Assembly (NCBI GenBank): GCA_958296135.2
Contig: CATQHZ020000001.1
Location: forward strand, 4,608,001-4,672,000
Direction: 5' to 3'
DNA length: 64,000 nucleotides
DNA from: an uncultured Poribacteria bacterium
GTDB lineage: Bacteria > Poribacteria > WGA-4E > WGA-3G
How positions within the stretch are numbered: position 1 is the first letter of the stretch; each line of letters starts with the position of its first letter. The notes below the pieces were generated by a model. It worked only from the letters and a program-made list of their open reading frames with translations. It searched no databases and was not told the DNA's origin. This document shows positions 1 to 64,000 of this stretch, one piece after another. Position numbers and translations under genes: made by a program.

Positions 1-2860
1 ACATATGCCTCGGTGAAACTGGTGCAAACCGCAGCGGATGGCACCACCACCGAAATCGCGGGGAAAGCCGGCGAACTGAAACTCACGGTGGATGCCGGCG
101 CGTTAGAAAACGCGCAGTATAGCTTCCAAGCCCTAGCGGTGGATGCTGCTGGCAATGTCGAAGATACTGCTTCTACCACAAGCACTGTTGTCAATGTTGC
201 TAACTTCCGGGTAGAGGACATCAGTGACACCGCAGTGACAGCTGTTGATGGCGTGAACGTCGAGAATCCGGCAGAACCTATTCCCGCGCGCGACTCTGTC
301 ACGGTGAGTTTCACGGTGGCCAACGGCACCGTCGCAGTTGAGGAACTGAGCGCAACTATCAACGGCAATGCAGCAGCAAGCCAAACGGCAGAAGGACCGG
401 AAAATACCTTCGCTGTAAAGGTAGATGTTTCGGAACTCACCGAGGGCACCTATACGCTCCAAGGCGTAGTAACCCAACGCAATGGGTCAGTATCCTTTGA
501 TCTATCTACAATTACGGCAGCGTTTGAAGTCTTGGCACTTACCGTAGATCCTGCGGCAACAACGAATCCAGACAGTGGCGCACCGCAAGGCATGCTCACC
601 GTCAATGGATATACGTCGCAACGCGCCACCTCGGAAACCACCGCCATGCGGTTTGAAGCAAAGCGGAGCGGAGACACCGACTGGAAAGTCATCAACACTA
701 CAGATGAAAGCACCTCTGTGGCCGTGGAAGGACAGGAACTCGTCGGCATTATCGAAGACCTGGTAGGCATTGCAGCCAGCGGGAAAGAGGAAGTGCCGAT
801 TGCTACCACCTTCCGGAAATGGACAGCGTCGGTTGACACAACGGAATTGGAAGACACTATCACCGCGGATAGCCCCGCTGCACGCGACGTATCCAAGGAT
901 GATAACACCTATATGGTACGCGCTGTGCTGATTGTCAATGGCGCGGAAATCCCATCACCCGCGGGTGTCACGGCGACATTCTCTGTCGACAACGTCGATG
1001 ATGTTGCGCCGTTAGGGCCAACTGCTATTTTCTTAGTCGAGGATAGTGCCGGTGTCATCGCACCGGATGGTAGTGGGGCCTACAAGGTGGGTGGCATCGT
1101 TGATGACTCAGTGGCATCACCTGTCGCCACGTTTACCATCCAACCGACAGCCGCGCCCAATACGTATGCCTCGGTGAAACTGGTGCAAACCGCAGCAGAT
1201 GGCACCACCACCGAAATCGCGGGCGAAGCCGGTGAACTGAAAATTACGGTGGATGCCGGCACATTGGAAAACGCGCAGTATAGTTTCTACGCCCTAGCCG
1301 TGGATGCTGCCGGCAATGTCGAAGATACTGCTTCTACCACAAGCACTGTTGTCAACGTTGCTAACTTCCGAGTGGAGGACATCAGTGACACCGCAGTGAC
1401 GGCTGTTGATGGCGTAAGCGTCGAGAATCCGGCAGAACCCATTCTCGTGCGAGACGCTGTCACGGTGCGTTTCACGGTAGCCAACGGCACCGTCGCAGCC
1501 GAGGAACTGAGCGCAACTATCAACGGCAATGCAGCAGCAAGCCAAACAGCAGAAGGACCGGAAAATACCTTCTCGTTGACGGTAGATGTCTCAGAACTGC
1601 CCGATGGCAAGTATACCCCCCACGGTGTTGTTACGCAACGCAATGGCGCGGTATCCTTTGAATTGGTACCCATTACGGTAGCCCCGCAAATCGAGGCCAT
1701 TACGGTTGACGCTGCGGCAACAACGAATCCAGACAGCGGCGCACCGCAAGGCGTGCTCACCGTCAATGGATATACGTCGCAACGCGCCACCTCGGAAACC
1801 ACCGCCATGCGGTTTGAAGCAAAGCGGAGCGGAGACACCGACTGGAAAGTCATCAACACTACAGATGAAAGCGCCTCTGTGGCCGTGGAAGGACAGGAAC
1901 TCGTCGGCATTATCAAAGACCTGGCAGGCGTTGCAGCCAGCGGGAAAGAGGAAGTGCCGATTGCTACCACCTTCCGGAAATGGACAGCGTCGGTTGACAC
2001 AACGGAATTGGAAGACACTATCACCGCGGATAGCCCCGCTGCACGCGACGTATCCAAGGATGATAACACCTATATGGTACGCGCTGTGCTGATTGTCAAT
2101 GGCGCGGAAATCCCATCACCCGCGGGTGTCACGGCGACATTCTCTGTCGACAACGTCGATGATGTTGCACCCGTCGGACCGACTGTCATTCTCTTAATTG
2201 AGGATGCCGCCGGTGAGATTATCCCAGATGAAAATGGTGCCTATACGGTAGGTGGCATCGTTGACGACTCGGTGGAGTCACCTGTCGCCACGTTTACCAT
2301 CCAACCGACAGCCGACGACGACACGTATGCGTCGGTGAAGTTGGTGCAAACCGCAGCGGATGGCACCACCACCGAAATCGCGGGTGAAGCCGGTGAACTG
2401 AAACTCACGGTGGATGCCGGCGCGTTAGAAAACGCAGCGTATAGCTTCCACGCCCTAGCGGTGGATGCTGCCGGCAACGTGCAGACAGATGAATCGCCCA
2501 CAACCACTGTCAACGTCATCAACTTCCGATTGGCTGACATCAGTGAACTGGCAGTAACAGCTGTTGACGGTGAACCTGTGGCGGAACCGCCTGCAGAACC
2601 GATTCCACTCACAACGTCAGTAACGGTTAACTTCACAGTTGCAAACGGCTCACTGAGCCTAGAAGATGTGACAGGAGCAACTGTTAATGGCAGTGAAATG
2701 CCACTCGAAACTGCGGAAGACCCGGAGAATACCTTCGCATTGACGGTAGATGTGTCCGGATTGCCCGACGGGCTCTATACACCCGCCGGTGTCATCACCC
2801 AACGGAACGGTTCAGTCTCCTTCCCGCTTTCCGCGAGTGAAGCGATGATTAACGTGGATA
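1..2860 (+). repeat. Intragenic tandem repeat, 1161-bp (387-aa) period, about 2.5 copies visible
   Basis: Positions 1, 1162 and 2323 each begin ac(a/g)tatgc(c/g)tcggtgaa; 571 matches 1732. Long stretches are near-identical. Confidence 0.9.
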
Positions 2861-4713
2861 ACACCGCGCCGATGGTAACACTCGAGGCTCCGTTAGCTGG
2901 ACATACGATTGATAGTCTGCCTACCGTCCTCGCTAAATATGACGATGGCGCAGGCAGCGGTGTTGACGGAACTACCGGTAGCGTGGCATTGATGCGCATC
3001 CGGCCAAACGATGCCGAAGATGAAGTCGTTGACGTAGAACCGACAGCGATTGAGAAAAACGGGACCGAGTTAGTCTACACCCGCAGTGAACAACTGCCCG
3101 GTGGGGCATATCGTGTCGTCGTGGAAGTCGCCGATATCCTCGGAAACGTCGGTGAGGCTTCGGTTGAATTCGCCATCAGTGGCACAATTCCCACAGTCGC
3201 GATTCAGGCACCTCTCTCTGGGCAAACGTTTGAGCATGGCACACCGCTTATCAGTGGCGAATTTTCTGGTGCCGGTACGTTGACGGTAACGACATTTACC
3301 GTTGACGGTGCGGACGCAACGCCAGTGATAGACGGAAACCGATTCTCTTACACGCCTGCAGATGCGTTGGCCGATGGCGAGCACACCGTCGCTGTTGTCG
3401 TCACGGATAGCAACGGCAAAACGGCGCAAACATCTGTCACCTTCATGGTGGAAATGCCGAAAGATACGACACCGCCTGTCATCTCCGAAGCAGCACCTTC
3501 TGGGCTAATCAAGGGTGACAGCTGGGTGACTATCTCCGCCGTTGTAACAGACGAGCAATCGGATGTCGTCACCGTGCGGTTCGGTATAGACGATAAACCG
3601 CTTCGCTCCGTGCCTCGCGCGCAAATCGCTGAAGGACGTATTAACGTCGCTGACAGTTTCACGCCAGGGACGCACGCGCTCAAAGTGGTTGCAATCAGCG
3701 AAGGTGGCACAACGGAACATTCGTGGACGTTCACGCTCGTCGTTGATAACGTCGCACCGACAATCACCTCCATTACGCCATCCGGCACTGTCCGCGCTGG
3801 ACTCCCGACAATATCGGCGAGTGCCAACGACGAATCCGGCGTTGACGAAATGTCTATCGTCGTGATGGATAGCAATGGCAAAGAGGTAAAAGGCAACGAC
3901 GAAGACGATGGAGAAGACGATGTCGAAGGCATCACCCGCATCGACTTCATGCCAGAGAATCCTCTTGATGAGGGGACTTATACGATTGAAGTGCGGGCAA
4001 CGGATACCATCGGAAATTCCGCGACAGCAAAGGGAACTTTCACCGTTGATTTCGACACGGCTGCCCCAGTCATCACGATGTCATCCCCACAGCAGGATGC
4101 ACGCTTGACCGAACGCCGGCCGACGATTACAATCACCTTCGCCGATGCCGAATCCGGGGTGGATGCCGATTCCATCAGATTCGTCGTCGACGATCAGCTG
4201 ATTAACCTCGCACCGCAGCAGAAGTCAGCGTCACAGGTGGTTTATGTCTCACCGACTGACATGGCTTTCGGCAAGCATAATGTTAAACTAGAAGTGTCTG
4301 ACATGGCGCACAAAGAAGGCAACGTCTCCGATAAGAACAGCGATGCCCGAAAGGCGAACATGGCAGTCCACGAGTTTAGCTTCTTTGTTGAGAGCGAGGA
4401 AGGGCCCGTCTTGGCAGCCCGTCCGATTAATGCTCCTAACCCGTTCCAGGAGAATACTCGGATTTCCTTCACGCTGACCCGGCAATCCACGGTGAGCATT
4501 GTCATTTACGACATGACGCTCCGGCCAGTTCGAGTGCTGGTGGACAACGAGGTCTGGGATGCAGGCGAGTATATTGGCAAGAATGCAATCGGTTGGGACG
4601 GAACAACAACCGGTGGCGAAGACTTAGCTCGGGGCATCTACTTCTGCCAGATTCTGGTGGCAGACGGGTTTGAGCCGGAATACGCTATTCTGAAGCTCGC
4701 CCTGACGCGCTAA
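1..4713 (+). CDS. Giant repetitive Ig-like (Big) domain surface protein with C-terminal FlgD-Ig/T9SS-like sorting domain; 5'-partial
   Basis: Frame is open from position 1. Thr/Ala/Val-rich beta repeats with AVDAAGN and DTTPPVI motifs. C-terminus reads NAPNPFQENTRISFTL...IYDMTLRPVRVL...WDG...GIYF. Confidence 0.85.
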   Translation, partial: TYASVKLVQTAADGTTTEIAGKAGELKLTVDAGALENAQYSFQALAVDAAGNVEDTASTTSTVVNVANFRVEDISDTAVTAVDGVNVENPAEPIPARDSVTVSFTVANGTVAVEELSATINGNAAASQTAEGPENTFAVKVDVSELTEGTYTLQGVVTQRNGSVSFDLSTITAAFEVLALTVDPAATTNPDSGAPQGMLTVNGYTSQRATSETTAMRFEAKRSGDTDWKVINTTDESTSVAVEGQELVGIIEDLVGIAASGKEEVPIATTFRKWTASVDTTELEDTITADSPAARDVSKDDNTYMVRAVLIVNGAEIPSPAGVTATFSVDNVDDVAPLGPTAIFLVEDSAGVIAPDGSGAYKVGGIVDDSVASPVATFTIQPTAAPNTYASVKLVQTAADGTTTEIAGEAGELKITVDAGTLENAQYSFYALAVDAAGNVEDTASTTSTVVNVANFRVEDISDTAVTAVDGVSVENPAEPILVRDAVTVRFTVANGTVAAEELSATINGNAAASQTAEGPENTFSLTVDVSELPDGKYTPHGVVTQRNGAVSFELVPITVAPQIEAITVDAAATTNPDSGAPQGVLTVNGYTSQRATSETTAMRFEAKRSGDTDWKVINTTDESASVAVEGQELVGIIKDLAGVAASGKEEVPIATTFRKWTASVDTTELEDTITADSPAARDVSKDDNTYMVRAVLIVNGAEIPSPAGVTATFSVDNVDDVAPVGPTVILLIEDAAGEIIPDENGAYTVGGIVDDSVESPVATFTIQPTADDDTYASVKLVQTAADGTTTEIAGEAGELKLTVDAGALENAAYSFHALAVDAAGNVQTDESPTTTVNVINFRLADISELAVTAVDGEPVAEPPAEPIPLTTSVTVNFTVANGSLSLEDVTGATVNGSEMPLETAEDPENTFALTVDVSGLPDGLYTPAGVITQRNGSVSFPLSASEAMINVDNTAPMVTLEAPLAGHTIDSLPTVLAKYDDGAGSGVDGTTGSVALMRIRPNDAEDEVVDVEPTAIEKNGTELVYTRSEQLPGGAYRVVVEVADILGNVGEASVEFAISGTIPTVAIQAPLSGQTFEHGTPLISGEFSGAGTLTVTTFTVDGADATPVIDGNRFSYTPADALADGEHTVAVVVTDSNGKTAQTSVTFMVEMPKDTTPPVISEAAPSGLIKGDSWVTISAVVTDEQSDVVTVRFGIDDKPLRSVPRAQIAEGRINVADSFTPGTHALKVVAISEGGTTEHSWTFTLVVDNVAPTITSITPSGTVRAGLPTISASANDESGVDEMSIVVMDSNGKEVKGNDEDDGEDDVEGITRIDFMPENPLDEGTYTIEVRATDTIGNSATAKGTFTVDFDTAAPVITMSSPQQDARLTERRPTITITFADAESGVDADSIRFVVDDQLINLAPQQKSASQVVYVSPTDMAFGKHNVKLEVSDMAHKEGNVSDKNSDARKANMAVHEFSFFVESEEGPVLAARPINAPNPFQENTRISFTLTRQSTVSIVIYDMTLRPVRVLVDNEVWDAGEYIGKNAIGWDGTTTGGEDLARGIYFCQILVADGFEPEYAILKLALTR

Positions 4714-4819
4714 GCAAATAGGTGTCTACCTAATCGGGGAGTCAACGGGCACCCGTTCACTCCCCGATGTGGACGCTGAAGGACTCGCGACCGGCAGGTC
4801 GCGCCTACAGGAGGATATA

Positions 4820-5809
4820 ATGTCTATAACAAAGCAAATTGCGAGATGGGGCAAGCAGTGCCCTACATTGCTATGCGGTTTAATACCCGTTTTGTTTCTT
4901 ATCCTAGCCGTGTCACCGGTCAGTTTCGCTGGCGTGAATGCGATGCCGCACTTGAAGTTAGGTGCGGGGGCACGTTCCATTGGCTTGGGCGGTGCCTTCA
5001 CGGCGATTGCCGATGATGCAACAGCCACCGTTTGGAATCCAGCAGGCCTCGGTGCTGGGCAGGATAGCCTCAACTTTTCTACCCAGCGGCTCTCCCTGGA
5101 TAGGACTCATAACTTTCTCGCCGTAACGAAATCCCTCGGCAGTGGCGCGCTCGGACTCGCCGTGACAAACGCCGGCGTGAGCGGTATCGCGCAATACGAT
5201 AAAAATGAACGATACGGCGGCGAATTCAACTACAGCGCAAACGCGTACTCCCTCTCTTACGGCCACGGATTTGGCCACTTCAACATTGGACTCAGTGCCC
5301 GGATGCTGATGGACAACTTCGGCACAGAAGGTGTTGAGAACCAAAGCGGTTTCGGCGGTGTTGATGTCGGGTTGATGGGACACGCACTTGCCATTGACGT
5401 GGGGGAAGAGCAGGTGCCAACGTTCCATTATGGACTCGTTGCGAAATACCTCGGCGCATCCCTCGGTGATGACACAGTGCCAATGGTTATCAACCTGGGC
5501 GTAGCCTATGACCTCTACATGGGCAACGTTGTCACCTTCGCAGCCGATCTTGAACACGAAATGGTGGCCCTCGATGAGAGCACCACCGGCATCCGCCTCG
5601 GTGCTGAATACACGATTGTCACCTACAAATCCACGGCGTTTTCCCTCCGCGGCGGTGTCAGAGCCACGCGCGACGTGCAGAACCTCTTCGGCGGATTTGG
5701 CGTGAACATCGGCGGCTTACAGATTGACTACGCTATCCAAGATGGCATGGCGAGCGAAATCAACGGAGTCGGAACAACGCACTTTGCGTCCCTCTCTTAT
5801 AGTTTCTAG
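4820..5809 (+). CDS. PorV/PorQ-family outer-membrane beta-barrel protein
   Basis: Motif LKLGAGARSIGLGGAFTAIADDATATVWNPAG, C-terminal Phe (SLSYSF), RBS aggagg before ATG 4820. Confidence 0.85.
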   Translation: MSITKQIARWGKQCPTLLCGLIPVLFLILAVSPVSFAGVNAMPHLKLGAGARSIGLGGAFTAIADDATATVWNPAGLGAGQDSLNFSTQRLSLDRTHNFLAVTKSLGSGALGLAVTNAGVSGIAQYDKNERYGGEFNYSANAYSLSYGHGFGHFNIGLSARMLMDNFGTEGVENQSGFGGVDVGLMGHALAIDVGEEQVPTFHYGLVAKYLGASLGDDTVPMVINLGVAYDLYMGNVVTFAADLEHEMVALDESTTGIRLGAEYTIVTYKSTAFSLRGGVRATRDVQNLFGGFGVNIGGLQIDYAIQDGMASEINGVGTTHFASLSYSF

Positions 5810-5884
5810 TAGACAAACGGAACGTATGCACCGGTAGGCGCGCTTTGGAAGCGCGCACGGTTGCATAAGTCCTGAAGGAGAAAC

Positions 5885-6751
5885 ATGATGAAAATGATAA
5901 GAGCCACGCTGAAGTTGGCACTGGTTCTCTATATTTGCGCAGCACTCAGTGGCGTTTACGTGTTATCCGCCTCCGCCAGAATCACACCGCACACAGGCGA
6001 CGAAGATACCATGTTAATCACCATTGAGAAGGGTGACACGCTCTGGCACCTCTGCCAAGAGCATCTGAAGGACCCGCTCCGCTGGCGCGAACTGAGCAAG
6101 TATAACGATTTCACGAATCCGCACCTCATCTACCCGGGCGAAGAACTCCGCATTCCGGTAGCGATGGCCAAAGAGATAGTTCAGGCGGAAGAGGAAGATG
6201 TCGTGATGCAGCAGGAGGAGCTCGAGCAACTTCGTGCGGAGTTGGCAGAGTCCGAAGCGACGCGCGAGAAACTGATGGCGGAAATCGAAGGGCTCAACGA
6301 GAATATGGAGGAACTCAAAGGCGAACTCAAGGCACTTGAGGAAAACCTGAAATCACAAGAGAATCTGATGGAAGCGGTGAATGAATCCGCAGACGAACTC
6401 GGTTCTCACGTGAAAGAGGCACTTGAAGCCAACAAAGCCGCTATCAAGGCGAAACTCGCACACCTTGACGAGCATCTCGAAGCGTTAGGGGAGATGCTTG
6501 AAAAGCGCAAAATGAGCGCAGCAGCAACCCACAAACTTATTGAAGAAATTCAAGGGAATGTGGCGATGTCTTTGGAACAGATTGAGATGAGCCAAAAGGG
6601 CATCGCCGAAATGAAAATGATGCTCAAGGACGCGAAAGGCGTGCATGAGGAAATGTCCTCAGGCAAACGGACTTTGGTGTTCCTGACAACGGCCGCGGCG
6701 GGAATCGGATGGCTCGCCATCAATCTCATTGGCGGACGCAGCGGCGAATAA
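5885..6751 (+). CDS. LysM-domain, long coiled-coil, C-terminally membrane-anchored protein
   Basis: Signal peptide, LysM (IEKGDTLW...NPHLIYPGEELRIP), Glu/Lys heptad region, C-terminal hydrophobic helix. Confidence 0.8.
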   Translation: MMKMIRATLKLALVLYICAALSGVYVLSASARITPHTGDEDTMLITIEKGDTLWHLCQEHLKDPLRWRELSKYNDFTNPHLIYPGEELRIPVAMAKEIVQAEEEDVVMQQEELEQLRAELAESEATREKLMAEIEGLNENMEELKGELKALEENLKSQENLMEAVNESADELGSHVKEALEANKAAIKAKLAHLDEHLEALGEMLEKRKMSAAATHKLIEEIQGNVAMSLEQIEMSQKGIAEMKMMLKDAKGVHEEMSSGKRTLVFLTTAAAGIGWLAINLIGGRSGE

Positions 6752-6938
6752 GAAACCTCTCCGTCGCACTCGGGAGCTCGTTCCTACCTCTATAAACAGG
6801 CCGTGCCTAACGGCACTGTTATCGGATGTCCATCTCGACTCCCCATTTAGGCAGGGAAGGTGTTTCAGACACCCTCCCTGCTTTTTTATAGTTTTCGTTA
6901 TTGCATGGTGTCTTATACAAGGATACCCGACAAAATTT

Positions 6939-7607
6939 ATGAAAACCTCAAGCGTCTGTCAATTCCCACACCTGCTCATCACGAAATCCATCCAACTCTA
7001 TGGCGATAGAGCCGGGAGCAAAGGAAATTTCAGGTTCGCCGGGCTCGCTTGGATACAGGGAGAAAAAACCGTTTTTATCCAAGGCGACGCACAGAATCTT
7101 GCGAAACCCGCCGAGTGGCTGCGTCTCCATCGACTCGCTACCCTCGCACACCGATTGAAGAAACCGATGGTTTTATGGAACCTGCCGATGGTTCGCGTTG
7201 CGACAGCGCACCCACCAGCCTCCTTAGCTCTCGCGCACGCAATTCAGAAGACTGAACTGCAACTGCTCAAACTGCCGCACCCTATCGTCACAGTTTTTGA
7301 TGGCACAGTCAAGTGGGATATGGCGGAACTCGCATGGAGAGATGGAGCGGTGCTGATGGCACCGGCGCGCGACAAGGGACAGGTTTCCTTCACCTTACGG
7401 GATGAAAGCACAGTTTCATCCATGCAGCCGAACCTGAAAATCGCCGCACACACAGACGAACTTCTGTCGCACCTTGCTGCGTTATTGCGGGACCTCTCCG
7501 CAATGCCTGCCACAAAATTGATTGCAAATCGGCATGAATCTCTGCGGAAAAATGCACGCGTGAACAGCGCACCTACCCAAACAGAACCAGGTGTTCAGAA
7601 TGTTTGA
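6939..7607 (+). CDS. Degenerate acetyl-CoA carboxylase carboxyltransferase alpha (AccA)-like protein
   Basis: LYGDRAG..AGLAWIQG, PAEWLRLHRLATLAHRLKKPMV and AHAIQKTELQLLKLPHPIVTVFDG line up by eye with AccA segments; the GEGGSGGAL motif is absent. Confidence 0.55.
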   Translation: MKTSSVCQFPHLLITKSIQLYGDRAGSKGNFRFAGLAWIQGEKTVFIQGDAQNLAKPAEWLRLHRLATLAHRLKKPMVLWNLPMVRVATAHPPASLALAHAIQKTELQLLKLPHPIVTVFDGTVKWDMAELAWRDGAVLMAPARDKGQVSFTLRDESTVSSMQPNLKIAAHTDELLSHLAALLRDLSAMPATKLIANRHESLRKNARVNSAPTQTEPGVQNV

Positions 7608-8223
7608 AGCAAAATTGAGACCGCGGCTTGAGACAGCCCTCGCCGTTGTCGCAAACAAAATGGTTGCAATCGGCATCACGGCGAATATGGTGACGCTCTT
7701 CGGGTTCGTGGTGAACCTTATCGCAACCTTTTTCTTCGCAAAGGGATATCTTGTAACAGGGGGGATTCTCATGCTGCTCGGCGGAAGCTTTGATACGCTC
7801 GATGGAGCAGTCGCTCGGGCCCAGAACCGCCTCCGGCCATCAGGCGCGCTCCTCGATTCTGTCATCGACCGGTATTCGGAAGGCTTCCTCTTCCTCGGCG
7901 CGCTTATTTACTTCTACGGGTTAGAAAGCCTACTAGGGATAATCCTCGCGTTTGGCGCATGGTTCGGTTCAATTCTAGTGAGTTATGTGAGGGCCAGAGC
8001 CGAGGGACTCCAGATAACCTGCAAGGTGGGGTTCATGCAACGCCCAGAACGCATCATCCTTTTCGGGGCCGGCACGCTCCTGCAAGGCGTGCTTTGGCAT
8101 AAATTTCCCCCCCTCCAAGCGAATGGCATGATTCTGCTTTGCACGCTTGGCATCCTGACGCTCGCGTCGCATATCACCGCCATCCACCGGTTGATTTTTT
8201 CATTCCAAGAATTGGGCCGTTAG
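7600..8223 (+). CDS. CDP-alcohol phosphatidyltransferase (PI/PIP synthase-like)
   Basis: Family motif DTLDGAVARAQ..SGALLDSVIDRYSE, plus SYVRARAEG and RPER. Confidence 0.9.
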   Translation: MFEAKLRPRLETALAVVANKMVAIGITANMVTLFGFVVNLIATFFFAKGYLVTGGILMLLGGSFDTLDGAVARAQNRLRPSGALLDSVIDRYSEGFLFLGALIYFYGLESLLGIILAFGAWFGSILVSYVRARAEGLQITCKVGFMQRPERIILFGAGTLLQGVLWHKFPPLQANGMILLCTLGILTLASHITAIHRLIFSFQELGR

Positions 8224-8358
8224 CCGTAACGCAGCCCCGTAGCGCGAGGGCCCGGCAATCGCGAATCGCCGAGGGTTCCCCTCGCGAACTCTTAACCGAA
8301 ACGCATGGGCATGGCGAGGGACAGCCCTCGCCCTACAAGTGATGAACAGCATACGGAA

Positions 8359-9231
8359 TTAGCCAAGCCCGAGGAGCGACACGATATCCAAACCAAAAGG
8401 CTTCAGGATGAGGTTTGCTGAGTAGGCAAGCACGGTAGCGACAAGCACCCCTTTAATCCACCCTTCGCCCTTTGCGACTGCCCAGTGGCTGCCAATCCAC
8501 GCGCCGGTGGCGTTACCGATAGCTAAGGTTATCCCTAACACCCACACAATCTGGCCTTTGCTGATAAAGATGCCGAGCGCGATAATCGTATAGGCGAAGA
8601 TAATAAACACCTTGAGCGAACTGGTAATCACCAGGTCATCGCCATCAATAATCCGCAAAGCCGCGATAATCAGCAAACCCGTGCCAGCCTGAATGAACCC
8701 ACCGTAGATGCCGATAAAAAAGAGAACAATGCCCGTGATGATTTTGTGGTGCGTGTCGCCAGGGTTGATTTTATCGTGCAGCCACTCCGTCGGATTGAAT
8801 AGCGTTAAAAGCAGCATGCTCACGAGGACAACGGCGAGAATCGGCTCAAATACTTTATCACCCGTTCTTGTCGCGAGAAAGGCACCGATCGCCGCCCCTG
8901 CAACCGCCGGGATTGCGAGGGCAATGGCATAACGGAAATTTGAAACCCCCTTGTTCCGGAACCCAAGAATAGCACTGAGGTTTTGAAAAAGGATTGCCAC
9001 CCTATTCGTGCCGTTCGCGTACGGTGTCACATTCTTATTCTCGGCAGCACTACCTGCCGCCGGGAGCGTATCGGCGAGAGCCGGGAGATCTAACAAAAAA
9101 ATCAGCATTGGCAGTGTCAACAGAGAACCGCCGCACGCAAGCGTATTCAGGAAGCCCGCTAACACGCCTGTCCCGAGAAGCAGGGCGAGGTATAAAATAT
9201 GGCTCTGAATGAACTCAAGCAATTCAAACAT
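8359..9231 (-). CDS. TauE/SafE sulfite exporter family membrane protein
   Basis: AGFLNTLACGGSLLTLP, ANGTNRVAI and GIYGGFIQAGTG motifs; multiple TM helices. Confidence 0.85.
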   Translation of the reverse strand: MFELLEFIQSHILYLALLLGTGVLAGFLNTLACGGSLLTLPMLIFLLDLPALADTLPAAGSAAENKNVTPYANGTNRVAILFQNLSAILGFRNKGVSNFRYAIALAIPAVAGAAIGAFLATRTGDKVFEPILAVVLVSMLLLTLFNPTEWLHDKINPGDTHHKIITGIVLFFIGIYGGFIQAGTGLLIIAALRIIDGDDLVITSSLKVFIIFAYTIIALGIFISKGQIVWVLGITLAIGNATGAWIGSHWAVAKGEGWIKGVLVATVLAYSANLILKPFGLDIVSLLGLG

Positions 9232-9544
9232 TTGTGTTTTTTCCCTTTCGTGACCCGCGGCGGGAAGCCGAACGCGAGACAGCGCGGTTTGAACGCCGCT
9301 GTGTCGTCTTCGCGAGTCCCATTAAGAAAACGGCGACAAGATTGCCGAACACAACCGCGCATCCGAGCCCTGTGAGCAACAAAAACCCGCCGATGCGAAG
9401 CAAGCCATCGCCAAACGGACAGGCCCACCTCGCACTGAAAATAGCGAACGCGGGAATGAGCACTCCAAGCATAAATCCCACAACCGCAGCGATACCGGCG
9501 ATGTTCTGATATTTTTTCAACGCCGGTAATTGGACTTCAAACAT
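9224..9544 (-). CDS. Small two-TM hypothetical membrane protein
   Basis: RBS gaaagga, two hydrophobic helices, overlaps the start of the downstream tauE-like gene. Confidence 0.65.
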   Translation of the reverse strand: MFEVQLPALKKYQNIAGIAAVVGFMLGVLIPAFAIFSARWACPFGDGLLRIGGFLLLTGLGCAVVFGNLVAVFLMGLAKTTQRRSNRAVSRSASRRGSRKGKNTNV

Positions 9545-9671
9545 TTCGTATCCTTTCTACATCCTTTTCGATTTTGACATGGCGAGGGACAGGCCCTCGC
9601 CCTACGATAACCAACCCTTACTCCCGTAGCGCGAGGGCCCGTCCCTCACAAACTCGCAACGGAAAAGGGCG

Positions 9672-10694
9672 TTAGTAATAGCCGAGGTATCTATCCCTAC
9701 CCTGCACCAGTGCCTCTATTTTCCTATCAACAACCGAACGTTTGAGCATCCAAAAACCGCAGTCCGGATGCACCCAACCAACCCGTCCGGGGCCCAATAC
9801 CTTTTCCGCTTTCTCGATGCTTACCGCCACCGCGTCCGGCGTTTCAACGGGGTTGACTTTTACGTCAATCACACCGATACCGAGGACAATATCCGCCGAG
9901 ACCGCTTTGAGTGCCTCCAAATCTGCCGCCGGCCGATGCTTCAACTCTAACACGAGATGATCGCACCGGAGCAGGTTCAAGAAATCGATCAGCGCGCTCC
10001 AAGTCCCTTTTTGGATAACCTGCCCGCCGTAGTTACCGAAGCAGAAATGCACCGCCTTCTGTCCGGGAAACGCGTCAAGGACGATGTTAATCGCAGCAGC
10101 GGCAAGGGGGCCATCGTGTGGATTGCCCGGTATATTCGCCTCATCAATTTGGAGGCAGGCGCATTCAAGTTCCTGCACTTGCGCCGCCAAGACTTCCGCC
10201 AAAGCGGTGAGCAACGCCTCAAAATCGCCGTAATGCTTATCCAACAAGGTGCGTGCAAGCATATAGGGACTCGTCACGGTGAACTTGATATCCTCGCCAG
10301 CGACGTTCGTCATCCGTTGACAATCCGTGACAAGGTTTAGCGTGCCCTCGCCGAGGGACGCGTGAACAACCCCCGCGGGCTTCGCGCGAAATGCCATCGT
10401 CTGCAGCTGCCGAAATTCGTGCCACTCCTGTCGGCCCACTTGTGCCCGAATGCCCTCTAACGGCCGAATAAAATAGTCTATCATCCCGTTCGTATCAGGG
10501 TGATTGACATCAAAGCGGTAGAGTTCGCCATCCGTGGGCATATCGATGCCGTGTTGCCGTTGAATATCGACGACAACGCGCGTCGCATCGATGAGTGCCT
10601 CTTCAGTCGGCATCGCCGAAAGCCACTGTGGAATCGGGTAAGAACCGACGGTTGTGGTTAAAATGTCGGGTTTTTTCTCTGTTGAATGTTTCAT
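9672..10694 (-). CDS. Cobalamin-independent methionine synthase II (MetE C-terminal-like) family protein
   Basis: TTTVGSYP, TDGE, LQIDE, Zn ligands HFC and PDCG, LGIGVIDVK. Confidence 0.85.
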   Translation of the reverse strand: MKHSTEKKPDILTTTVGSYPIPQWLSAMPTEEALIDATRVVVDIQRQHGIDMPTDGELYRFDVNHPDTNGMIDYFIRPLEGIRAQVGRQEWHEFRQLQTMAFRAKPAGVVHASLGEGTLNLVTDCQRMTNVAGEDIKFTVTSPYMLARTLLDKHYGDFEALLTALAEVLAAQVQELECACLQIDEANIPGNPHDGPLAAAAINIVLDAFPGQKAVHFCFGNYGGQVIQKGTWSALIDFLNLLRCDHLVLELKHRPAADLEALKAVSADIVLGIGVIDVKVNPVETPDAVAVSIEKAEKVLGPGRVGWVHPDCGFWMLKRSVVDRKIEALVQGRDRYLGYY

Positions 10695-10804
10695 ATCATT
10701 TGCGGCCCACGACTCAGGAAACCTTCTTTTCCCCGTAGCGCGGGGGCCTGTCCCCCGCGAGCACTCAACTAAGGTATCGCGAGGGACAAGCCCGCGCCCT
10801 ACGA

Positions 10805-11842
10805 TTAAGGTAGCGTCAGCTCAAAGGACTCCAATTCAAAAACCGTTTCGACAGTAACTTCGCCCCGGGTCTGCGCTTGTGTGAATTTGATGATACCGAC
10901 ATCCGGAGCAAGCCACTTATTCACAACAGTAATGTCAAGCGGGAAGTCCTGATTACCGATATCAAATCCCCACCGAAATGACTCTTGAACCTGAAAGACA
11001 TGCTCAAACGTTCCCGCTGGCACGCTGACTGTTTCTTCGGAAAGCACCTCAAATTCGTCAAGTCCGCCACCAATAGGAAACAGCTCGGGAGTCAATTGCG
11101 CCTCAAACTTGACATCCCATGCCTCTCCCGGAATGAGCGGAAATTGGTAGAGCGGTAGAAACGGAACAAACATAATCGTGTCTGTCGTGCCCGAAGTCGT
11201 ATTTTGCGCATGTTGGACAATCGCAACAACCTCACCCTTTTCGTCAAGTTTATTGCCGAGGTAGGTGTAGTTCACGACGTTTTCAAGCCCGTCAGCCGTG
11301 CTAGATTTCTGAAGGACAAAACTGTCGACTGTCTTCCCGCCTTCCAATTGGATTTGTATGGTATCCACGATTTCAAACGTAATTTGCGTGCCTTTCTCGT
11401 CGCGGTATCGCCAGATATTCCCAACCGCGAGAGGATAATAGTTTCCTGGGCGAACGCGCCAGACGCGTAGATCCAAGGTGCTAGTCGTTGATTTCGCGCC
11501 ATCGCTCACGGTAAGCTCAATCTGGTATTTGCGTTCCGTTTCGGGTGCCGCCCAGACTGCGCCGGTATCAGTTTCAGTTAACTCCCCTTCCGTCGCCGAC
11601 CAGGTGAACGTCAAGATATCGTTCTCGAGGTCTGCCACTTCCACACGGATAGGCACGTTCGCGCCCGGCGGCACGATATCCGATTCGGTTTCAAAAACCA
11701 GAATCCGTGGGGCGAAGTTGGTAGCGCCGCCATCATCGCCGCCGCATCCTGCAGCGATGAAGAGCGGCAGGACGCAGAAAAGCAGTGGTAACCAGCGATA
11801 ACCGATTTCGGGACCGGAGAGCCCTCCTACATCACGATGCAT
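10805..11842 (-). CDS. Lipoprotein with Ig/PKD-like domain and DUF3108-like beta domain
   Basis: Lipobox IAAGC, LTFTWSATEG, YYPLAVGNIWRY and ETVSVPAGTF...WLAPDVGIIK. Start uncertain. Confidence 0.7.
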   Translation of the reverse strand: MHRDVGGLSGPEIGYRWLPLLFCVLPLFIAAGCGGDDGGATNFAPRILVFETESDIVPPGANVPIRVEVADLENDILTFTWSATEGELTETDTGAVWAAPETERKYQIELTVSDGAKSTTSTLDLRVWRVRPGNYYPLAVGNIWRYRDEKGTQITFEIVDTIQIQLEGGKTVDSFVLQKSSTADGLENVVNYTYLGNKLDEKGEVVAIVQHAQNTTSGTTDTIMFVPFLPLYQFPLIPGEAWDVKFEAQLTPELFPIGGGLDEFEVLSEETVSVPAGTFEHVFQVQESFRWGFDIGNQDFPLDITVVNKWLAPDVGIIKFTQAQTRGEVTVETVFELESFELTLP

Positions 11843-12572
11843 CGGGTTTTCCTCGTAACACCTCACGCGAGCGCGCCGCGCCGTTACCAGTGACGTTGTA
11901 GGCGAACGTGTTCATCAGCCGGTCGCGCTGCGAGTCGTTCGGCGCAGACCCGTGGATGATCAGCGCGTTAAAAAACACGCCGTCTCCGGGCTCCATTTCC
12001 ACGGCGACAGCGTCTTCGCGTTCGTGATAGTGCCCGGGGAGGAACACGCCGAATGTCTGCTGCTTCCGCTCATGCTCTTGCAGCCCCCATCTATGGCTGC
12101 CGGGGACAAATTGGATGCACCCGTTCCCCAAATTCGCCTCGCTGATGGCGAGTTGGCAGTTAATCATGACAGGCTTGTTGTCATCATTTTTCCAATAGGC
12201 GTAATCCTGATGCCACGGGATAGCCGTGCCATCGCCGCCCGCCTTCGGAAGCAACTTGCTATGGAAGAGCGAAATATCCGGCCCCATCATCGCCTCCAAG
12301 CAGTCAAGCACCGCGTTGGAACGAAGCAGTTTATTGAGCGTGGGGCTCACGAGTTCGCTGTGCATCAGCTGCTTAATCCGCGGCGGATGGTCTGCCGTAT
12401 CGTAGACTTCCCACGAAATGCCGATACCGTCGGCGGGAGTTTTCGCCATGCGGTTATGAATGTCTTCAACCTCCACCTGAATCCGCGCAATGTCTTCGGC
12501 CGAGACAAGCCCTTTTTTCAGGAGGTAGCCATTTTCCTCATAAAATTGCTGTTCTGTGGCTGTAATTCCCAT
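11832..12572 (-). CDS. Phytanoyl-CoA dioxygenase (PhyH) family Fe(II)/2OG oxygenase
   Basis: WHQD, NGCIQFVPGSH and HGSAPN..R motifs. Confidence 0.92.
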   Translation of the reverse strand: MGITATEQQFYEENGYLLKKGLVSAEDIARIQVEVEDIHNRMAKTPADGIGISWEVYDTADHPPRIKQLMHSELVSPTLNKLLRSNAVLDCLEAMMGPDISLFHSKLLPKAGGDGTAIPWHQDYAYWKNDDNKPVMINCQLAISEANLGNGCIQFVPGSHRWGLQEHERKQQTFGVFLPGHYHEREDAVAVEMEPGDGVFFNALIIHGSAPNDSQRDRLMNTFAYNVTGNGAARSREVLRGKPDAS

Positions 12573-12612
12573 GTTGTCGCTGAGCTCCTTTCTATGATTA
12601 TGGACAAGATAT

Positions 12613-12641
12613 ATTATATAGCATTTTCAGCGAAATGTCAA
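12613..12641 (-). promoter_or_regulatory. sigma70 promoter of the phyH-like operon
   Basis: TTGACA-N17-TATAAT on the minus strand, about 40 nt upstream of ATG 12572. Confidence 0.8.
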
Positions 12642-12677
12642 GGGTATTTTTCCTCAAACGAAATCACCGCCCACGAA

Positions 12678-12915
12678 CCGTAGCGCGAAGGCTTGTCTCT
12701 CGCAATCCCTCAACTGAGACGAAATCACCACCCGCGAATCGTAGCGCGAGGGCCTGTCCCTCGCGTTCATTCAATCCTAACTCAAACCGTAGCGCGAGGG
12801 CCTGTCCCTCGCGTGCATACTGAGACGAAATATCCACCGCGAACCGTAGCGCGAGGGCCTGTCCCTCGCGTTCGTGCCATCCGGCATGGCGGGGGACAGG
12901 CCCCTGCCCTACGGT
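12678..12915. repeat. Cluster of GTAG-type REP palindromes (ccgtagcgcgagggcctgtccctcgc)
   Basis: Four direct copies plus one inverted copy. The same family recurs near 8238, 9580, 9625, 10734, 21415, 30505, 31363, 42095, 51025 and 60455. Confidence 0.85.
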
Positions 12916-13036
12916 GTCATAACAGAAAAAGAAATAGGCGATTGAAGCGCGCCCGAAGGACGCACCTCAACCGCCTAAATCATAAAGGTTTGCGTAGGAG
13001 CACGGATGAAAACCTGTCCTTCGCCGCGATGAAAGG

Positions 13037-13105
13037 TTACGTGCGAATCAATATCTTGCCTGTCGCCGTTGCCAACCGGTACGGAATCCACGTTTCGGGT
13101 TGAAC
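13037..13105 (-). pseudogene. Internally deleted relic of a FlgD/CTD domain
   Basis: Minus strand reads (FN)PETWIPYRLATATGKILIRT*. This matches both ends of the CTD of 15397..17010 with the middle missing and one C lost. Confidence 0.7.
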
Positions 13106-13153
13106 AGACAGATTCAGAGATCTGCCCTTACAAACCGAATATGATTACCAAAG

Positions 13154-13999
13154 CTATTGACCCGAGGTTACCCGGAAATAGTCAAACGAGACTGTGAGTC
13201 TACCGGGAGCTTCGTATTGGCAGATACCAAGGTAGAGCCCGACTTCTAGCGGCCCCTGGAGCACCACGGTTGTGCTACCGAGAGAAATCCACTCACCCTC
13301 TGCATTCGGCTTATACCAGGCCTCATATTCGTCGCCGTTCCGCGACAAACGCATCTTGATTGGGATATTTCCTTGTGGCGGATTGTAGTTTGGGGCAGCT
13401 CCCACAACCGGTCGCAAACGATGTTGATATTGGAGAAACGCTGTCTGCGGGGTACCCCGGCCACGGATTGGTTCACCTTCAAAAATATCCTGGACGTTGC
13501 CATTTTCGTCTGCAACACCATGTCCCCATATCTTCAGGAGCACCCATTCACCATCACGCCCAAAGGCATCCTTTGTTGTTGGTGAATAGATGACGAGCCC
13601 TGCGATTGAACACACATCTTCGTGATCGAAAACCAGCGAGGTTTCCACGGTAAACTCGTCCTCGTCGGTTACCTGATAGAACCGTGTCGCGTTACTGTAA
13701 CTCCATAAATTTTGATTGAAGGCCCCCTCAACGACAAGATGTCCATCTCTCAACTCATAGGGGCTTTCATCACCGTTATAGACCTGCCAAAACGGTTGAA
13801 TCTGGCCGCTGCCATCAAATTCGTCGCTCCGCAGCATCATTGGCGACGGATCCGCACTCACCTCCGCGGGAGTTCCGATACCTAATGAATCGGGAGATGC
13901 GTCGGTAGGAGGTGCTAACATGCTCGGTGTCTGATCACATCCAGCGAAGGAAAGCACAGCCCCAATTAAAATGACAATAACTAACGTTGATTTTAGCAT
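13154..13999 (-). CDS. ConA-like/DUF1349-like lectin-fold lipoprotein
   Basis: Lipobox LSFAGC; paralogous to 29648..30418 and 30556..31350 (RDGEWVxxKxWG, GPLEVGLYLGIC, FDYFR). Confidence 0.75.
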   Translation of the reverse strand: MLKSTLVIVILIGAVLSFAGCDQTPSMLAPPTDASPDSLGIGTPAEVSADPSPMMLRSDEFDGSGQIQPFWQVYNGDESPYELRDGHLVVEGAFNQNLWSYSNATRFYQVTDEDEFTVETSLVFDHEDVCSIAGLVIYSPTTKDAFGRDGEWVLLKIWGHGVADENGNVQDIFEGEPIRGRGTPQTAFLQYQHRLRPVVGAAPNYNPPQGNIPIKMRLSRNGDEYEAWYKPNAEGEWISLGSTTVVLQGPLEVGLYLGICQYEAPGRLTVSFDYFRVTSGQ

Positions 14000-14347
14000 G
14001 TTGACTTCCTTTTCCATAGAGGCCGATAGGCGCGCTTTGGCATCGCGCACGAACTATCAAATGCAGCCGTCAGCATTACGAATAATTTGCGTAAATTGTT
14101 CGTGTGAAGTTGTGAAGTATTTGAAACACTACGATAGATCGACAACCGCAATGCCTCTTTTCAAAACGAAAATAAATAATAAACATTCAATGGAAGATGC
14201 AGGGACAAGTTTAAAACCTGCCCCTACCAATCAACCGATACCAACGTCCTGTCTGTCGTTCGGGCTCGCTGAAGTCCACAATCGGCGAGATTCGGCGAGC
14301 GCGCCCGAAGGACGCACATCAACCGCCTCACTCATGGAGTTATGGTC

Positions 14348-15322
14348 TTAAGGGGTAACAGCCCTCACACAACGGAAACCAAATATGCTACTCGTGAGCA
14401 TAGGCGTATAGAATTCGCGAGAGGCGACGCGCACGCCATCCGCTTGAGAGTTCCAAGACCCGCCGCGCAAGACGCGGGCGGATTTAACACTTTGAAAGTT
14501 ATCTTGTATCCATTTGATCGTAGGTGCCCCAGAGAGCGGATTCCGGTCAGGAGAATCAGCGTAGAAATCGAAACGCCATTCGTCAAGACACCATTCCCAC
14601 ACGTTCCCCGCCATGTCGTATAATCCATAGTCGTTCGGCGCATACCGCCCAACCTCTGTCGCTTCACCAACATGCGGGTAGTAATTGGCATTCTGGGGGG
14701 AAATCGTGTTACCCCACGGATACTTTTTGCCCTTCAGCCTACCGCGGGCAGCGTATTCCCACTCTGCCTCCGTTGGAAGCCGTTTATTTGCCCATGCCGC
14801 ATACTCCATAGCTGCATACCAACTCACATACACTACCGGATAGTTGGCTTTCCCAATAGGATAGGTATTGCCATTCCAATCGTTGAGGTACTGGCCACCG
14901 TGGAATTTCGCCTGAATGTTCCCTTTTTGCCACTGCGAATTCTCATCGATAAACGCCTTATACTCGGCATACGTCACCTCGTGTACATCCATGTAGAACG
15001 CATCCACGTAGACGGTATGCACCGGCTTTTCATCGTCGTCTGCATCTGCATCGATGCTGCCCATCTGGAATTCTCCGGCGGGAATGAGCACCATGTCTCC
15101 GCGCGTGGGTGGTGCCACGGGTGGCATCGTTGTGTCCACGCTGCTCTCCGGGGATACCACGGGTGGCATCGTTGTGTCCACGCTGCTCTGTTGTCCCTCG
15201 GATGGGGGCATTGTGTCTCCACCGCCCTTACCGGGAAGCATCTCGCTTGTCCTCCTACAGCCATCCACAGCCATTACAAAGGCGACTACTACTAAAATGA
15301 GAAGCGTTTTTATTTTTTTCAT
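14348..15322 (-). CDS. FGE-sulfatase (SUMF1/PvdO-like) domain lipoprotein, lacking the catalytic Cys pair
   Basis: IPAGEFQMG, RLPTEAEWEYAARG, GLYDMAGNVWEW, RGGSW, GFRCV; linker repeat SSVDTTMPPV occurs twice. Confidence 0.88.
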   Translation of the reverse strand: MKKIKTLLILVVVAFVMAVDGCRRTSEMLPGKGGGDTMPPSEGQQSSVDTTMPPVVSPESSVDTTMPPVAPPTRGDMVLIPAGEFQMGSIDADADDDEKPVHTVYVDAFYMDVHEVTYAEYKAFIDENSQWQKGNIQAKFHGGQYLNDWNGNTYPIGKANYPVVYVSWYAAMEYAAWANKRLPTEAEWEYAARGRLKGKKYPWGNTISPQNANYYPHVGEATEVGRYAPNDYGLYDMAGNVWEWCLDEWRFDFYADSPDRNPLSGAPTIKWIQDNFQSVKSARVLRGGSWNSQADGVRVASREFYTPMLTSSIFGFRCVRAVTP

Positions 15323-15396
15323 ACTAAACTCCCTGGGGTGAAAACTTGGATAGCAAAATGTAGGGGCAAGTTCAAAACCTACCCCTACAAATCAAT

Positions 15397-17010
15397 TTAC
15401 TTCCTGACAAGCATCTTGCCCGTCGCCGAGAAATCACCCGCGGTGAGCGTGTAGAAATACACGCCGCTGGCGACGCGCTCGCCGAGGTCGTTCCGGCCAT
15501 CCCAATACGCGGCCTGGCTCTTGCTCTGATAGACACCAGCCGCCTGATGTCCTAACGCCAGAGTGCGAACCAAGGTGCCATTCACAGCGTAGATGGACAC
15601 CGTGACATCCGTGGCTTTCGCCAACTGATACGGAATCCACGTTTCGGGGTTGAACGGATTCGGATAGTTCAGCAGCAACTGCGTCTCTTCCGGCACCATT
15701 GCCTGCAACAGCCGTTCAAGATTCGCGATGCCGAGGTCGAAAATGGCTGCCCCGTCGTCCTCAACCTGCGCCAGGTCGATCCACGACTGAATCGTTTCAG
15801 GCGTGAAGTCTGTCTGTTCTCTAACGCTTGCGGACAGCGGCGCGGTTCCTACCTGATCGTTCGCCCCCCTAACCTCAACGGGTGCCACTGCCTTTCCCCA
15901 GTTTGGATGTCGGGAGATCAAGATGAGATCCAGCGTATTGACAATCCCATCGTTATTGACGTCAGCGCGCGGATCCGCGGGAACTTCACCAAGTTCTGCG
16001 GCTATCACGACCAGATCCATAACATCCACCAGTCCATCCCGATTGACATCCTCTCGGGGATACTGGTGTGTCGCAACCACCGGGTTGCTGATAATATGGT
16101 AGGATATCCGGTTATGTTTTGGTCGGCTTGAAGCCTGGTCGAAAACCAGTTCAGGCACTGTCAGCCGGCCGGCATTACTGATATGAGCGGAATTACTGAG
16201 TTGCACATTATGCAGCCCCAATGCTTCCTCCGCAAATTGCTTGATCTTGAAATCGATCTGCAGCAATTCGCCAGAGCCATTGACACCGTCCACGGGATCG
16301 GTGAGGACAGTAGCACCATCGGCATCCACAGTCCTGCCAACACGCGCTTGCCAGATACCGGAGATTTTGCCTGCACTCATGGTACCGGACTGAAACGCGG
16401 CATCTACGTCACCGAGTGCCAGAAAATCACCTTCTCTGACTTCAACGGCCTCTAGCACCACCGGATTGTAGGCAATATCCATCTGCCAGCCGGCTAAATC
16501 TGTCACATATTTGATCCCGATCGAGTATGTGAAGGTATCGCCGACAGCGAGAGGGAGGTCCTCAACCTTCGGAGTCGCAACAATGCGGGTTATTTCCACC
16601 TCTTCGCCCACCTGAAAAGCATGGACGTAGAGAGCATCAAGTGTCGTTGCATCTGCTTCGATTCCAATGCGTCCTGCCACATGGAAAGTCACATTGGTGT
16701 GTATTTTCCCAAAACGATCGGTGACTCCGCTTTTTGGATCGACTGATGCAACCGTAGGATCCGGCTGTATGACGCGATTGTTACTGTCCACAAAACCGAG
16801 AACCCGAAATGTGACAGTTTCGCCCGCCTGCACAGCACCGTCGCGTCTGAGGGTAATGGTGAGCGGCGTTGTATCACCTACCTGATACTTTTTTTGAACC
16901 CGTTCAACCTCAGTTTCCGCTTCAAACGTAATTTGCGCAGCGGCGTTCCCCGTAAGCATCAAGACAAACCCGATGCATACAAGCGTCAGTAAAATTGAAA
17001 ACGTTTTCAT
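15397..17010 (-). CDS. Secreted Big-1 + cohesin + dockerin + FlgD/CTD protein
   Basis: Signal peptide; cohesin-like VGDTFT..DLAGWQMDIAYNPVVLEAVEVREGDFL; dockerin EDVNRDGLVDVMDL/ADVNNDGIVNTLDL; CTD NYPNPFNPETWIPYQL. Confidence 0.85.
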   Translation of the reverse strand: MKTFSILLTLVCIGFVLMLTGNAAAQITFEAETEVERVQKKYQVGDTTPLTITLRRDGAVQAGETVTFRVLGFVDSNNRVIQPDPTVASVDPKSGVTDRFGKIHTNVTFHVAGRIGIEADATTLDALYVHAFQVGEEVEITRIVATPKVEDLPLAVGDTFTYSIGIKYVTDLAGWQMDIAYNPVVLEAVEVREGDFLALGDVDAAFQSGTMSAGKISGIWQARVGRTVDADGATVLTDPVDGVNGSGELLQIDFKIKQFAEEALGLHNVQLSNSAHISNAGRLTVPELVFDQASSRPKHNRISYHIISNPVVATHQYPREDVNRDGLVDVMDLVVIAAELGEVPADPRADVNNDGIVNTLDLILISRHPNWGKAVAPVEVRGANDQVGTAPLSASVREQTDFTPETIQSWIDLAQVEDDGAAIFDLGIANLERLLQAMVPEETQLLLNYPNPFNPETWIPYQLAKATDVTVSIYAVNGTLVRTLALGHQAAGVYQSKSQAAYWDGRNDLGERVASGVYFYTLTAGDFSATGKMLVRK

Positions 17011-17095
17011 TACAATCTCCTATTCGTTAAATGAGCGAAAAATTCTTCAACCGAAAAACCTTTCACCTTTATAGATAAGCACCCCATCAACAATC

Positions 17096-17555
17096 CGAAG
17101 ATTTTTGATGAGATTCCACAAATTCCAAACCGACCGGAGCCCGTTCGGAAATCTTCGTCAAACCCTGCTGCCGTTGCAGCGGGCGCGAGGCACGATTGAA
17201 CCCACGCGGGTTTTCGCGTCCTCGATGCCTCGTCGTGAGGCAAACAGCGGGGCGCGCCCCGCATTCCGTAGGCAGGCAAGTTGCCTGCTGTTCGGTTCGA
17301 TTAAATCTCCCTGCCTCGCGGTAACAGCGCAACCACGAACACGTCAAGACGCAAGCAGGCTGTCCCCTGACAGACGTAGGATGCAGTGAGGGGCCAAGTG
17401 CTTCGTCCGCGCACATTTTCAACTGAGGTGTTAACGTAGTTCGTTTGATTCATCAGTATCGCCGTCGCCCGTTTGGAGCGTTCAAACTTCGTAGTAGCGT
17501 CCAATAGATTCTGTTAGGCTGGTGACGAAGGGCACTCCCTGCACCGAGCCTGACG
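17096..17555. ncRNA. Candidate long structured RNA (5' leader of the cohesin gene, or an antisense RNA)
   Basis: Nested stems 17184-17192/17312-17320 and 17194-17202/17294-17302 enclose four hairpins; further hairpins flank them. No convincing ORF. Confidence 0.5.
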
Positions 17556-17564
17556 ATTTTCTAA

Positions 17565-18026
17565 ATGATAACCGATTTAACCATTTTTGTCAAGGCTGTT
17601 ATGAAATGATTTCTACTATGGTAACCGATTTGCATTATTTTATCAAGCCGTTTTCTGAAAACCCGCAAAGTGGGCGCGACTTCAAAAACGACAACTGCAT
17701 CATTCAATACGTTAATTATACACGATTTTGCATTATTTGTCAAATTAAAATGCAAAAACGCGTAGTTTTCCATTATGGTAACCGATTTTCACATTTTTGT
17801 CAAGGCCATTTTTCAAACCTCGCGCAGCGGGCGCGGCTCCGAAAAAGGCAGCGTTACCAATTAACGTCTTTAATTGTACACGATTTTTCAAAATGTACCA
17901 AATTAAAATGTCAGAAAAATGAGAACATGCCTCAATTTCTTGAAATGTTAACACAACGTGCCGCTAGATGCCAAATCGATTGACTTTGCTGCGATTAATT
18001 ATACACAAATTATCAAAATGTGTCAA
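17565..18026 (-). promoter_or_regulatory. Array of six tandem sigma70-like promoters
   Basis: Six -35/-10 pairs, each with a 17-nt spacer: 17565-17593, 17618-17646, 17715-17743, 17775-17803, 17873-17901, 17998-18026. Confidence 0.8.
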
Positions 18027-18161
18027 CTCTTTTTGTGAAAAAAATAGAGCCGTTTCGTTTTTCCATCGGTATCGTTTTGGTTTTTGCAGCAATCTGTGCA
18101 GAGCGAGGGACAGGTTTTCCTCGTCCCACGGAAACAGCACAGATGTCTTCAAAAAAATTTG

Positions 18162-18190
18162 TTGACCTGCATCACGAAATTTGCTATAAT
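18162..18190 (+). promoter_or_regulatory. sigma70 promoter of the MazG-like gene
   Basis: TTGACC-N17-TATAAT with an extended -10 TG. Confidence 0.75.
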
Positions 18191-18222
18191 GACAGAAAAT
18201 GCCATACATCGGAGAACATCTC

Positions 18223-18561
18223 ATGGACTACACACTCCAAAACTGTCAAAAACTCGTTGACGACTGGATTCACGACATCGGCATCCGCTACTTCTCGGAA
18301 CTGACCAACACGGCGATTCTGATGGAGGAAGTCGGGGAACTCGCACGGCTCATGGCACGCCAATACGGTGAGCAGAGCTTCAAGGAAAACGAACGCAACC
18401 GCGACCTCGGAGAGGAAATGGCGGACATCCTCTTCGTGCTTCTCTGCTTGGCGAACCAAACCGGCGTAGACCTCGAGGCGGCTTTCAAGCAGTCAATTGA
18501 GAAGAAGACGCGGCGCGACACCGAACGCCACCAAAGCAACGTGAAATTGAGAGAGTTGTAG
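18223..18561 (+). CDS. MazG-like nucleotide pyrophosphohydrolase (YpjD-like)
   Basis: YFSELTNTAILMEEVGELAR..YGEQSFK..EEMADILFVL.CLANQTGVDL. Confidence 0.92.
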   Translation: MDYTLQNCQKLVDDWIHDIGIRYFSELTNTAILMEEVGELARLMARQYGEQSFKENERNRDLGEEMADILFVLLCLANQTGVDLEAAFKQSIEKKTRRDTERHQSNVKLREL

Positions 18562-18627
18562 GCGCGACCTCCCGGTCGCGAAACCGTAGGAGCAACCTCC
18601 CGGTCGCGCCTACCGAGGATTCAAACA

Positions 18628-21393
18628 ATGACTTTCCACAAAATTCTGTCCTCTTTGTTGCTATGCCTGCTCGTCGTGCAAGGCGGATGCGCGACCGGCT
18701 CTGCACCAAAGCAGATAGTCGATCCGCTGGTTGAGCGGAATCAGCAGTGGCGCGAACACGTTGAGCGAGGCAATGAGGAACTCCGGCGCGGAAATCTGCG
18801 CGATGCACTCGTTGCCTACCAAGCCGCTGTCGCCATTCGGCCGGATGCAGGAGCCCCTCAGCAGAAAATCGCGGAGATCTACTTCCAACTTGAGGAGTAT
18901 GAAAACGCGCGGGATGCGTTTGCCGTGTTTCTGGCACTAGAACCCAACAACGTCAACGCGCTGAACTACGCCGGCTACATCTCCGAAAAACTGAACGATT
19001 ATCAGGCCGCCGCCGAACACTACAAGCAGGTGCTTACCGTCTCCAAGGATAACCTCTACGCTTTGAATCACCTCGGTTTGGCTTACAAACAGCTGGGACG
19101 GCTCGATGAAGCAGTGAAGGTTCTGCACGAGGCGTTAAACATCGATCCGAAATGTGAACGTCCCGAAAGCGAGAATTTGCACAATTACCTGGGATTAATC
19201 TATCTGGAACAGGGAGAAGTCGGAGAGGCAATCGCGGAATTGCGTGAATCCATTCGGTTGTTCCCGAAAGATGTTTGGGCGCGCCAGCAACTCGCGGCAC
19301 TTTACGAAGACAAGGGGCGTTACTACGAAGCACTACTCCAATATCAGGAACTCTTGGAGGTCGCGCCGGACAATCTGCTCGCGGTGACGCGGCTGCAGGC
19401 TTTAGCGGAAGAAATCGCGCCGACCGGGGTGGCAGTTCATATACCACCTGTGGATCTGTTGCAAGTGGACGCAGACCTGCGCATTGCCACCGCGCCGGAT
19501 GCCGACGCTTATCCGGATGCCGACGCGCTGATCCTCTTCAACCACTTTAGTCACGATGTCTTGCCGACAGGGCAATCCCGTTATACCACGCATCAAGTCG
19601 TCAAACTTCTAACCGAGAGGGGCATCGAGAAATACGACGATATTGCCATCCCCTACCAGCCGAGTGCACAGAACATCGCGGTGAACATCGCACGCACTAT
19701 CGCCGCTGATGGCACGGTGCATCAACCGCCCGCCGAGGCGTTCAACGATGTAACGCCGCCAGGGCTGTTATCCCAAAATCTCTATTCGGATACGATGTGG
19801 CGCGTCATCTCAATGGTAGGACTCACACCGGGAGTCTGCATTGAATATCAGGTAACGCTTGAAGATAAACCTGAAAACGCTGTCGGCGGAGAGACGTGGA
19901 TTACCGGCGGGTTCAATTTTCAATCGACAGAGGTAACGCTTGAAACAAGTTACGCGCTTCGTATCCCAAGCGCGTGGCATTTTCAGTGGAAAACGGAGAA
20001 CTTCAGTAGGAGAGACCTCCCGGTCTCGATTCGCTATGATGAAAATGGCAACAGTATCTACGTGTGGCAGCATGGCGAAACGCCGGCACTCACAATTGAA
20101 GAAGGAATGCCCCACGTCAACGACATCGCGCCGCGGTTGCACTATTCCTCAATCCCCTCGTGGAACGATGTCTACCAATGGTATAAGCAACTTGCCGCAG
20201 ACCGGTACGCGCCGGATGCACAGATTGAGGCGATAGTCCATCAACTTACAAAGGATTTGATGACAACATCGGATAAGATTCGCGCGATTTACCACTTCGT
20301 CGCCTCGCGCATCCGTTACGTCGGCATTGAACTGGGACAGAGCGCGTATCAGCCATCTCCCGCTGCAGAGGTACTGCAAAAACAATACGGCGATTGCAAG
20401 GACAAAACGACATTGCTCATCGCGATGCTAGAACTTGTCGGCATCCGCGCCTATCCCGTGCTGATTAACCCATCCCCTTATGAACGGACAGATACAGAAC
20501 TGCCATCGCTGAACCAATTCAGTCACATGCTGGCGGCAGTCCCGGTTTCCGGTAGGAGCAACCTCCTGGGCGCGATGCCCCACTATATCTGGCTCGATGC
20601 AACCTCGCAAACCTGCAGTTACGGAAATCTGCCATACAGCGACCAGGGACGAAAAGGGTTTCTGATAGGTGAAGAGCAAGGCGAGTTTGTGGATATCCCA
20701 ATTTTCCCGGCAGAAACTAACCGGCTCGTGAGCAAAACAGAATTGTGGCTCAGCGAAGAAGGTTCCGTGAGAGGGAAACTCCACATTGAGACGCGCGGGC
20801 AATACAGCCTCAATGCGCGCTGGACCTATCAACAGGTACCGCCGAACCAACTGCAGACGACTTTGGCTACGGAGCTCAGCCAGCAATTTCCAGGAATTGA
20901 GGTAGCGTGGAGCAACATCTCCGACTTGGAAAATCTTAACGTGCCCGTGGAGATCGAACTCGGTTTTCACGCCAAGAATTACGCCACACCGCTAGAAAAT
21001 AAGTCGCTCGCAAAAATCGCTACTACCGGGGAAATGCTCATGCGCTTACCGATTGATGAGTTCGCAGAATATGCGGAGATGGTTGCCGCGCCGCAGCGTG
21101 CCTATTCACTTGACCTCGGTTACCCAACGCAACTTGAAAAAGCAATTCAGATTCATCTACCGGAAGGTTGGACTGCCGTTCTCCCCGCGGATATCCATCA
21201 CACGACAGAGTTCGCCGAATTGACTCGGCAGTATAGACAGATTGACAGCACAGTGACTTATCGGCTGACGTTTAACCTAAAAGAGCGGATAATCCCCGCG
21301 GAGGCGTATGCGGAGACAAAGCGGTTTTTTACGCAATTGGCGAGGGAAGATGGGAGTCGTTTGCTGTTACAGACAATCCCCCGCGTCCCGTAG
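18628..21393 (+). CDS. TPR + DUF3857 + transglutaminase-like lipoprotein
   Basis: Lipobox VQGGC, TPR repeats, IRYVGIELG..GDCKDK..FSHML..WLDAT catalytic triad. Confidence 0.88.
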   Translation: MTFHKILSSLLLCLLVVQGGCATGSAPKQIVDPLVERNQQWREHVERGNEELRRGNLRDALVAYQAAVAIRPDAGAPQQKIAEIYFQLEEYENARDAFAVFLALEPNNVNALNYAGYISEKLNDYQAAAEHYKQVLTVSKDNLYALNHLGLAYKQLGRLDEAVKVLHEALNIDPKCERPESENLHNYLGLIYLEQGEVGEAIAELRESIRLFPKDVWARQQLAALYEDKGRYYEALLQYQELLEVAPDNLLAVTRLQALAEEIAPTGVAVHIPPVDLLQVDADLRIATAPDADAYPDADALILFNHFSHDVLPTGQSRYTTHQVVKLLTERGIEKYDDIAIPYQPSAQNIAVNIARTIAADGTVHQPPAEAFNDVTPPGLLSQNLYSDTMWRVISMVGLTPGVCIEYQVTLEDKPENAVGGETWITGGFNFQSTEVTLETSYALRIPSAWHFQWKTENFSRRDLPVSIRYDENGNSIYVWQHGETPALTIEEGMPHVNDIAPRLHYSSIPSWNDVYQWYKQLAADRYAPDAQIEAIVHQLTKDLMTTSDKIRAIYHFVASRIRYVGIELGQSAYQPSPAAEVLQKQYGDCKDKTTLLIAMLELVGIRAYPVLINPSPYERTDTELPSLNQFSHMLAAVPVSGRSNLLGAMPHYIWLDATSQTCSYGNLPYSDQGRKGFLIGEEQGEFVDIPIFPAETNRLVSKTELWLSEEGSVRGKLHIETRGQYSLNARWTYQQVPPNQLQTTLATELSQQFPGIEVAWSNISDLENLNVPVEIELGFHAKNYATPLENKSLAKIATTGEMLMRLPIDEFAEYAEMVAAPQRAYSLDLGYPTQLEKAIQIHLPEGWTAVLPADIHHTTEFAELTRQYRQIDSTVTYRLTFNLKERIIPAEAYAETKRFFTQLAREDGSRLLLQTIPRVP

Positions 21394-21457
21394 GGTCCGT
21401 GTCTCGGTCAAAGCGCGCGAGGGACAGGTTTCCCTCGCGCTACGGAACGCACACAGA

Positions 21458-22078
21458 TTAACCCTTGACATACTTCCAACCGTCAACCAGAACGGGGAGC
21501 CCGCGGATCAGGCACATCGCAACGGCGACGGAAGAGATAATCACGCCTGCTAATTCTAAACCAACGACGAATTCAGGGTAGGCACCGAAATTTTTGAACG
21601 TCATCACGCCGCCGAGGTAGAGAAAGGCGAGCGTCTTGGCGATACCATAGATGCTGCGGCTTGCGCGTGAGCTCGTGAGAGCGCGTGTCCAAGGAGAGGC
21701 CATCATCGTCTTCTCGCCGAACGCGGTCTTGCCTTCCGCAAAGGCGGCACTCCGCAAGCCATCTGTGAAAAACCCGCGCGCAATCACGATGGCGGGAATC
21801 CAGAACGGAATCAGCCCAACGACAGCGAAGTAAACCCAGAAGATACATTCGACAATCCGGTCGCCGACGATGTCAAACAGCGCACCGAAATCCGATGTCT
21901 GATTCAGTTTTCGGGCAACGTAACCGTCCACCGCATCAAGGAACAAAATCACTCCTATCATCGCGACAAGCAGAACGTCTAAATAGACATGCTGCCCGAA
22001 GAGCGAAATCACGACGAAGACCAAAGCTAGGCGGAAAAGCGTAATCAAATTCGCAACCATGGGGGAGTCCTCCGACAT
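21458..22078 (-). CDS. CDP-alcohol phosphatidyltransferase
   Basis: ANLITLFR and DAVDGYVARKLNQTSDFGALFDIVGDR. Start may be 22060. Confidence 0.9.
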   Translation of the reverse strand: MSEDSPMVANLITLFRLALVFVVISLFGQHVYLDVLLVAMIGVILFLDAVDGYVARKLNQTSDFGALFDIVGDRIVECIFWVYFAVVGLIPFWIPAIVIARGFFTDGLRSAAFAEGKTAFGEKTMMASPWTRALTSSRASRSIYGIAKTLAFLYLGGVMTFKNFGAYPEFVVGLELAGVIISSVAVAMCLIRGLPVLVDGWKYVKG

Positions 22079-22221
22079 TTTTCTATTTTTTTAACGTCTT
22101 CTTGTAACATGACTTACACAAACTCCTGAAACGCCTACGGGGTTTGTTCCGCGTAAGTCCTATATAAGATATAATAACGTAAATTGTCACCTAAATCAAG
22201 GTGAATAGGAGCGAATTGCCA

Positions 22222-23820
22222 ATGAACGAAAACAAAAAACCGAACATCGTCCTGATTCTCAACGACGATATGGGCTTCTCCGACCTTGGCTGCTACGGCG
22301 GCGAAGTCCATACCCCGAACCTTGACCGGCTCGCCGCGGGCGGGCTACGATGGACGCAGTTTTACAATACCGCGCGGTGCTGCCCCTCCCGTGCTTCAAT
22401 GCTCACCGGGCTCCACCCACACCAAACCGGAGTCGGCCACATGACGAGCGACGACGGATTAGAGGGATACCGCGGAGACCTGAACAACCGGTGCATTACC
22501 ATCGCAGACGCTGTCCGCCCTGAAGGATACGGCACGTATATGAGCGGTAAATGGCATATCTCGCGGCATACCGGCCCCGAAGGACCGAAACATAGCTGGC
22601 CCTGCCAGCGCGGGTTCGACCGGTACTACGGCATCATCACGGGGGCCGCCAATTTTTGGAAACCGAATACCTTGACGCGGGATAACACGCGCATCCAACA
22701 CGATGAACTTCCCGAAGGGTATTTCCTCACCGATGCCATCAGCGACGAAGCGTCAGCGTTCATTCGGAATCACACCGAAAAGTCGGCGGAGAGCCCCTTC
22801 TTCACTTATGTCGCCTACACGGCACCCCACTGGCCCCTGCACGCACATGAAGAGGACATCGCACGATATAACGGACGCTTTGCCGCGGGCTGGGACAAAC
22901 TCCGCGAAGAACGGCTCTCACGGATGCGGGAGATGAAAATCTTGGACGAGGCATGGCGGCTCACTGCACGCGACCCGTCGCAACCGCCATGGAGCGATGC
23001 GCAGTATAAAGAGTGGAATCAACGCCGCATGGAGGTTTACGCCGCACAAATCACGCGGATGGATACCGGCATCGGGCGAATTATTGATACGCTCGAAGAG
23101 ACAGGACAACTGGACAACACGCTCATCCTGTTTTTAGCCGACAACGGCGGTTGCGCAGAAGAACTCGGCAGACCGCCCGCAAGACGCGAGGGCGGTTCGC
23201 TCATCAGCACGGAGACGACTTCGGATGGCAGACCTGTCTATCGCGGCAACGACCCGAGCATTATGCCGGGGCCGGAAACCACCTATCAGAGTTATGGCGT
23301 GCCGTGGGCGAATCTGTCCAATACGCCGTTCCGTGAATACAAGCACTGGGTGCATGAAGGCGGTATCGCTACACCGCTCATCGCGCACTGGCCGGAGAGG
23401 ATTAAAGCCGCAGGCGAACTCCGCCATCAGCCGGGGCAACTGCCCGATATTATGGCGACATGCCTTGACGTTTCCGGGGCAACTTATCCAGATGAACACA
23501 ACGGGAACCCGATTTTGCCGTTAGAAGGCACCAGTCTAACCCCGATTTTCGACGGAAAAAACAACGGAAAAGAGGTGCTGTATTGGGAGCATGAGGGCAA
23601 CTGCGCCGTGCGCCAAGGCAAATGGAAACTCGTCTGCAAATTCCCTGGAGACTGGGAACTCTACGATGTGGAAGCAGAGCGGACCGAGATGAACAACCTC
23701 GCCGACAAGCATCCGCAGAAGTTGAAAGAGCTCATCGGGCTTTATCAGAACTGGGCTGACAGGTGCTTTATCTACCCGTGGGACCGGCTCCAAGCGCAGC
23801 GCAGACAGCAGCGCGCGTAA
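22222..23820 (+). CDS. Arylsulfatase (Cys-type)
   Basis: PNIVLILNDDMG, CCPSRASMLTG, GKWH, APHWPLH, DNG, K..HEGGI. Confidence 0.93.
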   Translation: MNENKKPNIVLILNDDMGFSDLGCYGGEVHTPNLDRLAAGGLRWTQFYNTARCCPSRASMLTGLHPHQTGVGHMTSDDGLEGYRGDLNNRCITIADAVRPEGYGTYMSGKWHISRHTGPEGPKHSWPCQRGFDRYYGIITGAANFWKPNTLTRDNTRIQHDELPEGYFLTDAISDEASAFIRNHTEKSAESPFFTYVAYTAPHWPLHAHEEDIARYNGRFAAGWDKLREERLSRMREMKILDEAWRLTARDPSQPPWSDAQYKEWNQRRMEVYAAQITRMDTGIGRIIDTLEETGQLDNTLILFLADNGGCAEELGRPPARREGGSLISTETTSDGRPVYRGNDPSIMPGPETTYQSYGVPWANLSNTPFREYKHWVHEGGIATPLIAHWPERIKAAGELRHQPGQLPDIMATCLDVSGATYPDEHNGNPILPLEGTSLTPIFDGKNNGKEVLYWEHEGNCAVRQGKWKLVCKFPGDWELYDVEAERTEMNNLADKHPQKLKELIGLYQNWADRCFIYPWDRLQAQRRQQRA

Positions 23821-23987
23821 GAGTGGATGTTTCTATCCGCCTGCATCTAGGACTTCCAAGATGAGAGGCTCGGTGCAGGGAGCAATAACCTAGGAACGTA
23901 GGGCGGGGGCCTGGCCCCCGCGAACTTCGTGACATAGCGAGGGACAACGGAAACGCGGGACAACTCCTGAAAATCCGCAATTAAAAT

Positions 23988-24016
23988 TTGCAAAAAGCGC
24001 AGAAATGTGATATAAT
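23988..24016 (+). promoter_or_regulatory. sigma70 promoter upstream of the cobalamin riboswitch
   Basis: TTGCAA-N17-TATAAT with TG extension. Confidence 0.75.
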
Positions 24017-24041
24017 ATCTCCACAACAACTGAATAAGCAA

Positions 24042-24334
24042 ACGATTCAGGTGCCGATGTAGGGTGAAACTTGCAAACCCTGCGACATCGGAGAATAGGG
24101 AAGCGCGGTGAGAATCCGCCACGGCCCCGCCACTGTGAACGATACTCCTCTGTGAGCAAGCCATACGGTTCGGAGGAGAGTTTTTCACTTCAAAAACCAC
24201 TGTCGTCAGATGGGAAGGTGAAGTGGGAATTTTTGTTCGGTGCAGCAGAGACCCGTTTTTCTTGGCAACTCACAAGAAAACGTCGTTTCCTGCAACAAGA
24301 AAGCATCGGAAGTCAGGAGACCTGCCTGAATCGT
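24042..24334 (+). promoter_or_regulatory. Cobalamin (AdoCbl-type) riboswitch
   Basis: P1 acgattcagg/cctgaatcgt; conserved AGGGAA, GGTG..AATCC, CCCCGCCACTGT and CCACTG..GGGAAGG; B12 box AGTCAGGAGACCTGCC. Confidence 0.92.
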
Positions 24335-24441
24335 GTTTCATACAGCTGCTTTCGCGGGAGAGCAGTGGAACAACAGCGCGCACGAGAGGCACTCCGACTT
24401 TCACGATTTTGGAAAACCTACCTCCGTATGAACGTTGCCAC

Positions 24442-24480
24442 ATCCCCTGTCTTCCCACGGAAAGCAGGGATTTTTTGTTT
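24442..24480 (+). terminator. Intrinsic terminator, probably the riboswitch expression platform
   Basis: atcccctgt..ttcc-cac-ggaa..gcagggat stem followed by a T-tract, just before the RBS and ATG 24496. Confidence 0.7.
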
Positions 24481-24495
24481 CATTACGGAGGAATC

Positions 24496-25725
24496 ATGCA
24501 ATTTTTGAAAAAGTGGGTAGCGCGGGCTATCCTCTTCACCCTTCTCATGAGCCCGGCTTTTGGCCAGACAGACGTGCAGCATCTCGCTGTCGTCGTCAAT
24601 GCGCTTACTCATCCCGACTTGGGCATTTCAACTTCACTTTCACTCATCGACCTCGCGGAACCTAACGAGAAACGCGCGGTTGAGAACCAAGTCATCCCGC
24701 TCGGCAACGTGCCGAGCGATATCCTCATTCGCGGGCATCTCGCTTACATATCCAACGTCTTTAGCAGCAACATCTTGATTATCAACCTGCAGCGGCGCAC
24801 GATTGTCGGAGAAATCCCAATCCGCACCGGTGCCCAACCACAAAGCCTCGCCTTTGTCGATGAGAACAAGATGTATGTCACCTGCGACGCAGCGCACGAG
24901 GTGCATGTCGTCGACATCCCAAATCGCAATGTGACGAAGGTCATCACCGGGCCCTTCAACAAACCCACCGGCATCACGCTGCTGAACGGCAAGGCTTATG
25001 TGACGAACGCGGCATGGGAGTGGGACGCAATTGAAGGCAAAGTACATTACCACGACAGCAGCGTCACGGTGATTGATACCACGACAGACACGGTATTGAA
25101 ATCTATCCCGATGCCGACAAACGCCGGCGGGATTGTCAACGATGGCGAGTCAACAGTGCTCGTCAAGACAACGGGCGACCTGAATCTCATCGCCGGTAAC
25201 CTCGTGTTTATTGATACGACTACCGATGAGGTTCGCAAGACGGTGCCGCTGAAAATGTCACCGGGTAGTTTCGCCATCAATGCGGAAAAGCAGCTGTTCA
25301 TCCAAGGTGGATGGCAAACCCCCGGTCTCCTTATCTATGATGTCGTCGCAGAAAAATGGGTCCGAGATAAAGATGACGCGCTCGTCGATTTCGGCGGCGG
25401 TTCGGGCATGACGTTCGCACCGGACGGCAGCCTCTATATCACCTATCCCGATTGGACCGGCGGTGGGCAAGACGAGGTGCGCGCCATGGGCACCGACGAA
25501 ACGCTCCTCAAAACGTATCGCCCCGGCCCCGGGGCGGATAACGTAGCCATCGCACAGATTGTCCCCAGACCTGAGGATATCAACGACGATGGGTTTGTGA
25601 ACGTCGAAGACCTGGGCATCGTCAGTCGCTACCTAGGCGAAAGCGGCGTAGATTTGCGCGGCGATATCAACGCCGATGGCGTGGTAAACGTGCTTGACCT
25701 GGTTATTATCGCAAGCCAACTCTAA
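24496..25725 (+). CDS. Secreted YncE/YVTN beta-propeller with C-terminal dockerin (candidate BtuG-like corrinoid-binding protein)
   Basis: RBS ggagg; YISN/YVT/YVTN blades; dockerin EDINDDGFVNVEDL..GDINADGVVNVLDL; first gene under the B12 riboswitch. Confidence 0.8.
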   Translation: MQFLKKWVARAILFTLLMSPAFGQTDVQHLAVVVNALTHPDLGISTSLSLIDLAEPNEKRAVENQVIPLGNVPSDILIRGHLAYISNVFSSNILIINLQRRTIVGEIPIRTGAQPQSLAFVDENKMYVTCDAAHEVHVVDIPNRNVTKVITGPFNKPTGITLLNGKAYVTNAAWEWDAIEGKVHYHDSSVTVIDTTTDTVLKSIPMPTNAGGIVNDGESTVLVKTTGDLNLIAGNLVFIDTTTDEVRKTVPLKMSPGSFAINAEKQLFIQGGWQTPGLLIYDVVAEKWVRDKDDALVDFGGGSGMTFAPDGSLYITYPDWTGGGQDEVRAMGTDETLLKTYRPGPGADNVAIAQIVPRPEDINDDGFVNVEDLGIVSRYLGESGVDLRGDINADGVVNVLDLVIIASQL

Positions 25726-25793
25726 CGGACGCAAGTTTCATCATCCTCGGTAGGTGCGGTTACAAACCGCACCTACCAGTAAGGGAACACGCA

Positions 25794-27851
25794 ATGCGAA
25801 AATCGATAGTCTGGCTCTATAAATACACCCTTAAAGGGGTTTTAAAGGGATGGTATCTTTTCCTATTTCCGCTGTTGCTTATCAGTTGCGGCCCGAGGGA
25901 AACGAAAGATGCATCGCTAGCGTGGCAGGTGACTTTCTTCTCCCTCGGTGCAGAGCTCCAATTTAGCCGAGGCACCCCCCGCGAAGCAGAGACACAGAAG
26001 CAGTCACCCTCCCAAGTCAAAGCTTACCGAACGCTTGGCGACAAGACGAAAACGCTAGTTGCGCAGCTCGATTTTCCCACGGCACCGCGCCCGGTAGAAT
26101 CGCTCTACTTTGAATGGCACGAAGGCGAAACCTACCAAATTGAGGTGACATCGCAAACAGGGCAGGTCAGCTTCCAACAAGTGACTGCCCCGCGTTCTAC
26201 CGCACGCGGCAGTTTGGAAATATCGGTCCCGTACGGTGCGGCTGCGCACGCGAACGCCCCTTCACTCGTGCTGCACGACAGCGAACTGACTGCTACAGTC
26301 CTGGTCAGAAATGGGACAGCTGCACCGCCATCAAGCAACCGGCGGAGGCCTGTCCCCCGCCATCAAGCCGATTTTCACGTTGAAGTTTGTCTCCCTTCTA
26401 CACTGACTGTCGTGAAATGGCCAGAAGGTTGGACAGCAAAACATACCGGTGAAGAAACCTGTCTGACAACGTCCGGCACATTTACCGTCGCTGGCGAAGT
26501 CTGGTATCGGGAAGTGGTGCTGAAAATGCCGCGCCTACTTGATACTGGCACCGCTGTTATTTCGGGCAAGGTTCGCTTTGAAGCGAGTGGCGAATATAGA
26601 AATTTCGTCTTACAGAATCGCGAGGATACGACCTGGGAACACATAACCGAATTGCAACTGCAGGCGGCGACAGTGGAGGAGATAGCGGCCCAGCTCGCCA
26701 TTGAAGATGTCCAGATGCCTACCGATGATGCCGGCACCGCCGACCCGAGGCAGCGCGCCGATACCCTCTATCACGCGCAGCCACTCCTCGGCCGGTGGGG
26801 ACAGTCCCCGATTGATGTCTACACGCCGATAGCACACCAAACGGTGCATCTCCGCAATCACAGCGAGTCAACTCTCCATGTCGTCGTCTCCTCTATTAAC
26901 CGCGACGCGAAAAGTGGAAAGGTGATTCAGTTTCTCGCGCCGCCCGAGGCAGTCAATGCCGGGACAGATATGAGCGTATCCTTCGCGAGCCTGCCGCCAG
27001 GGACATTAAGTGCTATTCCGCTGCCGATTTACTTCAATCCGCTTTCGGCGAGAGCCGGCGAATACACGCGCGAGATTGAGGTGAAAGTTTGGGGCAGTAA
27101 CGCCACGGTGCTGCGTGAACAACGGCCGCTCCACATCGTCGTGCCGAATCGACAGGCATTGTTCATCACGGTGCTAGCCGTGCTTGCCAGCAGCATCGGG
27201 TTAGCGGGCGTGCTTCGGCATCACCGCCAAATCTTTGCACGGTTCACGACGAAACAACTGATTGTCATCGCGTTGTTCGGCGCGACCGTTTTTGTCTGCG
27301 TCATCATCCCATCAACGCTGTTTTTGAACCTCATCCGCGCTCTCCTCGGCCCCGTCTCAGTGCTGTTGACTGGGCTGATGAATGAAACGCTCTACTATGC
27401 GTTGCTGACAGCGTTGCTCATTTATATTAACGGCTCACCGCAAAAGGCAGAACAAGAAGAATGCGCGGTTGAAAACCGAGCCTACGGAAAAACGGAGAAA
27501 AAACCGGGCGTGATTCTCCTGGCCTCCGCCGTGCGCCTGTTGCTCGGTGCAGTCACCTTCGGGCTTTTCACGCCGATGGAAATTATCTATACCGGCACAA
27601 GCGTGCTGTTACTTGAAACGGGGTATCGGCTCGTGCAACGGCGCGGTTTATTGGCATGGGCAGTGGCACTCGGCATCTGCGATGCGCTTGCTGTCTATGT
27701 CGATTTTCAACTGTCCATTGTCTTCTACCGGCTCTTCTACGCAGATTGGTATATCGCAATGCGCATCCTAGTTGAAGGGTTCGCCTATACCTTTATCGGC
27801 GTGCTACTTGGCAGCCGATTGGGACGCGGACTCTGGCGCGTCGCTGACTAA
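25794..27851 (+). CDS. Large extracytoplasmic domain fused to a C-terminal ECF S-component-like membrane module
   Basis: Lipobox-like LISC; C-terminal FTTKQLIVIALFGA...KPGV...G..LGSRLG multi-TM pattern resembles MptD-type S units. Confidence 0.6.
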   Translation: MRKSIVWLYKYTLKGVLKGWYLFLFPLLLISCGPRETKDASLAWQVTFFSLGAELQFSRGTPREAETQKQSPSQVKAYRTLGDKTKTLVAQLDFPTAPRPVESLYFEWHEGETYQIEVTSQTGQVSFQQVTAPRSTARGSLEISVPYGAAAHANAPSLVLHDSELTATVLVRNGTAAPPSSNRRRPVPRHQADFHVEVCLPSTLTVVKWPEGWTAKHTGEETCLTTSGTFTVAGEVWYREVVLKMPRLLDTGTAVISGKVRFEASGEYRNFVLQNREDTTWEHITELQLQAATVEEIAAQLAIEDVQMPTDDAGTADPRQRADTLYHAQPLLGRWGQSPIDVYTPIAHQTVHLRNHSESTLHVVVSSINRDAKSGKVIQFLAPPEAVNAGTDMSVSFASLPPGTLSAIPLPIYFNPLSARAGEYTREIEVKVWGSNATVLREQRPLHIVVPNRQALFITVLAVLASSIGLAGVLRHHRQIFARFTTKQLIVIALFGATVFVCVIIPSTLFLNLIRALLGPVSVLLTGLMNETLYYALLTALLIYINGSPQKAEQEECAVENRAYGKTEKKPGVILLASAVRLLLGAVTFGLFTPMEIIYTGTSVLLLETGYRLVQRRGLLAWAVALGICDALAVYVDFQLSIVFYRLFYADWYIAMRILVEGFAYTFIGVLLGSRLGRGLWRVAD

Positions 27852-27891
27852 CTTGACTCTACAGAAATAGGAAAAGAGAGGAACTCTCAAA

Positions 27892-29571
27892 ATGAAGAAA
27901 AATCAACTTCTGGCACTACTTTGTCTACTCATCGCCTTCCCTATTCACGCGTTCGCAGCGGACATGAACGTTGTCTGGACGCGCACGGGTGCCGTGCTTG
28001 AAACGGAACAGCACGTTAAAGGCACGCTCAAAATCGAAGTGTTATCAGAAACGGAAACACTTCTTCCTGCCAAGGTCTCACGGCTAAACCCTCAACAGAT
28101 GCTGATGCGATGCGCGTGGGAACCGAACCAGAACTATCACGTGACGCTCACCTCTGATGCAGACGTGCTCGTTTCAGAATCCCGAACGCCGCTCAAACCA
28201 GTGCTGTATCCCATCCGGACGATTGCGTTGGATGGAGTGTTATCGCTCATGGAAAACCTGCGCCGCCCGGCAAAGCCGACAACGGTAGCGTTTTCAATGA
28301 ATGGAGAAAATGTCGCCATCGCAACGGATACAGGGCACCTCGCGATTGTTGAGACACTGACTGGCGAAACAGTCTGGAAAACCCGCATTTCAGAGGGATA
28401 TGTCAAACACGTCGCCTTCAGTCGCGACGGAAAGTACCTCTATATTAGTGAACAAGCAGCTGATGGATACATCTACAGTTATGACATCAGCGCGCTTGGA
28501 AAGCGTGCCGCCCGGCAGTTGTGGAAATATCGCACCGCTGACGACATTGAGTCTTCTACGCCGCAAGACCCGGGCAGTGTTTATGCGTGGGTGCAATATC
28601 CGGGCCCGTCTCGCATGCTGACGCTGCCAGATGGCGACGTGCTTGTCGCAAGCGTGCATTCGTGGACCAGGGACGATGCGCCGCATCAGAAATCCCAACT
28701 CTACCGATTTGATGAAGAGACAGGCACCGTCAAATGGAAATGGCCCACCGATGGCGCGCTATCGAAAGTTTTGCGATGGTTTGATGTCAGTGCCGATGGA
28801 AAAACGCTGGCACTTTTAACAGATAAAAGTGGGAAAGGAAACGGACAACTTGTCGTCATCAATGTGGAAACGGGCATGGAACGATGGCACGCCACCTTTG
28901 AACCGCTCAAACCCTACTTTGAGGGAGTCACCTTTTGGCGCGGTGTCAGCATCTCACCCAATGGCAAGTTTATTAATGTGACAACCGACGATGGGCGCGC
29001 CTTTATTTTTAAAAGCGCGACTACCGGAAAACAGCGAGAACAGGAACCACTCTGGCATCAAAATTTGACGACTCCCCTAGAAGTGAGCGGTGTCCCGATT
29101 ATCGCCACTTCCGGCACCATCGGCGCGACGAATGCTGCCGCGCTCTTTGTCACCGGCGATACTTATATCCCGTATCATCTCCAAAAAGGCGCGCAACGTC
29201 CGACTACAGCGCATCCAAACGGGATGACATTGTTTGCTTATTCATGGGACGGTGAAAAGGTATGGCAATGGCAATTGGAGAATATGCCGCAAGGCTTACG
29301 AATTGACACCCCCGGTCGCTATGCAGTCCTCGCCGTTTCCAAACGGAGTCAAAACCCGAATGAAAGCCTACACGGCGTTTCCCTCTTCGATCTGGAGGCC
29401 GAAGGAAGCGGTTTGGCGAAATACCTCTACACCTACCGCACGGAAGGGCAGCTGCCTTACGATACGCTTGCCATCAGCGCAGCTGGCACCTTCATCGCCG
29501 TGGTGGAAGTGCCGCTCGTGCTGCCAGATGAGACAGTGCGCGGCAAAAATCGGGTGCATATTCTGTATTAG
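27892..29571 (+). CDS. Secreted PQQ-like/WD40 beta-propeller protein
   Basis: Signal peptide; repeated AFSxDG, TGETVWK, TGTVKWKW and ISPNG motifs. Confidence 0.78.
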   Translation: MKKNQLLALLCLLIAFPIHAFAADMNVVWTRTGAVLETEQHVKGTLKIEVLSETETLLPAKVSRLNPQQMLMRCAWEPNQNYHVTLTSDADVLVSESRTPLKPVLYPIRTIALDGVLSLMENLRRPAKPTTVAFSMNGENVAIATDTGHLAIVETLTGETVWKTRISEGYVKHVAFSRDGKYLYISEQAADGYIYSYDISALGKRAARQLWKYRTADDIESSTPQDPGSVYAWVQYPGPSRMLTLPDGDVLVASVHSWTRDDAPHQKSQLYRFDEETGTVKWKWPTDGALSKVLRWFDVSADGKTLALLTDKSGKGNGQLVVINVETGMERWHATFEPLKPYFEGVTFWRGVSISPNGKFINVTTDDGRAFIFKSATTGKQREQEPLWHQNLTTPLEVSGVPIIATSGTIGATNAAALFVTGDTYIPYHLQKGAQRPTTAHPNGMTLFAYSWDGEKVWQWQLENMPQGLRIDTPGRYAVLAVSKRSQNPNESLHGVSLFDLEAEGSGLAKYLYTYRTEGQLPYDTLAISAAGTFIAVVEVPLVLPDETVRGKNRVHILY

Positions 29572-29581
29572 CAGAAATAAG

Positions 29582-29610
29582 TTGACATTTTTCCATAAAA
29601 ATGGTAAAAT
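29582..29610 (+). promoter_or_regulatory. sigma70 promoter
   Basis: TTGACA-N17-TAAAAT upstream of 29648. Confidence 0.75.
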
Positions 29611-29647
29611 ATGTCCATAATAAATTTATAGAAAGGATATTTACCTG

Positions 29648-30418
29648 ATGAAACAAACTTTTTGTGTCATGTTAACGTTGCTACTGGCCGTCGGCTGCGT
29701 CAATAGTGTTTTCGCACAAACGTTGATGAGCGACGAATTTGATGGCACCGGCCAGGCACTCAAATCCTTTTGGCAAGTCAAGGACGGAGAGAAGAGTCCT
29801 TGGGAGCTGAAAGATGGACTGCTCCTCGCGGAAGCGGGGTTTGACCAGAATCTGTGGGGCGATGATACCACCACGCGCTTCTATCAAATCACCGACCAGG
29901 ACGAGTTTGACATTGAAACGTCGATGGTTGTCGATTACGCAGATGCCTGCACCGTCGCCGGCATCGTCGTCTACTCCGCCGCAACGAAGGATACCCAAGA
30001 CCGCGATGGCGAATGGGTAACGCTGAAGTTGTGGGGACGCGGGGCAGCGCAGAACAACAACGCCGTGCTCCAGTATCAACGCCGTCAAAACGATGCCGCG
30101 CCTTATGTCGGAACGCAACCCGACTACAATCCAGAACAGGGCGTTATCCCCATCGAACTCCGCATCAAACGCGAAGGCGACGAATATGAATCCTGGTTCA
30201 AGCCAGATGCCCAAGGCGACTGGGTTTCTGTCAGCAAAGTTACCAACGAACTTCAAGAACCCCTTGAAGTCGGCATTTATGTCGGTATCTGCGAAGGCGA
30301 AGGCCCCGGCAACATGACAGTCACGTTTGACTATTTCCGTGAGGCTTCTAGCCCCGCGACACCCGTAGACCCGCGCGATAGACTTGCTATCACGTGGGGT
30401 GAACTGAAACGCCAGTAA
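29648..30418 (+). CDS. Secreted ConA-like/DUF1349-like protein with C-terminal WG.LK motif
   Basis: Signal peptide, paralog motifs, ends PVDPRDRLAITWGELKRQ. Confidence 0.8.
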   Translation: MKQTFCVMLTLLLAVGCVNSVFAQTLMSDEFDGTGQALKSFWQVKDGEKSPWELKDGLLLAEAGFDQNLWGDDTTTRFYQITDQDEFDIETSMVVDYADACTVAGIVVYSAATKDTQDRDGEWVTLKLWGRGAAQNNNAVLQYQRRQNDAAPYVGTQPDYNPEQGVIPIELRIKREGDEYESWFKPDAQGDWVSVSKVTNELQEPLEVGIYVGICEGEGPGNMTVTFDYFREASSPATPVDPRDRLAITWGELKRQ

Positions 30419-30555
30419 CCTGGCACCTCTCCCGGCTGGCGGCTCTCATGTCGCCAGCCATCTTTCTCATAGGCGCGCTTTCAAAGCACGCAACATAAAG
30501 CCGCAGCACGAGGGACAGGCCCTCGCCGTGCTGCGCTTACACAGGAGATAGACTT

Positions 30556-31350
30556 ATGAAACAGATAACTATTTTAGTGCTTATCGGCATCGCGATGATT
30601 TTCGGCACCTTCGCCGCCGAAGCCGCTGATTCCCTCGGTGACCCGTTTGATGGCAACGCTTTAAAAAACCCGAATTGGCAATGGAAAACCTCCAGAGAGG
30701 AAGGCGTTGAACCGAAAGAGTGGGACCTCGGCAAAACGAAAGCCGGCTGGCTGCACATCACCGGCGAACGCGACCGAAACCTCTGGCCCGATGATACGAC
30801 AAACCGGCTCTATCAGGAACACGAAGGCGATTTTGACATCGAAACGCACCTCTACATGGACTACGAAGAAGCCTGCGTCGTAGCGGGAGTCGTCGCTTTC
30901 TCGCCTACCACGAAGGACCATCAGGGACGAGAGGGCGAATGGGTGACGATAAAACTCTGGGGACGCGGACCGGCAAACGATAACAACGCTGTCATTCAAT
31001 ACCAAAAACGGCAGTTTGATGGCGGTGAAGGCCTCGTCGGCGTAGTCCCCGGCTTCCAAGACCCGGCCGGCGAAATGGAACTTTACATGCGCCTCCGCCG
31101 AGAAGGCGATAACTTCACAGCATGGTGGAAACGGAAAGCGAACGATAACTGGACCGACATTGGCGAAACCGAACAAGAATTCGATGAACCGATCGAAGTC
31201 GGCATTTATGTCGGTATCTGTGACAACAAAGGCACACAGATCGCCCAGTTCGAGTATTTTGAAGACCTGCTCGTCCCGTTTGATGTCTCGCCGCGTGCAA
31301 AACTGCCGGTTGCTTGGGGAGACCTCAAACGTCGGCACAGCGCACCCTGA
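30556..31350 (+). CDS. Secreted ConA-like/DUF1349-like protein with C-terminal WG.LK motif
   Basis: Tandem paralog of the previous gene; ends DVSPRAKLPVAWGDLKRRHSAP. Confidence 0.8.
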   Translation: MKQITILVLIGIAMIFGTFAAEAADSLGDPFDGNALKNPNWQWKTSREEGVEPKEWDLGKTKAGWLHITGERDRNLWPDDTTNRLYQEHEGDFDIETHLYMDYEEACVVAGVVAFSPTTKDHQGREGEWVTIKLWGRGPANDNNAVIQYQKRQFDGGEGLVGVVPGFQDPAGEMELYMRLRREGDNFTAWWKRKANDNWTDIGETEQEFDEPIEVGIYVGICDNKGTQIAQFEYFEDLLVPFDVSPRAKLPVAWGDLKRRHSAP

Positions 31351-31438
31351 ACCCATATTTACTGTAGGGCGAGGGCCCGGCAATCGCTAATCGCCGGGGG
31401 TTCCCCCTCGCCGTGCCACGGAAGAATAAAAACCCGCT

Positions 31439-32320
31439 ATGCAGCAACCAAGCTGGCCATCTACACCACAGATTATACACGGCGACTGCTTAAACAAGTT
31501 GCCAGAACTTGAAGAGGCATCCATCCATCTTGTCGTGACAGACCCGCCCTATTTTCTCGATGGCCTCGATGCCGACTGGAAGAAAGGACAAAAGGGTGCG
31601 AAACGCGCCACAGGCGTTATCGGTGGGTTGCCAGTCGGAATGAAATTCGATCCGAAGCAGGGGATTGCCTTACAGGCCTTTATGACAGAAGTGAGCCGCT
31701 TGATGCTCCGGGTGCTGAAGCCGGGCGCGTTCGCAGTCGTGTTTAGCCAGCCGAGGCTGGCTCATCGGATGGCGATAGGACTTGAGGACGCGGGGTTTGA
31801 AATTCGCGATCTTTACGCATGGCACTTCACTCGTCTCGCACAATTCAAGGCGTTCTCTATGGATCATTTCGTCAATCGGATGGACAAAACGGATACGGAA
31901 AAGGAGGCTTTGAAGGCACAACTGCAAGGACGAAAAACGCCGCAGCTGCGCCCGCAATTCGAGGCGATGATCCTCGCACAGAAACCCCGAATCGGAACGT
32001 TTGTTGAGAATTGGCGAATCCATGAAACGAGTCTAATTGACGCGGGTGCCACCCTAGACGGTTCTGCGCCAAGCACCGTGATGACGGTAGAAAAGCCGCG
32101 ACGCAGCCATTTCAATGGGCACCTGACGGTGAAACCCGTTGTGCTCGTTGAACACCTCATCCGTCTTTTTTCTGTTCCTGGCCAGATTGTGCTTGACCCC
32201 TTCCTCGGAAGCGGGACAACGGCGGTGGCCGCAATGCGATTGGGTAGAGCCTGCATCGGGATTGAAATAAACAGTGAGTCTATTAGCATCGCAAATCGGC
32301 GCGTCGCAGCTGATGAATAA
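31439..32320 (+). CDS. Beta-class N4/N6 site-specific DNA methyltransferase
   Basis: TDPPY comes before HLTVKP and VLDPFLGSGTT. Confidence 0.92.
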   Translation: MQQPSWPSTPQIIHGDCLNKLPELEEASIHLVVTDPPYFLDGLDADWKKGQKGAKRATGVIGGLPVGMKFDPKQGIALQAFMTEVSRLMLRVLKPGAFAVVFSQPRLAHRMAIGLEDAGFEIRDLYAWHFTRLAQFKAFSMDHFVNRMDKTDTEKEALKAQLQGRKTPQLRPQFEAMILAQKPRIGTFVENWRIHETSLIDAGATLDGSAPSTVMTVEKPRRSHFNGHLTVKPVVLVEHLIRLFSVPGQIVLDPFLGSGTTAVAAMRLGRACIGIEINSESISIANRRVAADE

Positions 32321-32576
32321 CGCTACGTTTTTTCTCAGGAGGTTTATGCCCACATATTACACCTGATATACAAGAATTTCAAGTAGGGCTATACCCTCAA
32401 CCACCGGGGCCGGGGAAACCTTGCGACGCGCATCTCACGCCACAGTTACAGGCACTCGTGAACGCGATACGGGATGCAGAAATTCTTGCCTGCAGGCACA
32501 TCCCTCCTGGTTGTGTCAAGCGTCGTTTTGAGGTATTCCGTGAATCAGATTTGTCTCACTCAGAGAAGGAAAAACA

Positions 32577-33309
32577 ATGAGCAGGTTTGAGATGCAAATC
32601 GTTGACCTGAAAGGAGTGAAAGAAAGGAATGCAATTCAGGTCCTTCGGCTGGAAAAACTTTATATGCGGGAGTACGGCCCCACTTTCTTTGCTACGGTTC
32701 GATACGCCCGCGAGGGAGTCGAACAACGAAAGCGGCTCGGAACCGCCAAATTTTTTAAGATGCCGGGTGCATGCGCCGCAATTCCCACAGGATGCTCAAC
32801 TTTTCTTCCAGATATCTCGCCGGTTCAGCACCCTGACACAGGAACCCTATCGCGTGGCATCCTGCGGTGCAACCTACCCAAACGGGGATAATTCTGATGA
32901 GGTCTGGCGCGAATTCTCTTTACGGCACTGCAACGGGACACTTGATGACGCGGATACCACAGAACTGCCGCCAAAATTGCTGGCAGAAGCCTCCCAAAAA
33001 GCCGTGGCAACCCTCATCCGCAGACGCAAGGAAACGCCGCAACTGCTTCAAACGATTTTGGCGGACTCCGGAAACCATCTCGCGTATGACGCACGCAAAT
33101 CGCATCCACCTAACTTTCTCAAGTGTCGCGTCACTGAGCCGGAACGCCCGCGGCACGAACGCGAGATGTTTGAGATAGCGCGGAAATTAAGCGCGGCGAC
33201 CGGCAAAGACTACAGCATCGCGGCATACGGCGGCTCCTATCACGGCGACAAAGGATTTGATGAGGTGTGGACACACTTCTCCCTCAGAATCTTCAACTTT
33301 GACAAATGA
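32577..33309 (+). CDS. Hypothetical protein with an internally duplicated domain, probably frameshifted near 32740
   Basis: Good RBS at 32577. PPNFL(R/K)CRV...DEVW..FSLR occurs twice in the 32629 frame. Removing one G near 32740 joins the two frames. Confidence 0.55.
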
Positions 33310-34187
33310 AAACCTTCTATTTTGCCTGCTTCATTTTCAGCGTGTGGAGTCACACTGTTGTCGCAGCACTCACTGAAACTGCGCAACAAGTCCTCGCTAC
33401 TATAGAATGGGTGGATATCCCGGAAGGCACATTCCTCATGGGCTCAACGCGCGAAGAGGCAGAAGCCGCTTACGAAGACGCAAGACTGCGGAGCTCCCTG
33501 CTGGAACAACACACCTTTGACGCGGAGGTACCGCAACATCGCGTCTACCTCGCCGCCTATCAGATGTCACGGTATGAAATCACGAACGCGCAATACCGAG
33601 CCTTCGTTGAGGCAACCAGCCGCCCTACGCCGCGCGGACATAACGGCGAAGACACCTGGGCAGACGAGACGCTCAACGCCGATGAACAACCCATCGTTGG
33701 CGTGACATGGTTTGACGCGCAGGCGTTCGCAGAATGGCTCGGCGGCAGTCTCCCTACCGAAGCGCAGTGGGAACGCGCCGCACGCGGCACAGAAGCACAA
33801 ATGTACCCCTGGGGAAACGAACCGCCAAAGGCACGCCACCACGCCAACTTCGCCCGCCGATACAATCGGCCAATGCCGGTGGGGACGTTTCCCAAAGGCG
33901 CATCACCAGACAGCATCGCAGACCTGGCGGGAAACGTTTGGGAGTGGTGCCTCGATGAATACAGTCCAACGTTTTATCAAAACGGACACCAGACGAAAAA
34001 TCCGATTAACCTGCGCTACCGCGATGTGTTGCGCGCCCGCGTCATCCGAGGCGGCGCATGGGACGTCGGCAGCGCGTTCCTCCGCTCCGCCTTGCGGTTC
34101 AAATTCTACCCGTTGGATGCAACGCATACGATCGGATTCCGGGTCATCCGTCCACACCCGCAAGTCCAAACAGGATTAAAGGATTAG
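33306..34187 (+). CDS. FGE-sulfatase (SUMF1-like) domain protein, lacking the catalytic Cys pair
   Basis: IPEGTFLMG, LPTEAQWERAARG, DLAGNVWEW, RGGAW, IGFR. Confidence 0.88.
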   Translation: MKTFYFACFIFSVWSHTVVAALTETAQQVLATIEWVDIPEGTFLMGSTREEAEAAYEDARLRSSLLEQHTFDAEVPQHRVYLAAYQMSRYEITNAQYRAFVEATSRPTPRGHNGEDTWADETLNADEQPIVGVTWFDAQAFAEWLGGSLPTEAQWERAARGTEAQMYPWGNEPPKARHHANFARRYNRPMPVGTFPKGASPDSIADLAGNVWEWCLDEYSPTFYQNGHQTKNPINLRYRDVLRARVIRGGAWDVGSAFLRSALRFKFYPLDATHTIGFRVIRPHPQVQTGLKD

Positions 34188-34225
34188 GAGGATTCACAGG
34201 ACCGCGTAGCGGCCCCCGCCAACGA

Positions 34226-35884
34226 ATGATGGAACGTTATCTGCTCATCCTTCTCATCCTCATTTGCCCACGCTTCGGCATCGCCGAACCCTATTTTCGG
34301 GACATCACCGAAGAGATGGGACTTGATTTCCGGCACGTCAACGGATTTTCTGCCGAACGCCGCCTCGTCGAAACAATGGGCAGCGGCGGTGCACTCTTTG
34401 ATTACGATAACGACGGTGACTTGGATCTCTATCTGGTTCAAGGCAAGGCCCTTGAGAATGTAAGCGCGGATTCCCATGGGCTCCGCCCATCATCTGGCGC
34501 AACGGAACCCCTTCCCCAAAATCGCCTCTATCGCAACGACAGCGGCATCTTCATCGATGTGACAGAAACTGCCAACGTCGGCGATACAGGATATGGCCTC
34601 GGTGCCATCGCCGCAGATTACGATGGCGATGGCCATCGCGACCTTTACGTGACGAACTTAGGCACAAACGTGCTTTATCGCAATAACGGCGACGGAACGT
34701 TCACCGATGTGACAGCACCGGCAAACGTCGGTTGTCCACTGTTAAGCGCGAGTGCCGCCTTCGCCGACATTGACAGAGACGGTGACTTAGATCTTTACGT
34801 TTGTAACTACGTTGAATACGCACTTGAAACCGACATCCCGTGCTATTACCAAAAAACACTCCGTATCTACTGCGGCCCAAACGAATATCACGGCATCGCC
34901 GATGTGCTGTATCGCAACAATGGCGATGGAACGTTCACGGACATTACCGGAGCCGCGGGTGTCTATGAACCTACCACGCGTGGGCTCGGAGTCGTCTTTA
35001 CCGATGTCAACAGCGACGGATGGATGGACATTTACGTTGCAAACGACATGAGCCCGAATACCCTCTTTATGAATCAGGGAGATGGCACGTTCCGGGAGGA
35101 AGGCGTGCTGCGCGGTGTCGCCTATAACGGCGATGGACTCGCAAACGGCTCCATGGGCATTGACGCTGGCGATTACGATAACGATGGCGACATCGACTTG
35201 TGGGTGACGAACTTCTCGTTGGAGGCGAACTGCCTCATGCAAAACGATGGCAACGGCTATTTTGACGACGTGACGTTTGACACCCGTCTCGCCGATGCTT
35301 CTTTTTATGCCCTCGGCTTCGGCACCCGGTTTAACGATTTTAATAACGACGGATGGCTCGATCTGCTCGTCGGAAACGGCCATATTTGGGACAACGTCAA
35401 GCAGATTGACGCAAAAATGAGTTATGCACAACCGGTGCAGCTGTTCCGCAATCAGCAAGGAAACTTCACCGAAATTACCACAGAAGCAGGGTTAAATGAG
35501 ACTCACTACGTCGTGCGTGGAATGCTCTTCGGCGATATAGATAACGATGGCGATACGGACGTTGTCCTCTGCCAATCCAACCGTCCAGCGGTTATCCTCC
35601 GCAACGAAGTGGGCAATAAAAACGCGTGGCTGACGGTGAAGTTGGTAGGCCCTGCTGGCAACATGGATGCTATCGGTGCACAAGTGAAATTGGAAGCAAA
35701 CGGATTGACGCTACGCCGCGAGGTTATCTGTGGTGCCAGTTATCTGTCCAGCAACGACACGCGCCTTTTCTTCGGATTAGGGGATGCTTCGCTCGTGAAG
35801 AAACTTCAAATCCGCTGGCCTGATGGAACCGTCCAAGAATTCAGTGACATGCCGGTTCGGCAAGCCATCACGCTGACGCAGTGA
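34226..35884 (+). CDS. CRTAC1-family FG-GAP repeat / ASPIC-UnbV protein
   Basis: Repeated DYDNDGDLDLY and LYRNNGDGTFTD; C-terminal DAIGA..GASYLS..FGLG..IRWPDG. Confidence 0.9.
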   Translation: MMERYLLILLILICPRFGIAEPYFRDITEEMGLDFRHVNGFSAERRLVETMGSGGALFDYDNDGDLDLYLVQGKALENVSADSHGLRPSSGATEPLPQNRLYRNDSGIFIDVTETANVGDTGYGLGAIAADYDGDGHRDLYVTNLGTNVLYRNNGDGTFTDVTAPANVGCPLLSASAAFADIDRDGDLDLYVCNYVEYALETDIPCYYQKTLRIYCGPNEYHGIADVLYRNNGDGTFTDITGAAGVYEPTTRGLGVVFTDVNSDGWMDIYVANDMSPNTLFMNQGDGTFREEGVLRGVAYNGDGLANGSMGIDAGDYDNDGDIDLWVTNFSLEANCLMQNDGNGYFDDVTFDTRLADASFYALGFGTRFNDFNNDGWLDLLVGNGHIWDNVKQIDAKMSYAQPVQLFRNQQGNFTEITTEAGLNETHYVVRGMLFGDIDNDGDTDVVLCQSNRPAVILRNEVGNKNAWLTVKLVGPAGNMDAIGAQVKLEANGLTLRREVICGASYLSSNDTRLFFGLGDASLVKKLQIRWPDGTVQEFSDMPVRQAITLTQ

Positions 35885-35992
35885 CGACCGGCAGGCAGGA
35901 TTTCTATCTCCTCCCTGACAACCTGGGAATAGAAAATTAAAAACCGAATAGAATTGTTGCCCTCATTTATTGTTCGTGCTATACTACAAACT

Positions 35993-36337
35993 ATGAAAAT
36001 CGTTGAAGAGAGAGAAACATGGCTCTACACGCACTTTATTGTGGATAGTTTTTACATCACGGAACCGGAACGCAGGCAGATTTCTACCCGCGTTGAACCG
36101 GCGTTAATGCAATTGGGCATCCAATATGGCATGACGTACGTCATCGCGCCATCTAAACACCGCGCCATCATCGTCTTGGAGTGCATTCCGTTCGATTCGG
36201 TGAAAGTCGTCGTGAAGCAGCTAATTAACGATGTCATCGCGGATTTTCCGGTTCGGCATCCGGAACAGCGAAACGTTGTCACCAACATCACCGTCGCCGC
36301 GCCAGAACCTGTCAATGCCCAAGCCCGGGGGCAGTAA
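35993..36337 (+). CDS. Small hypothetical protein, probably on a leaderless mRNA
   Basis: TTGCCC-N17-TATACT ends at 35985, ATG follows 7 nt later, no SD sequence. Confidence 0.6.
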   Translation: MKIVEERETWLYTHFIVDSFYITEPERRQISTRVEPALMQLGIQYGMTYVIAPSKHRAIIVLECIPFDSVKVVVKQLINDVIADFPVRHPEQRNVVTNITVAAPEPVNAQARGQ

Positions 36338-37664
36338 GCACGTGCGTGCCGACGGTGCCATCGGTAATGTTGAAAATCGAGGGGAATCTGTCGCGCCAGC
36401 CATCGTTTGCACTTGGGCAGAATTGACGAGCGTTGCCTTCAATCGCGGTGACACCGGGGATGCGAGCAGCCAGTCCAGCGGAGTGTAAGAATGACGCGCC
36501 AGGGCACGTCAAATCCTGAACGGCGAGGAACATGCCGTACTCCGCCGCCGCTGCACCCATTAGCAACGCTTGGGATTGCCCCTTACACGCCTTAAGTGCA
36601 ACGCCTGAATAGCCCTGCTCGCGTGCCAAGAGAAATGTCTCAAAATCGGTGAGCGATTCGTCAATCACAACCGGTTTTAACTCGGCGGCTTTATGCATCC
36701 GATTTTCAGGGTGTGCTTTCAAATCCCTGTCGGTGGGTTGTTCAATGTAGGCAAGGCGGTGGAAGGCTTGCTCTTCCGTCTCCCGGATGCGGTTGAGAAA
36801 CTCAAGGAGGTATGCGACATCTTTGCACGTTTCATTGAAATCAGCGGAGTAGTGCCACGTGTGAACGCCGCGTTTCGCCTGTGTCTCCGCGACGATTTTG
36901 TCAATCGCCAAGACACGCGCTACGTCCCATCCCAGGTCATCGCCGTTCAATTTAATCTTGAGATGCGTTAGGCCATCTGCTATAATCCATTCAGGGAGTG
37001 TTTCCGGTAATCTGTCGTTGAGCCGGTCTGGAATATCGGCATCGGTTAACGCATCCAGCGCACCAACGAGATGGTAGAGCGGCATGGTGGGCTTCGGCAC
37101 ACGCGACGTATACCGGTCTAGATATTTGCCGGTGAACCTGTCGTTCAAGAAATGTGACAAATCTGCGCTGACGAACGCCTCGCTCAGCCCATTGTAACTG
37201 TTGATACCGTTCGCCTTTCCGAAGGCATCGTGAATCGCGGCATCAATAGGGCTCGTGGTGACAACGGTGCAGAGTTTCGGCATCGGCGAATCCAATTGCA
37301 TGTCGCGGGAGAGTTCATCGGCGATGCGCAGAAATTCCGGTTCAAGCACCTCGGAGAATTCAAGCGGATGCGCGCAGAGCGTGCAGCCTCGCGTCGCGGA
37401 CACCGCCAAGTCAGAGAGGCGTTTCATCGCCGCGAGACTCTGTTCAAACGGCGCGTAGCGCGGCGGAAATGCCCAAACATTGCCGAGCGGCATAGAGCCG
37501 GTGCCTTCAGCCACTTTCCCATCGCGCGTCTGCACTCGCAGTCGGACGTTAAAAAGGATACAGTGGTCTGTCGGTACACCACCAAATTTCAGGGGCGTGC
37601 GGTAGTGGTGCACTTCAAAGTCGTAGTCGGCATCAAGGATGCGGATATCAGTAGATTTTGACAT
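36312..37664 (-). CDS. Mandelate racemase/muconate lactonizing (enolase superfamily) protein
   Basis: HLKIKL, DFNE, YIEQP, VIDES, ALKACKG, VQDLT. Confidence 0.85.
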   Translation of the reverse strand: MSKSTDIRILDADYDFEVHHYRTPLKFGGVPTDHCILFNVRLRVQTRDGKVAEGTGSMPLGNVWAFPPRYAPFEQSLAAMKRLSDLAVSATRGCTLCAHPLEFSEVLEPEFLRIADELSRDMQLDSPMPKLCTVVTTSPIDAAIHDAFGKANGINSYNGLSEAFVSADLSHFLNDRFTGKYLDRYTSRVPKPTMPLYHLVGALDALTDADIPDRLNDRLPETLPEWIIADGLTHLKIKLNGDDLGWDVARVLAIDKIVAETQAKRGVHTWHYSADFNETCKDVAYLLEFLNRIRETEEQAFHRLAYIEQPTDRDLKAHPENRMHKAAELKPVVIDESLTDFETFLLAREQGYSGVALKACKGQSQALLMGAAAAEYGMFLAVQDLTCPGASFLHSAGLAARIPGVTAIEGNARQFCPSANDGWRDRFPSIFNITDGTVGTHVLTAPGLGH

Positions 37665-37861
37665 ATTTTCCTCGTTCGCAAGGCGTTCGGATGTGCCGAT
37701 TGGGGCAATTCCCTCTTCCTGCGTATCGCCGCCATCGACGTTGTCGATGACTACGTTCTTGGTGCTAATTGGGTGGAGGTTAGCTCAGATGTGACAGGTT
37801 TTTCGTCACGTTGCCTTTCCTTTAACAGTGCGGTTAAGCACGGCCTGTTTATAGGAATTGT

Positions 37862-37890
37862 ATCATACATGAATTTCTTTGAAATGTCAA
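37862..37890 (-). promoter_or_regulatory. sigma70 promoter for the enolase-family gene
   Basis: TTGACA-N17-TATGAT on the minus strand. Confidence 0.7.
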
Positions 37891-37914
37891 GTCGGCGAGG
37901 AGACAAAATTGGCT

Positions 37915-39153
37915 ATGAATTGCGATGCGAAACTTCAACAATTGAACGGGCTTCTCAATACACATCATCAGTATCGGCAAACCTGCCTCAACCTTATCGC
38001 TTCGGAGAATACGCCTTCGCCGATGGTAGAGGCACTGCTTGACGAACGGCTCGCGCGGCGATACGGGAACTATATCGGCATCGATGTTTATCGGCGGCAC
38101 TACAAAGGCAACCGCCACATCGCCGAGATAGAGGCGTTCACGCACGAGTTAGCGAAAGAGCTCTTCGGCGCGGCTTACGTCGATTTTCGGCCGCTTTCCG
38201 GCAACATCGCGGGACTCGCAGCGACGTTCGCGCTATGCGAACCGGGCGATACACTGCTGGAGGTCAACGATGGACACCGATACGCCTATAAACTGGCATC
38301 ATCTCCGCTGAGGGTAAACCTCAACTCAATTCCGATTCCGTGGGACGGCCCACGTTCAAATATCGCGCTGCCCGAAACGCTTGCGCTCATTGAGAAACAT
38401 CGTCCGAGGGTGGTGAACGTCGGTTCTGGGGTATTTCTCTTTCCGCAGCCGGTTCGGGAATTGAAAACTGCGATGCGGCGCGCCAATCCGGATTCATATC
38501 TCATCTACGATGCGGCGCATGTCATGGGACTTATCGCCGGGGGCAGGTTTCAGTCACCTTTTGATGAAGGCGCGGACATCATCATTTCCAGCACACATAA
38601 AACCCTTGCCGGCCCACAAGGCGGCATGATACTAACCAACGATAACTCCATCGCGGAACGGATAGCGCAGACGCTCTATCCGTTGCTGATGAGCAATCAC
38701 CACCTGAGTCGGCTACCCGCGTTAGCCGGAACGTTCTTAGAGTGGATGGCCTACGGACAAGAACATGCCGATGCCATCGTTGCAAACGCGAAGGCTCTGG
38801 CACAGGCATTGGCACACCGCGGCGTGCCACTTCTCGCCGCCGAACTCGGCTTCACAGCGTCGCATACGTTGATACCGATTGTAGATAGTTATGGCGAAGG
38901 CGGCGAACTCGCCGCGCAACTGGAAACGTGCCATATTATCGCCGGCGCTGCCGGCTTGCCACCGGACGTGGGTACCTCTGGACTCCGACTCGGCGTGCAA
39001 GAGGTAACCCGATGGGGGATGACACCGGCGGATGCACCGGACATTGCAGATTGCATTCTCGCGGCACTCACCGGTGAGAATCCTGACATTGTCAAACCGA
39101 AAGTTGCACAGGTGGCGCGCCGCTTTGATACAGTGCGCTGGACGCTTTTTTAG
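37915..39153 (+). CDS. Divergent serine hydroxymethyltransferase-like PLP enzyme
   Basis: LNLIASEN, YDAAHVMGL, STHKTLAGPQGG (PLP Lys), SGLRLG; lacks the AEGYP and GGHLSHG motifs. Confidence 0.8.
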   Translation: MNCDAKLQQLNGLLNTHHQYRQTCLNLIASENTPSPMVEALLDERLARRYGNYIGIDVYRRHYKGNRHIAEIEAFTHELAKELFGAAYVDFRPLSGNIAGLAATFALCEPGDTLLEVNDGHRYAYKLASSPLRVNLNSIPIPWDGPRSNIALPETLALIEKHRPRVVNVGSGVFLFPQPVRELKTAMRRANPDSYLIYDAAHVMGLIAGGRFQSPFDEGADIIISSTHKTLAGPQGGMILTNDNSIAERIAQTLYPLLMSNHHLSRLPALAGTFLEWMAYGQEHADAIVANAKALAQALAHRGVPLLAAELGFTASHTLIPIVDSYGEGGELAAQLETCHIIAGAAGLPPDVGTSGLRLGVQEVTRWGMTPADAPDIADCILAALTGENPDIVKPKVAQVARRFDTVRWTLF

Positions 39154-39187
39154 TGCCGTTAGGCACGACATGTTTATAGGAGGAAAT

Positions 39188-40501
39188 ATGCTAGAAAAGC
39201 TCTTTAAACTTAACGAATTAGGCACAACGGCGAAGCGCGAGATTATCGCAGGCTGCACAACCTTCATGACGTTGTCCTATATCATTTTCGTCTGCCCCGC
39301 CCTTATGAAACTGACCGGCATGAATGAAGGGGCCGCTATGGTGGCTACCTGCCTCGCGGCCGCGGGCTCTATGTTTCTGATGGCGTTCCTTGCGAACTAC
39401 CCCATCGCATTGGCACCCGGGATGGGCATTATCCCCGTTTTTGTCTTTGGGCTCTGCCAAGGCTTGGGGTTACCGTGGCAAGAGGCACTCGGCATCGTTT
39501 TCATCTCCGGTGTCTTATTCATTGTGCTTGCTGTCGCCGGGGTGCGCGAGGCGGTGATGAACGCGATTCCACGCTCCCTTCAACAGGCCATTGCAGTCGG
39601 CATCGGGTTGTTCATTGCCTTCATCGGTTTGAAGATGGGCGGCATCGTCGTCTCGCACCCTGCGACGTTCGTAACGCACGGCAAATTTGTCTCCCCGCCG
39701 GTGCTCCTCGCACTGTTCGGTATTGTGCTGACGATGGTGCTCATGGCACGCAAGGTGCCAGGCGCGATTCTCATCGCCATGCTCGGCACAGCCGTGCTCA
39801 GCCTCCTGTTCGGGCTGGTGAAATTTGAGGGAATCGTTGCAGCGCCGCCTTCCATCGCGCCAACAGCGTTCAAGTTGCAATTTCCAAACGTCTTCGCCAG
39901 GCCAGAACTATTCGCCATGATTTTCGTCTTCTTCTTCGTAGACATGTTCGATAGCATCGGCACCTTCACGGCCATTGGACATCAGGGGGGGCTGCTCACC
40001 GATGGCAAACTCCCGAAAGCGCGACAGGCACTGCTCACAGACGCAATCGGTTCCGCTGGCGGCGCACTCCTCGGCACCTCCACGGTGACGAGTTACATTG
40101 AGAGCGCATCCGGTATCGCCGCTGGAGGACGCACTGGGCTTACCGCTATTGTCACAGGGCTGCTCATGTTGGTGGCACTGTTTTTCAGCCCCCTCGTCCA
40201 AATCGTTGGGGCCCCTATTGGCGAAGCAAATTTGAATCCCGCGATTGCCCCCGCTTTAATTATTGTCGGCAGTCTCATGATTAAAGGCATCGTCACCATT
40301 GAATGGGATGATCTGACGGAAGCGGTTCCAGCATTTCTGACGCTCATCATGATGCCGCTCGCTTTCAGTGTTACGGATGGCATCGCCTACGGATTTATCG
40401 CGTATGCCTTCATGAAACTCGTAACCGGACGCGCGAAAGAGGCGCATTGGCTCATCTACCTGTTCGCCGTCCTCTTTATCGTGCTGTATTTCGTCCGATA
40501 G
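39188..40501 (+). CDS. NCS2/AzgA-family nucleobase permease
   Basis: EIIAGCTTFMTLSYI, PIALAPGMG, DMFDSIGT, YIESASGI..GGRTGLT. Confidence 0.92.
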   Translation: MLEKLFKLNELGTTAKREIIAGCTTFMTLSYIIFVCPALMKLTGMNEGAAMVATCLAAAGSMFLMAFLANYPIALAPGMGIIPVFVFGLCQGLGLPWQEALGIVFISGVLFIVLAVAGVREAVMNAIPRSLQQAIAVGIGLFIAFIGLKMGGIVVSHPATFVTHGKFVSPPVLLALFGIVLTMVLMARKVPGAILIAMLGTAVLSLLFGLVKFEGIVAAPPSIAPTAFKLQFPNVFARPELFAMIFVFFFVDMFDSIGTFTAIGHQGGLLTDGKLPKARQALLTDAIGSAGGALLGTSTVTSYIESASGIAAGGRTGLTAIVTGLLMLVALFFSPLVQIVGAPIGEANLNPAIAPALIIVGSLMIKGIVTIEWDDLTEAVPAFLTLIMMPLAFSVTDGIAYGFIAYAFMKLVTGRAKEAHWLIYLFAVLFIVLYFVR

Positions 40502-40692
40502 CACGCAGCACACACCTTGTCGGCGCGGTTCTCAACCGCACCGGGAACCCAACTGTCCGGTAGGCGCACTTCCAAAGCGCGCCTACCAGAGGTAGCATCA
40601 AAAACGTAGTCATTGACAACGTCAATGACGGCCCTAGCAAACAGCCGTGATTGCACGACAAACGCATTGCGACATACAAAAAGGCGGAAAAT

Positions 40693-42015
40693 ATGCTAGA
40701 AAAACTATTTCGCTTGAAAGAACTTGAGACATCAGTCAGACGCGAGATTGTGGCAGGCTGCACAACCTTCATGACGCTGTCCTATATTATCTTCGTTAAC
40801 CCTGCCCTTCTTTCACAAACCGGCATGAATAGCGGTTCCATCATGGTGGCCACCTGCGTCTCTAGCGCACTGGCGATGTTCCTGATGGGATTTCTGACCA
40901 ACTATCCCATCGCATTAGCACCGGGAATGGGCATTAACGCCTACTTTGTCTTCAACCTTTGCTTAGGTTTAGGGCTACCGTGGCAAGAAGCACTCGGCAT
41001 CGTTTTCATCTCCGGTGCCTTATTCGTGCTGCTCTCCTGCGTCGGCGTGCGGGAAACGCTGATGAACTCTCTGCCCTCTTCACTGCAAAATGCGATGGCC
41101 GGCGGCATCGGGTTGTTCATCGCTTTCATCGGTTTGCAGATGAGCGGCATCGTCACCTCGCACCCAGCCACGTTTGTCACACTCGGCAAGCTGGGCTCTA
41201 CGCCAGTGCTCCTCTCGCTGCTCGGTATTATGATAACGCTGCTCCTCATGGCGCGCAATGTACCGGGCGCAATTCTCATCGGCATCCTGACATCGGCCGT
41301 GCTCAGCTTGGCGTTTGGCCTGGTGAAATTTGAGGGAATCGTCGCCGCACCGCCCTCCATCGCGCCGACATTCTTCGCACTCAAATTCCCAGATTTCAGC
41401 AGAATGGAACTCATCCCTGTCATCTTTGTCTTCTTTTCTGTTGACATGTTTGATAGCGTCGGCACCTTCACCGCGACGAGTCAACAGGCAGGGCTGCTTA
41501 AATACGGGAGACTCCCAAAGGCACGAAACGCGCTTTTGGCAGACGCAATCGGTTCCACGGGCGGCGCACTCTTGGGAACCTCCACAGTGACAAGTTATAT
41601 TGAAAGCGCGTCCGGCATCGCTAATGGCGGACGCACCGGGCTGACAACTATTGTCACCGGACTGCTGATGTTGGTGGCACTCTTCTTTAGTCCGCTCATT
41701 AAAATTGTTGGCGGCGGATATGTCGTCGATGGCGGAGGAGTCCTTTATCCAGTAATCGCACCCGCCTTAATCATCGTCGGATGTTTAATGCTTAAACCCA
41801 TCGTCAACATCAAGTGGGACGACATCACCGAAGCCATACCGGCGTTCCTCTGCTTGGTGATGATGCCGCTCAGTTTCAGCATTACGGACGGAATCGCGTT
41901 AGGGTTCATCTCTACCGCTATCCTGAAACTCGTCACCAACCGCAGAAAAGAGGTACACGAATTCATCTATTACTTCGCTGTCTTCTTCATCGCGCGGTAC
42001 ATTGGATTCGCATAG
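40693..42015 (+). CDS. NCS2/AzgA-family nucleobase permease (tandem paralog)
   Basis: Same motifs as the upstream gene, with clear nucleotide similarity. Confidence 0.92.
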   Translation: MLEKLFRLKELETSVRREIVAGCTTFMTLSYIIFVNPALLSQTGMNSGSIMVATCVSSALAMFLMGFLTNYPIALAPGMGINAYFVFNLCLGLGLPWQEALGIVFISGALFVLLSCVGVRETLMNSLPSSLQNAMAGGIGLFIAFIGLQMSGIVTSHPATFVTLGKLGSTPVLLSLLGIMITLLLMARNVPGAILIGILTSAVLSLAFGLVKFEGIVAAPPSIAPTFFALKFPDFSRMELIPVIFVFFSVDMFDSVGTFTATSQQAGLLKYGRLPKARNALLADAIGSTGGALLGTSTVTSYIESASGIANGGRTGLTTIVTGLLMLVALFFSPLIKIVGGGYVVDGGGVLYPVIAPALIIVGCLMLKPIVNIKWDDITEAIPAFLCLVMMPLSFSITDGIALGFISTAILKLVTNRRKEVHEFIYYFAVFFIARYIGFA

Positions 42016-42296
42016 AGGCGCAACCTGACTCTCGCCAGGCACCAATCTCATCGGAAGACGTTCTCCCGCGCTGCTATCCAAGACCGGGGGGACAGCGAGG
42101 GGAACCCTCGGCGATTAGCTATCGCTGGGTTTTCCCTCGCACTACGGCGAAAATCCTCCTTTACCGTGGGACAGCAAGGGCCCGGCAGTCACTAACTGCC
42201 GGGCCCTCGCACTACGGTGAAAACTTTGAGCTCATTTTTCTTGACACTTAACATATTTTTATGATATAATAATTCAAAACCCATTAAGGAAAAATC

Positions 42297-43565
42297 GTGG
42301 CAATGAACAAGACCGGATTTATTGAAGCAGTCCGCAACGAAGACGTGAAAACCGTCAAAAACCTGTTGGAAAATGATACCGTCCTCGCTGCGCATATTAA
42401 CGAACCGTGGTTTGATTTTGATGCGCCCGCGATTGTCTTCGCGGCCTCAACCGGAAACAGCGAACTCATCGATGTCCTCCTCGATGCCGGTGCCGACATT
42501 GATGTCAAGAGCTCGTGGTGGGCAGGCGGCACATCGGCGTTGCAGCACGTCGCGGGTTCCATGCTCGCCTATAACAAGGAATTGGCAGCGCATCTCATCT
42601 CCCGTGGCGCGACAATCGATGCACACGCCGCCGCGGGTTTGGACATGCCGGCGAAACTTGAGGCACTCATCCGCGAAAACCCGGATGTCGTCAACGCGCC
42701 CGGTTGCGACGGGATGTCACCGCTCCATTTCGCCGCAACACCGCGGGTTGCTGAGTTGCTCCTCGCGCACGGCGCAGACAAAAACCTGCGAGACCGGGAC
42801 CACAACGGCACCGCCGCCCAATGGACAATGTGGAACCGCCCCGAGGTCTGCCGCTACCTCCTCGAACAAGGCGCAGAAGGCGATATTGTGCTTTATTGCG
42901 CGATGGGCAACGTTGAACGCGCGAAGGCGACACTGCAGGAAAACCCCGCACTGCTCGATCTTCGGATAAAAGCAGAACTCTCCGAGGGCTACGCCATCGC
43001 GCCATTGAATTGGCCCTACAAGCACGGCAAACGCGGCGGCGAGGTACCCGGAGGCCACGTCTACGCCTACGAAGTCGGACGGAATACGCCGCTACTTGAA
43101 GTCGCACTGCGGTTCAAACAACCCGCGATAATTGACATGCTCTTGGAGTGCGGGTATCAGATCAAACTGCGGGAGTGGTATTCCCTCGTCGGACAGGGCC
43201 CGCGGCGGTTCGATGAACTCGTCAAGGGTTTCCTGAGCAGAGGATGGGACATCAACGCGCGTCAAAAACATCGGCACGGGATGTGGGCACCCTTGCATTG
43301 GCTGGCGCAACGCGGGTTAACCCCCGGCATCCGCATCTTACTCGAAAACGGTGCGGACCCGAACGTTGTCGATGACAAAGGGCGAACGCCTATGCATATC
43401 ATCGCGCAAAAAGGCGTAGGGAAAAACCAAGTACAACTGCTCACCAAACACGGCGGCGATGTCAACACGCGCGATGACGATGGACAAACACCGCTTAACT
43501 CTGCGCAGAAAGCGAAGAACAAATCAGTCGCGAATTTCCTTGCAGAATTCGCAACAGATGCCTGA
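42297..43565 (+). CDS. Ankyrin repeat protein
   Basis: LLDAGADID, SPLHFAA, APLHWLA and GRTPMH repeats. Start is 42297 or 42303; a promoter-like TTGACA lies at 42241. Confidence 0.88.
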   Translation: MAMNKTGFIEAVRNEDVKTVKNLLENDTVLAAHINEPWFDFDAPAIVFAASTGNSELIDVLLDAGADIDVKSSWWAGGTSALQHVAGSMLAYNKELAAHLISRGATIDAHAAAGLDMPAKLEALIRENPDVVNAPGCDGMSPLHFAATPRVAELLLAHGADKNLRDRDHNGTAAQWTMWNRPEVCRYLLEQGAEGDIVLYCAMGNVERAKATLQENPALLDLRIKAELSEGYAIAPLNWPYKHGKRGGEVPGGHVYAYEVGRNTPLLEVALRFKQPAIIDMLLECGYQIKLREWYSLVGQGPRRFDELVKGFLSRGWDINARQKHRHGMWAPLHWLAQRGLTPGIRILLENGADPNVVDDKGRTPMHIIAQKGVGKNQVQLLTKHGGDVNTRDDDGQTPLNSAQKAKNKSVANFLAEFATDA

Positions 43566-43660
43566 AAAAAGATGCCAGACTTGACAACGTCACGTCTGCC
43601 TAACAAGATAACGTCAGTGACACAGAAACAACTGAACAACCACTAGGAACAACAAAAAAA

Positions 43661-44665
43661 ATGATGAAATCGTTTGCAACACTTGCGACGCTCCTATGGT
43701 GCGTGTCAGCGGAGGGGGCCGCGTTGACAGTAGTGTTTCAACTCGGCGAGCAACAGGAGCCGACACTCGACAGGCTCCTCCCCGATGTCGCGCGATTTAT
43801 GGCGTTTAATAAGGACAGCACCAAACTCATCGCGAAAGGGATGGGCGGCACCGTCGTCGAATGGGATATGGAGACGCGCCAAAAGCGAGAAGTGACGAAC
43901 ATCAACGCGAAGCGGTGGTTCGCCTATGCTACCGGCACAAATCAACTGCTCGTGAGAAAAGCGGATGACGACATCGTGCGCCTCAACCTTGAGAATGGTA
44001 AGGAAACGCACCTGACAAACGGGGAGTATGAAAGCGGCGATATGTCCCACGATGGAACGCTCGCTGTCCTAACGAAAGGCGACGAATTTGTCGAAGTCTG
44101 GCAGATTCAGCCCGCCCCGGCTCAACAACTGAAAACGTTGAAGACAGCCTTTCCCGCGCGGAACGGCATCGCCATCTCATCCACAGGAAACGCTATCGCC
44201 ACCGCGGAAGGCACCTATCACGAGGAACATCGGACGGTAATTGAACTGTGGGAGACATCGCAAGAAATGCCAGCGCGTCTCATCAACACCGGCACCACTC
44301 TGGGAGTGTGGAACCTGATATTCTCTCCCGATGGAACGATGCTGGCAGTTGACACACAGCAACACGCGAAATCCGGCATCCGCGTCTGGGAAGTAGAAAC
44401 GGGGAGACAACTGCTGAACCGAGACGGATTTGAGGCGTATTGGACCCGGGCACTCGCCTTCTCACCGGCACGCCCCGCCGACACGCTTGCCTCTGGCGAT
44501 GAGGGCGGCAATCTAGTCTTGTGGGACATCCGCACCGATGAGGCAGTGTGGCGAGAAACCTATGCCACCGGCATCCAAGCCATTGCCTTCTCACCGAACG
44601 GCAAATATGTGGCAGTCGCACTTTGGGATACTACCATTCAAATGCTACGATGGAGGAAACAATGA
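43661..44665 (+). CDS. WD40 repeat protein
   Basis: FSPDGTMLA, LASGDEGGNLVLWD, AFSPNGKYVA. Confidence 0.85.
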   Translation: MMKSFATLATLLWCVSAEGAALTVVFQLGEQQEPTLDRLLPDVARFMAFNKDSTKLIAKGMGGTVVEWDMETRQKREVTNINAKRWFAYATGTNQLLVRKADDDIVRLNLENGKETHLTNGEYESGDMSHDGTLAVLTKGDEFVEVWQIQPAPAQQLKTLKTAFPARNGIAISSTGNAIATAEGTYHEEHRTVIELWETSQEMPARLINTGTTLGVWNLIFSPDGTMLAVDTQQHAKSGIRVWEVETGRQLLNRDGFEAYWTRALAFSPARPADTLASGDEGGNLVLWDIRTDEAVWRETYATGIQAIAFSPNGKYVAVALWDTTIQMLRWRKQ

Positions 44666-45174
44666 GCACCACAGGCAGCTACATCGATGAAAAGGGACGC
44701 ACCCGGTGGCACCGCAACGACGAACTCGCACTCAGACTTTTGGAGCTCCATACCTTCCTCATCATCACCGATTATCCGGAAGAACACGCAGCGCGATACC
44801 CGCGGCTGGCACATGCTATCTCCCGCTTCCCAGAATCGATCGAAGAAGTCTTCAAGCAAGGCCGGCTCCGCGAAGAAATTCCCGGAGTCGGTGCAACAAT
44901 TGAGACAATCATCGGTGAATTCCTGACGACCGGCACCAGCGCGAAGTTAGAGGAATGCATCTGCGACACCCCACGCACCATCGCCGAACTCGTCCCCATC
45001 CCCGGACTCGGTGCCAAAACGATTAAACGGCTCTATTTGGAGCGCGGCGTGGAGAGCCTCGTCTCGTTGCGAGCGGCAATCGATGAGGGACGACTCAAGG
45101 GGTTCCGCGGCATTGGCCCGAAGACGTTGGAGAAAATTGAGGTGTATCTGAATAACACGCTCCTTGGAACATAG
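44662..45174 (+). CDS. Stand-alone PolX N-terminal helix-hairpin-helix protein (no polymerase or PHP domain)
   Basis: NDELA..., IPGVG, IPGLGAKT and RGIGPKT HhH motifs; stops before the palm domain. Confidence 0.75.
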   Translation: MSTTGSYIDEKGRTRWHRNDELALRLLELHTFLIITDYPEEHAARYPRLAHAISRFPESIEEVFKQGRLREEIPGVGATIETIIGEFLTTGTSAKLEECICDTPRTIAELVPIPGLGAKTIKRLYLERGVESLVSLRAAIDEGRLKGFRGIGPKTLEKIEVYLNNTLLGT

Positions 45175-45282
45175 GGCGAGCACTTGGGGCGGCCTCCATG
45201 CCCCAAGCCTCCCTCATACCGCAGCAAGGGACAGGCCCCCGCCGTGCTAGAATCCAAACAAAAAGATTCGAGCATCGGCCGG

Positions 45283-45390
45283 TTTTTAGCAATAAACCTG
45301 ATGCCCCGCTTGATTTGCGCGTAGAACGAATGCGGCTTTCCAAAAACGAGACGCAACTGAAATATAACGAGTTTCTCACGCTGGCGCGGC
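45283..45390 (+). pseudogene. Fragment resembling the Type ISP restriction-modification C-terminal domain
   Basis: Encodes NKPDAPLDLRVERMRLSKNETQLKYNEFLTLA, similar to the recalled ISP pattern ..WRVEKMKLSKDKT.L.YNDFLTL. Confidence 0.5.
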
Positions 45391-45497
45391 GCGGCCGCCG
45401 CTTGGCACGTAGGACGGTTTTAATTGATTTTTTCCTTGAAACGTGGTAGACTTTAAGAAGAAAAACGCAGCGCGAAATCAGAAAAGGAGGCACCCCT

Positions 45498-46301
45498 ATG
45501 ATTTCCGCAAAAGAGATTCAAGCCACTTGTGATGACATCGTGCGCGAATTCGCACCGCAACAAGTTATCCTCTTCGGTTCCTACGCGTCTGGCACGCCGA
45601 CAGAAAAATCGGATGTCGATCTGCTCATCGTGATGACAGCACTAAAATCGGATACGCGCCAGCAAGCGTGGGAAATGAAAAAACGCATCCCAAATAGGTG
45701 CCGCCTTGACTTGCACGTTCGTTCACCGGAGGAACTGGCGTATCGCGTCTCGCACAACGACTGGTTTCTGCGCGAGATTCTCGAAAAAGGCCACGTGCTT
45801 TATAACACCGAGAATGCAGTGCCCGAATTCGATATCTCAGAAAACGCCCGGGTGCCGATTTGGACGGAGACAGGTGCTATGAACCCGTTGACACTAGAGT
45901 GGGTAGAATTGGCTGAAACCGATTATGATTCGGCAAAGTTGCATCTTCAACATTCATTCAGACGCGCGTCCCATAACAAAATTTGTTTCAACGCACAGCA
46001 GTGTATCGAAAAATACCTGAAAGCGTGGCTACAAGAAGCGAACCTCCCTATTCCGAGGACGCACGATTTGAACGAATTGCTGGATTTGGTTGTGTCGTCG
46101 CAACCCGCGTGGGAGACGTGGAGAACCGACTTTTCCGCGTTTGACAAATATGCGGTGGATGCTCGTTACCCCGGCTATTTCGCGACAGAAGCGGATGCTG
46201 AGCAGGCGGTGCGCATCTGCGACGAGGTGCGCCGAACCGTTCGCGCCCTGCTGGAATTGAGCCAAGAAGTAAGAAATCACAACGTGAATTCGGCCGGATA
46301 G
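45498..46301 (+). CDS. Fused minimal nucleotidyltransferase (MNT) + HEPN protein
   Basis: ILFGSYA...SDVDLL, then MNPLTLEW..AQQCIEKYLKA..RTHDL..ARYP; promoter TTGATT-N17-TAGACT at 45424-45452. Confidence 0.88.
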   Translation: MISAKEIQATCDDIVREFAPQQVILFGSYASGTPTEKSDVDLLIVMTALKSDTRQQAWEMKKRIPNRCRLDLHVRSPEELAYRVSHNDWFLREILEKGHVLYNTENAVPEFDISENARVPIWTETGAMNPLTLEWVELAETDYDSAKLHLQHSFRRASHNKICFNAQQCIEKYLKAWLQEANLPIPRTHDLNELLDLVVSSQPAWETWRTDFSAFDKYAVDARYPGYFATEADAEQAVRICDEVRRTVRALLELSQEVRNHNVNSAG

Positions 46302-46353
46302 ATGGACAGTTGTCCCGCCAGACGCGTTGAAACACCGCTAGGAAATACAAAAC

Positions 46354-46827
46354 ATGGCAAAATCACTAACCGATGGCGAAATGCGCAACGGCAAAAAACA
46401 CGGTTATTGGACGACGTACTACGCCAACGGATTCAAGCGGAGCGAAGGCCGCTATATCGATGGCAAGAAAGAGGGACTGTGGCTCCAATATCATAAAAAC
46501 GGGAACAAGGCTAGTGAAGCCACCTTCCGCGATGGAAAAAACGACGGCGACTATCTATGCTATTATGAAAACGGAAACCGCAAATGGGGCGGCCCCTACC
46601 ACAAACACGATGGCACATCGGCCGATGGCAGGAAAGAGGGAGTCTGGCTCTGCTACGAGGAAGATGGTGAGACGGTGTGGCGCATCATTACCTATAAAAA
46701 AGGGGGAAGTCGCGCGAAGCCCGATGAATACCCCCTCGGCACCTGCCACGTCTGCAGCGAAGGCAGACGTTCAACGTGGGGCGATACTTGTCCCAAATGC
46801 GGCGCAGAGCTCAGCGAATCGCCTTGA
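46354..46827 (+). CDS. MORN-variant repeat (YwqK-like) protein with C-terminal Zn ribbon
   Basis: GKKHGYWTTYYANG-type repeats; CHVC...CPKC. Confidence 0.78.
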   Translation: MAKSLTDGEMRNGKKHGYWTTYYANGFKRSEGRYIDGKKEGLWLQYHKNGNKASEATFRDGKNDGDYLCYYENGNRKWGGPYHKHDGTSADGRKEGVWLCYEEDGETVWRIITYKKGGSRAKPDEYPLGTCHVCSEGRRSTWGDTCPKCGAELSESP

Positions 46828-46899
46828 AAAATTCCGAATTCTTTGTCGAAATCAGGGTTTCAGGAAACAAATAATCCTGAAAAGACAGAGGATAAATCT

Positions 46900-49392
46900 G
46901 TGAAAATTGCATGGGATACTCAAAACGTCCCCTTGGAGCGTAGCACGAGGGAAACCTGTCCCTCGCGAGGTTTCCCTTGGATGCTAGTGATATTGCTGCT
47001 TGCGGCACAGCTCCCAGGCGACGTGTTCGCTGAAACGGAAACAGATGCCGCACACCGTAGCGCAACCGCTGTCAGAATTGACAGCGCGCCGCCCCAACTT
47101 GACGGCGTTTTAGACGACGACATCTGGAAAACCGCACCGCTGCACGAGGGCTTCCATCAACGCGACCCGGACGAAGGCAACCCCGCAACAGAACGCACGA
47201 CGTTCCAAATCGCCTACGATGACGAGGCAATATACTTCGCTGTCATGTGCTACGATAAGGAACCGGATAAAATTTTCTCCCGGCTTGTCAGGCGTGACGA
47301 TTACGTCACATCGGATAGACTTGATGTAATTCTGGATCCGCACTACAGCCGACAAAATGCGTTCTGGTTTACCGTCTATCCTTCCGGCTCCGTGACAGAT
47401 GGAGTTATTTCCAGCAGCGGTTGGTGGGATAATACCTGGAACGGCGTGTGGGATGTCAAAACGAAAATTCACACAAATGGATGGGCAGCAGAATATAAGA
47501 TTCCATATCATGTGCTACGGTTTGCACCAAAAGAGAAATACGTCTGGGGACTCCAGGTAACCCGAAATATCAGCCGAAAAAAAGAATACATCCTGTGGCG
47601 TTTCATTAAAAAAGATGAACCCGGCTGGGTGTCACGCTTCGGCGACTTGACCGGCATTGAGGACATTCATCCACCGCACCATTTGGAATTCATTCCCTAC
47701 GCGATGGGCCGGACAACGCGCAATAGCAACACCGACTTGTGGGGAAACGCTGGCACCGATGTCCAATACGGCATCACCTCCGGCATCACCCTCAACGCCA
47801 CCGTCAACCCCGATTTTGGACAGGTGGAGGCAGACCCGGCCCGCCTCAATCTCTCCGCTTATGAGGAGTATTTTGAAGAACGCCGCCCCTTCTTTGTGCA
47901 AGGGGCATCCATTTTTGGCATCAACGATTATAGCTTCTTCTATTCCCGGCGCATCGGACGGCAGCCCGGACATTTTGACATCCCCGACAGCGCAGAGGAA
48001 CTGAGCCGGCCCGAAGCGACAACCATCCTCGGTGCCGCCAAGATTGTCGGCAGAACGCACGGTAAAACCTCTTTCGGCATCATGGAGGCAGTAACTTCCC
48101 CCGAATACGCACAAATTCGGGAAGGCGGCAGCACCCGCGAGCATCTGATTGAGCCGTTGACGAACTATTTCGTCGGCAGACTCACGCAAGATGTGCTGGA
48201 AGGCAATTCCCGCATCGGCGTTATCACGACGGCTGTCAATCGGCAAGCCTCGCATCCCGCTTACGCCGGTGGGGCCGACTGGGATCTGAAGTTCGCCAAA
48301 GAACGCTACCAGATAAGCGGAATTGTCGCCGCAAGTCACGCAGGTGAAGAGGATAACCGCAAATCCGGCTACCTCGCGCACCTTGAATTTGACAAGCGCG
48401 GCGGATGGCTCAGACTGGATACCAATTTTAGAGCCTTCTCGCCCGACTTAGAGATAAATGACCTCGGCTACCGGCGGCGCGCGGATATGCTCGAGTGGAA
48501 TTACGACTTCACCGCCCGGAAAGAGAAACCCTTTAGCATCTTCCGGCGCGTCATCTTCGGGCTCTACGGGTGGCGCACATGGAATTATGACGGCGTGAAC
48601 ATCAGCAGTTACTCGGAGATCTGGACAGATGGCCGCCTGAAAAATTATTGGGACTATGAGCTCTGGGTAGGCAGAAACCTCACATCGTTCAGCGATGATG
48701 ATGTCCGACGCGGCGGAACGCTCATTAAAAATCCGCCGGGTTGGTGGATATTCACGCGCCTCGCTACCGATAGCCGTAAAATGGTTCGGCTCGATGTGAA
48801 TCCGGTTTTCTCATGGGATGACGATGGACGTTCGTATGACTACGATATACGACTCAGGCTGCGCATTCGCATCGCATCCAACATTGAGGTGAGCCTGGGC
48901 CCAGCCTACAATTATGCAATGAAGGACGCGCAATGGATAGACATGGTTGAAGAAACGAATCACGGGCAAACAACGAAACACTATGTCTACGGCGAGTTGG
49001 AAAGTCGCACGCTTGACTTCACAACGCGCGCGAATATTAGTTTCACGCCAACGCTCAGCCTGCAGTTTTACGTGCAACCCTTCGTCACTATCGGCGGCTA
49101 TATGAAATTCAAGGAGTTAGTTGAACCGATGTCTTACGCCTTCAAGCCTTATGAATTGAAGGAGAACCGAGATTTCCATCGGCGTTCGCTGCGCGGCAAC
49201 ACCGTGCTACGGTGGGAATTCCAGCCGGGGAGCACGCTGTTTCTCGTCTGGACGCAATCGCGCGAGGCCACGTTAGAACAGTTGGACGCGGCAGACCTGG
49301 ATTTTCGCCCAATCCACCGACTGCGCAGCACCTTCACCGATGAGGGAAAAAATGTCTTCCTCATCAAATGCCGATATTGGTTTGGGATTTAG
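46900..49392 (+). CDS. CBM9-like + DUF5916 outer-membrane protein
   Basis: PQLDGVLDDDIW, YDDEAIY, ATVNPDFGQVEAD, ERRPFF, FYSRRIG, LRWEFQPGS. Start uncertain (GTG 46900). Confidence 0.85.
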   Translation: MKIAWDTQNVPLERSTRETCPSRGFPWMLVILLLAAQLPGDVFAETETDAAHRSATAVRIDSAPPQLDGVLDDDIWKTAPLHEGFHQRDPDEGNPATERTTFQIAYDDEAIYFAVMCYDKEPDKIFSRLVRRDDYVTSDRLDVILDPHYSRQNAFWFTVYPSGSVTDGVISSSGWWDNTWNGVWDVKTKIHTNGWAAEYKIPYHVLRFAPKEKYVWGLQVTRNISRKKEYILWRFIKKDEPGWVSRFGDLTGIEDIHPPHHLEFIPYAMGRTTRNSNTDLWGNAGTDVQYGITSGITLNATVNPDFGQVEADPARLNLSAYEEYFEERRPFFVQGASIFGINDYSFFYSRRIGRQPGHFDIPDSAEELSRPEATTILGAAKIVGRTHGKTSFGIMEAVTSPEYAQIREGGSTREHLIEPLTNYFVGRLTQDVLEGNSRIGVITTAVNRQASHPAYAGGADWDLKFAKERYQISGIVAASHAGEEDNRKSGYLAHLEFDKRGGWLRLDTNFRAFSPDLEINDLGYRRRADMLEWNYDFTARKEKPFSIFRRVIFGLYGWRTWNYDGVNISSYSEIWTDGRLKNYWDYELWVGRNLTSFSDDDVRRGGTLIKNPPGWWIFTRLATDSRKMVRLDVNPVFSWDDDGRSYDYDIRLRLRIRIASNIEVSLGPAYNYAMKDAQWIDMVEETNHGQTTKHYVYGELESRTLDFTTRANISFTPTLSLQFYVQPFVTIGGYMKFKELVEPMSYAFKPYELKENRDFHRRSLRGNTVLRWEFQPGSTLFLVWTQSREATLEQLDAADLDFRPIHRLRSTFTDEGKNVFLIKCRYWFGI

Positions 49393-49465
49393 GGCTCGGT
49401 GCAGTGGCGAGAACTCTATGAGAATCTAGGATAACCTACCCTAATCTATCGATGTGCATTTTGAC

Positions 49466-49494
49466 TTGCATTCCGCTTGGATTTGTGGTATAAT
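49466..49494 (+). promoter_or_regulatory. sigma70 promoter inside the IS left end
   Basis: TTGCAT-N17-TATAAT with TG extension. Confidence 0.75.
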
Positions 49495-49497
49495 ATA

Positions 49498-49597
49498 GTT
49501 ACCGTTGGGAGGTGAGACCTACTAAGCGCGGCATCCCGCCGTGTCTCTCACCTCCACCTTACCTTAGTAGGAAGGAAAAACAACGGCGAACGGTGAC
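49498..49597 (+). ncRNA. Candidate pseudoknotted leader RNA upstream of tnpB
   Basis: Perfect stems 49508-49517/49546-49555 and 49518-49526/49563-49571 cross each other; closing stem 49498-49506/49589-49597. Confidence 0.55.
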
Positions 49598-49602
49598 GCT
49601 CT

Positions 49603-50817
49603 ATGACATTGAAAACGCATTTAATGGCGTTGGACCCGAATAATAAGCAGGCGACGCTGCTTGCAAAGCACTGCGGCTATGCCCGCGTTGCCCGTAACCA
49701 TGCGCTCTCGGAATTCAAGGCAGGACTCGACCGCGATGAATTCCTATCCGATATGGACTTGCGCAAAAGATTCAACGCCGTGAAAGACGAACGCTACCCG
49801 TGGTGCCGCGAGCTCAGTCAAAATGCATCGAAGAATGGGATTTGCACTCTCGGTGATGCAGTGAAACGCTGGGTCTCTAAACAGAACCGTTTCCCGCGCT
49901 ATAAGCACCGATCTGGTAGGATTTCCTACCAAGCTGACAATGGCGCAGGCACGGTGAAGGTAGAGAAAAAGCGTGTCAACCTCCCGAAGATTGGCTGGGT
50001 TCGGATGCGCGAGAAGTTACGATGGCGTGGCGAGATTCGTCGGTGTGTTGTCTCAAAGCGTGCGGGCAGGTGGTTTCTATCGGTTCTCGTGAAGGTGGTT
50101 TCCGACAGTGCGCCACGTGTGTGTTCTCAGCGCGGTCCTGTGCGTGTGGTTGGTGTCGATGTTGGCATCAAGACACTTGCTGTGACATCCGATGGTGTTG
50201 AGTTTGAAAACCCAAAGGCACTTTACCGATACCTGCGGAAGTTGCGGCGTGCGCAGCGTCAACTCTCTCGTTCGGTTTACCGAAGCAGGAATTGGTATCG
50301 GAAGCAGGTGCGCGTTCAGAAGAGTCACTATCGTATCTGCTGTCTCCGTGAGGATGCCCATCACAAGGCAAGCACGGCGATTGTAAAGGCGGCTGACGTT
50401 CTCGGCATCGAGCGTCTACGCGTGGCAGGCTTGTTGAAAAACCGCCGTCTTGCGAAGGCGTTGAGCGATGCGTCATTGAGCGGTTTCTTGACGATGCTTC
50501 GGTATAAAGCAGCGGTACACGGCGTTGAGATTATCGAAGCACCGTTGAACTTCCCGTCATCGAAGACGTGCAGTGCTTGCGGGAATAAGAAGACGAAGTT
50601 GTCCCTCTCGGAGCGGACATATCACTGCGAGGCATGTGGCGTGGGTATCGACCGCGACTTGAATGCCGCGCATAATTTAAGAACCCTGTCCGCGAGCTTG
50701 ACGGAGAGGGAAAACGGCTGCGGAGCGACTATAAGCCCTCAGAGTAGGCACACCTCGTGTGTCTCGGAGGCAAGCCGCATTGAAACAGCAACTACGACAG
50801 ATAAGAGGACAGGTTAG
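49603..50817 (+). CDS. tnpB: RNA-guided endonuclease TnpB (IS607/IS605 OrfB)
   Basis: ALDPNNKQAT N-terminus, RuvC residues GVDVG / IERL / DRDLNAA, Zn finger CSAC..CEAC. Confidence 0.95.
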   Translation: MTLKTHLMALDPNNKQATLLAKHCGYARVARNHALSEFKAGLDRDEFLSDMDLRKRFNAVKDERYPWCRELSQNASKNGICTLGDAVKRWVSKQNRFPRYKHRSGRISYQADNGAGTVKVEKKRVNLPKIGWVRMREKLRWRGEIRRCVVSKRAGRWFLSVLVKVVSDSAPRVCSQRGPVRVVGVDVGIKTLAVTSDGVEFENPKALYRYLRKLRRAQRQLSRSVYRSRNWYRKQVRVQKSHYRICCLREDAHHKASTAIVKAADVLGIERLRVAGLLKNRRLAKALSDASLSGFLTMLRYKAAVHGVEIIEAPLNFPSSKTCSACGNKKTKLSLSERTYHCEACGVGIDRDLNAAHNLRTLSASLTERENGCGATISPQSRHTSCVSEASRIETATTTDKRTG

Positions 50818-51209
50818 ATTAGAATAGATTTGTCCAGATTATCATAAGTTCTAGGGAGCGGTTTTTCTAGTTGAGCATAGAACAAAACAACTAATGCCTT
50901 TAAAACCCCCTTTAGGGGTGCAATATTTATAGTGTTTCAGAATGACACTTTGCGAACGTGGGCATAACAAAAATGCAGGACTTGACAATGTCAAGACGGC
51001 CTGGTAAGATTACGTCAGCATTACGTAGGGCGAGGGAAAACCCGGCGCGCGCGAATCGCCGAGGGTTCCCCTCGCCATGCCAAATAACTCCGTGATACCG
51101 TAGCGCGAGGGCCGTTACGCCGAAACTTTGTCATCTCTGCAGCCTCGCTGCAGAGATATCCACTGTCCCTCGCCAAGTTTCCAAACCACCGATAGGAAAT
51201 ACAAAAAAT

Positions 51210-52211
51210 ATGAAAGCAATCATCAAAACAGGCGATGGCGGCCCCGAAGTCCTGCAACTCGGCGACGCGCCAACGCCGCAGCCAACAGCAAACCAACTCC
51301 TCGTTGATGTCCACGTCACCGCGCTGAACCGCGCTGACACGATTCAACGGCGTGGCGGCTACCCGCCGCCACCCGGTGAATCCGAGATACTCGGTTTAGA
51401 AATTGCCGGCACTGTGTCCGACATGGGCAGTGCAGTCACCGGATGGCAGGAAGGCGACAGGGTTTTCGGGCTCATCGGCGGTGGAGGATATGCCGAGCAA
51501 GCTGTCATCGATTATCGTATGGCGATGCGTATGCCAGACGGCTGGAGTTTTGAAAAAGCCGCCGCTGTCCCCGAAGTCTTTTTCACCGCCAACGAGAACA
51601 TCTTCACCCTCGGTAGGCTATCTGCTGGGGAGACGATACTTATCCATGCTGGGGGCAGTGGTGTCGGCAGTGCAGGCGTGCAAATCGCACATCGTGCGGG
51701 CGCGCAGGTCTTCGTCACCGCAGGCACGGCGGCAAAGACCGCGGGGTGCGAAAAACTCGGTGCCACGGCGGGCATCAATTACAAAAACGCCGATTTCGTC
51801 GCCGAAATCCAGCGGTTGACAGCTGGCGAAGGTGTTGATGTCGTGCTAGACTTTATCGGCGCGCCTTATCTCGCACGCAACCTCTCTATCCTCAAAACGT
51901 GGGGGAGACTCCTGCAGGTAGGACTCATCGGCGGTTCAACGACAGAAATCGACTTAGGCACGGTGATGCGCAATCGTCTCAAAATCATCGGTTCGGTGAT
52001 GCGCCCACAAACGCTGACGGAGAAAATCGGTATCACGCGTCGGTTTGTCGAACGGTGGTTACCGGAATTGGAGGCCGGCACGCTGCAACCCGTGATTGAC
52101 ACTGTGTTCCCGCTGGCACAAGCACGTGAGGCACATGCATATATGGAGGCAAATCGCAATTTTGGCAAAATTCTTTTGAAAGTCCGCTCCGAAACGAATG
52201 CACCCCGGTAG
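51210..52211 (+). CDS. NAD(P)H-quinone oxidoreductase, PIG3 family
   Basis: ALNRADTIQRRGGYPPPPG, LGLE, IHAGGSGVG, GKILL. Confidence 0.92.
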   Translation: MKAIIKTGDGGPEVLQLGDAPTPQPTANQLLVDVHVTALNRADTIQRRGGYPPPPGESEILGLEIAGTVSDMGSAVTGWQEGDRVFGLIGGGGYAEQAVIDYRMAMRMPDGWSFEKAAAVPEVFFTANENIFTLGRLSAGETILIHAGGSGVGSAGVQIAHRAGAQVFVTAGTAAKTAGCEKLGATAGINYKNADFVAEIQRLTAGEGVDVVLDFIGAPYLARNLSILKTWGRLLQVGLIGGSTTEIDLGTVMRNRLKIIGSVMRPQTLTEKIGITRRFVERWLPELEAGTLQPVIDTVFPLAQAREAHAYMEANRNFGKILLKVRSETNAPR

Positions 52212-52656
52212 GCGCGGTTTCAAACAGCACCTACGGGAATGGCAAAATGGTTATTGAGATAATACCAAATTCATCACTGGAATTCGGCATCGCATGAAGA
52301 TTCAGTAAATAATCGGTTAATTCCGGCCGACAGGCGGATAGAGAAATCCGCCCTTACAGGCAGGTGCGATGGGCGCGTAGACATTGCAGGCGGCCCGGGA
52401 AAATTGCCCGATTTCATTCTGAAACTTCATCTGAGCCCGAACAGGCCAGATCCGGCGAATCTCCACCGTTACGCCTACATCACGCTTGATGGCGTGGTTT
52501 CCCCGCCTCACGCTATCGCACCGATGCCAGAGACGAGAGCAATCAACTTCATTTGGTATAAGGGGATGTTGTCTTCACAGTCACAGTTGAACCACCGCTA
52601 GGAACATCAAAAAATAAAGATTGAAGAATCTTTGGAGAAAAAGAAACTTATTGGGT

Positions 52657-55600
52657 ATGAAAAACATTTTTGTCTCCCTCTGTCTCATCCTTTTGTCAAT
52701 AAGCATCCCGAGGTCTGGGCAGGCACGCGTCACGCAAGTCACGACAACCGAAGGCATCACCCTGAATTTCGCCTTGCCTGAACTCGCGCAGGAAGATGTG
52801 ACATTCGGCAGTATCACTTACCAACAAGCGCAGTACGCGGATTGCGGTTTCATGACAGAACCGGGCAATCCCAAGGTGCCAGTCACGCGCGTGATGCTCG
52901 GTGTGCCACTCGACGTTGCAATCGTGGTGGGTAACGTGTCCGCATCGCCCGCGCGCACGGTTACTGGGGTGCGGCTCCCTCCCGTGCCCGTTCGCGGCGT
53001 GTGGCAGGAGACCGGGGGTGCTTACAGACAGCGTGAACCCTATCCCGCGTCGCCGCTTGCCCGCATTGTGCAGGATGGCATGCTTCGCAGTCAGCGCGTC
53101 GTCATCGTGGAACTCACACCGGTGCAGTATCTCCCACAAGCCCGGCAGCTGCGGACATATTCACAACTCACGGTGCATCTCCGTTTTCAAAGCCAGCCAA
53201 AAACGCAGCAGACAACAACGGCGTATCCAGACCTGGGAAGCAACCGTCACATCCCCGGACAACCTTTACCGAACGCATTGCACCAGACGAAAGAATCTGA
53301 GGCGTATGAACGCGCGTTGGCTCGACAACTGCTGAATGCCCGCGCCGCCGTTCCGTTTCGCGCGCCGCGGATGCAGGGACGGGCGGCAGCACCAGCAGGC
53401 ACCTCGGCTCTTCCCACCCGGCTCCGCTATAAACTCTCCATTGCCGATACGGGTGTCTATGGGTTAACCGGTGAGACGCTGCTGAGCACCTTCGGCATTG
53501 AACTCATCGGAGCAGACCCGGGCACGTTTCAGCTGTGGCACGGTACTCGCGAGGTGCCGCTTTTCATCAGCGGCGCGAGCGACGGTAGGTTCGACGCAGG
53601 CGATGCGCTCTTTTTCCTGGGAAAGCAGACGAAAAATCCCTACACGCCTTGGAACGTTTATTGGCTCACCGTCGAGCCGCGTGGGAAGCAGGCGCGCGTG
53701 CCACTCCGCAACGCCAGCCCCGGCGATGCCACCGCCACGCAAGTCCCCACTTTTCGCTCCACCGTTACCTTTGAGGAAGACAAACTGACGAGCAACCTAG
53801 AGTTTCTCAAGCCAGATGCAGTGACAGACGGCGATAAGCACGCGTGGTTCGATTCCCTCGACTTCTGGTATTGGGACGGTATCAAAAACGGCAGCGATAC
53901 CGGCGAGATGCGCCTTGAATTCCCACTCTACGATGTGGCGAAGAGCTTCGAGCCGCCCCACATTCGCGTCGATTTACAAGGCGGCACACCTGTCAACCAC
54001 GAGATTCTCGTCGCGATTAACGGCGTGCGCATCGACTTCGCCAAATGGGAACAGCAAGACACCCTCACCGTCCAGCGCACGCTCCGCGCATGGGACACCT
54101 TCAAAGACCAGGGCACCGGCACCCACAACGTCCTCTCCCTCGCCCGTGTCGACGATACGTTTGAAGAAGACACGAGACGCTACCCTTATCACGTCTACGT
54201 CAATCGGTTTGTAGTAGAATACACCCGCCTTTTCCACGCCGTTTATGACGAACTCACCTTTTCATCTAAAGGCGTTTCCGAGGAGAACGATGCGCGCACC
54301 GGCAGGAAATTGCAGTATAAAATCCAAAATTTTCGCCACCCGAGCGTGCATATCTTTGAGACAGACGGAGTGCATCTCACGGCGAAGATGGGCGGCGTGG
54401 CCATAGAAGCCACACCCCTCCGCGGCCAGGCACGTCAACGATGGAACAACATTTATCAAGAGACGCACAACGAACGTCTCGCGCCAATACAGAAAACTTA
54501 CACCGCCACCTTTCAGGTGCCCGATACGCCGCAACGTCAGTTCATCGCCATCTCCGAAGACGCGTTACGTCTCCCCACGCGGATAGAAATAGTGCAACCG
54601 AGCAACTTACTGTCCACCGCACACGGTGCCGATTACATTGTCGTCGCGCATGCTACCTTCCAACAGACTGCCCAAAGACTCGCAGACTGGCGCGCGCAAC
54701 CGGCAGGCGGCGGCTACCGAACCAAAGTCGTCACCACCGACGACATTTACAATACCTTCGGCGACGGCAGCGTGCATCCAAAGGCGATAAAAGCGTTCCT
54801 TACGCACGCCTATCACCACTGGACACCGCCCGCGCCAACCTACGTCGTCCTCCTTGGGGATGGAACGTTCGATTTCCGCGGCATCAATACCGAACTCTAT
54901 CCCGAACCGCCGGAACAGATGGGCTACATCCCGACGCACTACATCCACACGGATGCATTCGGGCGAACCGCGGCAGACCACTGGTATGCCACCCTCTCCG
55001 GCCACGATGAATTCACCGATGTTTACCTCGGCCGGATGACTGTGGAAAACACCCGTGAGGCAGATGCCGTTGTCGACAAAATCATCGCCTACGAGCAACG
55101 TCGGCCGAACGGGGCCTGGCGCCGGCGCATCATCTCTGTCGCCGACGATGAAGTCAGCAACTCCGGTGACTTTATCTTCAAAAAGAGCCTCAATGAAATC
55201 GCCAAAAACCACACGCTCCTCGGCTACCAAACCGTAGAGGTGTTTCTAGAAGATGTCATCGACGAGGTAGAGGCACGGCCGGCAGAATTCCCCAACCTGC
55301 TCCCGCAGCGCGTCGCCAAAAACCGCATCATTGACGCACTCAGCGAAGGGGCCATCATCGCACAATACGCCGGACACGGCGGACGCGTCGTCTGGGCACA
55401 CGAAGCGATTTTTGATAACGTCTCCATTGATAAACTTGACGAGACACCGCATACCCCCTTTATGCTCGTGCTGAGCTGCTATAACGGCTATTTTGATGAG
55501 CCGGGTGAGCCAAGCATGGCAGAGAAACTCCTGCGTAAAGAGCGGGGCGGCATCATCGGCATGCTGAGCGCGACGCGACTCACCTACGCCGGCGGAAACG

Positions 55601-58600
55601 ATGCACTCAACCGCATCATCTTCAACATGATTTTTAAACGGAACGTGCGGCAACTCGGGCCGCTCAGCTTCGATTCCAAAGTGGAACTGCTCCTGACAGA
55701 AGGCACAGGCCAAATCGATGTGATGATGGAATACACCCTCTTCGGCGACCCGGCCTTACAGATTGCGACACCCGCCTATGAAATTCGCCCGAAGATCGAG
55801 ACGAAAACGGTCGCGCCCGGCGACACCCTGCAGGTTGCCCCGGGGACTATCGAAAGCGTGCAGTATGACGCGGCCTCCCAGACGAAACGCTTCGCTCCGC
55901 ATACCGGGTTTGACGGCACGCTCACCGTCACCGCACTCTTCCCCGGCAAGACAGCAATTGGACAAGGAACCGCCGGTCCGGTGGAATACTACCCCGGCGA
56001 TGTGGTTGTCACACAAACGTTGCCGGTTAAAGCCGGTGCCTTCCCCGGCGTGAACATCGCTGTCCCCCGGAACATCGCCGCTGGCGACGCGCACGTGGAA
56101 TACTATGCCGAGAACGCCGAAGCACTCGCGGTTGGCGGCGATGGATTCACCGTCAACGTGCCAAAAATTCTCGACATCGCCCCCGAATTGGTAGATACCG
56201 AAACGTTCCGCGTCTCCGTTCAAGTATCTGATGACGAAACGCAACTCGCCGCTGTTGTTTTGGAATGGCGAAATCCGAAAACGCGGCTGTGGGAAGAGGT
56301 GGCACTCACACCACGGGAAAACGAAGAGGGATGGTGGACAGTGCCAGAGCCGCTCCCTGCGCCGACAGATGGCACGGCCATCCGCTACGAAATTCGGGTG
56401 ACAGATACCGACGACAACACCGTCACGACAGACATTTTGCGCTATTACCCGTATCGCACGCCGAACCTCTCGGTAGTACCCGCGTCCGGTAAAGATGTCG
56501 TGCGGTATGGATACGACAGCGTCACGCAGCAGTGGCACCTCTCCGCCGATGTGCAGTGCGAAGGCGATACGCCGTCCACCCCAATCACCGTCGTTTTCTT
56601 CCGCGGCACCCCGGATAAAGACGAAGATTCGCAAATTGATGCAGACGCAGTGCCACTCGGAACAGCCCGCATTGCCCCATCGGATTGGGTGCAGCGCTCT
56701 CCGCTGGGACGTGGGCTAACCCGCGGCGAAGTCTACTCGGAAGATGTGCTCAATATACATCCGATTGCAACCGCGACGCTTGCCCACGAACTTCCCTTCG
56801 GCACACACGACATCTTTGTCGGTGTTGATAGCACCGCGACAGTTCAAGAGAACGACGAGGAAGACAATATCGGCTATCGCCGGATTCCCGCGGATACAGG
56901 ACTCATCGGGCCGCAGTCGGTGCAGATTCGGAGCCTTGATGGGAACGGCCGCCTCACCGCGCCACCCAACGCCCTTGAAACACCCACAGTCGTCGCATTG
57001 AGGCCCATAAACGATGACAGTGCCGTTAAGCAAGGGCTGTTTATAGGGAGGTTACCGCTCCCCGGCGGTGCCATTGCCTACGATATCGTGACAGAACCAG
57101 CAAATAACACAAAGAACGGAGGCATCGACAACATCGATGACAGCTCTACAGGCAGGGACATGACTGCACGAACAACCGTTATCGAACGCCTTGCGCCAGG
57201 ACAAAAAATGACAATTGACCTGGGGTTAGACATGGCGGCACTCCAGCAACAATTAACCAGAGAACTGTTAGGCGGCGAAGAAGCACCACAGGACGGACAG
57301 GAACTTATGCTCGCGACACATTCTGTAGCGGAAGCCGTCGTCACGCGCGCACGCGAAACGGGTGTCTATCTGTGGCACACAGAACTCGGAAAACACTGGA
57401 CGCGACTTGAATCGGTGCCCCTAACCGATGCATCCGGAAATCTCATCGAACGGATGCAGGTGACAGATGTGTCTGAAACGAATACCGGTGAAGGCGGTGT
57501 GCGCGATGTCCGCATCCACCCCGATGGCGCTCGCGTAGGGAAATGGGTGCTCTTTTTTACCGGACCGCGCACTTATCGCGTGCTGCTAGCACCGACAGAC
57601 AGCAAAGTCCCTGCAGACGAGAGTCCCAGTTCCCTGCAGTTGCCGCCAGTAGAAACAGTTGCGACATCGCGTCCCCTCACCCCCTTTAATCCCGCGTATC
57701 TCAACTTCACAGACGGACTCTCGCTGCACATTGAATCCGATGCCGCAAAGCCGTTCGCCTTCGGCGATACCTTGACGTTCCGCATCACGCAACTAGACGA
57801 CTCAGACGCGGGCGGCCGCGATGCAACGAATCCTACCTCCCGGTGGTACGCCTCCTCCTTCCGGCATAGCAATGAAGGGAGCGGCACGGTGAGCTACATT
57901 CATCTTGAACCCAACGCAACGATAGGAGCAGAACGGTGGGTGCTCTTTTTCGTCTCAGCAAGCAAGTTCCAGATTGAAGGCGAACAACACGGGCTGTTGC
58001 GCGGTGAAGACGGCGCGCCACTCCGAGGCACGAGCGGTGTGCCGTTTGAATCCCCCAATGGGCTCAGCCTCTTACTGACAGAGGGGCAACGTCCCTTTAC
58101 CGCTGGCGATACGTTCCGTTTTGAAACCCGCAGCGTCGCAACGATTCGCGCAACAACAGCGTTCCTCGGTCCCGTGACGCTTTTGCACAGCGACGACACC
58201 GTGCCACCGGATATCCAACTAACTCTCACGTCGCAGCAGCACTTCGTAACAGGCGATGCGACAGATGCAGCACCACTCATCGGCGCGACGTTGACAGACG
58301 CAAGCGGCGTGGATTTCGTGACACGCCCAGTGACGCTGGCACTCGGCGATGCCGCCGGCACATATCAACCGATTGCTACCGATGCATATCAACTGACGCA
58401 TGCACAGGGCTCAAACCAACTCATTTTGACATATCCATCGCCAGCACTGCAGCCGGGCGAATACGCCATTCGGCTGACAGCGAGCGATGTGCATGGAAAC
58501 ACTGCGGATGCGCGCATCGATTTTCATGTCTACGGCACGGTGCAGCTGGTCTCCTTTCTGAACTACCCCAACCCGTTCGCGCGAGAGACAACCCTGTGTT

Positions 58601-58833
58601 GTGAACTGACAGCACCGGCGGATGAACTCGAAGTAAAAATCTATACGTTGAGCGGAAGGCTTATCCGCACCCTGGAGACGTTGCCGACAGCCGGATTTAT
58701 CATGCTTGACTGGGATGGCAGGGATGCTGAGGGTGTCGAAGTCGCCAACGGTGTCTACTTCGCGAAGATTCGGATTGCGCGCGAAGGCGAAAAAGAGATT
58801 ACCGACATTTTGAAGATGATGAAACTAAAATAA
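52657..58833 (+). CDS. PorU/gingipain-like C25 cysteine peptidase with propeptide, Ig/CARDB domains and FlgD/CTD
   Basis: PGNPKVP propeptide, YVVLLGDG, GRM, catalytic YAGHG and SCYNG, LFGDP; C-terminus NYPNPF..WDGRD..VANGVYF. Confidence 0.88.
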   Translation: MKNIFVSLCLILLSISIPRSGQARVTQVTTTEGITLNFALPELAQEDVTFGSITYQQAQYADCGFMTEPGNPKVPVTRVMLGVPLDVAIVVGNVSASPARTVTGVRLPPVPVRGVWQETGGAYRQREPYPASPLARIVQDGMLRSQRVVIVELTPVQYLPQARQLRTYSQLTVHLRFQSQPKTQQTTTAYPDLGSNRHIPGQPLPNALHQTKESEAYERALARQLLNARAAVPFRAPRMQGRAAAPAGTSALPTRLRYKLSIADTGVYGLTGETLLSTFGIELIGADPGTFQLWHGTREVPLFISGASDGRFDAGDALFFLGKQTKNPYTPWNVYWLTVEPRGKQARVPLRNASPGDATATQVPTFRSTVTFEEDKLTSNLEFLKPDAVTDGDKHAWFDSLDFWYWDGIKNGSDTGEMRLEFPLYDVAKSFEPPHIRVDLQGGTPVNHEILVAINGVRIDFAKWEQQDTLTVQRTLRAWDTFKDQGTGTHNVLSLARVDDTFEEDTRRYPYHVYVNRFVVEYTRLFHAVYDELTFSSKGVSEENDARTGRKLQYKIQNFRHPSVHIFETDGVHLTAKMGGVAIEATPLRGQARQRWNNIYQETHNERLAPIQKTYTATFQVPDTPQRQFIAISEDALRLPTRIEIVQPSNLLSTAHGADYIVVAHATFQQTAQRLADWRAQPAGGGYRTKVVTTDDIYNTFGDGSVHPKAIKAFLTHAYHHWTPPAPTYVVLLGDGTFDFRGINTELYPEPPEQMGYIPTHYIHTDAFGRTAADHWYATLSGHDEFTDVYLGRMTVENTREADAVVDKIIAYEQRRPNGAWRRRIISVADDEVSNSGDFIFKKSLNEIAKNHTLLGYQTVEVFLEDVIDEVEARPAEFPNLLPQRVAKNRIIDALSEGAIIAQYAGHGGRVVWAHEAIFDNVSIDKLDETPHTPFMLVLSCYNGYFDEPGEPSMAEKLLRKERGGIIGMLSATRLTYAGGNDALNRIIFNMIFKRNVRQLGPLSFDSKVELLLTEGTGQIDVMMEYTLFGDPALQIATPAYEIRPKIETKTVAPGDTLQVAPGTIESVQYDAASQTKRFAPHTGFDGTLTVTALFPGKTAIGQGTAGPVEYYPGDVVVTQTLPVKAGAFPGVNIAVPRNIAAGDAHVEYYAENAEALAVGGDGFTVNVPKILDIAPELVDTETFRVSVQVSDDETQLAAVVLEWRNPKTRLWEEVALTPRENEEGWWTVPEPLPAPTDGTAIRYEIRVTDTDDNTVTTDILRYYPYRTPNLSVVPASGKDVVRYGYDSVTQQWHLSADVQCEGDTPSTPITVVFFRGTPDKDEDSQIDADAVPLGTARIAPSDWVQRSPLGRGLTRGEVYSEDVLNIHPIATATLAHELPFGTHDIFVGVDSTATVQENDEEDNIGYRRIPADTGLIGPQSVQIRSLDGNGRLTAPPNALETPTVVALRPINDDSAVKQGLFIGRLPLPGGAIAYDIVTEPANNTKNGGIDNIDDSSTGRDMTARTTVIERLAPGQKMTIDLGLDMAALQQQLTRELLGGEEAPQDGQELMLATHSVAEAVVTRARETGVYLWHTELGKHWTRLESVPLTDASGNLIERMQVTDVSETNTGEGGVRDVRIHPDGARVGKWVLFFTGPRTYRVLLAPTDSKVPADESPSSLQLPPVETVATSRPLTPFNPAYLNFTDGLSLHIESDAAKPFAFGDTLTFRITQLDDSDAGGRDATNPTSRWYASSFRHSNEGSGTVSYIHLEPNATIGAERWVLFFVSASKFQIEGEQHGLLRGEDGAPLRGTSGVPFESPNGLSLLLTEGQRPFTAGDTFRFETRSVATIRATTAFLGPVTLLHSDDTVPPDIQLTLTSQQHFVTGDATDAAPLIGATLTDASGVDFVTRPVTLALGDAAGTYQPIATDAYQLTHAQGSNQLILTYPSPALQPGEYAIRLTASDVHGNTADARIDFHVYGTVQLVSFLNYPNPFARETTLCCELTAPADELEVKIYTLSGRLIRTLETLPTAGFIMLDWDGRDAEGVEVANGVYFAKIRIAREGEKEITDILKMMKLK

Positions 58834-59010
58834 TTTCGTACTGGCGCAAAGCGTTCGGATACGGCGGTTGGTGCAATAACATGCCTTGACGTAACCCGTC
58901 ATCGACGTTGGCCATGACTACGTCCTTCATGCTATTTAAATATAGGTTGGGCCCGCCTGAGCCCAACTGCAATGTTTATAGCACTGAAAACGCACGGAGA
59001 AGTAGTATTT

Positions 59011-60030
59011 ATGCAGAAAACGTTCATTTCCCAGGGCGCATTGACGTTGTCAAGTTTTGTATTCTTGTTGATAACGCTTGTGTGCGCGGGCACAGTGCAG
59101 GCGAAATACACCGCGGATTTCTTGAGTCTCGGTGTGGGCGCGCGTGCGTTAGGCATGGGCGGCACCGGCACAGCGACAACAAACAACGCAGCCGCTATCT
59201 ATTGGAATCCGGCAGGCATGGGACATCAGTATGCCCTCCATGAAGTCAGCATGATGCGTTCAACGCTGAGCGGCTTGGCGGCGTATACGTTCGTGAGTTA
59301 CAACCATCCGGTCAGCGATACAAGCGCGCTCGGCATCAGTTGGCTTCGTGTCGGCGTAGACGCTATCCCGATTACGGGGCTTTCAGTAGCAAGCAAACCC
59401 GTCGGGCCGACGAACCGGCCGAAGGTTATCGGCACGTTCAGCACCACGCAGAACGCGGTGTTGCTTGCCGGTGGGTGGAAACTTCCATCGCTATCGCGAT
59501 TCTCCTTCCGGCTCGGTGGCACGCTGAAACTGCTCTATATCGACAGTTATCGGAATACAAACGCTATCGGGGGCGGCGGGGATATCGGTTTCCTGATGAC
59601 GTATCGGCAGCGGGTTACCCTCGGTATTCGAGCGTCTGACATTTTCACGACGAAGTTGTATTGGAACACGCCGCCGGCGACAGCAGGTGAAACGCCGCAC
59701 ACGGAGACGCTTTTGCCGCACGTCACCTTCGGCATTGCGGCAACGCAGCCACTCCCGTTTCTGGACAGCAGATTGACGCTGGCGTGCGATGTCTACACAC
59801 AGCACGGCCCTGAACTTCACGCGGGTGCTGAACTGACGCTCTTTGAACTGCTTGCATTGCGCATCGGGATGGACGGACGTAACGGCATTGAGCGATGGAT
59901 GCAAGTCACAGCGGGTGTCGGTTTGCAGCTGCGGTTTGTGACAGGTGCCGCCGCCGCGGTGGATTATGCGTGGACGAACCACGCCGCACTCGGTGGCAGC
60001 CATCGCATGGGATTTCGGATGGGATTTTAA
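59011..60030 (+). CDS. PorV/PorQ-family outer-membrane protein
   Basis: FLSLGVGARALGMGG..AIYWNPAG, VDYA, terminal Phe. Confidence 0.85.
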   Translation: MQKTFISQGALTLSSFVFLLITLVCAGTVQAKYTADFLSLGVGARALGMGGTGTATTNNAAAIYWNPAGMGHQYALHEVSMMRSTLSGLAAYTFVSYNHPVSDTSALGISWLRVGVDAIPITGLSVASKPVGPTNRPKVIGTFSTTQNAVLLAGGWKLPSLSRFSFRLGGTLKLLYIDSYRNTNAIGGGGDIGFLMTYRQRVTLGIRASDIFTTKLYWNTPPATAGETPHTETLLPHVTFGIAATQPLPFLDSRLTLACDVYTQHGPELHAGAELTLFELLALRIGMDGRNGIERWMQVTAGVGLQLRFVTGAAAAVDYAWTNHAALGGSHRMGFRMGF

Positions 60031-60092
60031 TATGTCGCGAGGCGTGACTTGCACAATGACACTTCATGACGCAATGGCCGCGGGGCACATCT

Positions 60093-60300
60093 CTCTCAAA
60101 ATCGGAACAGACTGGCTCGCGGCGCAGAGGATGGCACGGCTAGCGGTGCATTGTGCCGATTGTGCAGGGCCCGTTGTCCTCTCGTTACCGTGGATGCTGA
60201 TTTCGGTGAGTTTTTCGGGGGGAGTGTTTTCGGGGTTTACCCAGCGATGCGCCCGGCACGACTCTCGCCGATAGAGGCACTCCAAACCGAGACACTTCGA
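60093..60300 (+). pseudogene. Frameshifted C-terminal relic of a MacB/FtsX-type ABC permease
   Basis: LSLPWMLISVSFS in one frame, FGVYPAMRPARLSPIEAL in another; no N-terminal part. Confidence 0.7.
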
Positions 60301-60640
60301 TTTTTGCGCAGTGTCAGTTGCAAAGCCAACTGACACATCTTCGGCGAGTTTGGAAACCTTCGCAAACTCGCCTACGCAAAAATCGGCAAAGGAGAACCTA
60401 TTGAAACTTTACACCACCTGTTTTCACGTTTTTCTCAGGCTCATCTCTCTCACCGTAGGGCGGGGGCCTGTCCCCCGCCTTACAGGGACGCGGGAGGTGT
60501 GCTGCGTCCGTAGCACGAGGGACAGTGGACATCTCTGCAGCGGGACTGCAGAGATGACAAAGTTTCGGCGTGACGGCCCTCGCGCTACGTTCCAAAGGAT
60601 GGTTCTCCCGGTGACGTAGATGCGCGCTCACAACGCGCGC

Positions 60641-63085
60641 CTACTCGCCTTTGCGAATGGTAAGGCGGTAATGCTGGCCAACCTTCTGGGTGTCGACAAT
60701 CTCGTGTCCATCGTTGGTGAGACTCTTCGGCACATTCTCAATCGGTTCGCCATCGTCAAGAGTCACCTCCAAGAGCTGCCCGAGCTGCAGCGTCTCCAAC
60801 CGAATCTTCGCTTGGACGTAGTTAAACGGGCAGGCGACTCCCTTCAGATCGAGGCTATCGACGATGTCCTCGACCGGCTTCGTCTTCTTGACAACCCTCG
60901 GCTTCCGCGCCGGGCGCGTTCTGCGCGGCTTGCGGCGGCGCTGCTCCTCTTCCTCCTGCTTGATGCGCATGCGCCCGTAAACGTTATGCGATTCTTCCAC
61001 AAAGAGCGTCGCTTCCTCCACGCGGCGGTGCACCAATTCGTGGGTGAAGGTAGAAGCATCCTCTGCTGTCGCTTTGAAGAGATGCGCGCCGTATCCAGCG
61101 AAGAAGTTGCCGGGCTCAAAGAAGCGAGCACGGAAATCGGCGACGGTGGCGGCATCGTCAATATACTGCAAACCTTCCGTCGTCAAGAGGCCGTCTGCTG
61201 CACGAATCATCGCGTCAAAAGCGAGTTCAGCGGAGTCCTGATAGCTCCCCTTTTCCAAATTCAAGCCGGATTCATAGATGAGCCGGTCTGCCTCTTCCAA
61301 CTTGAAGGAGACAAGTGCCACCAGCTGCCCCGCACACTCGCCGACACCCGTCTTGAGTTGGAACTCCTTCGTGTCACCGGTGTCCACGTAATACTCCGGT
61401 GCCTCTTCATAAGAGGGAATCTTATCATACTTGGACAGGATAGACTTAATCGCCGCCTTGCCCAGTCTACCGACGTAATCGGTGAAGGATTCCTCGTCGT
61501 GCCGTTCGGCAGTAAACTTCCCAGTCAGTTCTTCGATGAACGCCGGGATGTACTTGCCGTGGATTTTCCCGGTGGCGAGCCCGTAGGAACTAGCGTTTTC
61601 TATCATGTGCCCGCCGAGTATCACCTGATAATAGGGCGCAATATGCCCACCCATCCGACGCGAAGAACCGAAGAAGCCGATATTCGCGATGTGGTGCTGC
61701 CCACACGAGTTCGGGCACCCACTAATCTTAATCCGCAGCCCCTTGATTTCATCCGGCACACCGGTGTCAGTGAAGTAGTCGCGCAGGTACGCCGCTAATC
61801 CACGTGAAGAGGACACGCCGAGCTTGCAAGAATCGGTGCCAGGGCAGGCGGTAATGTCTACCGTCGATTCTGCGCCCGGGTCACCCAAGCCGTTTGCCTG
61901 CAGGTCGCGATAGAGCGCAGGCAGGTCTGTCATCGTCACCCAGCGGAGGACGATATTCTGCTCCACTGTGGCGCGGATGGTGTCCTTAACATATTTCCGC
62001 GAGATATCTGCCAAAGTGCGCGTCTGGTCTGCCGTAATGTCACCCAGTGGCAACGTAATCGTGACAAACGCGTAGCCGGGCTGCTTCTGCAACCTGACAT
62101 TAGACTGATACCACTCCTCAAACCCTTCTGGCTTAGAGGTCCCGTTGAGCTGCGTCGGTGCTTTGAGCGGGCTTTCGGTATAAGCGTCCAGATTGCCCAG
62201 ATACGCTGTCCAGGCCGGGTCATGCCGTAATTGCGCGCGTTCTTCTAGCACCTGCCGGCGGAATTCATCAATGCCGTATTTAGCGATGACGAACTTGAGG
62301 CGCGCCTTATTCCGATTCCGACGCTCGCCCAAGCGGGTGAAAACCTTGGAGATTGCCTGCGAGACCGGGAGGAGTTCCTCCGCGGGGACAAAATCGTCGA
62401 AGATTTTCGCCTGATGCGGCACGGCACCGAGCCCACCGCCGACATAGAGTTTAAAACCACGCTTGACTTCGCCATCAACTTCTTTGACAGCGGCGACAGC
62501 ACCGATGTCGTGCATGTTCGCCAAGCCGCAGGCGTGTTCTTCGCACCCCGAAAACGCAATCTTGAACTTCCGGCCGAAATCCTGCGCGTCCGGATGCCCC
62601 AAGAGAAAGGCGGATAAAGCCTGGGAATAAGGTGTCACGTCAAACGTCTCGTCTTGGCAGACACCGGTGATGGGACATGCGGTGACGTTCCGGACGACGT
62701 TGCCGCACGCCTCCTTCGTGGTAATACCAACGCTAGCGAGACGGCGCATCAACTCCGGCGTGTTGTTGATGTCGACATAGTGATACTGCACATCTTGGCG
62801 GGTGGTGATGTGAATGATATTGTCCGAGAACTCTTCCGCCACATCCGCCAGCATTTCGAGTTGCATCGCGGTGAGCCCGCCAAACGGGATTTTAACGCGA
62901 ATCATCTGTGAGCCGTCATCGCGCTGTCCGTAAACACCGTGCCGTAGCCGAAACTCGGTGAAGAGCGTCTCCTCCACTTGGCCGGCTTGCACACGACCCA
63001 GTTGGATCTCGTAAATTTCAATGGCGCGGGCATCATCGGGCGGAATAGCCGCCGCGTTAAATGGGCCCGCATGTTCGATAGCCAT
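60641..63085 (-). CDS. Siroheme nitrite/sulfite reductase fused to HEPN-like and TusA/SirA domains
   Basis: RLRHGVYGQR, TTRQD, RKFK, CPGTDSC..SGCPNSCGQH, C-terminal LDLKGVACPFNYV. Confidence 0.9.
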   Translation of the reverse strand: MAIEHAGPFNAAAIPPDDARAIEIYEIQLGRVQAGQVEETLFTEFRLRHGVYGQRDDGSQMIRVKIPFGGLTAMQLEMLADVAEEFSDNIIHITTRQDVQYHYVDINNTPELMRRLASVGITTKEACGNVVRNVTACPITGVCQDETFDVTPYSQALSAFLLGHPDAQDFGRKFKIAFSGCEEHACGLANMHDIGAVAAVKEVDGEVKRGFKLYVGGGLGAVPHQAKIFDDFVPAEELLPVSQAISKVFTRLGERRNRNKARLKFVIAKYGIDEFRRQVLEERAQLRHDPAWTAYLGNLDAYTESPLKAPTQLNGTSKPEGFEEWYQSNVRLQKQPGYAFVTITLPLGDITADQTRTLADISRKYVKDTIRATVEQNIVLRWVTMTDLPALYRDLQANGLGDPGAESTVDITACPGTDSCKLGVSSSRGLAAYLRDYFTDTGVPDEIKGLRIKISGCPNSCGQHHIANIGFFGSSRRMGGHIAPYYQVILGGHMIENASSYGLATGKIHGKYIPAFIEELTGKFTAERHDEESFTDYVGRLGKAAIKSILSKYDKIPSYEEAPEYYVDTGDTKEFQLKTGVGECAGQLVALVSFKLEEADRLIYESGLNLEKGSYQDSAELAFDAMIRAADGLLTTEGLQYIDDAATVADFRARFFEPGNFFAGYGAHLFKATAEDASTFTHELVHRRVEEATLFVEESHNVYGRMRIKQEEEEQRRRKPRRTRPARKPRVVKKTKPVEDIVDSLDLKGVACPFNYVQAKIRLETLQLGQLLEVTLDDGEPIENVPKSLTNDGHEIVDTQKVGQHYRLTIRKGE

Positions 63086-63298
63086 AAATGCTCCTTTTTT
63101 GTTGTTCCTCGCGGTGGTTCAGCAGTGTCTGTGAAGACAGTGTCCACTTACCAGGCCGTCTTGACGTTGTCAAGACTTGCAGACCTGTTGGGGCTTGCCT
63201 GAGCCGGACGGTTCAAGATCAGGCGAGTGCTACCTACAATAGCAAAGGAAATGAACCTAACTGAGTATTATCCGGTCCGCGTCTATCTTAAGATATAT

Positions 63299-63327
63299 AG
63301 TATACCCCCAGTTCGTTTTAAAATCAA
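63299..63327 (-). promoter_or_regulatory. sigma70 promoter of the sulfite reductase gene
   Basis: TTGATT-N17-TATACT on the minus strand. Confidence 0.65.
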
Positions 63328-63382
63328 GGGCAAATTTTATGAACCCTCCGAGATTAGCGACCTCGGGGTTACCCCTCGGCAG

Positions 63383-64000
63383 TTAGTGACTGCCGGGTGC
63401 ATCGCCCCAATCAGGAATGGAGAGCAATTCTCCATCACGAAGTGCCGATTGATGCGCGACGAGCCCCGGCGCGCAATACCGAACCGCCTCCCAGACGTTA
63501 ACGCGCGGCAATCGCTGTTGGTTGACAGCATCCACAAATTCATGCACCAGATAAGCGTGCGAACCGCCATGTCCACCCAGGTCTGCCGCCAGTGTCTCCG
63601 GCAAATCGCTATGCAGTTTCGGCAGGGTGACCGGCTGTTGCCCGTGCTTATCTGCCCACACACGTCCTGCCAAGTTTTGCTCAAAACTAGCTCCCGTGCC
63701 ATAGATGCCGCTGACGCGCTCGCTGCCGGGGTGCCCAATCCGCCGGAATTCACAGATTTGCATCGTCGCGCCGTTGCTCATCGTAAAAAGCCCAACTTCA
63801 TTAGAGAAAGGGTTCTCGTGGACGGTGTCGCGCCGGAACCAATCGTCGTTGGGGTAGATATATCCCTGCGCAGATACGGTAGTGGCGTGAGCCTTCATCA
63901 CAGAAATCGGAAAGCAGGTGGAATGCGTCGGATAATGCATCGGGATACCACCGCTTTTGTCTCTGCCCCACTGCGCGCCCCACCGATTTCTCGCCACATC
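63383..64000 (-). CDS. Gfo/Idh/MocA-family oxidoreductase, C-terminal part (5'-partial)
   Basis: YPTHS, GHGGSH..LVHEFV, PGLVAHQSA..G..IPDWG; frame is open to the window end. Confidence 0.8.
   Translation of the reverse strand, partial: DVARNRWGAQWGRDKSGGIPMHYPTHSTCFPISVMKAHATTVSAQGYIYPNDDWFRRDTVHENPFSNEVGLFTMSNGATMQICEFRRIGHPGSERVSGIYGTGASFEQNLAGRVWADKHGQQPVTLPKLHSDLPETLAADLGGHGGSHAYLVHEFVDAVNQQRLPRVNVWEAVRYCAPGLVAHQSALRDGELLSIPDWGDAPGSH

Follow-up and report, generated by a model that had tools for sequence, protein, structure and literature searches.

A B12-riboswitch operon of Poribacteria probably encodes corrinoid uptake through an ECF S component with a large ectodomain

In a 64-kb window of Poribacteria contig CATQHZ020000001.1 (the whole stretch of DNA analyzed), three co-directional genes, here called g1, g2, and g3, lie downstream of a full-length cobalamin riboswitch and probably form a B12-repressed operon for uptake of corrinoids in the form of complete cobamides. 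In the proposed scheme, the riboswitch would permit expression of the unit when B12 is scarce. g2 would serve as the S component that gives an ECF-type ABC importer its substrate specificity, with, unusually, an extra membrane helix and an Ig-like, lipid-anchored ectodomain of roughly 420 residues ahead of its six-helix S module; g3 would bind this ectodomain, the two together serving as the extracytoplasmic receptor that hands corrinoid to the S module; and g1, tethered to a cohesin scaffold through its dockerin, would capture corrinoid further out. Transport would be powered by the only ECF module of the genome, a fused EcfAA' plus EcfT encoded 2.6 Mb away. Which substrate is carried, in which order it is handed over, and how the unit is regulated are our inferences in this scheme. 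An earlier note on this DNA had proposed surface capture plus an S unit with a giant accessory domain, dependent on an energizing module encoded elsewhere, and that proposal is largely supported by the evidence below.

The assignment of a B12-riboswitch operon agrees with Rfam, which places a cobalamin riboswitch aptamer (RF00174) with three long peripheral insertions at 24032..24343 (+), upstream of the unit's first gene, which begins at 24496. The match (81.9 bits against a gathering score of 31.5, E 1.3e-18) covers model positions 1-189 of 189; it is the only RF00174 match in the window, and the sole one in the genome among the 150 of 316 candidates that were scored. Its 3' core, AGUCAGGAGACCUGCC, matches the consensus with high posterior probability in the Rfam alignment, and no repeats of the insertion stretches were found elsewhere in the genome. 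Directly 5' of the riboswitch is a TG-extended promoter-like site (TTGCAA-17-TATAAT, 23987..24016 (+)) that scored 10/12 in a consensus scan, as a pattern match only. RNAfold and reading of the sequence point to an expression platform at 24420..24491 (+), in which an anti-SD stretch (24420-24432) could base-pair with 24479-24491, a segment containing the SD GGAGG (24487-24491). The platform also has a terminator-like hairpin (24445-24469) with U6 after it at 24471-24476. Both helices are present in the MFE and centroid structures of 24330-24500 (z-score -2.29), which is consistent with a regulatory role in which B12 binding would let the hairpin and the SD-sequestering helix shut the unit off.

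The intergenic spacing is 68 bases between g1 and g2 and 40 bases between g2 and g3. Of 80 poribacterial loci, all complete ones kept the gene order g1-g2-g3, and the riboswitch was upstream of g1 in 12 of 12 loci by Rfam and in 77 of 80 by nhmmer, the other three being on contigs that end before the upstream region. Such recurrence of the riboswitch-g1-g2-g3 arrangement (77/80) argues that it is not due to chance. Downstream of g3, synteny of the ORFs was not kept in relatives, and a scan for terminator-like sites between 29571 and 29648 found none. The new promoter claimed at 29582 stands as a consensus match (TTGACA-17-TAAAAT with TG, 29582..29610 (+), 11/12), but the scan count of six sites is near that in shuffles (4.2 +/- 2.0), so the match is no evidence of function. 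The site likely marks the boundary of the unit. As had been noticed from the ORFs, the unit has no canonical Btu or Ecf genes: the ORF list and Pfam and NCBIfam searches of the unit gave no TonB-dependent receptor, BtuF/C/D, EcfT, or EcfA.

g2 (25794..27851 (+), 685 aa; ORF and AF2 model) consists of a lipoprotein-type Ig-like ectodomain and a seven-helix membrane module. Its translation starts with a lipoprotein-type signal peptide with an LLIS-C lipobox (residues 1-32, 25794..25889 (+)), whose cysteine is kept as 'GC' in the consensus of the family alignment; g2 is thus presumably lipidated. Residues 33-450 (25890..27143 (+)) are an extracytoplasmic array of Ig-like β-sandwich domains according to AF2 and Foldseek, and residues 451-685 (27144..27851 (+)) comprise one extra TM helix and then a six-helix ECF S-component module according to AF2, VIA-align, and Foldseek. 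In the AF2 model of the whole protein (mean pLDDT 88.6), the β-sandwich domains run from ~40 to 450 and the helices from 453 to 684. Foldseek matched the ectodomain to the Ig-like arrays of integrin leg, alpha-2-macroglobulin, and pilin. The membrane-proximal part of the ectodomain, about residues 280-450, is the core conserved across the family, and matches to the family mostly cover residues 280-685. Within the S module, the family alignment shows invariant E608, R646, and W652 and a conserved motif, LYRLFYADWYI.

The claim that the TM module is an S component agreed with both structure comparisons. When an AF2 model of the TM part only (pLDDT 92.1) was compared with 48,161 PDB chains by VIA-align, ranks 1-14 were all ECF S components (Z 12.4-8.1) and the following rank was an unrelated chain (Z 7.4), with the proviso that Z values below about 13 for helical bundles may mean a merely common arrangement. 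The top match was YkoE (5edl; Z 12.4, rmsd 3.2, 167 aligned residues), which was also the top match in Foldseek (E 0.021). RibU (Z 11.8), NikM (10.4), CbiM (9.3), and BtuM (8ovv; 8.7, 155 aligned residues) followed, and ThiT, BioY, PanT, and FolT were also within the S-component matches; CbrT, a known ECF B12 S component, was at rank 30 (Z 6.2). The S-component fold, named beforehand as a point on which the proposal could fail, was thus found with AF2, VIA-align, and Foldseek, and on these models the TM module of g2 folds as an ECF S component. Neither Pfam nor NCBIfam, S-component models included, gave a match to g2, and neither its sequence nor its profile gave one in the PDB. Among 60 relatives, one weakly matched PF09819 and one PF09605 (both E 0.0019); PF09819 clusters were also indicated by protein-atlas (score 0.76), as a lead only. 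Every family member seen carries the annotation 'hypothetical protein'.

A candidate energizing module is indeed encoded elsewhere. The genome has one CbiQ/EcfT, at C1:2.05 Mb, preceded by a 529-aa fused double ABC ATPase (EcfAA'). No S-component gene lies beside this module, and no S components of the PF12822, BioY, PF09819, or CbiM types were found in the genome or in five relatives. The same genes adjoin g2 in other lineages: of 30 clusters of metagenome homologues of non-poribacterial type, 23 carry fused EcfAA' and/or EcfT adjacent to the g2 homologue, the ATPases matching the genome's orphan EcfAA' at E 1e-69 to 1e-123 (full-length copies) and the EcfT proteins its EcfT at E 1e-24 to 1e-62 (the weakest copies being cut by contig ends). 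Across 61 sampled genomes of the phylum, g2 is present in 55 and a strong EcfT orthologue (E <= 1e-69) in the same 55, and the six genomes lacking g2 have no EcfT or only matches at E 1e-8 to 1e-10; these counts overstate the support because related genomes are not independent. Genetic linkage and co-occurrence together make it most likely that g2 is an ECF S component working with EcfAA'T. It is improbable that the S-like module acts alone, like solitary BtuM, with the distant EcfAA'T serving something else. BtuM-type proteins do function without an ECF module in Gram-negative bacteria, BtuM is among the structural matches of g2, and the operon has no EcfT or EcfA gene; such independence is, however, at odds with the linkage in 23/30 clusters, with the joint presence (55 genomes) or joint absence (six) of g2 and EcfT, and with the failure to find any alternative S component for EcfAA'T.

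The proposed importer has points in common with several known systems. ECF-CbrT of Lactobacillus delbrueckii (6fnp), a characterized cobalamin/cobinamide importer, is likewise built from S and T components and two ATPase domains, and has the same proposed substrate class; CbrT also turned up among the structures matching the g2 TM module, although no sequence similarity between the two was detected. CbrT is a bare S component of some 20 kDa with a shared, general (group II) energizing module, whereas g2 has in addition a further TM helix, a lipid anchor, and a 420-residue ectodomain; it also has a propeller partner dedicated to it, and the ATPase cognate to g2 would be one fused polypeptide. 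The group I system YkoE/YkoCD (5edl, PF09819), which provides the best structural match, also has a fused double ATPase, but YkoE is not known to have an ectodomain and its substrate is a thiamine precursor; g2 scored under every Pfam threshold, and PF09819 was not found in the genome. BtuM (8ovv) shares with g2 the S-component fold, the proposed substrate, and a Gram-negative setting, but works without an ECF module and is not known to have an ectodomain. No sequence similarity to BtuM was detected, and g2, unlike BtuM, is tied to EcfAA'T by synteny and co-occurrence.

g3 (27892..29571 (+), 559 aa) is a secreted PQQ_2/BamB-like β-propeller with a small N-terminal β domain. In Pfam, PQQ_2 scored 37.8 bits against a cut-off of 27.6, and WD40-like matches were under their cut-off. 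Of the 30 metagenome clusters, 17 have a g3-like gene next to the g2 homologue; as judged by this synteny, g3 is a conserved partner of g2 across the family. The predicted complex of g3 with the g2 ectodomain scored 0.86 (median of three runs) compared with 0.00 for the best control, with at least 69% of contacts in common between runs, a partner pLDDT of at least 85, and an interface located in the ectodomain (residues 33-450). The mark used for this score is reached by 116/157 solved complexes and 2/215 mismatched pairs, a calibration that is only roughly valid here because our own alignments were used. The prediction supports binding of g3 to the g2 ectodomain. ECF transporters are textbook cases of ABC importers without an extracytoplasmic binding protein, their S components binding substrate with high affinity and needing no soluble binding protein; the modeled ectodomain and its g3 partner suggest a departure from this rule. 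If so, the textbook picture of ECF transport would have to accommodate an S component that has its own ectodomain and depends on a propeller partner, and g2-g3 is a concrete complex for structure solution.

g1 (24496..25725 (+), 409 aa) is a secreted protein with a putative YncE/YVTN-type β-propeller and a C-terminal type I dockerin, as indicated by Pfam and PDB sequence matches. Dockerin_1 (PF00404) scored 29.3 bits (cut-off 22.9) at residues 360-408, and the translation shows both of its Ca-binding repeats, DINDDGFVN and DINADGVVN; the Pfam/NCBIfam matches to YncE, YVTN, and DUF5074 were all under their cut-offs (DUF5074 22.7 vs 27.2 bits). The g1 sequence matched BtuG1 in the PDB (8ptd, 8ptf, 8blw_B; E 1e-10, residues 67-290), and the g1 profile matched BtuG1 at 1.1e-10 in one stretch (profile positions 79-333), BtuG3 at 1.4e-6, and BtuG2 at about 4e-6 (range for BtuG3 and BtuG2, 1e-6 to 5e-6). 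The BtuG analogy previously drawn for this propeller fits these data, in that BtuG1, BtuG3, and BtuG2 are its best single-stretch matches. On the other hand, the archaeal S-layer YVTN propeller 1l0q outscored BtuG1 in the profile search (E 2.9e-14 over three short stretches), so that g1 is perhaps just a generic member of the propeller superfamily.

Like BtuG1, BtuG2, and BtuG3 of Bacteroides (8PTD, 8PTF, 8BLW, 3DSM, 8BMX, 8OKV), g1 is encoded behind a B12 riboswitch, and it is probably also a YncE-type propeller. Published work gives the affinity of BtuG for B12 as femtomolar (Wexler 2018, PMC6143338) or low-picomolar (2024 preprint, 10.1101/2024.02.16.580637), and describes BtuG as a lipoprotein with a Bacteroidetes export signal that forms a lid on BtuB and is exclusive to Bacteroidetes (PMC6143338). 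g1 differs in that its N-terminus, MQFLKKWVARAILFTLLMSPAFGQ, is a Sec signal peptide without a lipobox Cys, in carrying a dockerin, and in having no TonB-dependent receptor in its operon. The dockerin and the likeness to BtuG suggest by analogy that g1 acts in BtuG-like surface capture; the propeller is single-copy in the genome, where 15 cohesin matches are possible receivers of its dockerin. Were this so, BtuG-type B12 capture would not be restricted to Bacteroidetes.

By its gene content, the genome uses B12 without corrin synthesis, CobS, CbiB, or BtuF. It encodes three B12-binding-domain proteins, one of them a 1256-aa MetH-like frame, and a PduO-type adenosyltransferase, and has only two TP_methylase genes. 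CobS and CbiB were not found in the genome, nor were CbiD, CbiK, CobN, CbiZ, or BtuF (tblastn), any Peripla_BP_2 protein, CbiN, or CbiM, absences that a 94.7% complete assembly does not prove. In the phylum, CbiD occurs in one of 61 genomes, and that genome lacks g2. As for the genes that the earlier note would have sought outside the unit, EcfAA'-EcfT was located, but no BtuB equivalog scored over its cut-off in the genome (best 73 bits vs 599.7). The canonical Gram-negative route, BtuB-BtuFCD, has the same physiological role and riboswitch control as the proposed operon; however, the unit encodes no part of that route, and the genome has neither Peripla_BP_2 nor an over-cut-off BtuB equivalog.

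Adhesive and scaffold proteins typically contain dockerins, Ig-like arrays, and propellers, and Poribacteria are rich in cohesin and dockerin proteins, as might befit a B12-regulated surface or periplasmic complex for adhesion, for corrinoid storage or sequestration, or for signaling to the sponge host. That the unit is such a complex and no transporter is highly improbable: the S-component fold of the TM module, the fixed linkage to T-component and ABC-ATPase genes seen in other phyla, and the dependence on B12 of a genome in which no other inner-membrane B12 route was found together indicate import.

Outside Poribacteria, linkage of the family to the riboswitch is partial: RF00174 was present in 10 of the 41 metagenome loci scanned, and in only six of 35 scanned loci outside poribacterial-type operons. 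It lies immediately 5' of the g2 homologue in loci L125 and L127 and 3' of the module in L142. Riboswitch linkage of homologues, which the earlier note had proposed checking, thus held for Poribacteria and in part elsewhere. Genes near the metagenome homologues include those for CbiZ, CbiK, CbiD, corrin methylases, CobN, TonB-dependent receptors, and a BtuF-like protein.

These neighborhoods, together with the gene content of the genome, bear on the identity of the substrate. Cobalt transporters are classic B12-riboswitch targets within cbi operons, and the metagenome module adjoins CbiK, CbiD, corrin methylase, and CobN/ChlID chelatase genes, as a cobalt transporter would; moreover, the alignments with NikM and CbiM take in the extra N-terminal helix of the g2 TM module. 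Even so, import of cobalt or another metal by a B12-regulated ECF transporter in place of CbiMNQO is very unlikely. CbiD is missing from this genome and from the 54 other g2-bearing genomes of the sample, and with only two TP_methylases and no CobS, CbiB, CobN, or CbiK, the genome would have no corrin ring to receive cobalt, making a B12 switch on cobalt import purposeless. In addition, CbiM and NikM bind metal through the N-terminus, which in g2 is fused to the 420-residue ectodomain; CbiN and CbiM were not found in the genome; and a large ectodomain with two propellers is hard to reconcile with an ion as substrate.

Another B12-related or tetrapyrrole compound (cobinamide, an incomplete corrinoid, a lower-ligand base, or heme) is also an unlikely substrate. 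In some lineages the module adjoins CbiZ, which functions in cobinamide salvage, CobN/ChlI/ChlD-like genes, TonB, and TonB-dependent receptors, and the CobN/ChlI/ChlD-like plus TonB neighborhood resembles the Hmu heme loci of Bacteroidetes. BtuG proteins bind cobinamide besides cobalamin, according to the 2024 preprint (10.1101/2024.02.16.580637). Without CobS or CbiB, however, this genome could not complete cobinamide or a lower-ligand base to the cofactor, and control of a heme importer by a cobalamin riboswitch would be unprecedented. Different lineages of the g2 family may nevertheless import different substrates. With complete cobamides as the substrate, the operon would explain how Poribacteria, which use B12 but have neither corrin synthesis nor BtuFCD in the genomes searched, acquire it. 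Poribacteria are a dominant sponge-symbiont phylum, and this combination makes cross-feeding in the sponge holobiont testable.

In the literature, we found no published description of this system, and g2 is most likely an undescribed form of ECF S subunit with a large outward-facing domain and a propeller partner. We tentatively go further and raise the possibility of a new ECF class, a hybrid with binding-protein-dependent ABC importers, in which the lipid-anchored ectodomain of the S component and a dedicated propeller would form the receptor; in Poribacteria, a dockerin-tethered BtuG-like propeller would extend this to a three-step corrinoid relay, and the class would have taken the place of BtuFCD as the inner-membrane route for B12 in several phyla, including sponge symbionts and Phascolarctobacterium. 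The g2 family was found in human-gut Phascolarctobacterium, and related genes in Methanosarcina. The propionate pathway of Phascolarctobacterium is B12-dependent, so that the family may matter in gut corrinoid competition, and naming it would improve predictions of B12 uptake in metagenomes. The proposed uptake operon itself has no outer-membrane transporter; the genome has 12 Plug-domain genes, all outside the unit, and the nearest is ~44 kb downstream.

A single RNA family was returned by Rfam for the 64-kb window, the complete cobalamin riboswitch (RF00174; 24032-24343, plus strand; 81.9 bits against a gathering threshold of 31.5; model positions 1-189 of 189), with a promoter-like site just upstream (23987-24016). 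Its 312 nt, as against 189 model positions, are due to three long peripheral insertions (24060-24085, 24155-24200, 24236-24306), and its score lies below those of most relatives (86.6-113.4 bits). That the insertions are mobile repeats was rejected, each inserted stretch being single in the genome. Between the aptamer and the g1 start codon, RNAfold predicted a hairpin (24445-24469) followed by six U residues (24471-24476); it also predicted a helix pairing 24420-24432 with 24479-24491 that spans the Shine-Dalgarno sequence GGAGG (24487-24491). As folded in silico, this platform looks like a combined terminator and Shine-Dalgarno-sequestering device.

Three co-directional plus-strand genes follow, g1 (24496-25725; 409 aa), g2 (25794-27851; 685 aa) and g3 (27892-29571; 559 aa), separated by 68 and 40 bases. 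A strong promoter-like match stands just after g3 (29582-29610), and the ORFs downstream of it have no synteny in relatives. The gene unit described in the earlier note was thus confirmed, except that the interval given there, 24496..29571, leaves the riboswitch outside.

Pfam and NCBIfam searches with g2 found no family match, PDB sequences gave only chance-level matches to the single protein or to a 60-sequence profile, and by sequence g2 cannot be placed in any curated S-component family. Its AlphaFold2 model (60-sequence alignment; pLDDT 88.6, pTM 0.81) has a lipobox signal (LLIS-C), β-sandwich domains to about residue 450, and then helices. With the whole protein as query, all Foldseek matches listed were Ig-like arrays of a generic kind (integrin legs, alpha-2-macroglobulin, pilins), which masked the transmembrane (TM) domain; residues 450-685 were therefore folded alone (pLDDT 92.1). 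BtuH and other known B12-binding domains were absent among the 50 Foldseek matches listed for the ectodomain, in which such a domain may still be present.

An exhaustive structural comparison of the TM model with 48,161 representative chains placed ECF S components at all of ranks 1-14. The nearest structural relative was YkoE (5edl; Z 12.4, rmsd 3.2, 167 residues aligned), and further S-component matches included RibU (Z 11.8), 4hzu_S (Z 11.1) and BtuM (8ovv; Z 8.7), with the caveat that Z values below ~13 for helical bundles can reflect a common arrangement. NikM, CbiM, ThiT, BioY, PanT and FolT were also in ranks 1-14; the first unrelated chain had Z 7.4, and CbrT ranked 30th (Z 6.2). The best Foldseek match of the TM model was likewise 5edl (E 0.021). 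The suggestion in the earlier note that the TM module is S-like is supported by these comparisons. Clusters of S components and of PF09819 came up in a protein atlas, but at 0.75-0.76 their scores are below the level that counts, and they serve as a lead only. The N-terminus of S components is cytoplasmic, so that an outside ectodomain can reach it only through an additional helix; helix 453-475 of g2 stands before the six-helix core and meets this need of the topology. Many database matches break into 1-545 and 570-685, with reading frames unbroken, at a variable segment (residues ~546-569, window about 27429-27500) that is either cytoplasmic or a loop and is modelled with low confidence (pLDDT 62-68).

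The g2 family comprises 353 representatives (50% clustering) with a conserved core at about residues 280-685, and every member met is annotated 'hypothetical protein'. Named members come from Phascolarctobacterium succinatutens and Acidaminococcaceae of the human gut; Methanosarcina mazei and Candidatus Methanoperedens have related proteins of lesser length. When short S components akin to the TM module and standing alone were sought, only family fragments and archaeal proteins without names turned up.

Because of the caveat on helical bundles, independent evidence was sought in gene neighbourhoods. A metagenome scan seeded with distant g2 members provided 30 clusters (at least 60% identity) from the best 80 of 305 loci. 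The g2 homologue adjoins a fused double ABC ATPase (EcfAA') and/or the T component EcfT in 23 of these, a g3-like propeller also being there in 17; three clusters have the poribacterial g1-g2-g3 form and four have neither form. Full-length copies of the neighbouring ATPases match EcfAA' of this genome at E 1e-69 to 1e-123, and the neighbouring EcfT proteins match the EcfT of this genome at E 1e-24 to 1e-62, those with the poorest values being truncated where the contig ends. Two of the four clusters with neither form have flanks too short to judge; in the other two, represented by loci L091 and L093-L095, the flank is sufficient, yet there is no ECF, g1 or g3 gene in it, and these may be a different sub-type or have a different substrate. 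The L091 homologue adjoins a YkoF-like thiamine-binding protein, a single ABC ATPase, an unassigned 235-aa ORF and a VWA protein. At another metagenome locus, L131, one 818-aa ORF (7969-10425, plus strand) matches both ATPase and EcfT, and the energising module of that lineage appears, from this match, to be fused into a single polypeptide; the riboswitch-led operon there opens with a TonB-dependent receptor.

In the genome under study there is exactly one CbiQ/EcfT, and the gene ahead of it encodes an ATPase of 529 aa that has two ABC domains (C1:2,052,766-2,055,264). The flanking genes, for a B12-binding radical SAM protein and RsmB, are not S components, which agrees with the earlier expectation of an energising module encoded elsewhere. 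The radical SAM protein, which has a DUF4070 domain, is encoded just upstream of EcfAA'-EcfT (L089 9711-11729, minus strand = G000:C1:2055710-2057728), so that a B12-dependent enzyme lies beside the motor of the presumed B12 importer. PF12822, BioY, PF09819 and CbiM were not found in this genome or in five relatives. Among 61 genomes sampled from the phylum, g2 is present in 55, and exactly these 55 contain an EcfT orthologue that matches strongly (E ≤ 1e-69) and is in every case encoded far from g2; the six genomes lacking g2 have no EcfT match or weak ones (E 1e-8 to 1e-10). The sampled genomes are related, not independent, and this co-occurrence therefore counts as consistency rather than statistical proof. 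Taken together, predicted fold, synteny and co-occurrence support the assignment of g2 as the S component of the otherwise orphan EcfAA'-EcfT. The system would then work like ECF-CbrT, from which it differs in having no detectable shared sequence.

Linkage of homologues to the riboswitch, a check proposed in the earlier note, is firm in Poribacteria and incomplete elsewhere. In the species-level poribacterial set (best 80 of 292 genome loci), g1, g2 and g3 stand in this order in every locus whose contig is long enough to show it, and flanking genes vary. RF00174 stands upstream of g1 in all 12 poribacterial loci scanned with Rfam, and an nhmmer profile found the riboswitch in 77 of the 80; in the three misses (L019, L025, L053) the contig stops short of the upstream region. 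Of the 41 metagenome loci scanned, ten contain RF00174. Four of these belong to the six scanned loci of g1-g2-g3 type, the other two of which are truncated upstream, and six to the 35 loci of other types. These six vary in arrangement: L125 and L127 have the riboswitch immediately ahead of the g2 homologue; L131 and L116 have it upstream and on the same strand, at the start of an extended gene row in which the module lies; L105 also has it upstream and on the same strand, ~2.1 kb ahead of the g2 homologue with an unannotated gap between them; and L142 has it after the module, before CbiD. Outside Poribacteria the association of riboswitch and g2 is recurrent but partial.

Neighbours at the metagenome loci include CbiZ, CbiK, CbiD, two corrin methylases, CobN with ChlI/ChlD-like proteins, TonB, TonB-dependent receptors and a BtuF-like protein, a context that fits import of corrinoids or of cobalt alike. 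In three loci (L097, L107, L113), genes for a CobN-type chelatase and ChlI/ChlD-like AAA/VWA proteins directly adjoin the g3-g2-EcfAA'T module, an arrangement that by analogy recalls Hmu-type tetrapyrrole loci; L113 also has a TonB gene. The gene content of the genome under study argues for corrinoid. It encodes three proteins with B12-binding domains, including a 1256-aa MetH-like frame, and a PduO-type adenosyltransferase, and has only two TP_methylase genes. CobS, CbiB and a Peripla_BP_2 protein were not found in it, nor did tblastn find CbiD, CbiK, CobN, CbiZ, ChlID or BtuF; at 94.7% completeness, these count as 'not found' rather than as proven absences. CbiD occurs in one of the 61 genomes of the phylum sample, and that genome lacks g2. 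An organism that depends on B12 and neither builds nor completes the corrin ring would have no use for B12-regulated import of cobalt, cobinamide or lower ligands, and would need complete cobamides. With 150 of 316 riboswitch candidates of the genome scored, the unit is the sole riboswitch-marked candidate, and it is the sole candidate inner-membrane B12 route found in this genome. Searches of literature outside subscription journals returned nothing relevant on B12 auxotrophy in Poribacteria and, on cobalamin riboswitches in the phylum, nothing beyond an unrelated genome paper.

The product of g3 is a secreted PQQ_2/BamB-like propeller. Since g3-like propellers accompany g2 homologues across phyla, its binding to the g2 ectodomain was predicted as a test. 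The complex of g2 33-450 with g3 24-559 scored 0.86 (median of three runs), whereas three controls gave 0.00 at best; the runs had at least 69% of contacts in common, and partner pLDDT was at least 85. Of solved complexes, 116 of 157 attain this mark, as do 2 of 215 mismatched pairs; both counts are approximate because our own alignments were supplied. The predicted interface comprises g2 residues 85-107, 146-190, 231-240 and some close to the membrane, and g3 residues 98-104 and 394-518. This modelling supports binding of g3 to the g2 ectodomain.

The signal peptide of g1 is of Sec type and lacks cysteine, and its type I dockerin exceeds the Pfam cut-off; the YncE, YVTN and DUF5074 propeller matches are all under their cut-offs, and no paper on DUF5074 was found in the literature covered. 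The analogy to BtuG drawn in the earlier note holds in part. The best PDB sequence matches of g1 (E ~1e-10) are 8ptd, 8ptf and 8blw_B, identified in the sources as BtuG1-cyanocobalamin, BtuG1-cobinamide and the BtuB1-BtuG1 complex (PMC10404256; preprint 10.1101/2024.02.16.580637). A 20-sequence g1 profile likewise matched BtuG3 (1.4e-6) and BtuG2 (~4e-6), in one collinear stretch each, but scored an archaeal S-layer YVTN propeller higher (2.9e-14, three short stretches). On sequence grounds g1 is therefore best described as a BtuG-like propeller. Unlike BtuG it is not a lipoprotein and has no BtuB partner, two defining features; BtuG homologues are reported by Wexler et al. (PMC6143338) to be exclusive to Bacteroidetes. 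The genome has 15 cohesin matches. A 537-aa ORF in the window (15397-17010, minus strand) combines a cohesin match (C1:4624192-4624548, about window 16192-16548) with a dockerin-like stretch (about window 15907-16059), and could be the type of scaffold element into which the g1 dockerin plugs.

Twelve Plug-domain receptors are encoded in the genome, none of them inside the unit, and none reaches the cut-off of the BtuB equivalog. ECF transport proceeds by toppling of the S component against EcfT. From the parts, folds, linkage and metabolic context we infer that the unit would be expressed at low B12; g1, on a cohesin scaffold, would capture corrinoid; the g3-ectodomain complex would take it at the inner membrane and hand it to the S module; and the S module, toppling against EcfT with power from the fused ATPase, would carry it in. 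What sets the proposed system apart, under a B12 riboswitch of standard type, is a receptor ectodomain and a propeller partner added to an ECF transporter. Searches of the literature outside subscription journals found no description of a g2-type ECF system and no paper joining energy-coupling factor, propeller, B12 and S-component; matches to ECF, riboswitch or CobN were unrelated.

Upstream, the unit is flanked by genes for a sulfatase (22201-23820, plus strand) and a CDP-alcohol phosphatidyltransferase (21458-22078, minus strand). Among the 80 loci, the sulfatase has a close match adjoining the unit only in the closest relative, L009 (92%); the match in L017 is weak (29%) and far downstream of the unit. 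Beyond g3 lie two plus-strand ORFs of 256 and 264 aa (29648-30418, 30556-31350) without Pfam or NCBIfam match. They are apparent paralogues, the same stretch of L066 being matched at 93% and 43% identity. An N6/N4 DNA methylase (31439-32320, plus strand) follows the pair. These ORFs could belong to a restriction-modification or mobile unit.

Follow-up and report, generated by a model that had tools for sequence, protein, structure and literature searches.

The tnpB gene of an insertion sequence from Poribacteria is preceded by a conserved, covarying RNA leader that occupies the position held by tnpA in related elements, and this leader is apparently a widespread and undescribed RNA of Poribacteria tnpB elements. 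It most likely sets how much nuclease is made, and the account that we favour, with moderate confidence, is that of a cis-acting bistable 5′ leader that would control both the translation of tnpB and the stability of its mRNA. It was studied in the window, by which is meant the whole 64,000-nucleotide stretch of DNA analysed here, taken from a Poribacteria genome of 5.19 Mb. Why should the leader of such a gene matter? Cas12 descends from TnpB, which is itself a compact genome editor, and how the expression of TnpB is naturally controlled is a gap. If the leader tunes translation, it would show how elements that have no transposase express a DNA-cutting enzyme from a consensus promoter without harm to the host, and it would represent a compact natural regulatory part. 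It also provides a large, testable RNA family with a duplicated switch strand and complementary loops.

The insertion sequence contains tnpB, is devoid of tnpA and extends from about 49391 to 50862 of the window, the bounds being taken from comparison with its copies in the same genome. The left end (49391..49460, forward strand) starts with the conserved sequence GGGCTCGG, which is where similarity among 21 in-genome copies begins; AAYCTA words at a spacing of about 10 bp are visible there by eye, and a repeat search reported none. The tnpB gene (49603..50817, forward strand) encodes a protein of 404 amino acids that matches the Pfam domains of TnpB, namely OrfB_IS605 (E 7.8e-21), the zinc-ribbon domain Cas12f1-like_TNB (E 5.7e-19) and HTH_OrfB_IS605 (E 8e-06), and in an alignment of TnpB from three families the residues D186, E270 and D350/D352 are invariant. 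TnpB domains are present in the second and third families as well. The 3′ end of tnpB together with the right end of the element (50690..50862, forward strand) is the presumed omega-RNA guide scaffold. It finishes with ...GGGAGCGG at a sharp right boundary, since the copies diverge after 50862, and includes a conserved core, GGAGAG..AAAACGnCUGnGGAG, that is common to the three tnpB families, while its fold z-score is only -1.29 and it has no Rfam match. In the 21 copies the right end is ...GCGG and the left end starts (A/G)GGGC, which fits the GG dinucleotide expected of the IS607 type; TnpA_S requires GG (bioRxiv 10.1101/2023.11.20.567912).

These 21 copies have a common left end, promoter and leader ahead of two different tnpB families. 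The family of the window is represented by 10 copies, 8 of which have full-length protein matches, and the other 11 place the same left end, promoter and leader before a second TnpB family, which has 44% identity with that of the window, with intact reading frames of 404-411 amino acids in all 11. At first the second-family copies resembled solo left ends. A third TnpB family, about 54% identical, has a different left end and a leader of the same design in which the helix sequences are unrelated.

The promoter (49466..49494, forward strand) consists of a weak -35 box, TTGCAT (49466-71), a 17-nt spacer and an extended -10 box, TGgTATAAT (49486-94), with a predicted start at A49501. TTGACT (49461-66), which had been proposed as the -35 box, is unusable because it lies 22 nt from TATAAT (49489-94), leaving TTGCAT as the plausible choice; the TTGCAT/TATAAT pair is absent from the list of a consensus promoter scanner. 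Across the leader types the signal is stronger and its placement is regular, in that the sigma-70 consensus score is at least 9/12 in 25 of 27 types (mostly 10-12/12), stem S1 follows the -10 box at a distance of 12-16 nt in 26 of 27, and the seventh nucleotide past the -10 box, the predicted +1, is A in 25 of 27. The fixed spacing and this A would place the start of the RNA at strand a, the 5′-terminal strand of helix P0, so that the transcript probably opens with this strand and its extreme 5′ end would be paired in P0. Control by an antisense RNA was considered as well: one promoter-like site of 9/12 was seen on the minus strand at 49667..49640, within family-specific coding sequence, and with 3 sites against 1.4 expected it was treated as chance; no conserved antisense promoter was found.

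This promoter is also that of a transposase gene. In the tnpA-bearing relatives the same left end and promoter are followed by a TnpA with MerR-HTH and Resolvase domains (in L030, Resolvase at 1.2e-20 and MerR at 2.1e-13), the ATG of tnpA lying about 7-9 nt past the -10 box. The single tnpA-linked copy in the genome of the window (L105) has the same -10 context, TGTGGTATAATATAG, and then directly the ATG of a tnpA that is split by a stop. These autonomous relatives have no leader; their tnpB starts with TTG, overlaps the end of tnpA and has a GGAG Shine-Dalgarno sequence, and loci with tnpA upstream give no parse or a low score in the scripted search for the leader fold. The sequence-only reading, which saw the leader as standing in place of tnpA, was therefore right, as the leader sits exactly downstream of the tnpA promoter and the tnpA-linked copy of the same genome shares the -10 context. 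Judged by its sequence, the element derives from an IS607-family insertion sequence and has no tnpA.

The leader of the window opens with strand a, GTTACCGTTG (49498..49507, forward strand), which is identified by RNAfold and covariation and whose core, 49501-49507, falls inside the predicted transcript. It is followed on the same strand by the S1 domain (49508..49555), defined by covariation, in which GGAGGTGAGA (49508-49517) forms ten perfect pairs with TCTCACCTCC (49546-49555) and encloses both S2a (49518-26) and an inner hairpin (49526/7-49543/4) with the loop ATCCC. Hairpin S3 (49557..49575, forward strand) comes next, with CCTT (49557-60) paired to AAGG (49572-75) in the minimum free energy (MFE) structure, and its loop carries S2b, CTTAGTAGG (49563-71), to which CCTACTAAG (49518-49526) is perfectly complementary. 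The forward-strand series is completed by two segments that can pair with strand a: a′1, CAACGG (49581..49586), closes a three-way junction, and a′2, AACGGTGAC (49589..49597), contains an SD-like GGTGA (49592-96) and ends 6 nt before the ATG. The closing helix of the sequence-only reading is that formed by GTTACCGTT (49498-49506) with AACGGTGAC, 9 pairs including one G.U, and it, the 10-bp stem, the inner hairpin and the crossing helix S2 are all present as that reading had described them. What does not survive is AGGAAGG as Shine-Dalgarno sequence, for it stands some 28 nt ahead of the AUG and makes up the 3′ side of hairpin S3. The Shine-Dalgarno sequence of this tnpB is likely GGTGA, inside the closing helix at -11 to -7 from the AUG; in the host genome a core Shine-Dalgarno at about -15 to -9 is found in 47% of 504 open reading frames against a background of 9%.

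That such a structure would hardly arise by chance, as had been argued from the two perfect crossing helices, is upheld in two ways. RNAfold gives -45.9 kcal/mol for 49496-49610 (z = -4.78), and none of 200 shuffles is as stable. The crossing architecture was scored by a scripted parse for a closing helix, S1 and an adjacent crossing helix, in which 36 chosen natural leaders score 21-29, while none of 720 dinucleotide shuffles reaches 22: 661 have no parse, and the maximum of 21 occurs once.

The leader family comprises 28 distinct sequence types and five covarying helices in all, every named helix covarying among the types. Covariation in both crossing helices, for which the sequence-only reading had asked, is thus found, and homologues preserve the pairing of S1 and S2 while the sequences change. 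In alignment-free tests on the 28 types, uncorrected for the relatedness of the sequences, cognate strands pair far better than non-cognate ones in the closing helix (-11.20 against -5.65 kcal/mol), in S1 (-15.73 against -6.95 kcal/mol) and in S2 (-8.07 against -4.16 kcal/mol), in each case with 0 of 10,000 permutations; the same comparison for S3 gives -2.90 against -1.63 kcal/mol, again with 0 of 10,000. MAFFT alignments put the helices out of register between classes, and model-fitted alignments, which lean towards the structure and contain related sequences, so that their shuffle counts are not probabilities, were used instead: with 33 sequences, 95.2% of cells are paired in the closing helix, S1 and the inner hairpin, where 18 of the 23 pairs have changes in both strands (0/500 shuffles), and with 27 rows, one of them a spurious minus-strand row, the closing helix and S2 have 94.6% of cells paired and 12 of 15 pairs changed on both sides (0/500 shuffles). 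Slid controls give 29-46% of cells paired in both alignments.

A feature that speaks for a switch is that the partner of strand a is present twice in tandem, with both a′1 and a′2 following the changes of strand a in 26 of 27 types. In these types a′1 ends 9-29 nt before the AUG and a′2 only 3-10 nt before it, such that the a:a′2 helix covers the Shine-Dalgarno sequence or the spacer beside the start codon and a leader that could occlude the ribosome site is found in 26 of 27 types. By eye, AGGA overlaps the 5′ edge of a′2 and GGGA precedes a′1 in class III leaders, and classes I and II show no clear Shine-Dalgarno near the AUG, so that occlusion of the Shine-Dalgarno itself is firm only for class III and the lineage of the window. 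In the window copy the MFE partner of strand a flips from a′2 to a′1 when the 5′ end of the RNA moves from 49496 to 49501, and a nested model of predicted-start transcripts, which leaves S2 out and gives mixed results, yields P(a:a′1) of 0.52 and P(a:a′2) of 0.32, with a′1 favoured in only 15 of 27 types.

A bistable leader best accounts for three features, namely that P0 opens at the predicted +1, that strand a covaries with two partners and that the second of these lies over the ribosome site. In this model the former tnpA promoter would fire at about 49501, the first nucleotides of the RNA being strand a, and the leader would fold into a three-way junction closed by a:a′1 and carrying S1, with its optional inner hairpin, and S3. 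The complementary loops of S1 and S3 could then form S2. Alternatively, strand a would pair with a′2, the tandem copy of a′1 over the Shine-Dalgarno or spacer before the AUG, so that the ribosome site would be free in the a:a′1 state and occluded in the a:a′2 state, and competition between S2 and S3 would probably bias which state of P0 is chosen. The paired 5′ end and compact fold may in addition protect a long transcript that must reach its 3′ guide-RNA part. A strong promoter coupled to a translation-limiting and decay-resistant leader would suit an RNA that serves at once as the message for a DNA-cutting enzyme and as the source of the guide for that enzyme. The translational switch that the sequence-only reading had proposed is plausible on these models.

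Could the leader do without switching? As a passive stabiliser or insulator it would use its paired 5′ end and fold to block 5′-end-dependent decay or read-through translation, which would account for the predicted +1 being the first nucleotide of P0 in nearly all types and for a ribosome-site window that, in 20 of 27 types, is more open in transcripts from the predicted start than in those that begin 40 nt upstream (mean unpaired 0.58 against 0.41). This account is unlikely, however, as it leaves both the two covarying partners of strand a and the loop complementarity unexplained, and read-through transcripts favour the occluding a′2 in only 4 of 27 types. On the same count of 4 of 27, the idea that fold-back guards against transcription from outside is not supported.

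The relation of S2 to the rest of the fold raises the question of whether the two loops meet within one molecule. S3 is a 3-5-bp hairpin of which the loop is S2b: the stretch 5′ of S2b pairs with the G-rich bases directly after it, with at least 3 bp in 27 of 28 types (for instance ACCG/CGGU, UCCG/CGGA, UCCC/GGGA, ACCC/GGGU, CCUU/AAGG and CCA/UGG), and in class II the base before CC complements the base after the G run in 22 of 22 alignment rows, as U..A in 17 and A..U in 5, as read by eye. The leader thus folds as a three-way junction, where linkers of 0-1 nt join P0, S1 and S3; S1 and S3 present mutually complementary loops of 7-9 nt, and S2 is a loop-loop complementarity. S2 and S3 are mutually exclusive. 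Moreover, in class III (6 of 28 types), where the complementary strands take up the entire loop of S1 and the entire 7-nt loop of S3, S1 has 9-10 bp and the connecting loop of 3-4 nt would span about 28 Å at most, as estimated from helix parameters and reach per nucleotide, against the 37-42 Å needed; in the other classes the length of the connecting loop is borderline or adequate for crossing S1. Of the pseudoknot seen in the sequence-only reading, therefore, the interleaved, covarying helices stand, whereas a simultaneous H-type knot is doubtful, given that S2 competes with the covarying S3 and that the class III loop is too short to cross S1.

The second unusual aspect of S2 is its variability. 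Between leader types A, B and C of the genome, the left end and promoter are 94-96% identical, strand a 100% and the inner hairpin 89-95%, while identity falls to 70-89% in S1, 71-85% in the S3 region and 56-67% in S2, and the changes in the variable regions S1, S2 and S3 are all compensated. A purely cis-acting element would not predict such patchy hypervariability of S1, S2 and S3 on a background that is 94-96% identical. The loops of S1 and S3 might pair between sibling transcripts rather than within one, forming dimers or multimers as copy number rises, which would feed the P0 switch or decay and so act as copy-number control, with the variable loop core providing subfamily specificity. 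We consider this slightly less likely again than passive stabilisation. Self-association would accord with both S2 strands being presented in loops, with a covarying S3 that excludes the cis knot, with the reach of the class III loop, and with the low identity of S2 beside flanks that are 94-100% identical and the presence of several S2 types in one genome. Against this, a compact side-by-side cis fold or an S2/S3 switch is compatible with the simple geometry used, S1, which would not be expected to set specificity, is variable as well, and mosaic recombination or the templated correction of quasi-palindromes could give the same pattern. Mosaics do occur: in type D, S1 is that of C and S2 that of B, and in L011 a type A leader stands before a family-2 gene. 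Were self-association true, each subfamily would count its own transcripts and shut off TnpB synthesis through the a′1/a′2 switch as copies accumulate, the fast-changing but always compensated 4-nt loop core would serve as an 'incompatibility' code that lets new subfamilies escape old control, and, with loops acting between molecules, a mobile element would thereby gauge its copy number in a manner new to such elements.

Another possibility within the framework of feedback is a protein-binding operator, where TnpB or a host protein would bind the junction and feed back on its own translation. TnpB is an RNA-binding protein that binds a pseudoknotted guide RNA, and guide scaffolds contain pseudoknots (PMC11061315). 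Hardly any variation is seen at the basal G-C pairs of S1 or at the CC and GG of S3a and S3b, respectively, as might be expected of a binding site, but the leader resembles the 3′ guide core of the same elements neither in sequence nor in layout, leader types A and B do not covary with their 3′ regions when compared by eye, and the leader serves TnpB clades as little as 26-33% identical, which together make an operator distinctly improbable. The claim that the leader is distinct from the 3′ omega-RNA is accordingly sustained, the one being a conserved, covarying tnpB leader that has no similarity to the 3′ core. An omega-RNA mimic at this locus was likewise discarded, as the 3′ cores resemble one another across the three families but bear no likeness to the leader. 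Long-range pairing between the variable loops and the 3′ region was another candidate, and by eye A-type and B-type elements have no matching patch there.

Inverted repeats are symmetric in DNA, and the transposases of IS200/IS605 read single-strand hairpins, so that a signal read at the DNA level in transposition or replication has also to be weighed. The pairing statistics point the other way: G.U pairs outnumber A.C mismatches by 41 to 5 in the 33-sequence alignment and by 19 to 4 in the 27-row alignment, an excess which suggests that the structure acts in the sense strand. The transposase-bearing relatives use a serine recombinase, which acts on duplex DNA, and the position of the module is fixed relative to the -10 box and the AUG. 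The module is, furthermore, common to elements with different left ends, the same design occurring behind another left end, which has a subterminal hairpin and is reminiscent of IS200/IS605, and it precedes TnpB clades that are only 26-51% identical to that of the window; because the leader moves between elements of different transposition chemistry, an expression module is more likely than a transposition signal. Finally, copies with broken helices have still multiplied, including those in which S1 (L059, L063, L065, L071, L087 and L092) or S2 (L061, L064 and L048) is broken and one in which all helices are weakened (L053), so the structure is not needed for transposition and perhaps not strictly for persistence. 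A DNA signal is consequently very improbable.

The least probable suggestion, that of the sequence-only reading for a ribozyme-like leader, here taken as a small self-cleaving ribozyme with the HDV-like nested double-knot order S1-S2-hairpin-S1′-S2′, fits the helix order of classes I and II and of the window's lineage but fails in that class III has no P3-like hairpin, there is no G-rich segment for P1.1, no conserved unpaired core is seen among junction linkers of 0-1 nt, and none of 4,227 Rfam families, ribozymes included, matches the leader at E up to 10 in the window or at gathering score in 18 loci. The search of Rfam that had been proposed therefore leaves the leader outside every family: with Rfam 15 at E up to 10 the window gave only two chance-level matches elsewhere (E 7 and 8), and the 18 loci (71,306 bases) gave none at gathering score. 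Rfam 15 holds the group I intron, hammerhead, twister, pistol, HEARO, RAGATH-18 and IS605-orfB motifs.

How new, then, is the bistable leader? In the open full-text literature, supplements and subscription journals aside, no paper on a tnpB leader was found and nothing on the natural control of tnpB expression. A folded leader that restrains the gene of an insertion sequence is already known as a kind from IS200; the novelty lies in the architecture, in the gene concerned and in the scale. In IS200 the processed 5′ leader is reportedly a stable structured RNA. Translation initiation of IS200 tnpA is repressed by secondary structure in its 5′UTR (Ellis, Trussler and Haniford 2015, PMC4513863), a likeness to what is proposed here for tnpB, in that the gene of an insertion sequence would be restrained by its own folded 5′ leader. 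IS200 employs one stem-loop with an antisense sRNA and Hfq to target the transposase, whereas here the gene is tnpB, no conserved antisense promoter was found, and the 5′ end has a duplicated partner in a three-way junction whose loops are complementary. Structured pseudoknot RNAs are also known from the same transcript as tnpB in IS605/IS607 elements, namely the omega-RNA or reRNA of TnpB and the group I intron of the IStron (PMC11061315 and bioRxiv 10.1101/2023.11.20.567912). On those descriptions the omega-RNA lies at the 3′ end and the IStron intron spans the element, in contrast to a 5′ leader of about 100 nt that is unlike the 3′ core and matches no Rfam intron or RAGATH-18.

The leader also shares single features with regulatory RNAs outside tnpB elements. 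As in the fold-back inhibition of IS10/IS50 and in hok mRNA, the ribosome site can be paired by a sequence from the 5′ part of the RNA, and a choice between alternative pairings would determine whether translation occurs; timPR is said to be a type I toxin mRNA with a structural switch. IS10/IS50 and the type I toxin mRNAs have a single occluding partner, while here there are two, and the read-through test favours occlusion in only the few types noted above. In the pRNA of phage phi29 and in bicoid mRNA two complementary loops pair hand in hand, intramolecular pairing being hindered; those loops are of 4-6 nt, as compared with 7-9 nt in this mRNA leader, and the likeness is confined to the two complementary loops, any oligomers being hypothetical here. 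HDV-like ribozymes process the 5′ ends of non-LTR retrotransposon RNAs, and the leader resembles them in the order of its helix strands and in its location at the 5′ end of a mobile-element RNA, but differs in having neither P1.1, P4 nor the context of the catalytic C, in one class that has no P3, and in matching no model.

The extent of the family was gauged with R3, a covariance model built from 33 aligned leaders. In its own genome it finds 15 matches, all before tnpB and with no orphan. Among 151 Poribacteria genomes sampled across the phylum, 90 have matches at E of 0.001 or below, the counts being 74 of 99 for family f1 and 15 of 26 for f3, with no match in the 25 genomes of seven other families, and there are at least 1,195 matches in total (150 listed and 1,045 counted), with at least 27 in the densest genome; these tallies are underestimates, since R3 fails to find class III or the family-3 leader even when its filters are switched off. 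A search of 20 viral tnpB loci with R3 gave nothing convincing, the best match having an E of 1.1. By the scripted parse, 28 of 57 tnpB loci of other Poribacteria score at least 22, though the script misplaced the leader in 3 of these (L054, L068 and L091). When 12 further R3 loci were fetched, 10 had an adjoining tnpB homologue, one had a truncated tnpB and one lay at a contig edge.

The one tnpA gene seen adjoining these tnpB families in the window's own genome (contig C1 of G000), at the tnpA-linked copy L105 (G000:C1:3725200-3726700), is broken, a stop codon ending the part that encodes the MerR-type HTH and the Resolvase domain lying on a separate ORF of 171 aa. Comparison of the ten own-genome copies of family 1, the family to which the window's tnpB belongs, also revealed a MITE-like palindromic insert of 90 bp with terminal inverted repeats in the left end of three of them (G000:C1:203001-203092, 3122189-3122280 and 4732688-4732779). 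It is found at the point equivalent to window 49450/49451, and is positioned upstream of the promoter.

Within the leaders of family 3, which has a different left end and the same leader design, the 5' strand of stem S1 is interrupted in four cases (upstream of G000:C1:3036359, 3386685, 1931247 and 4547723) by a composite insert of about 190 nt that is built of small hairpin repeats. Two further family-3 copies (G000:C1 4517192 and 2951129) carry a hybrid leader, which differs from the split ones. Elsewhere, one subfamily of tnpB loci (L059, L063, L065, L071, L087 and L092) has a mismatched S1 and an intact S2, the complementarity between the S1 and S3 loops, and has nonetheless multiplied. 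Its sister copies L061 and L064 have an intact S1 and a mismatched S2; all of these loci come from a single genome record, and several of their tnpB matches are partial.

On the minus strand, a promoter-like site (9/12) at window 49640-49667, accompanied by a weak terminator-like hairpin at 49601-49588, would yield an antisense RNA over the tnpB ribosome site. The promoter-like site falls within family-specific coding sequence and is probably a chance occurrence.

Upstream, the element's left end adjoins the stop codon region of a gene for an 849-aa DUF5916/CBM9 protein (window 46843-49392). The repeats at window 51024-51177 belong to an unrelated family whose units measure about 78 nt; numerous tandem arrays of it occur at other sites on the chromosome.
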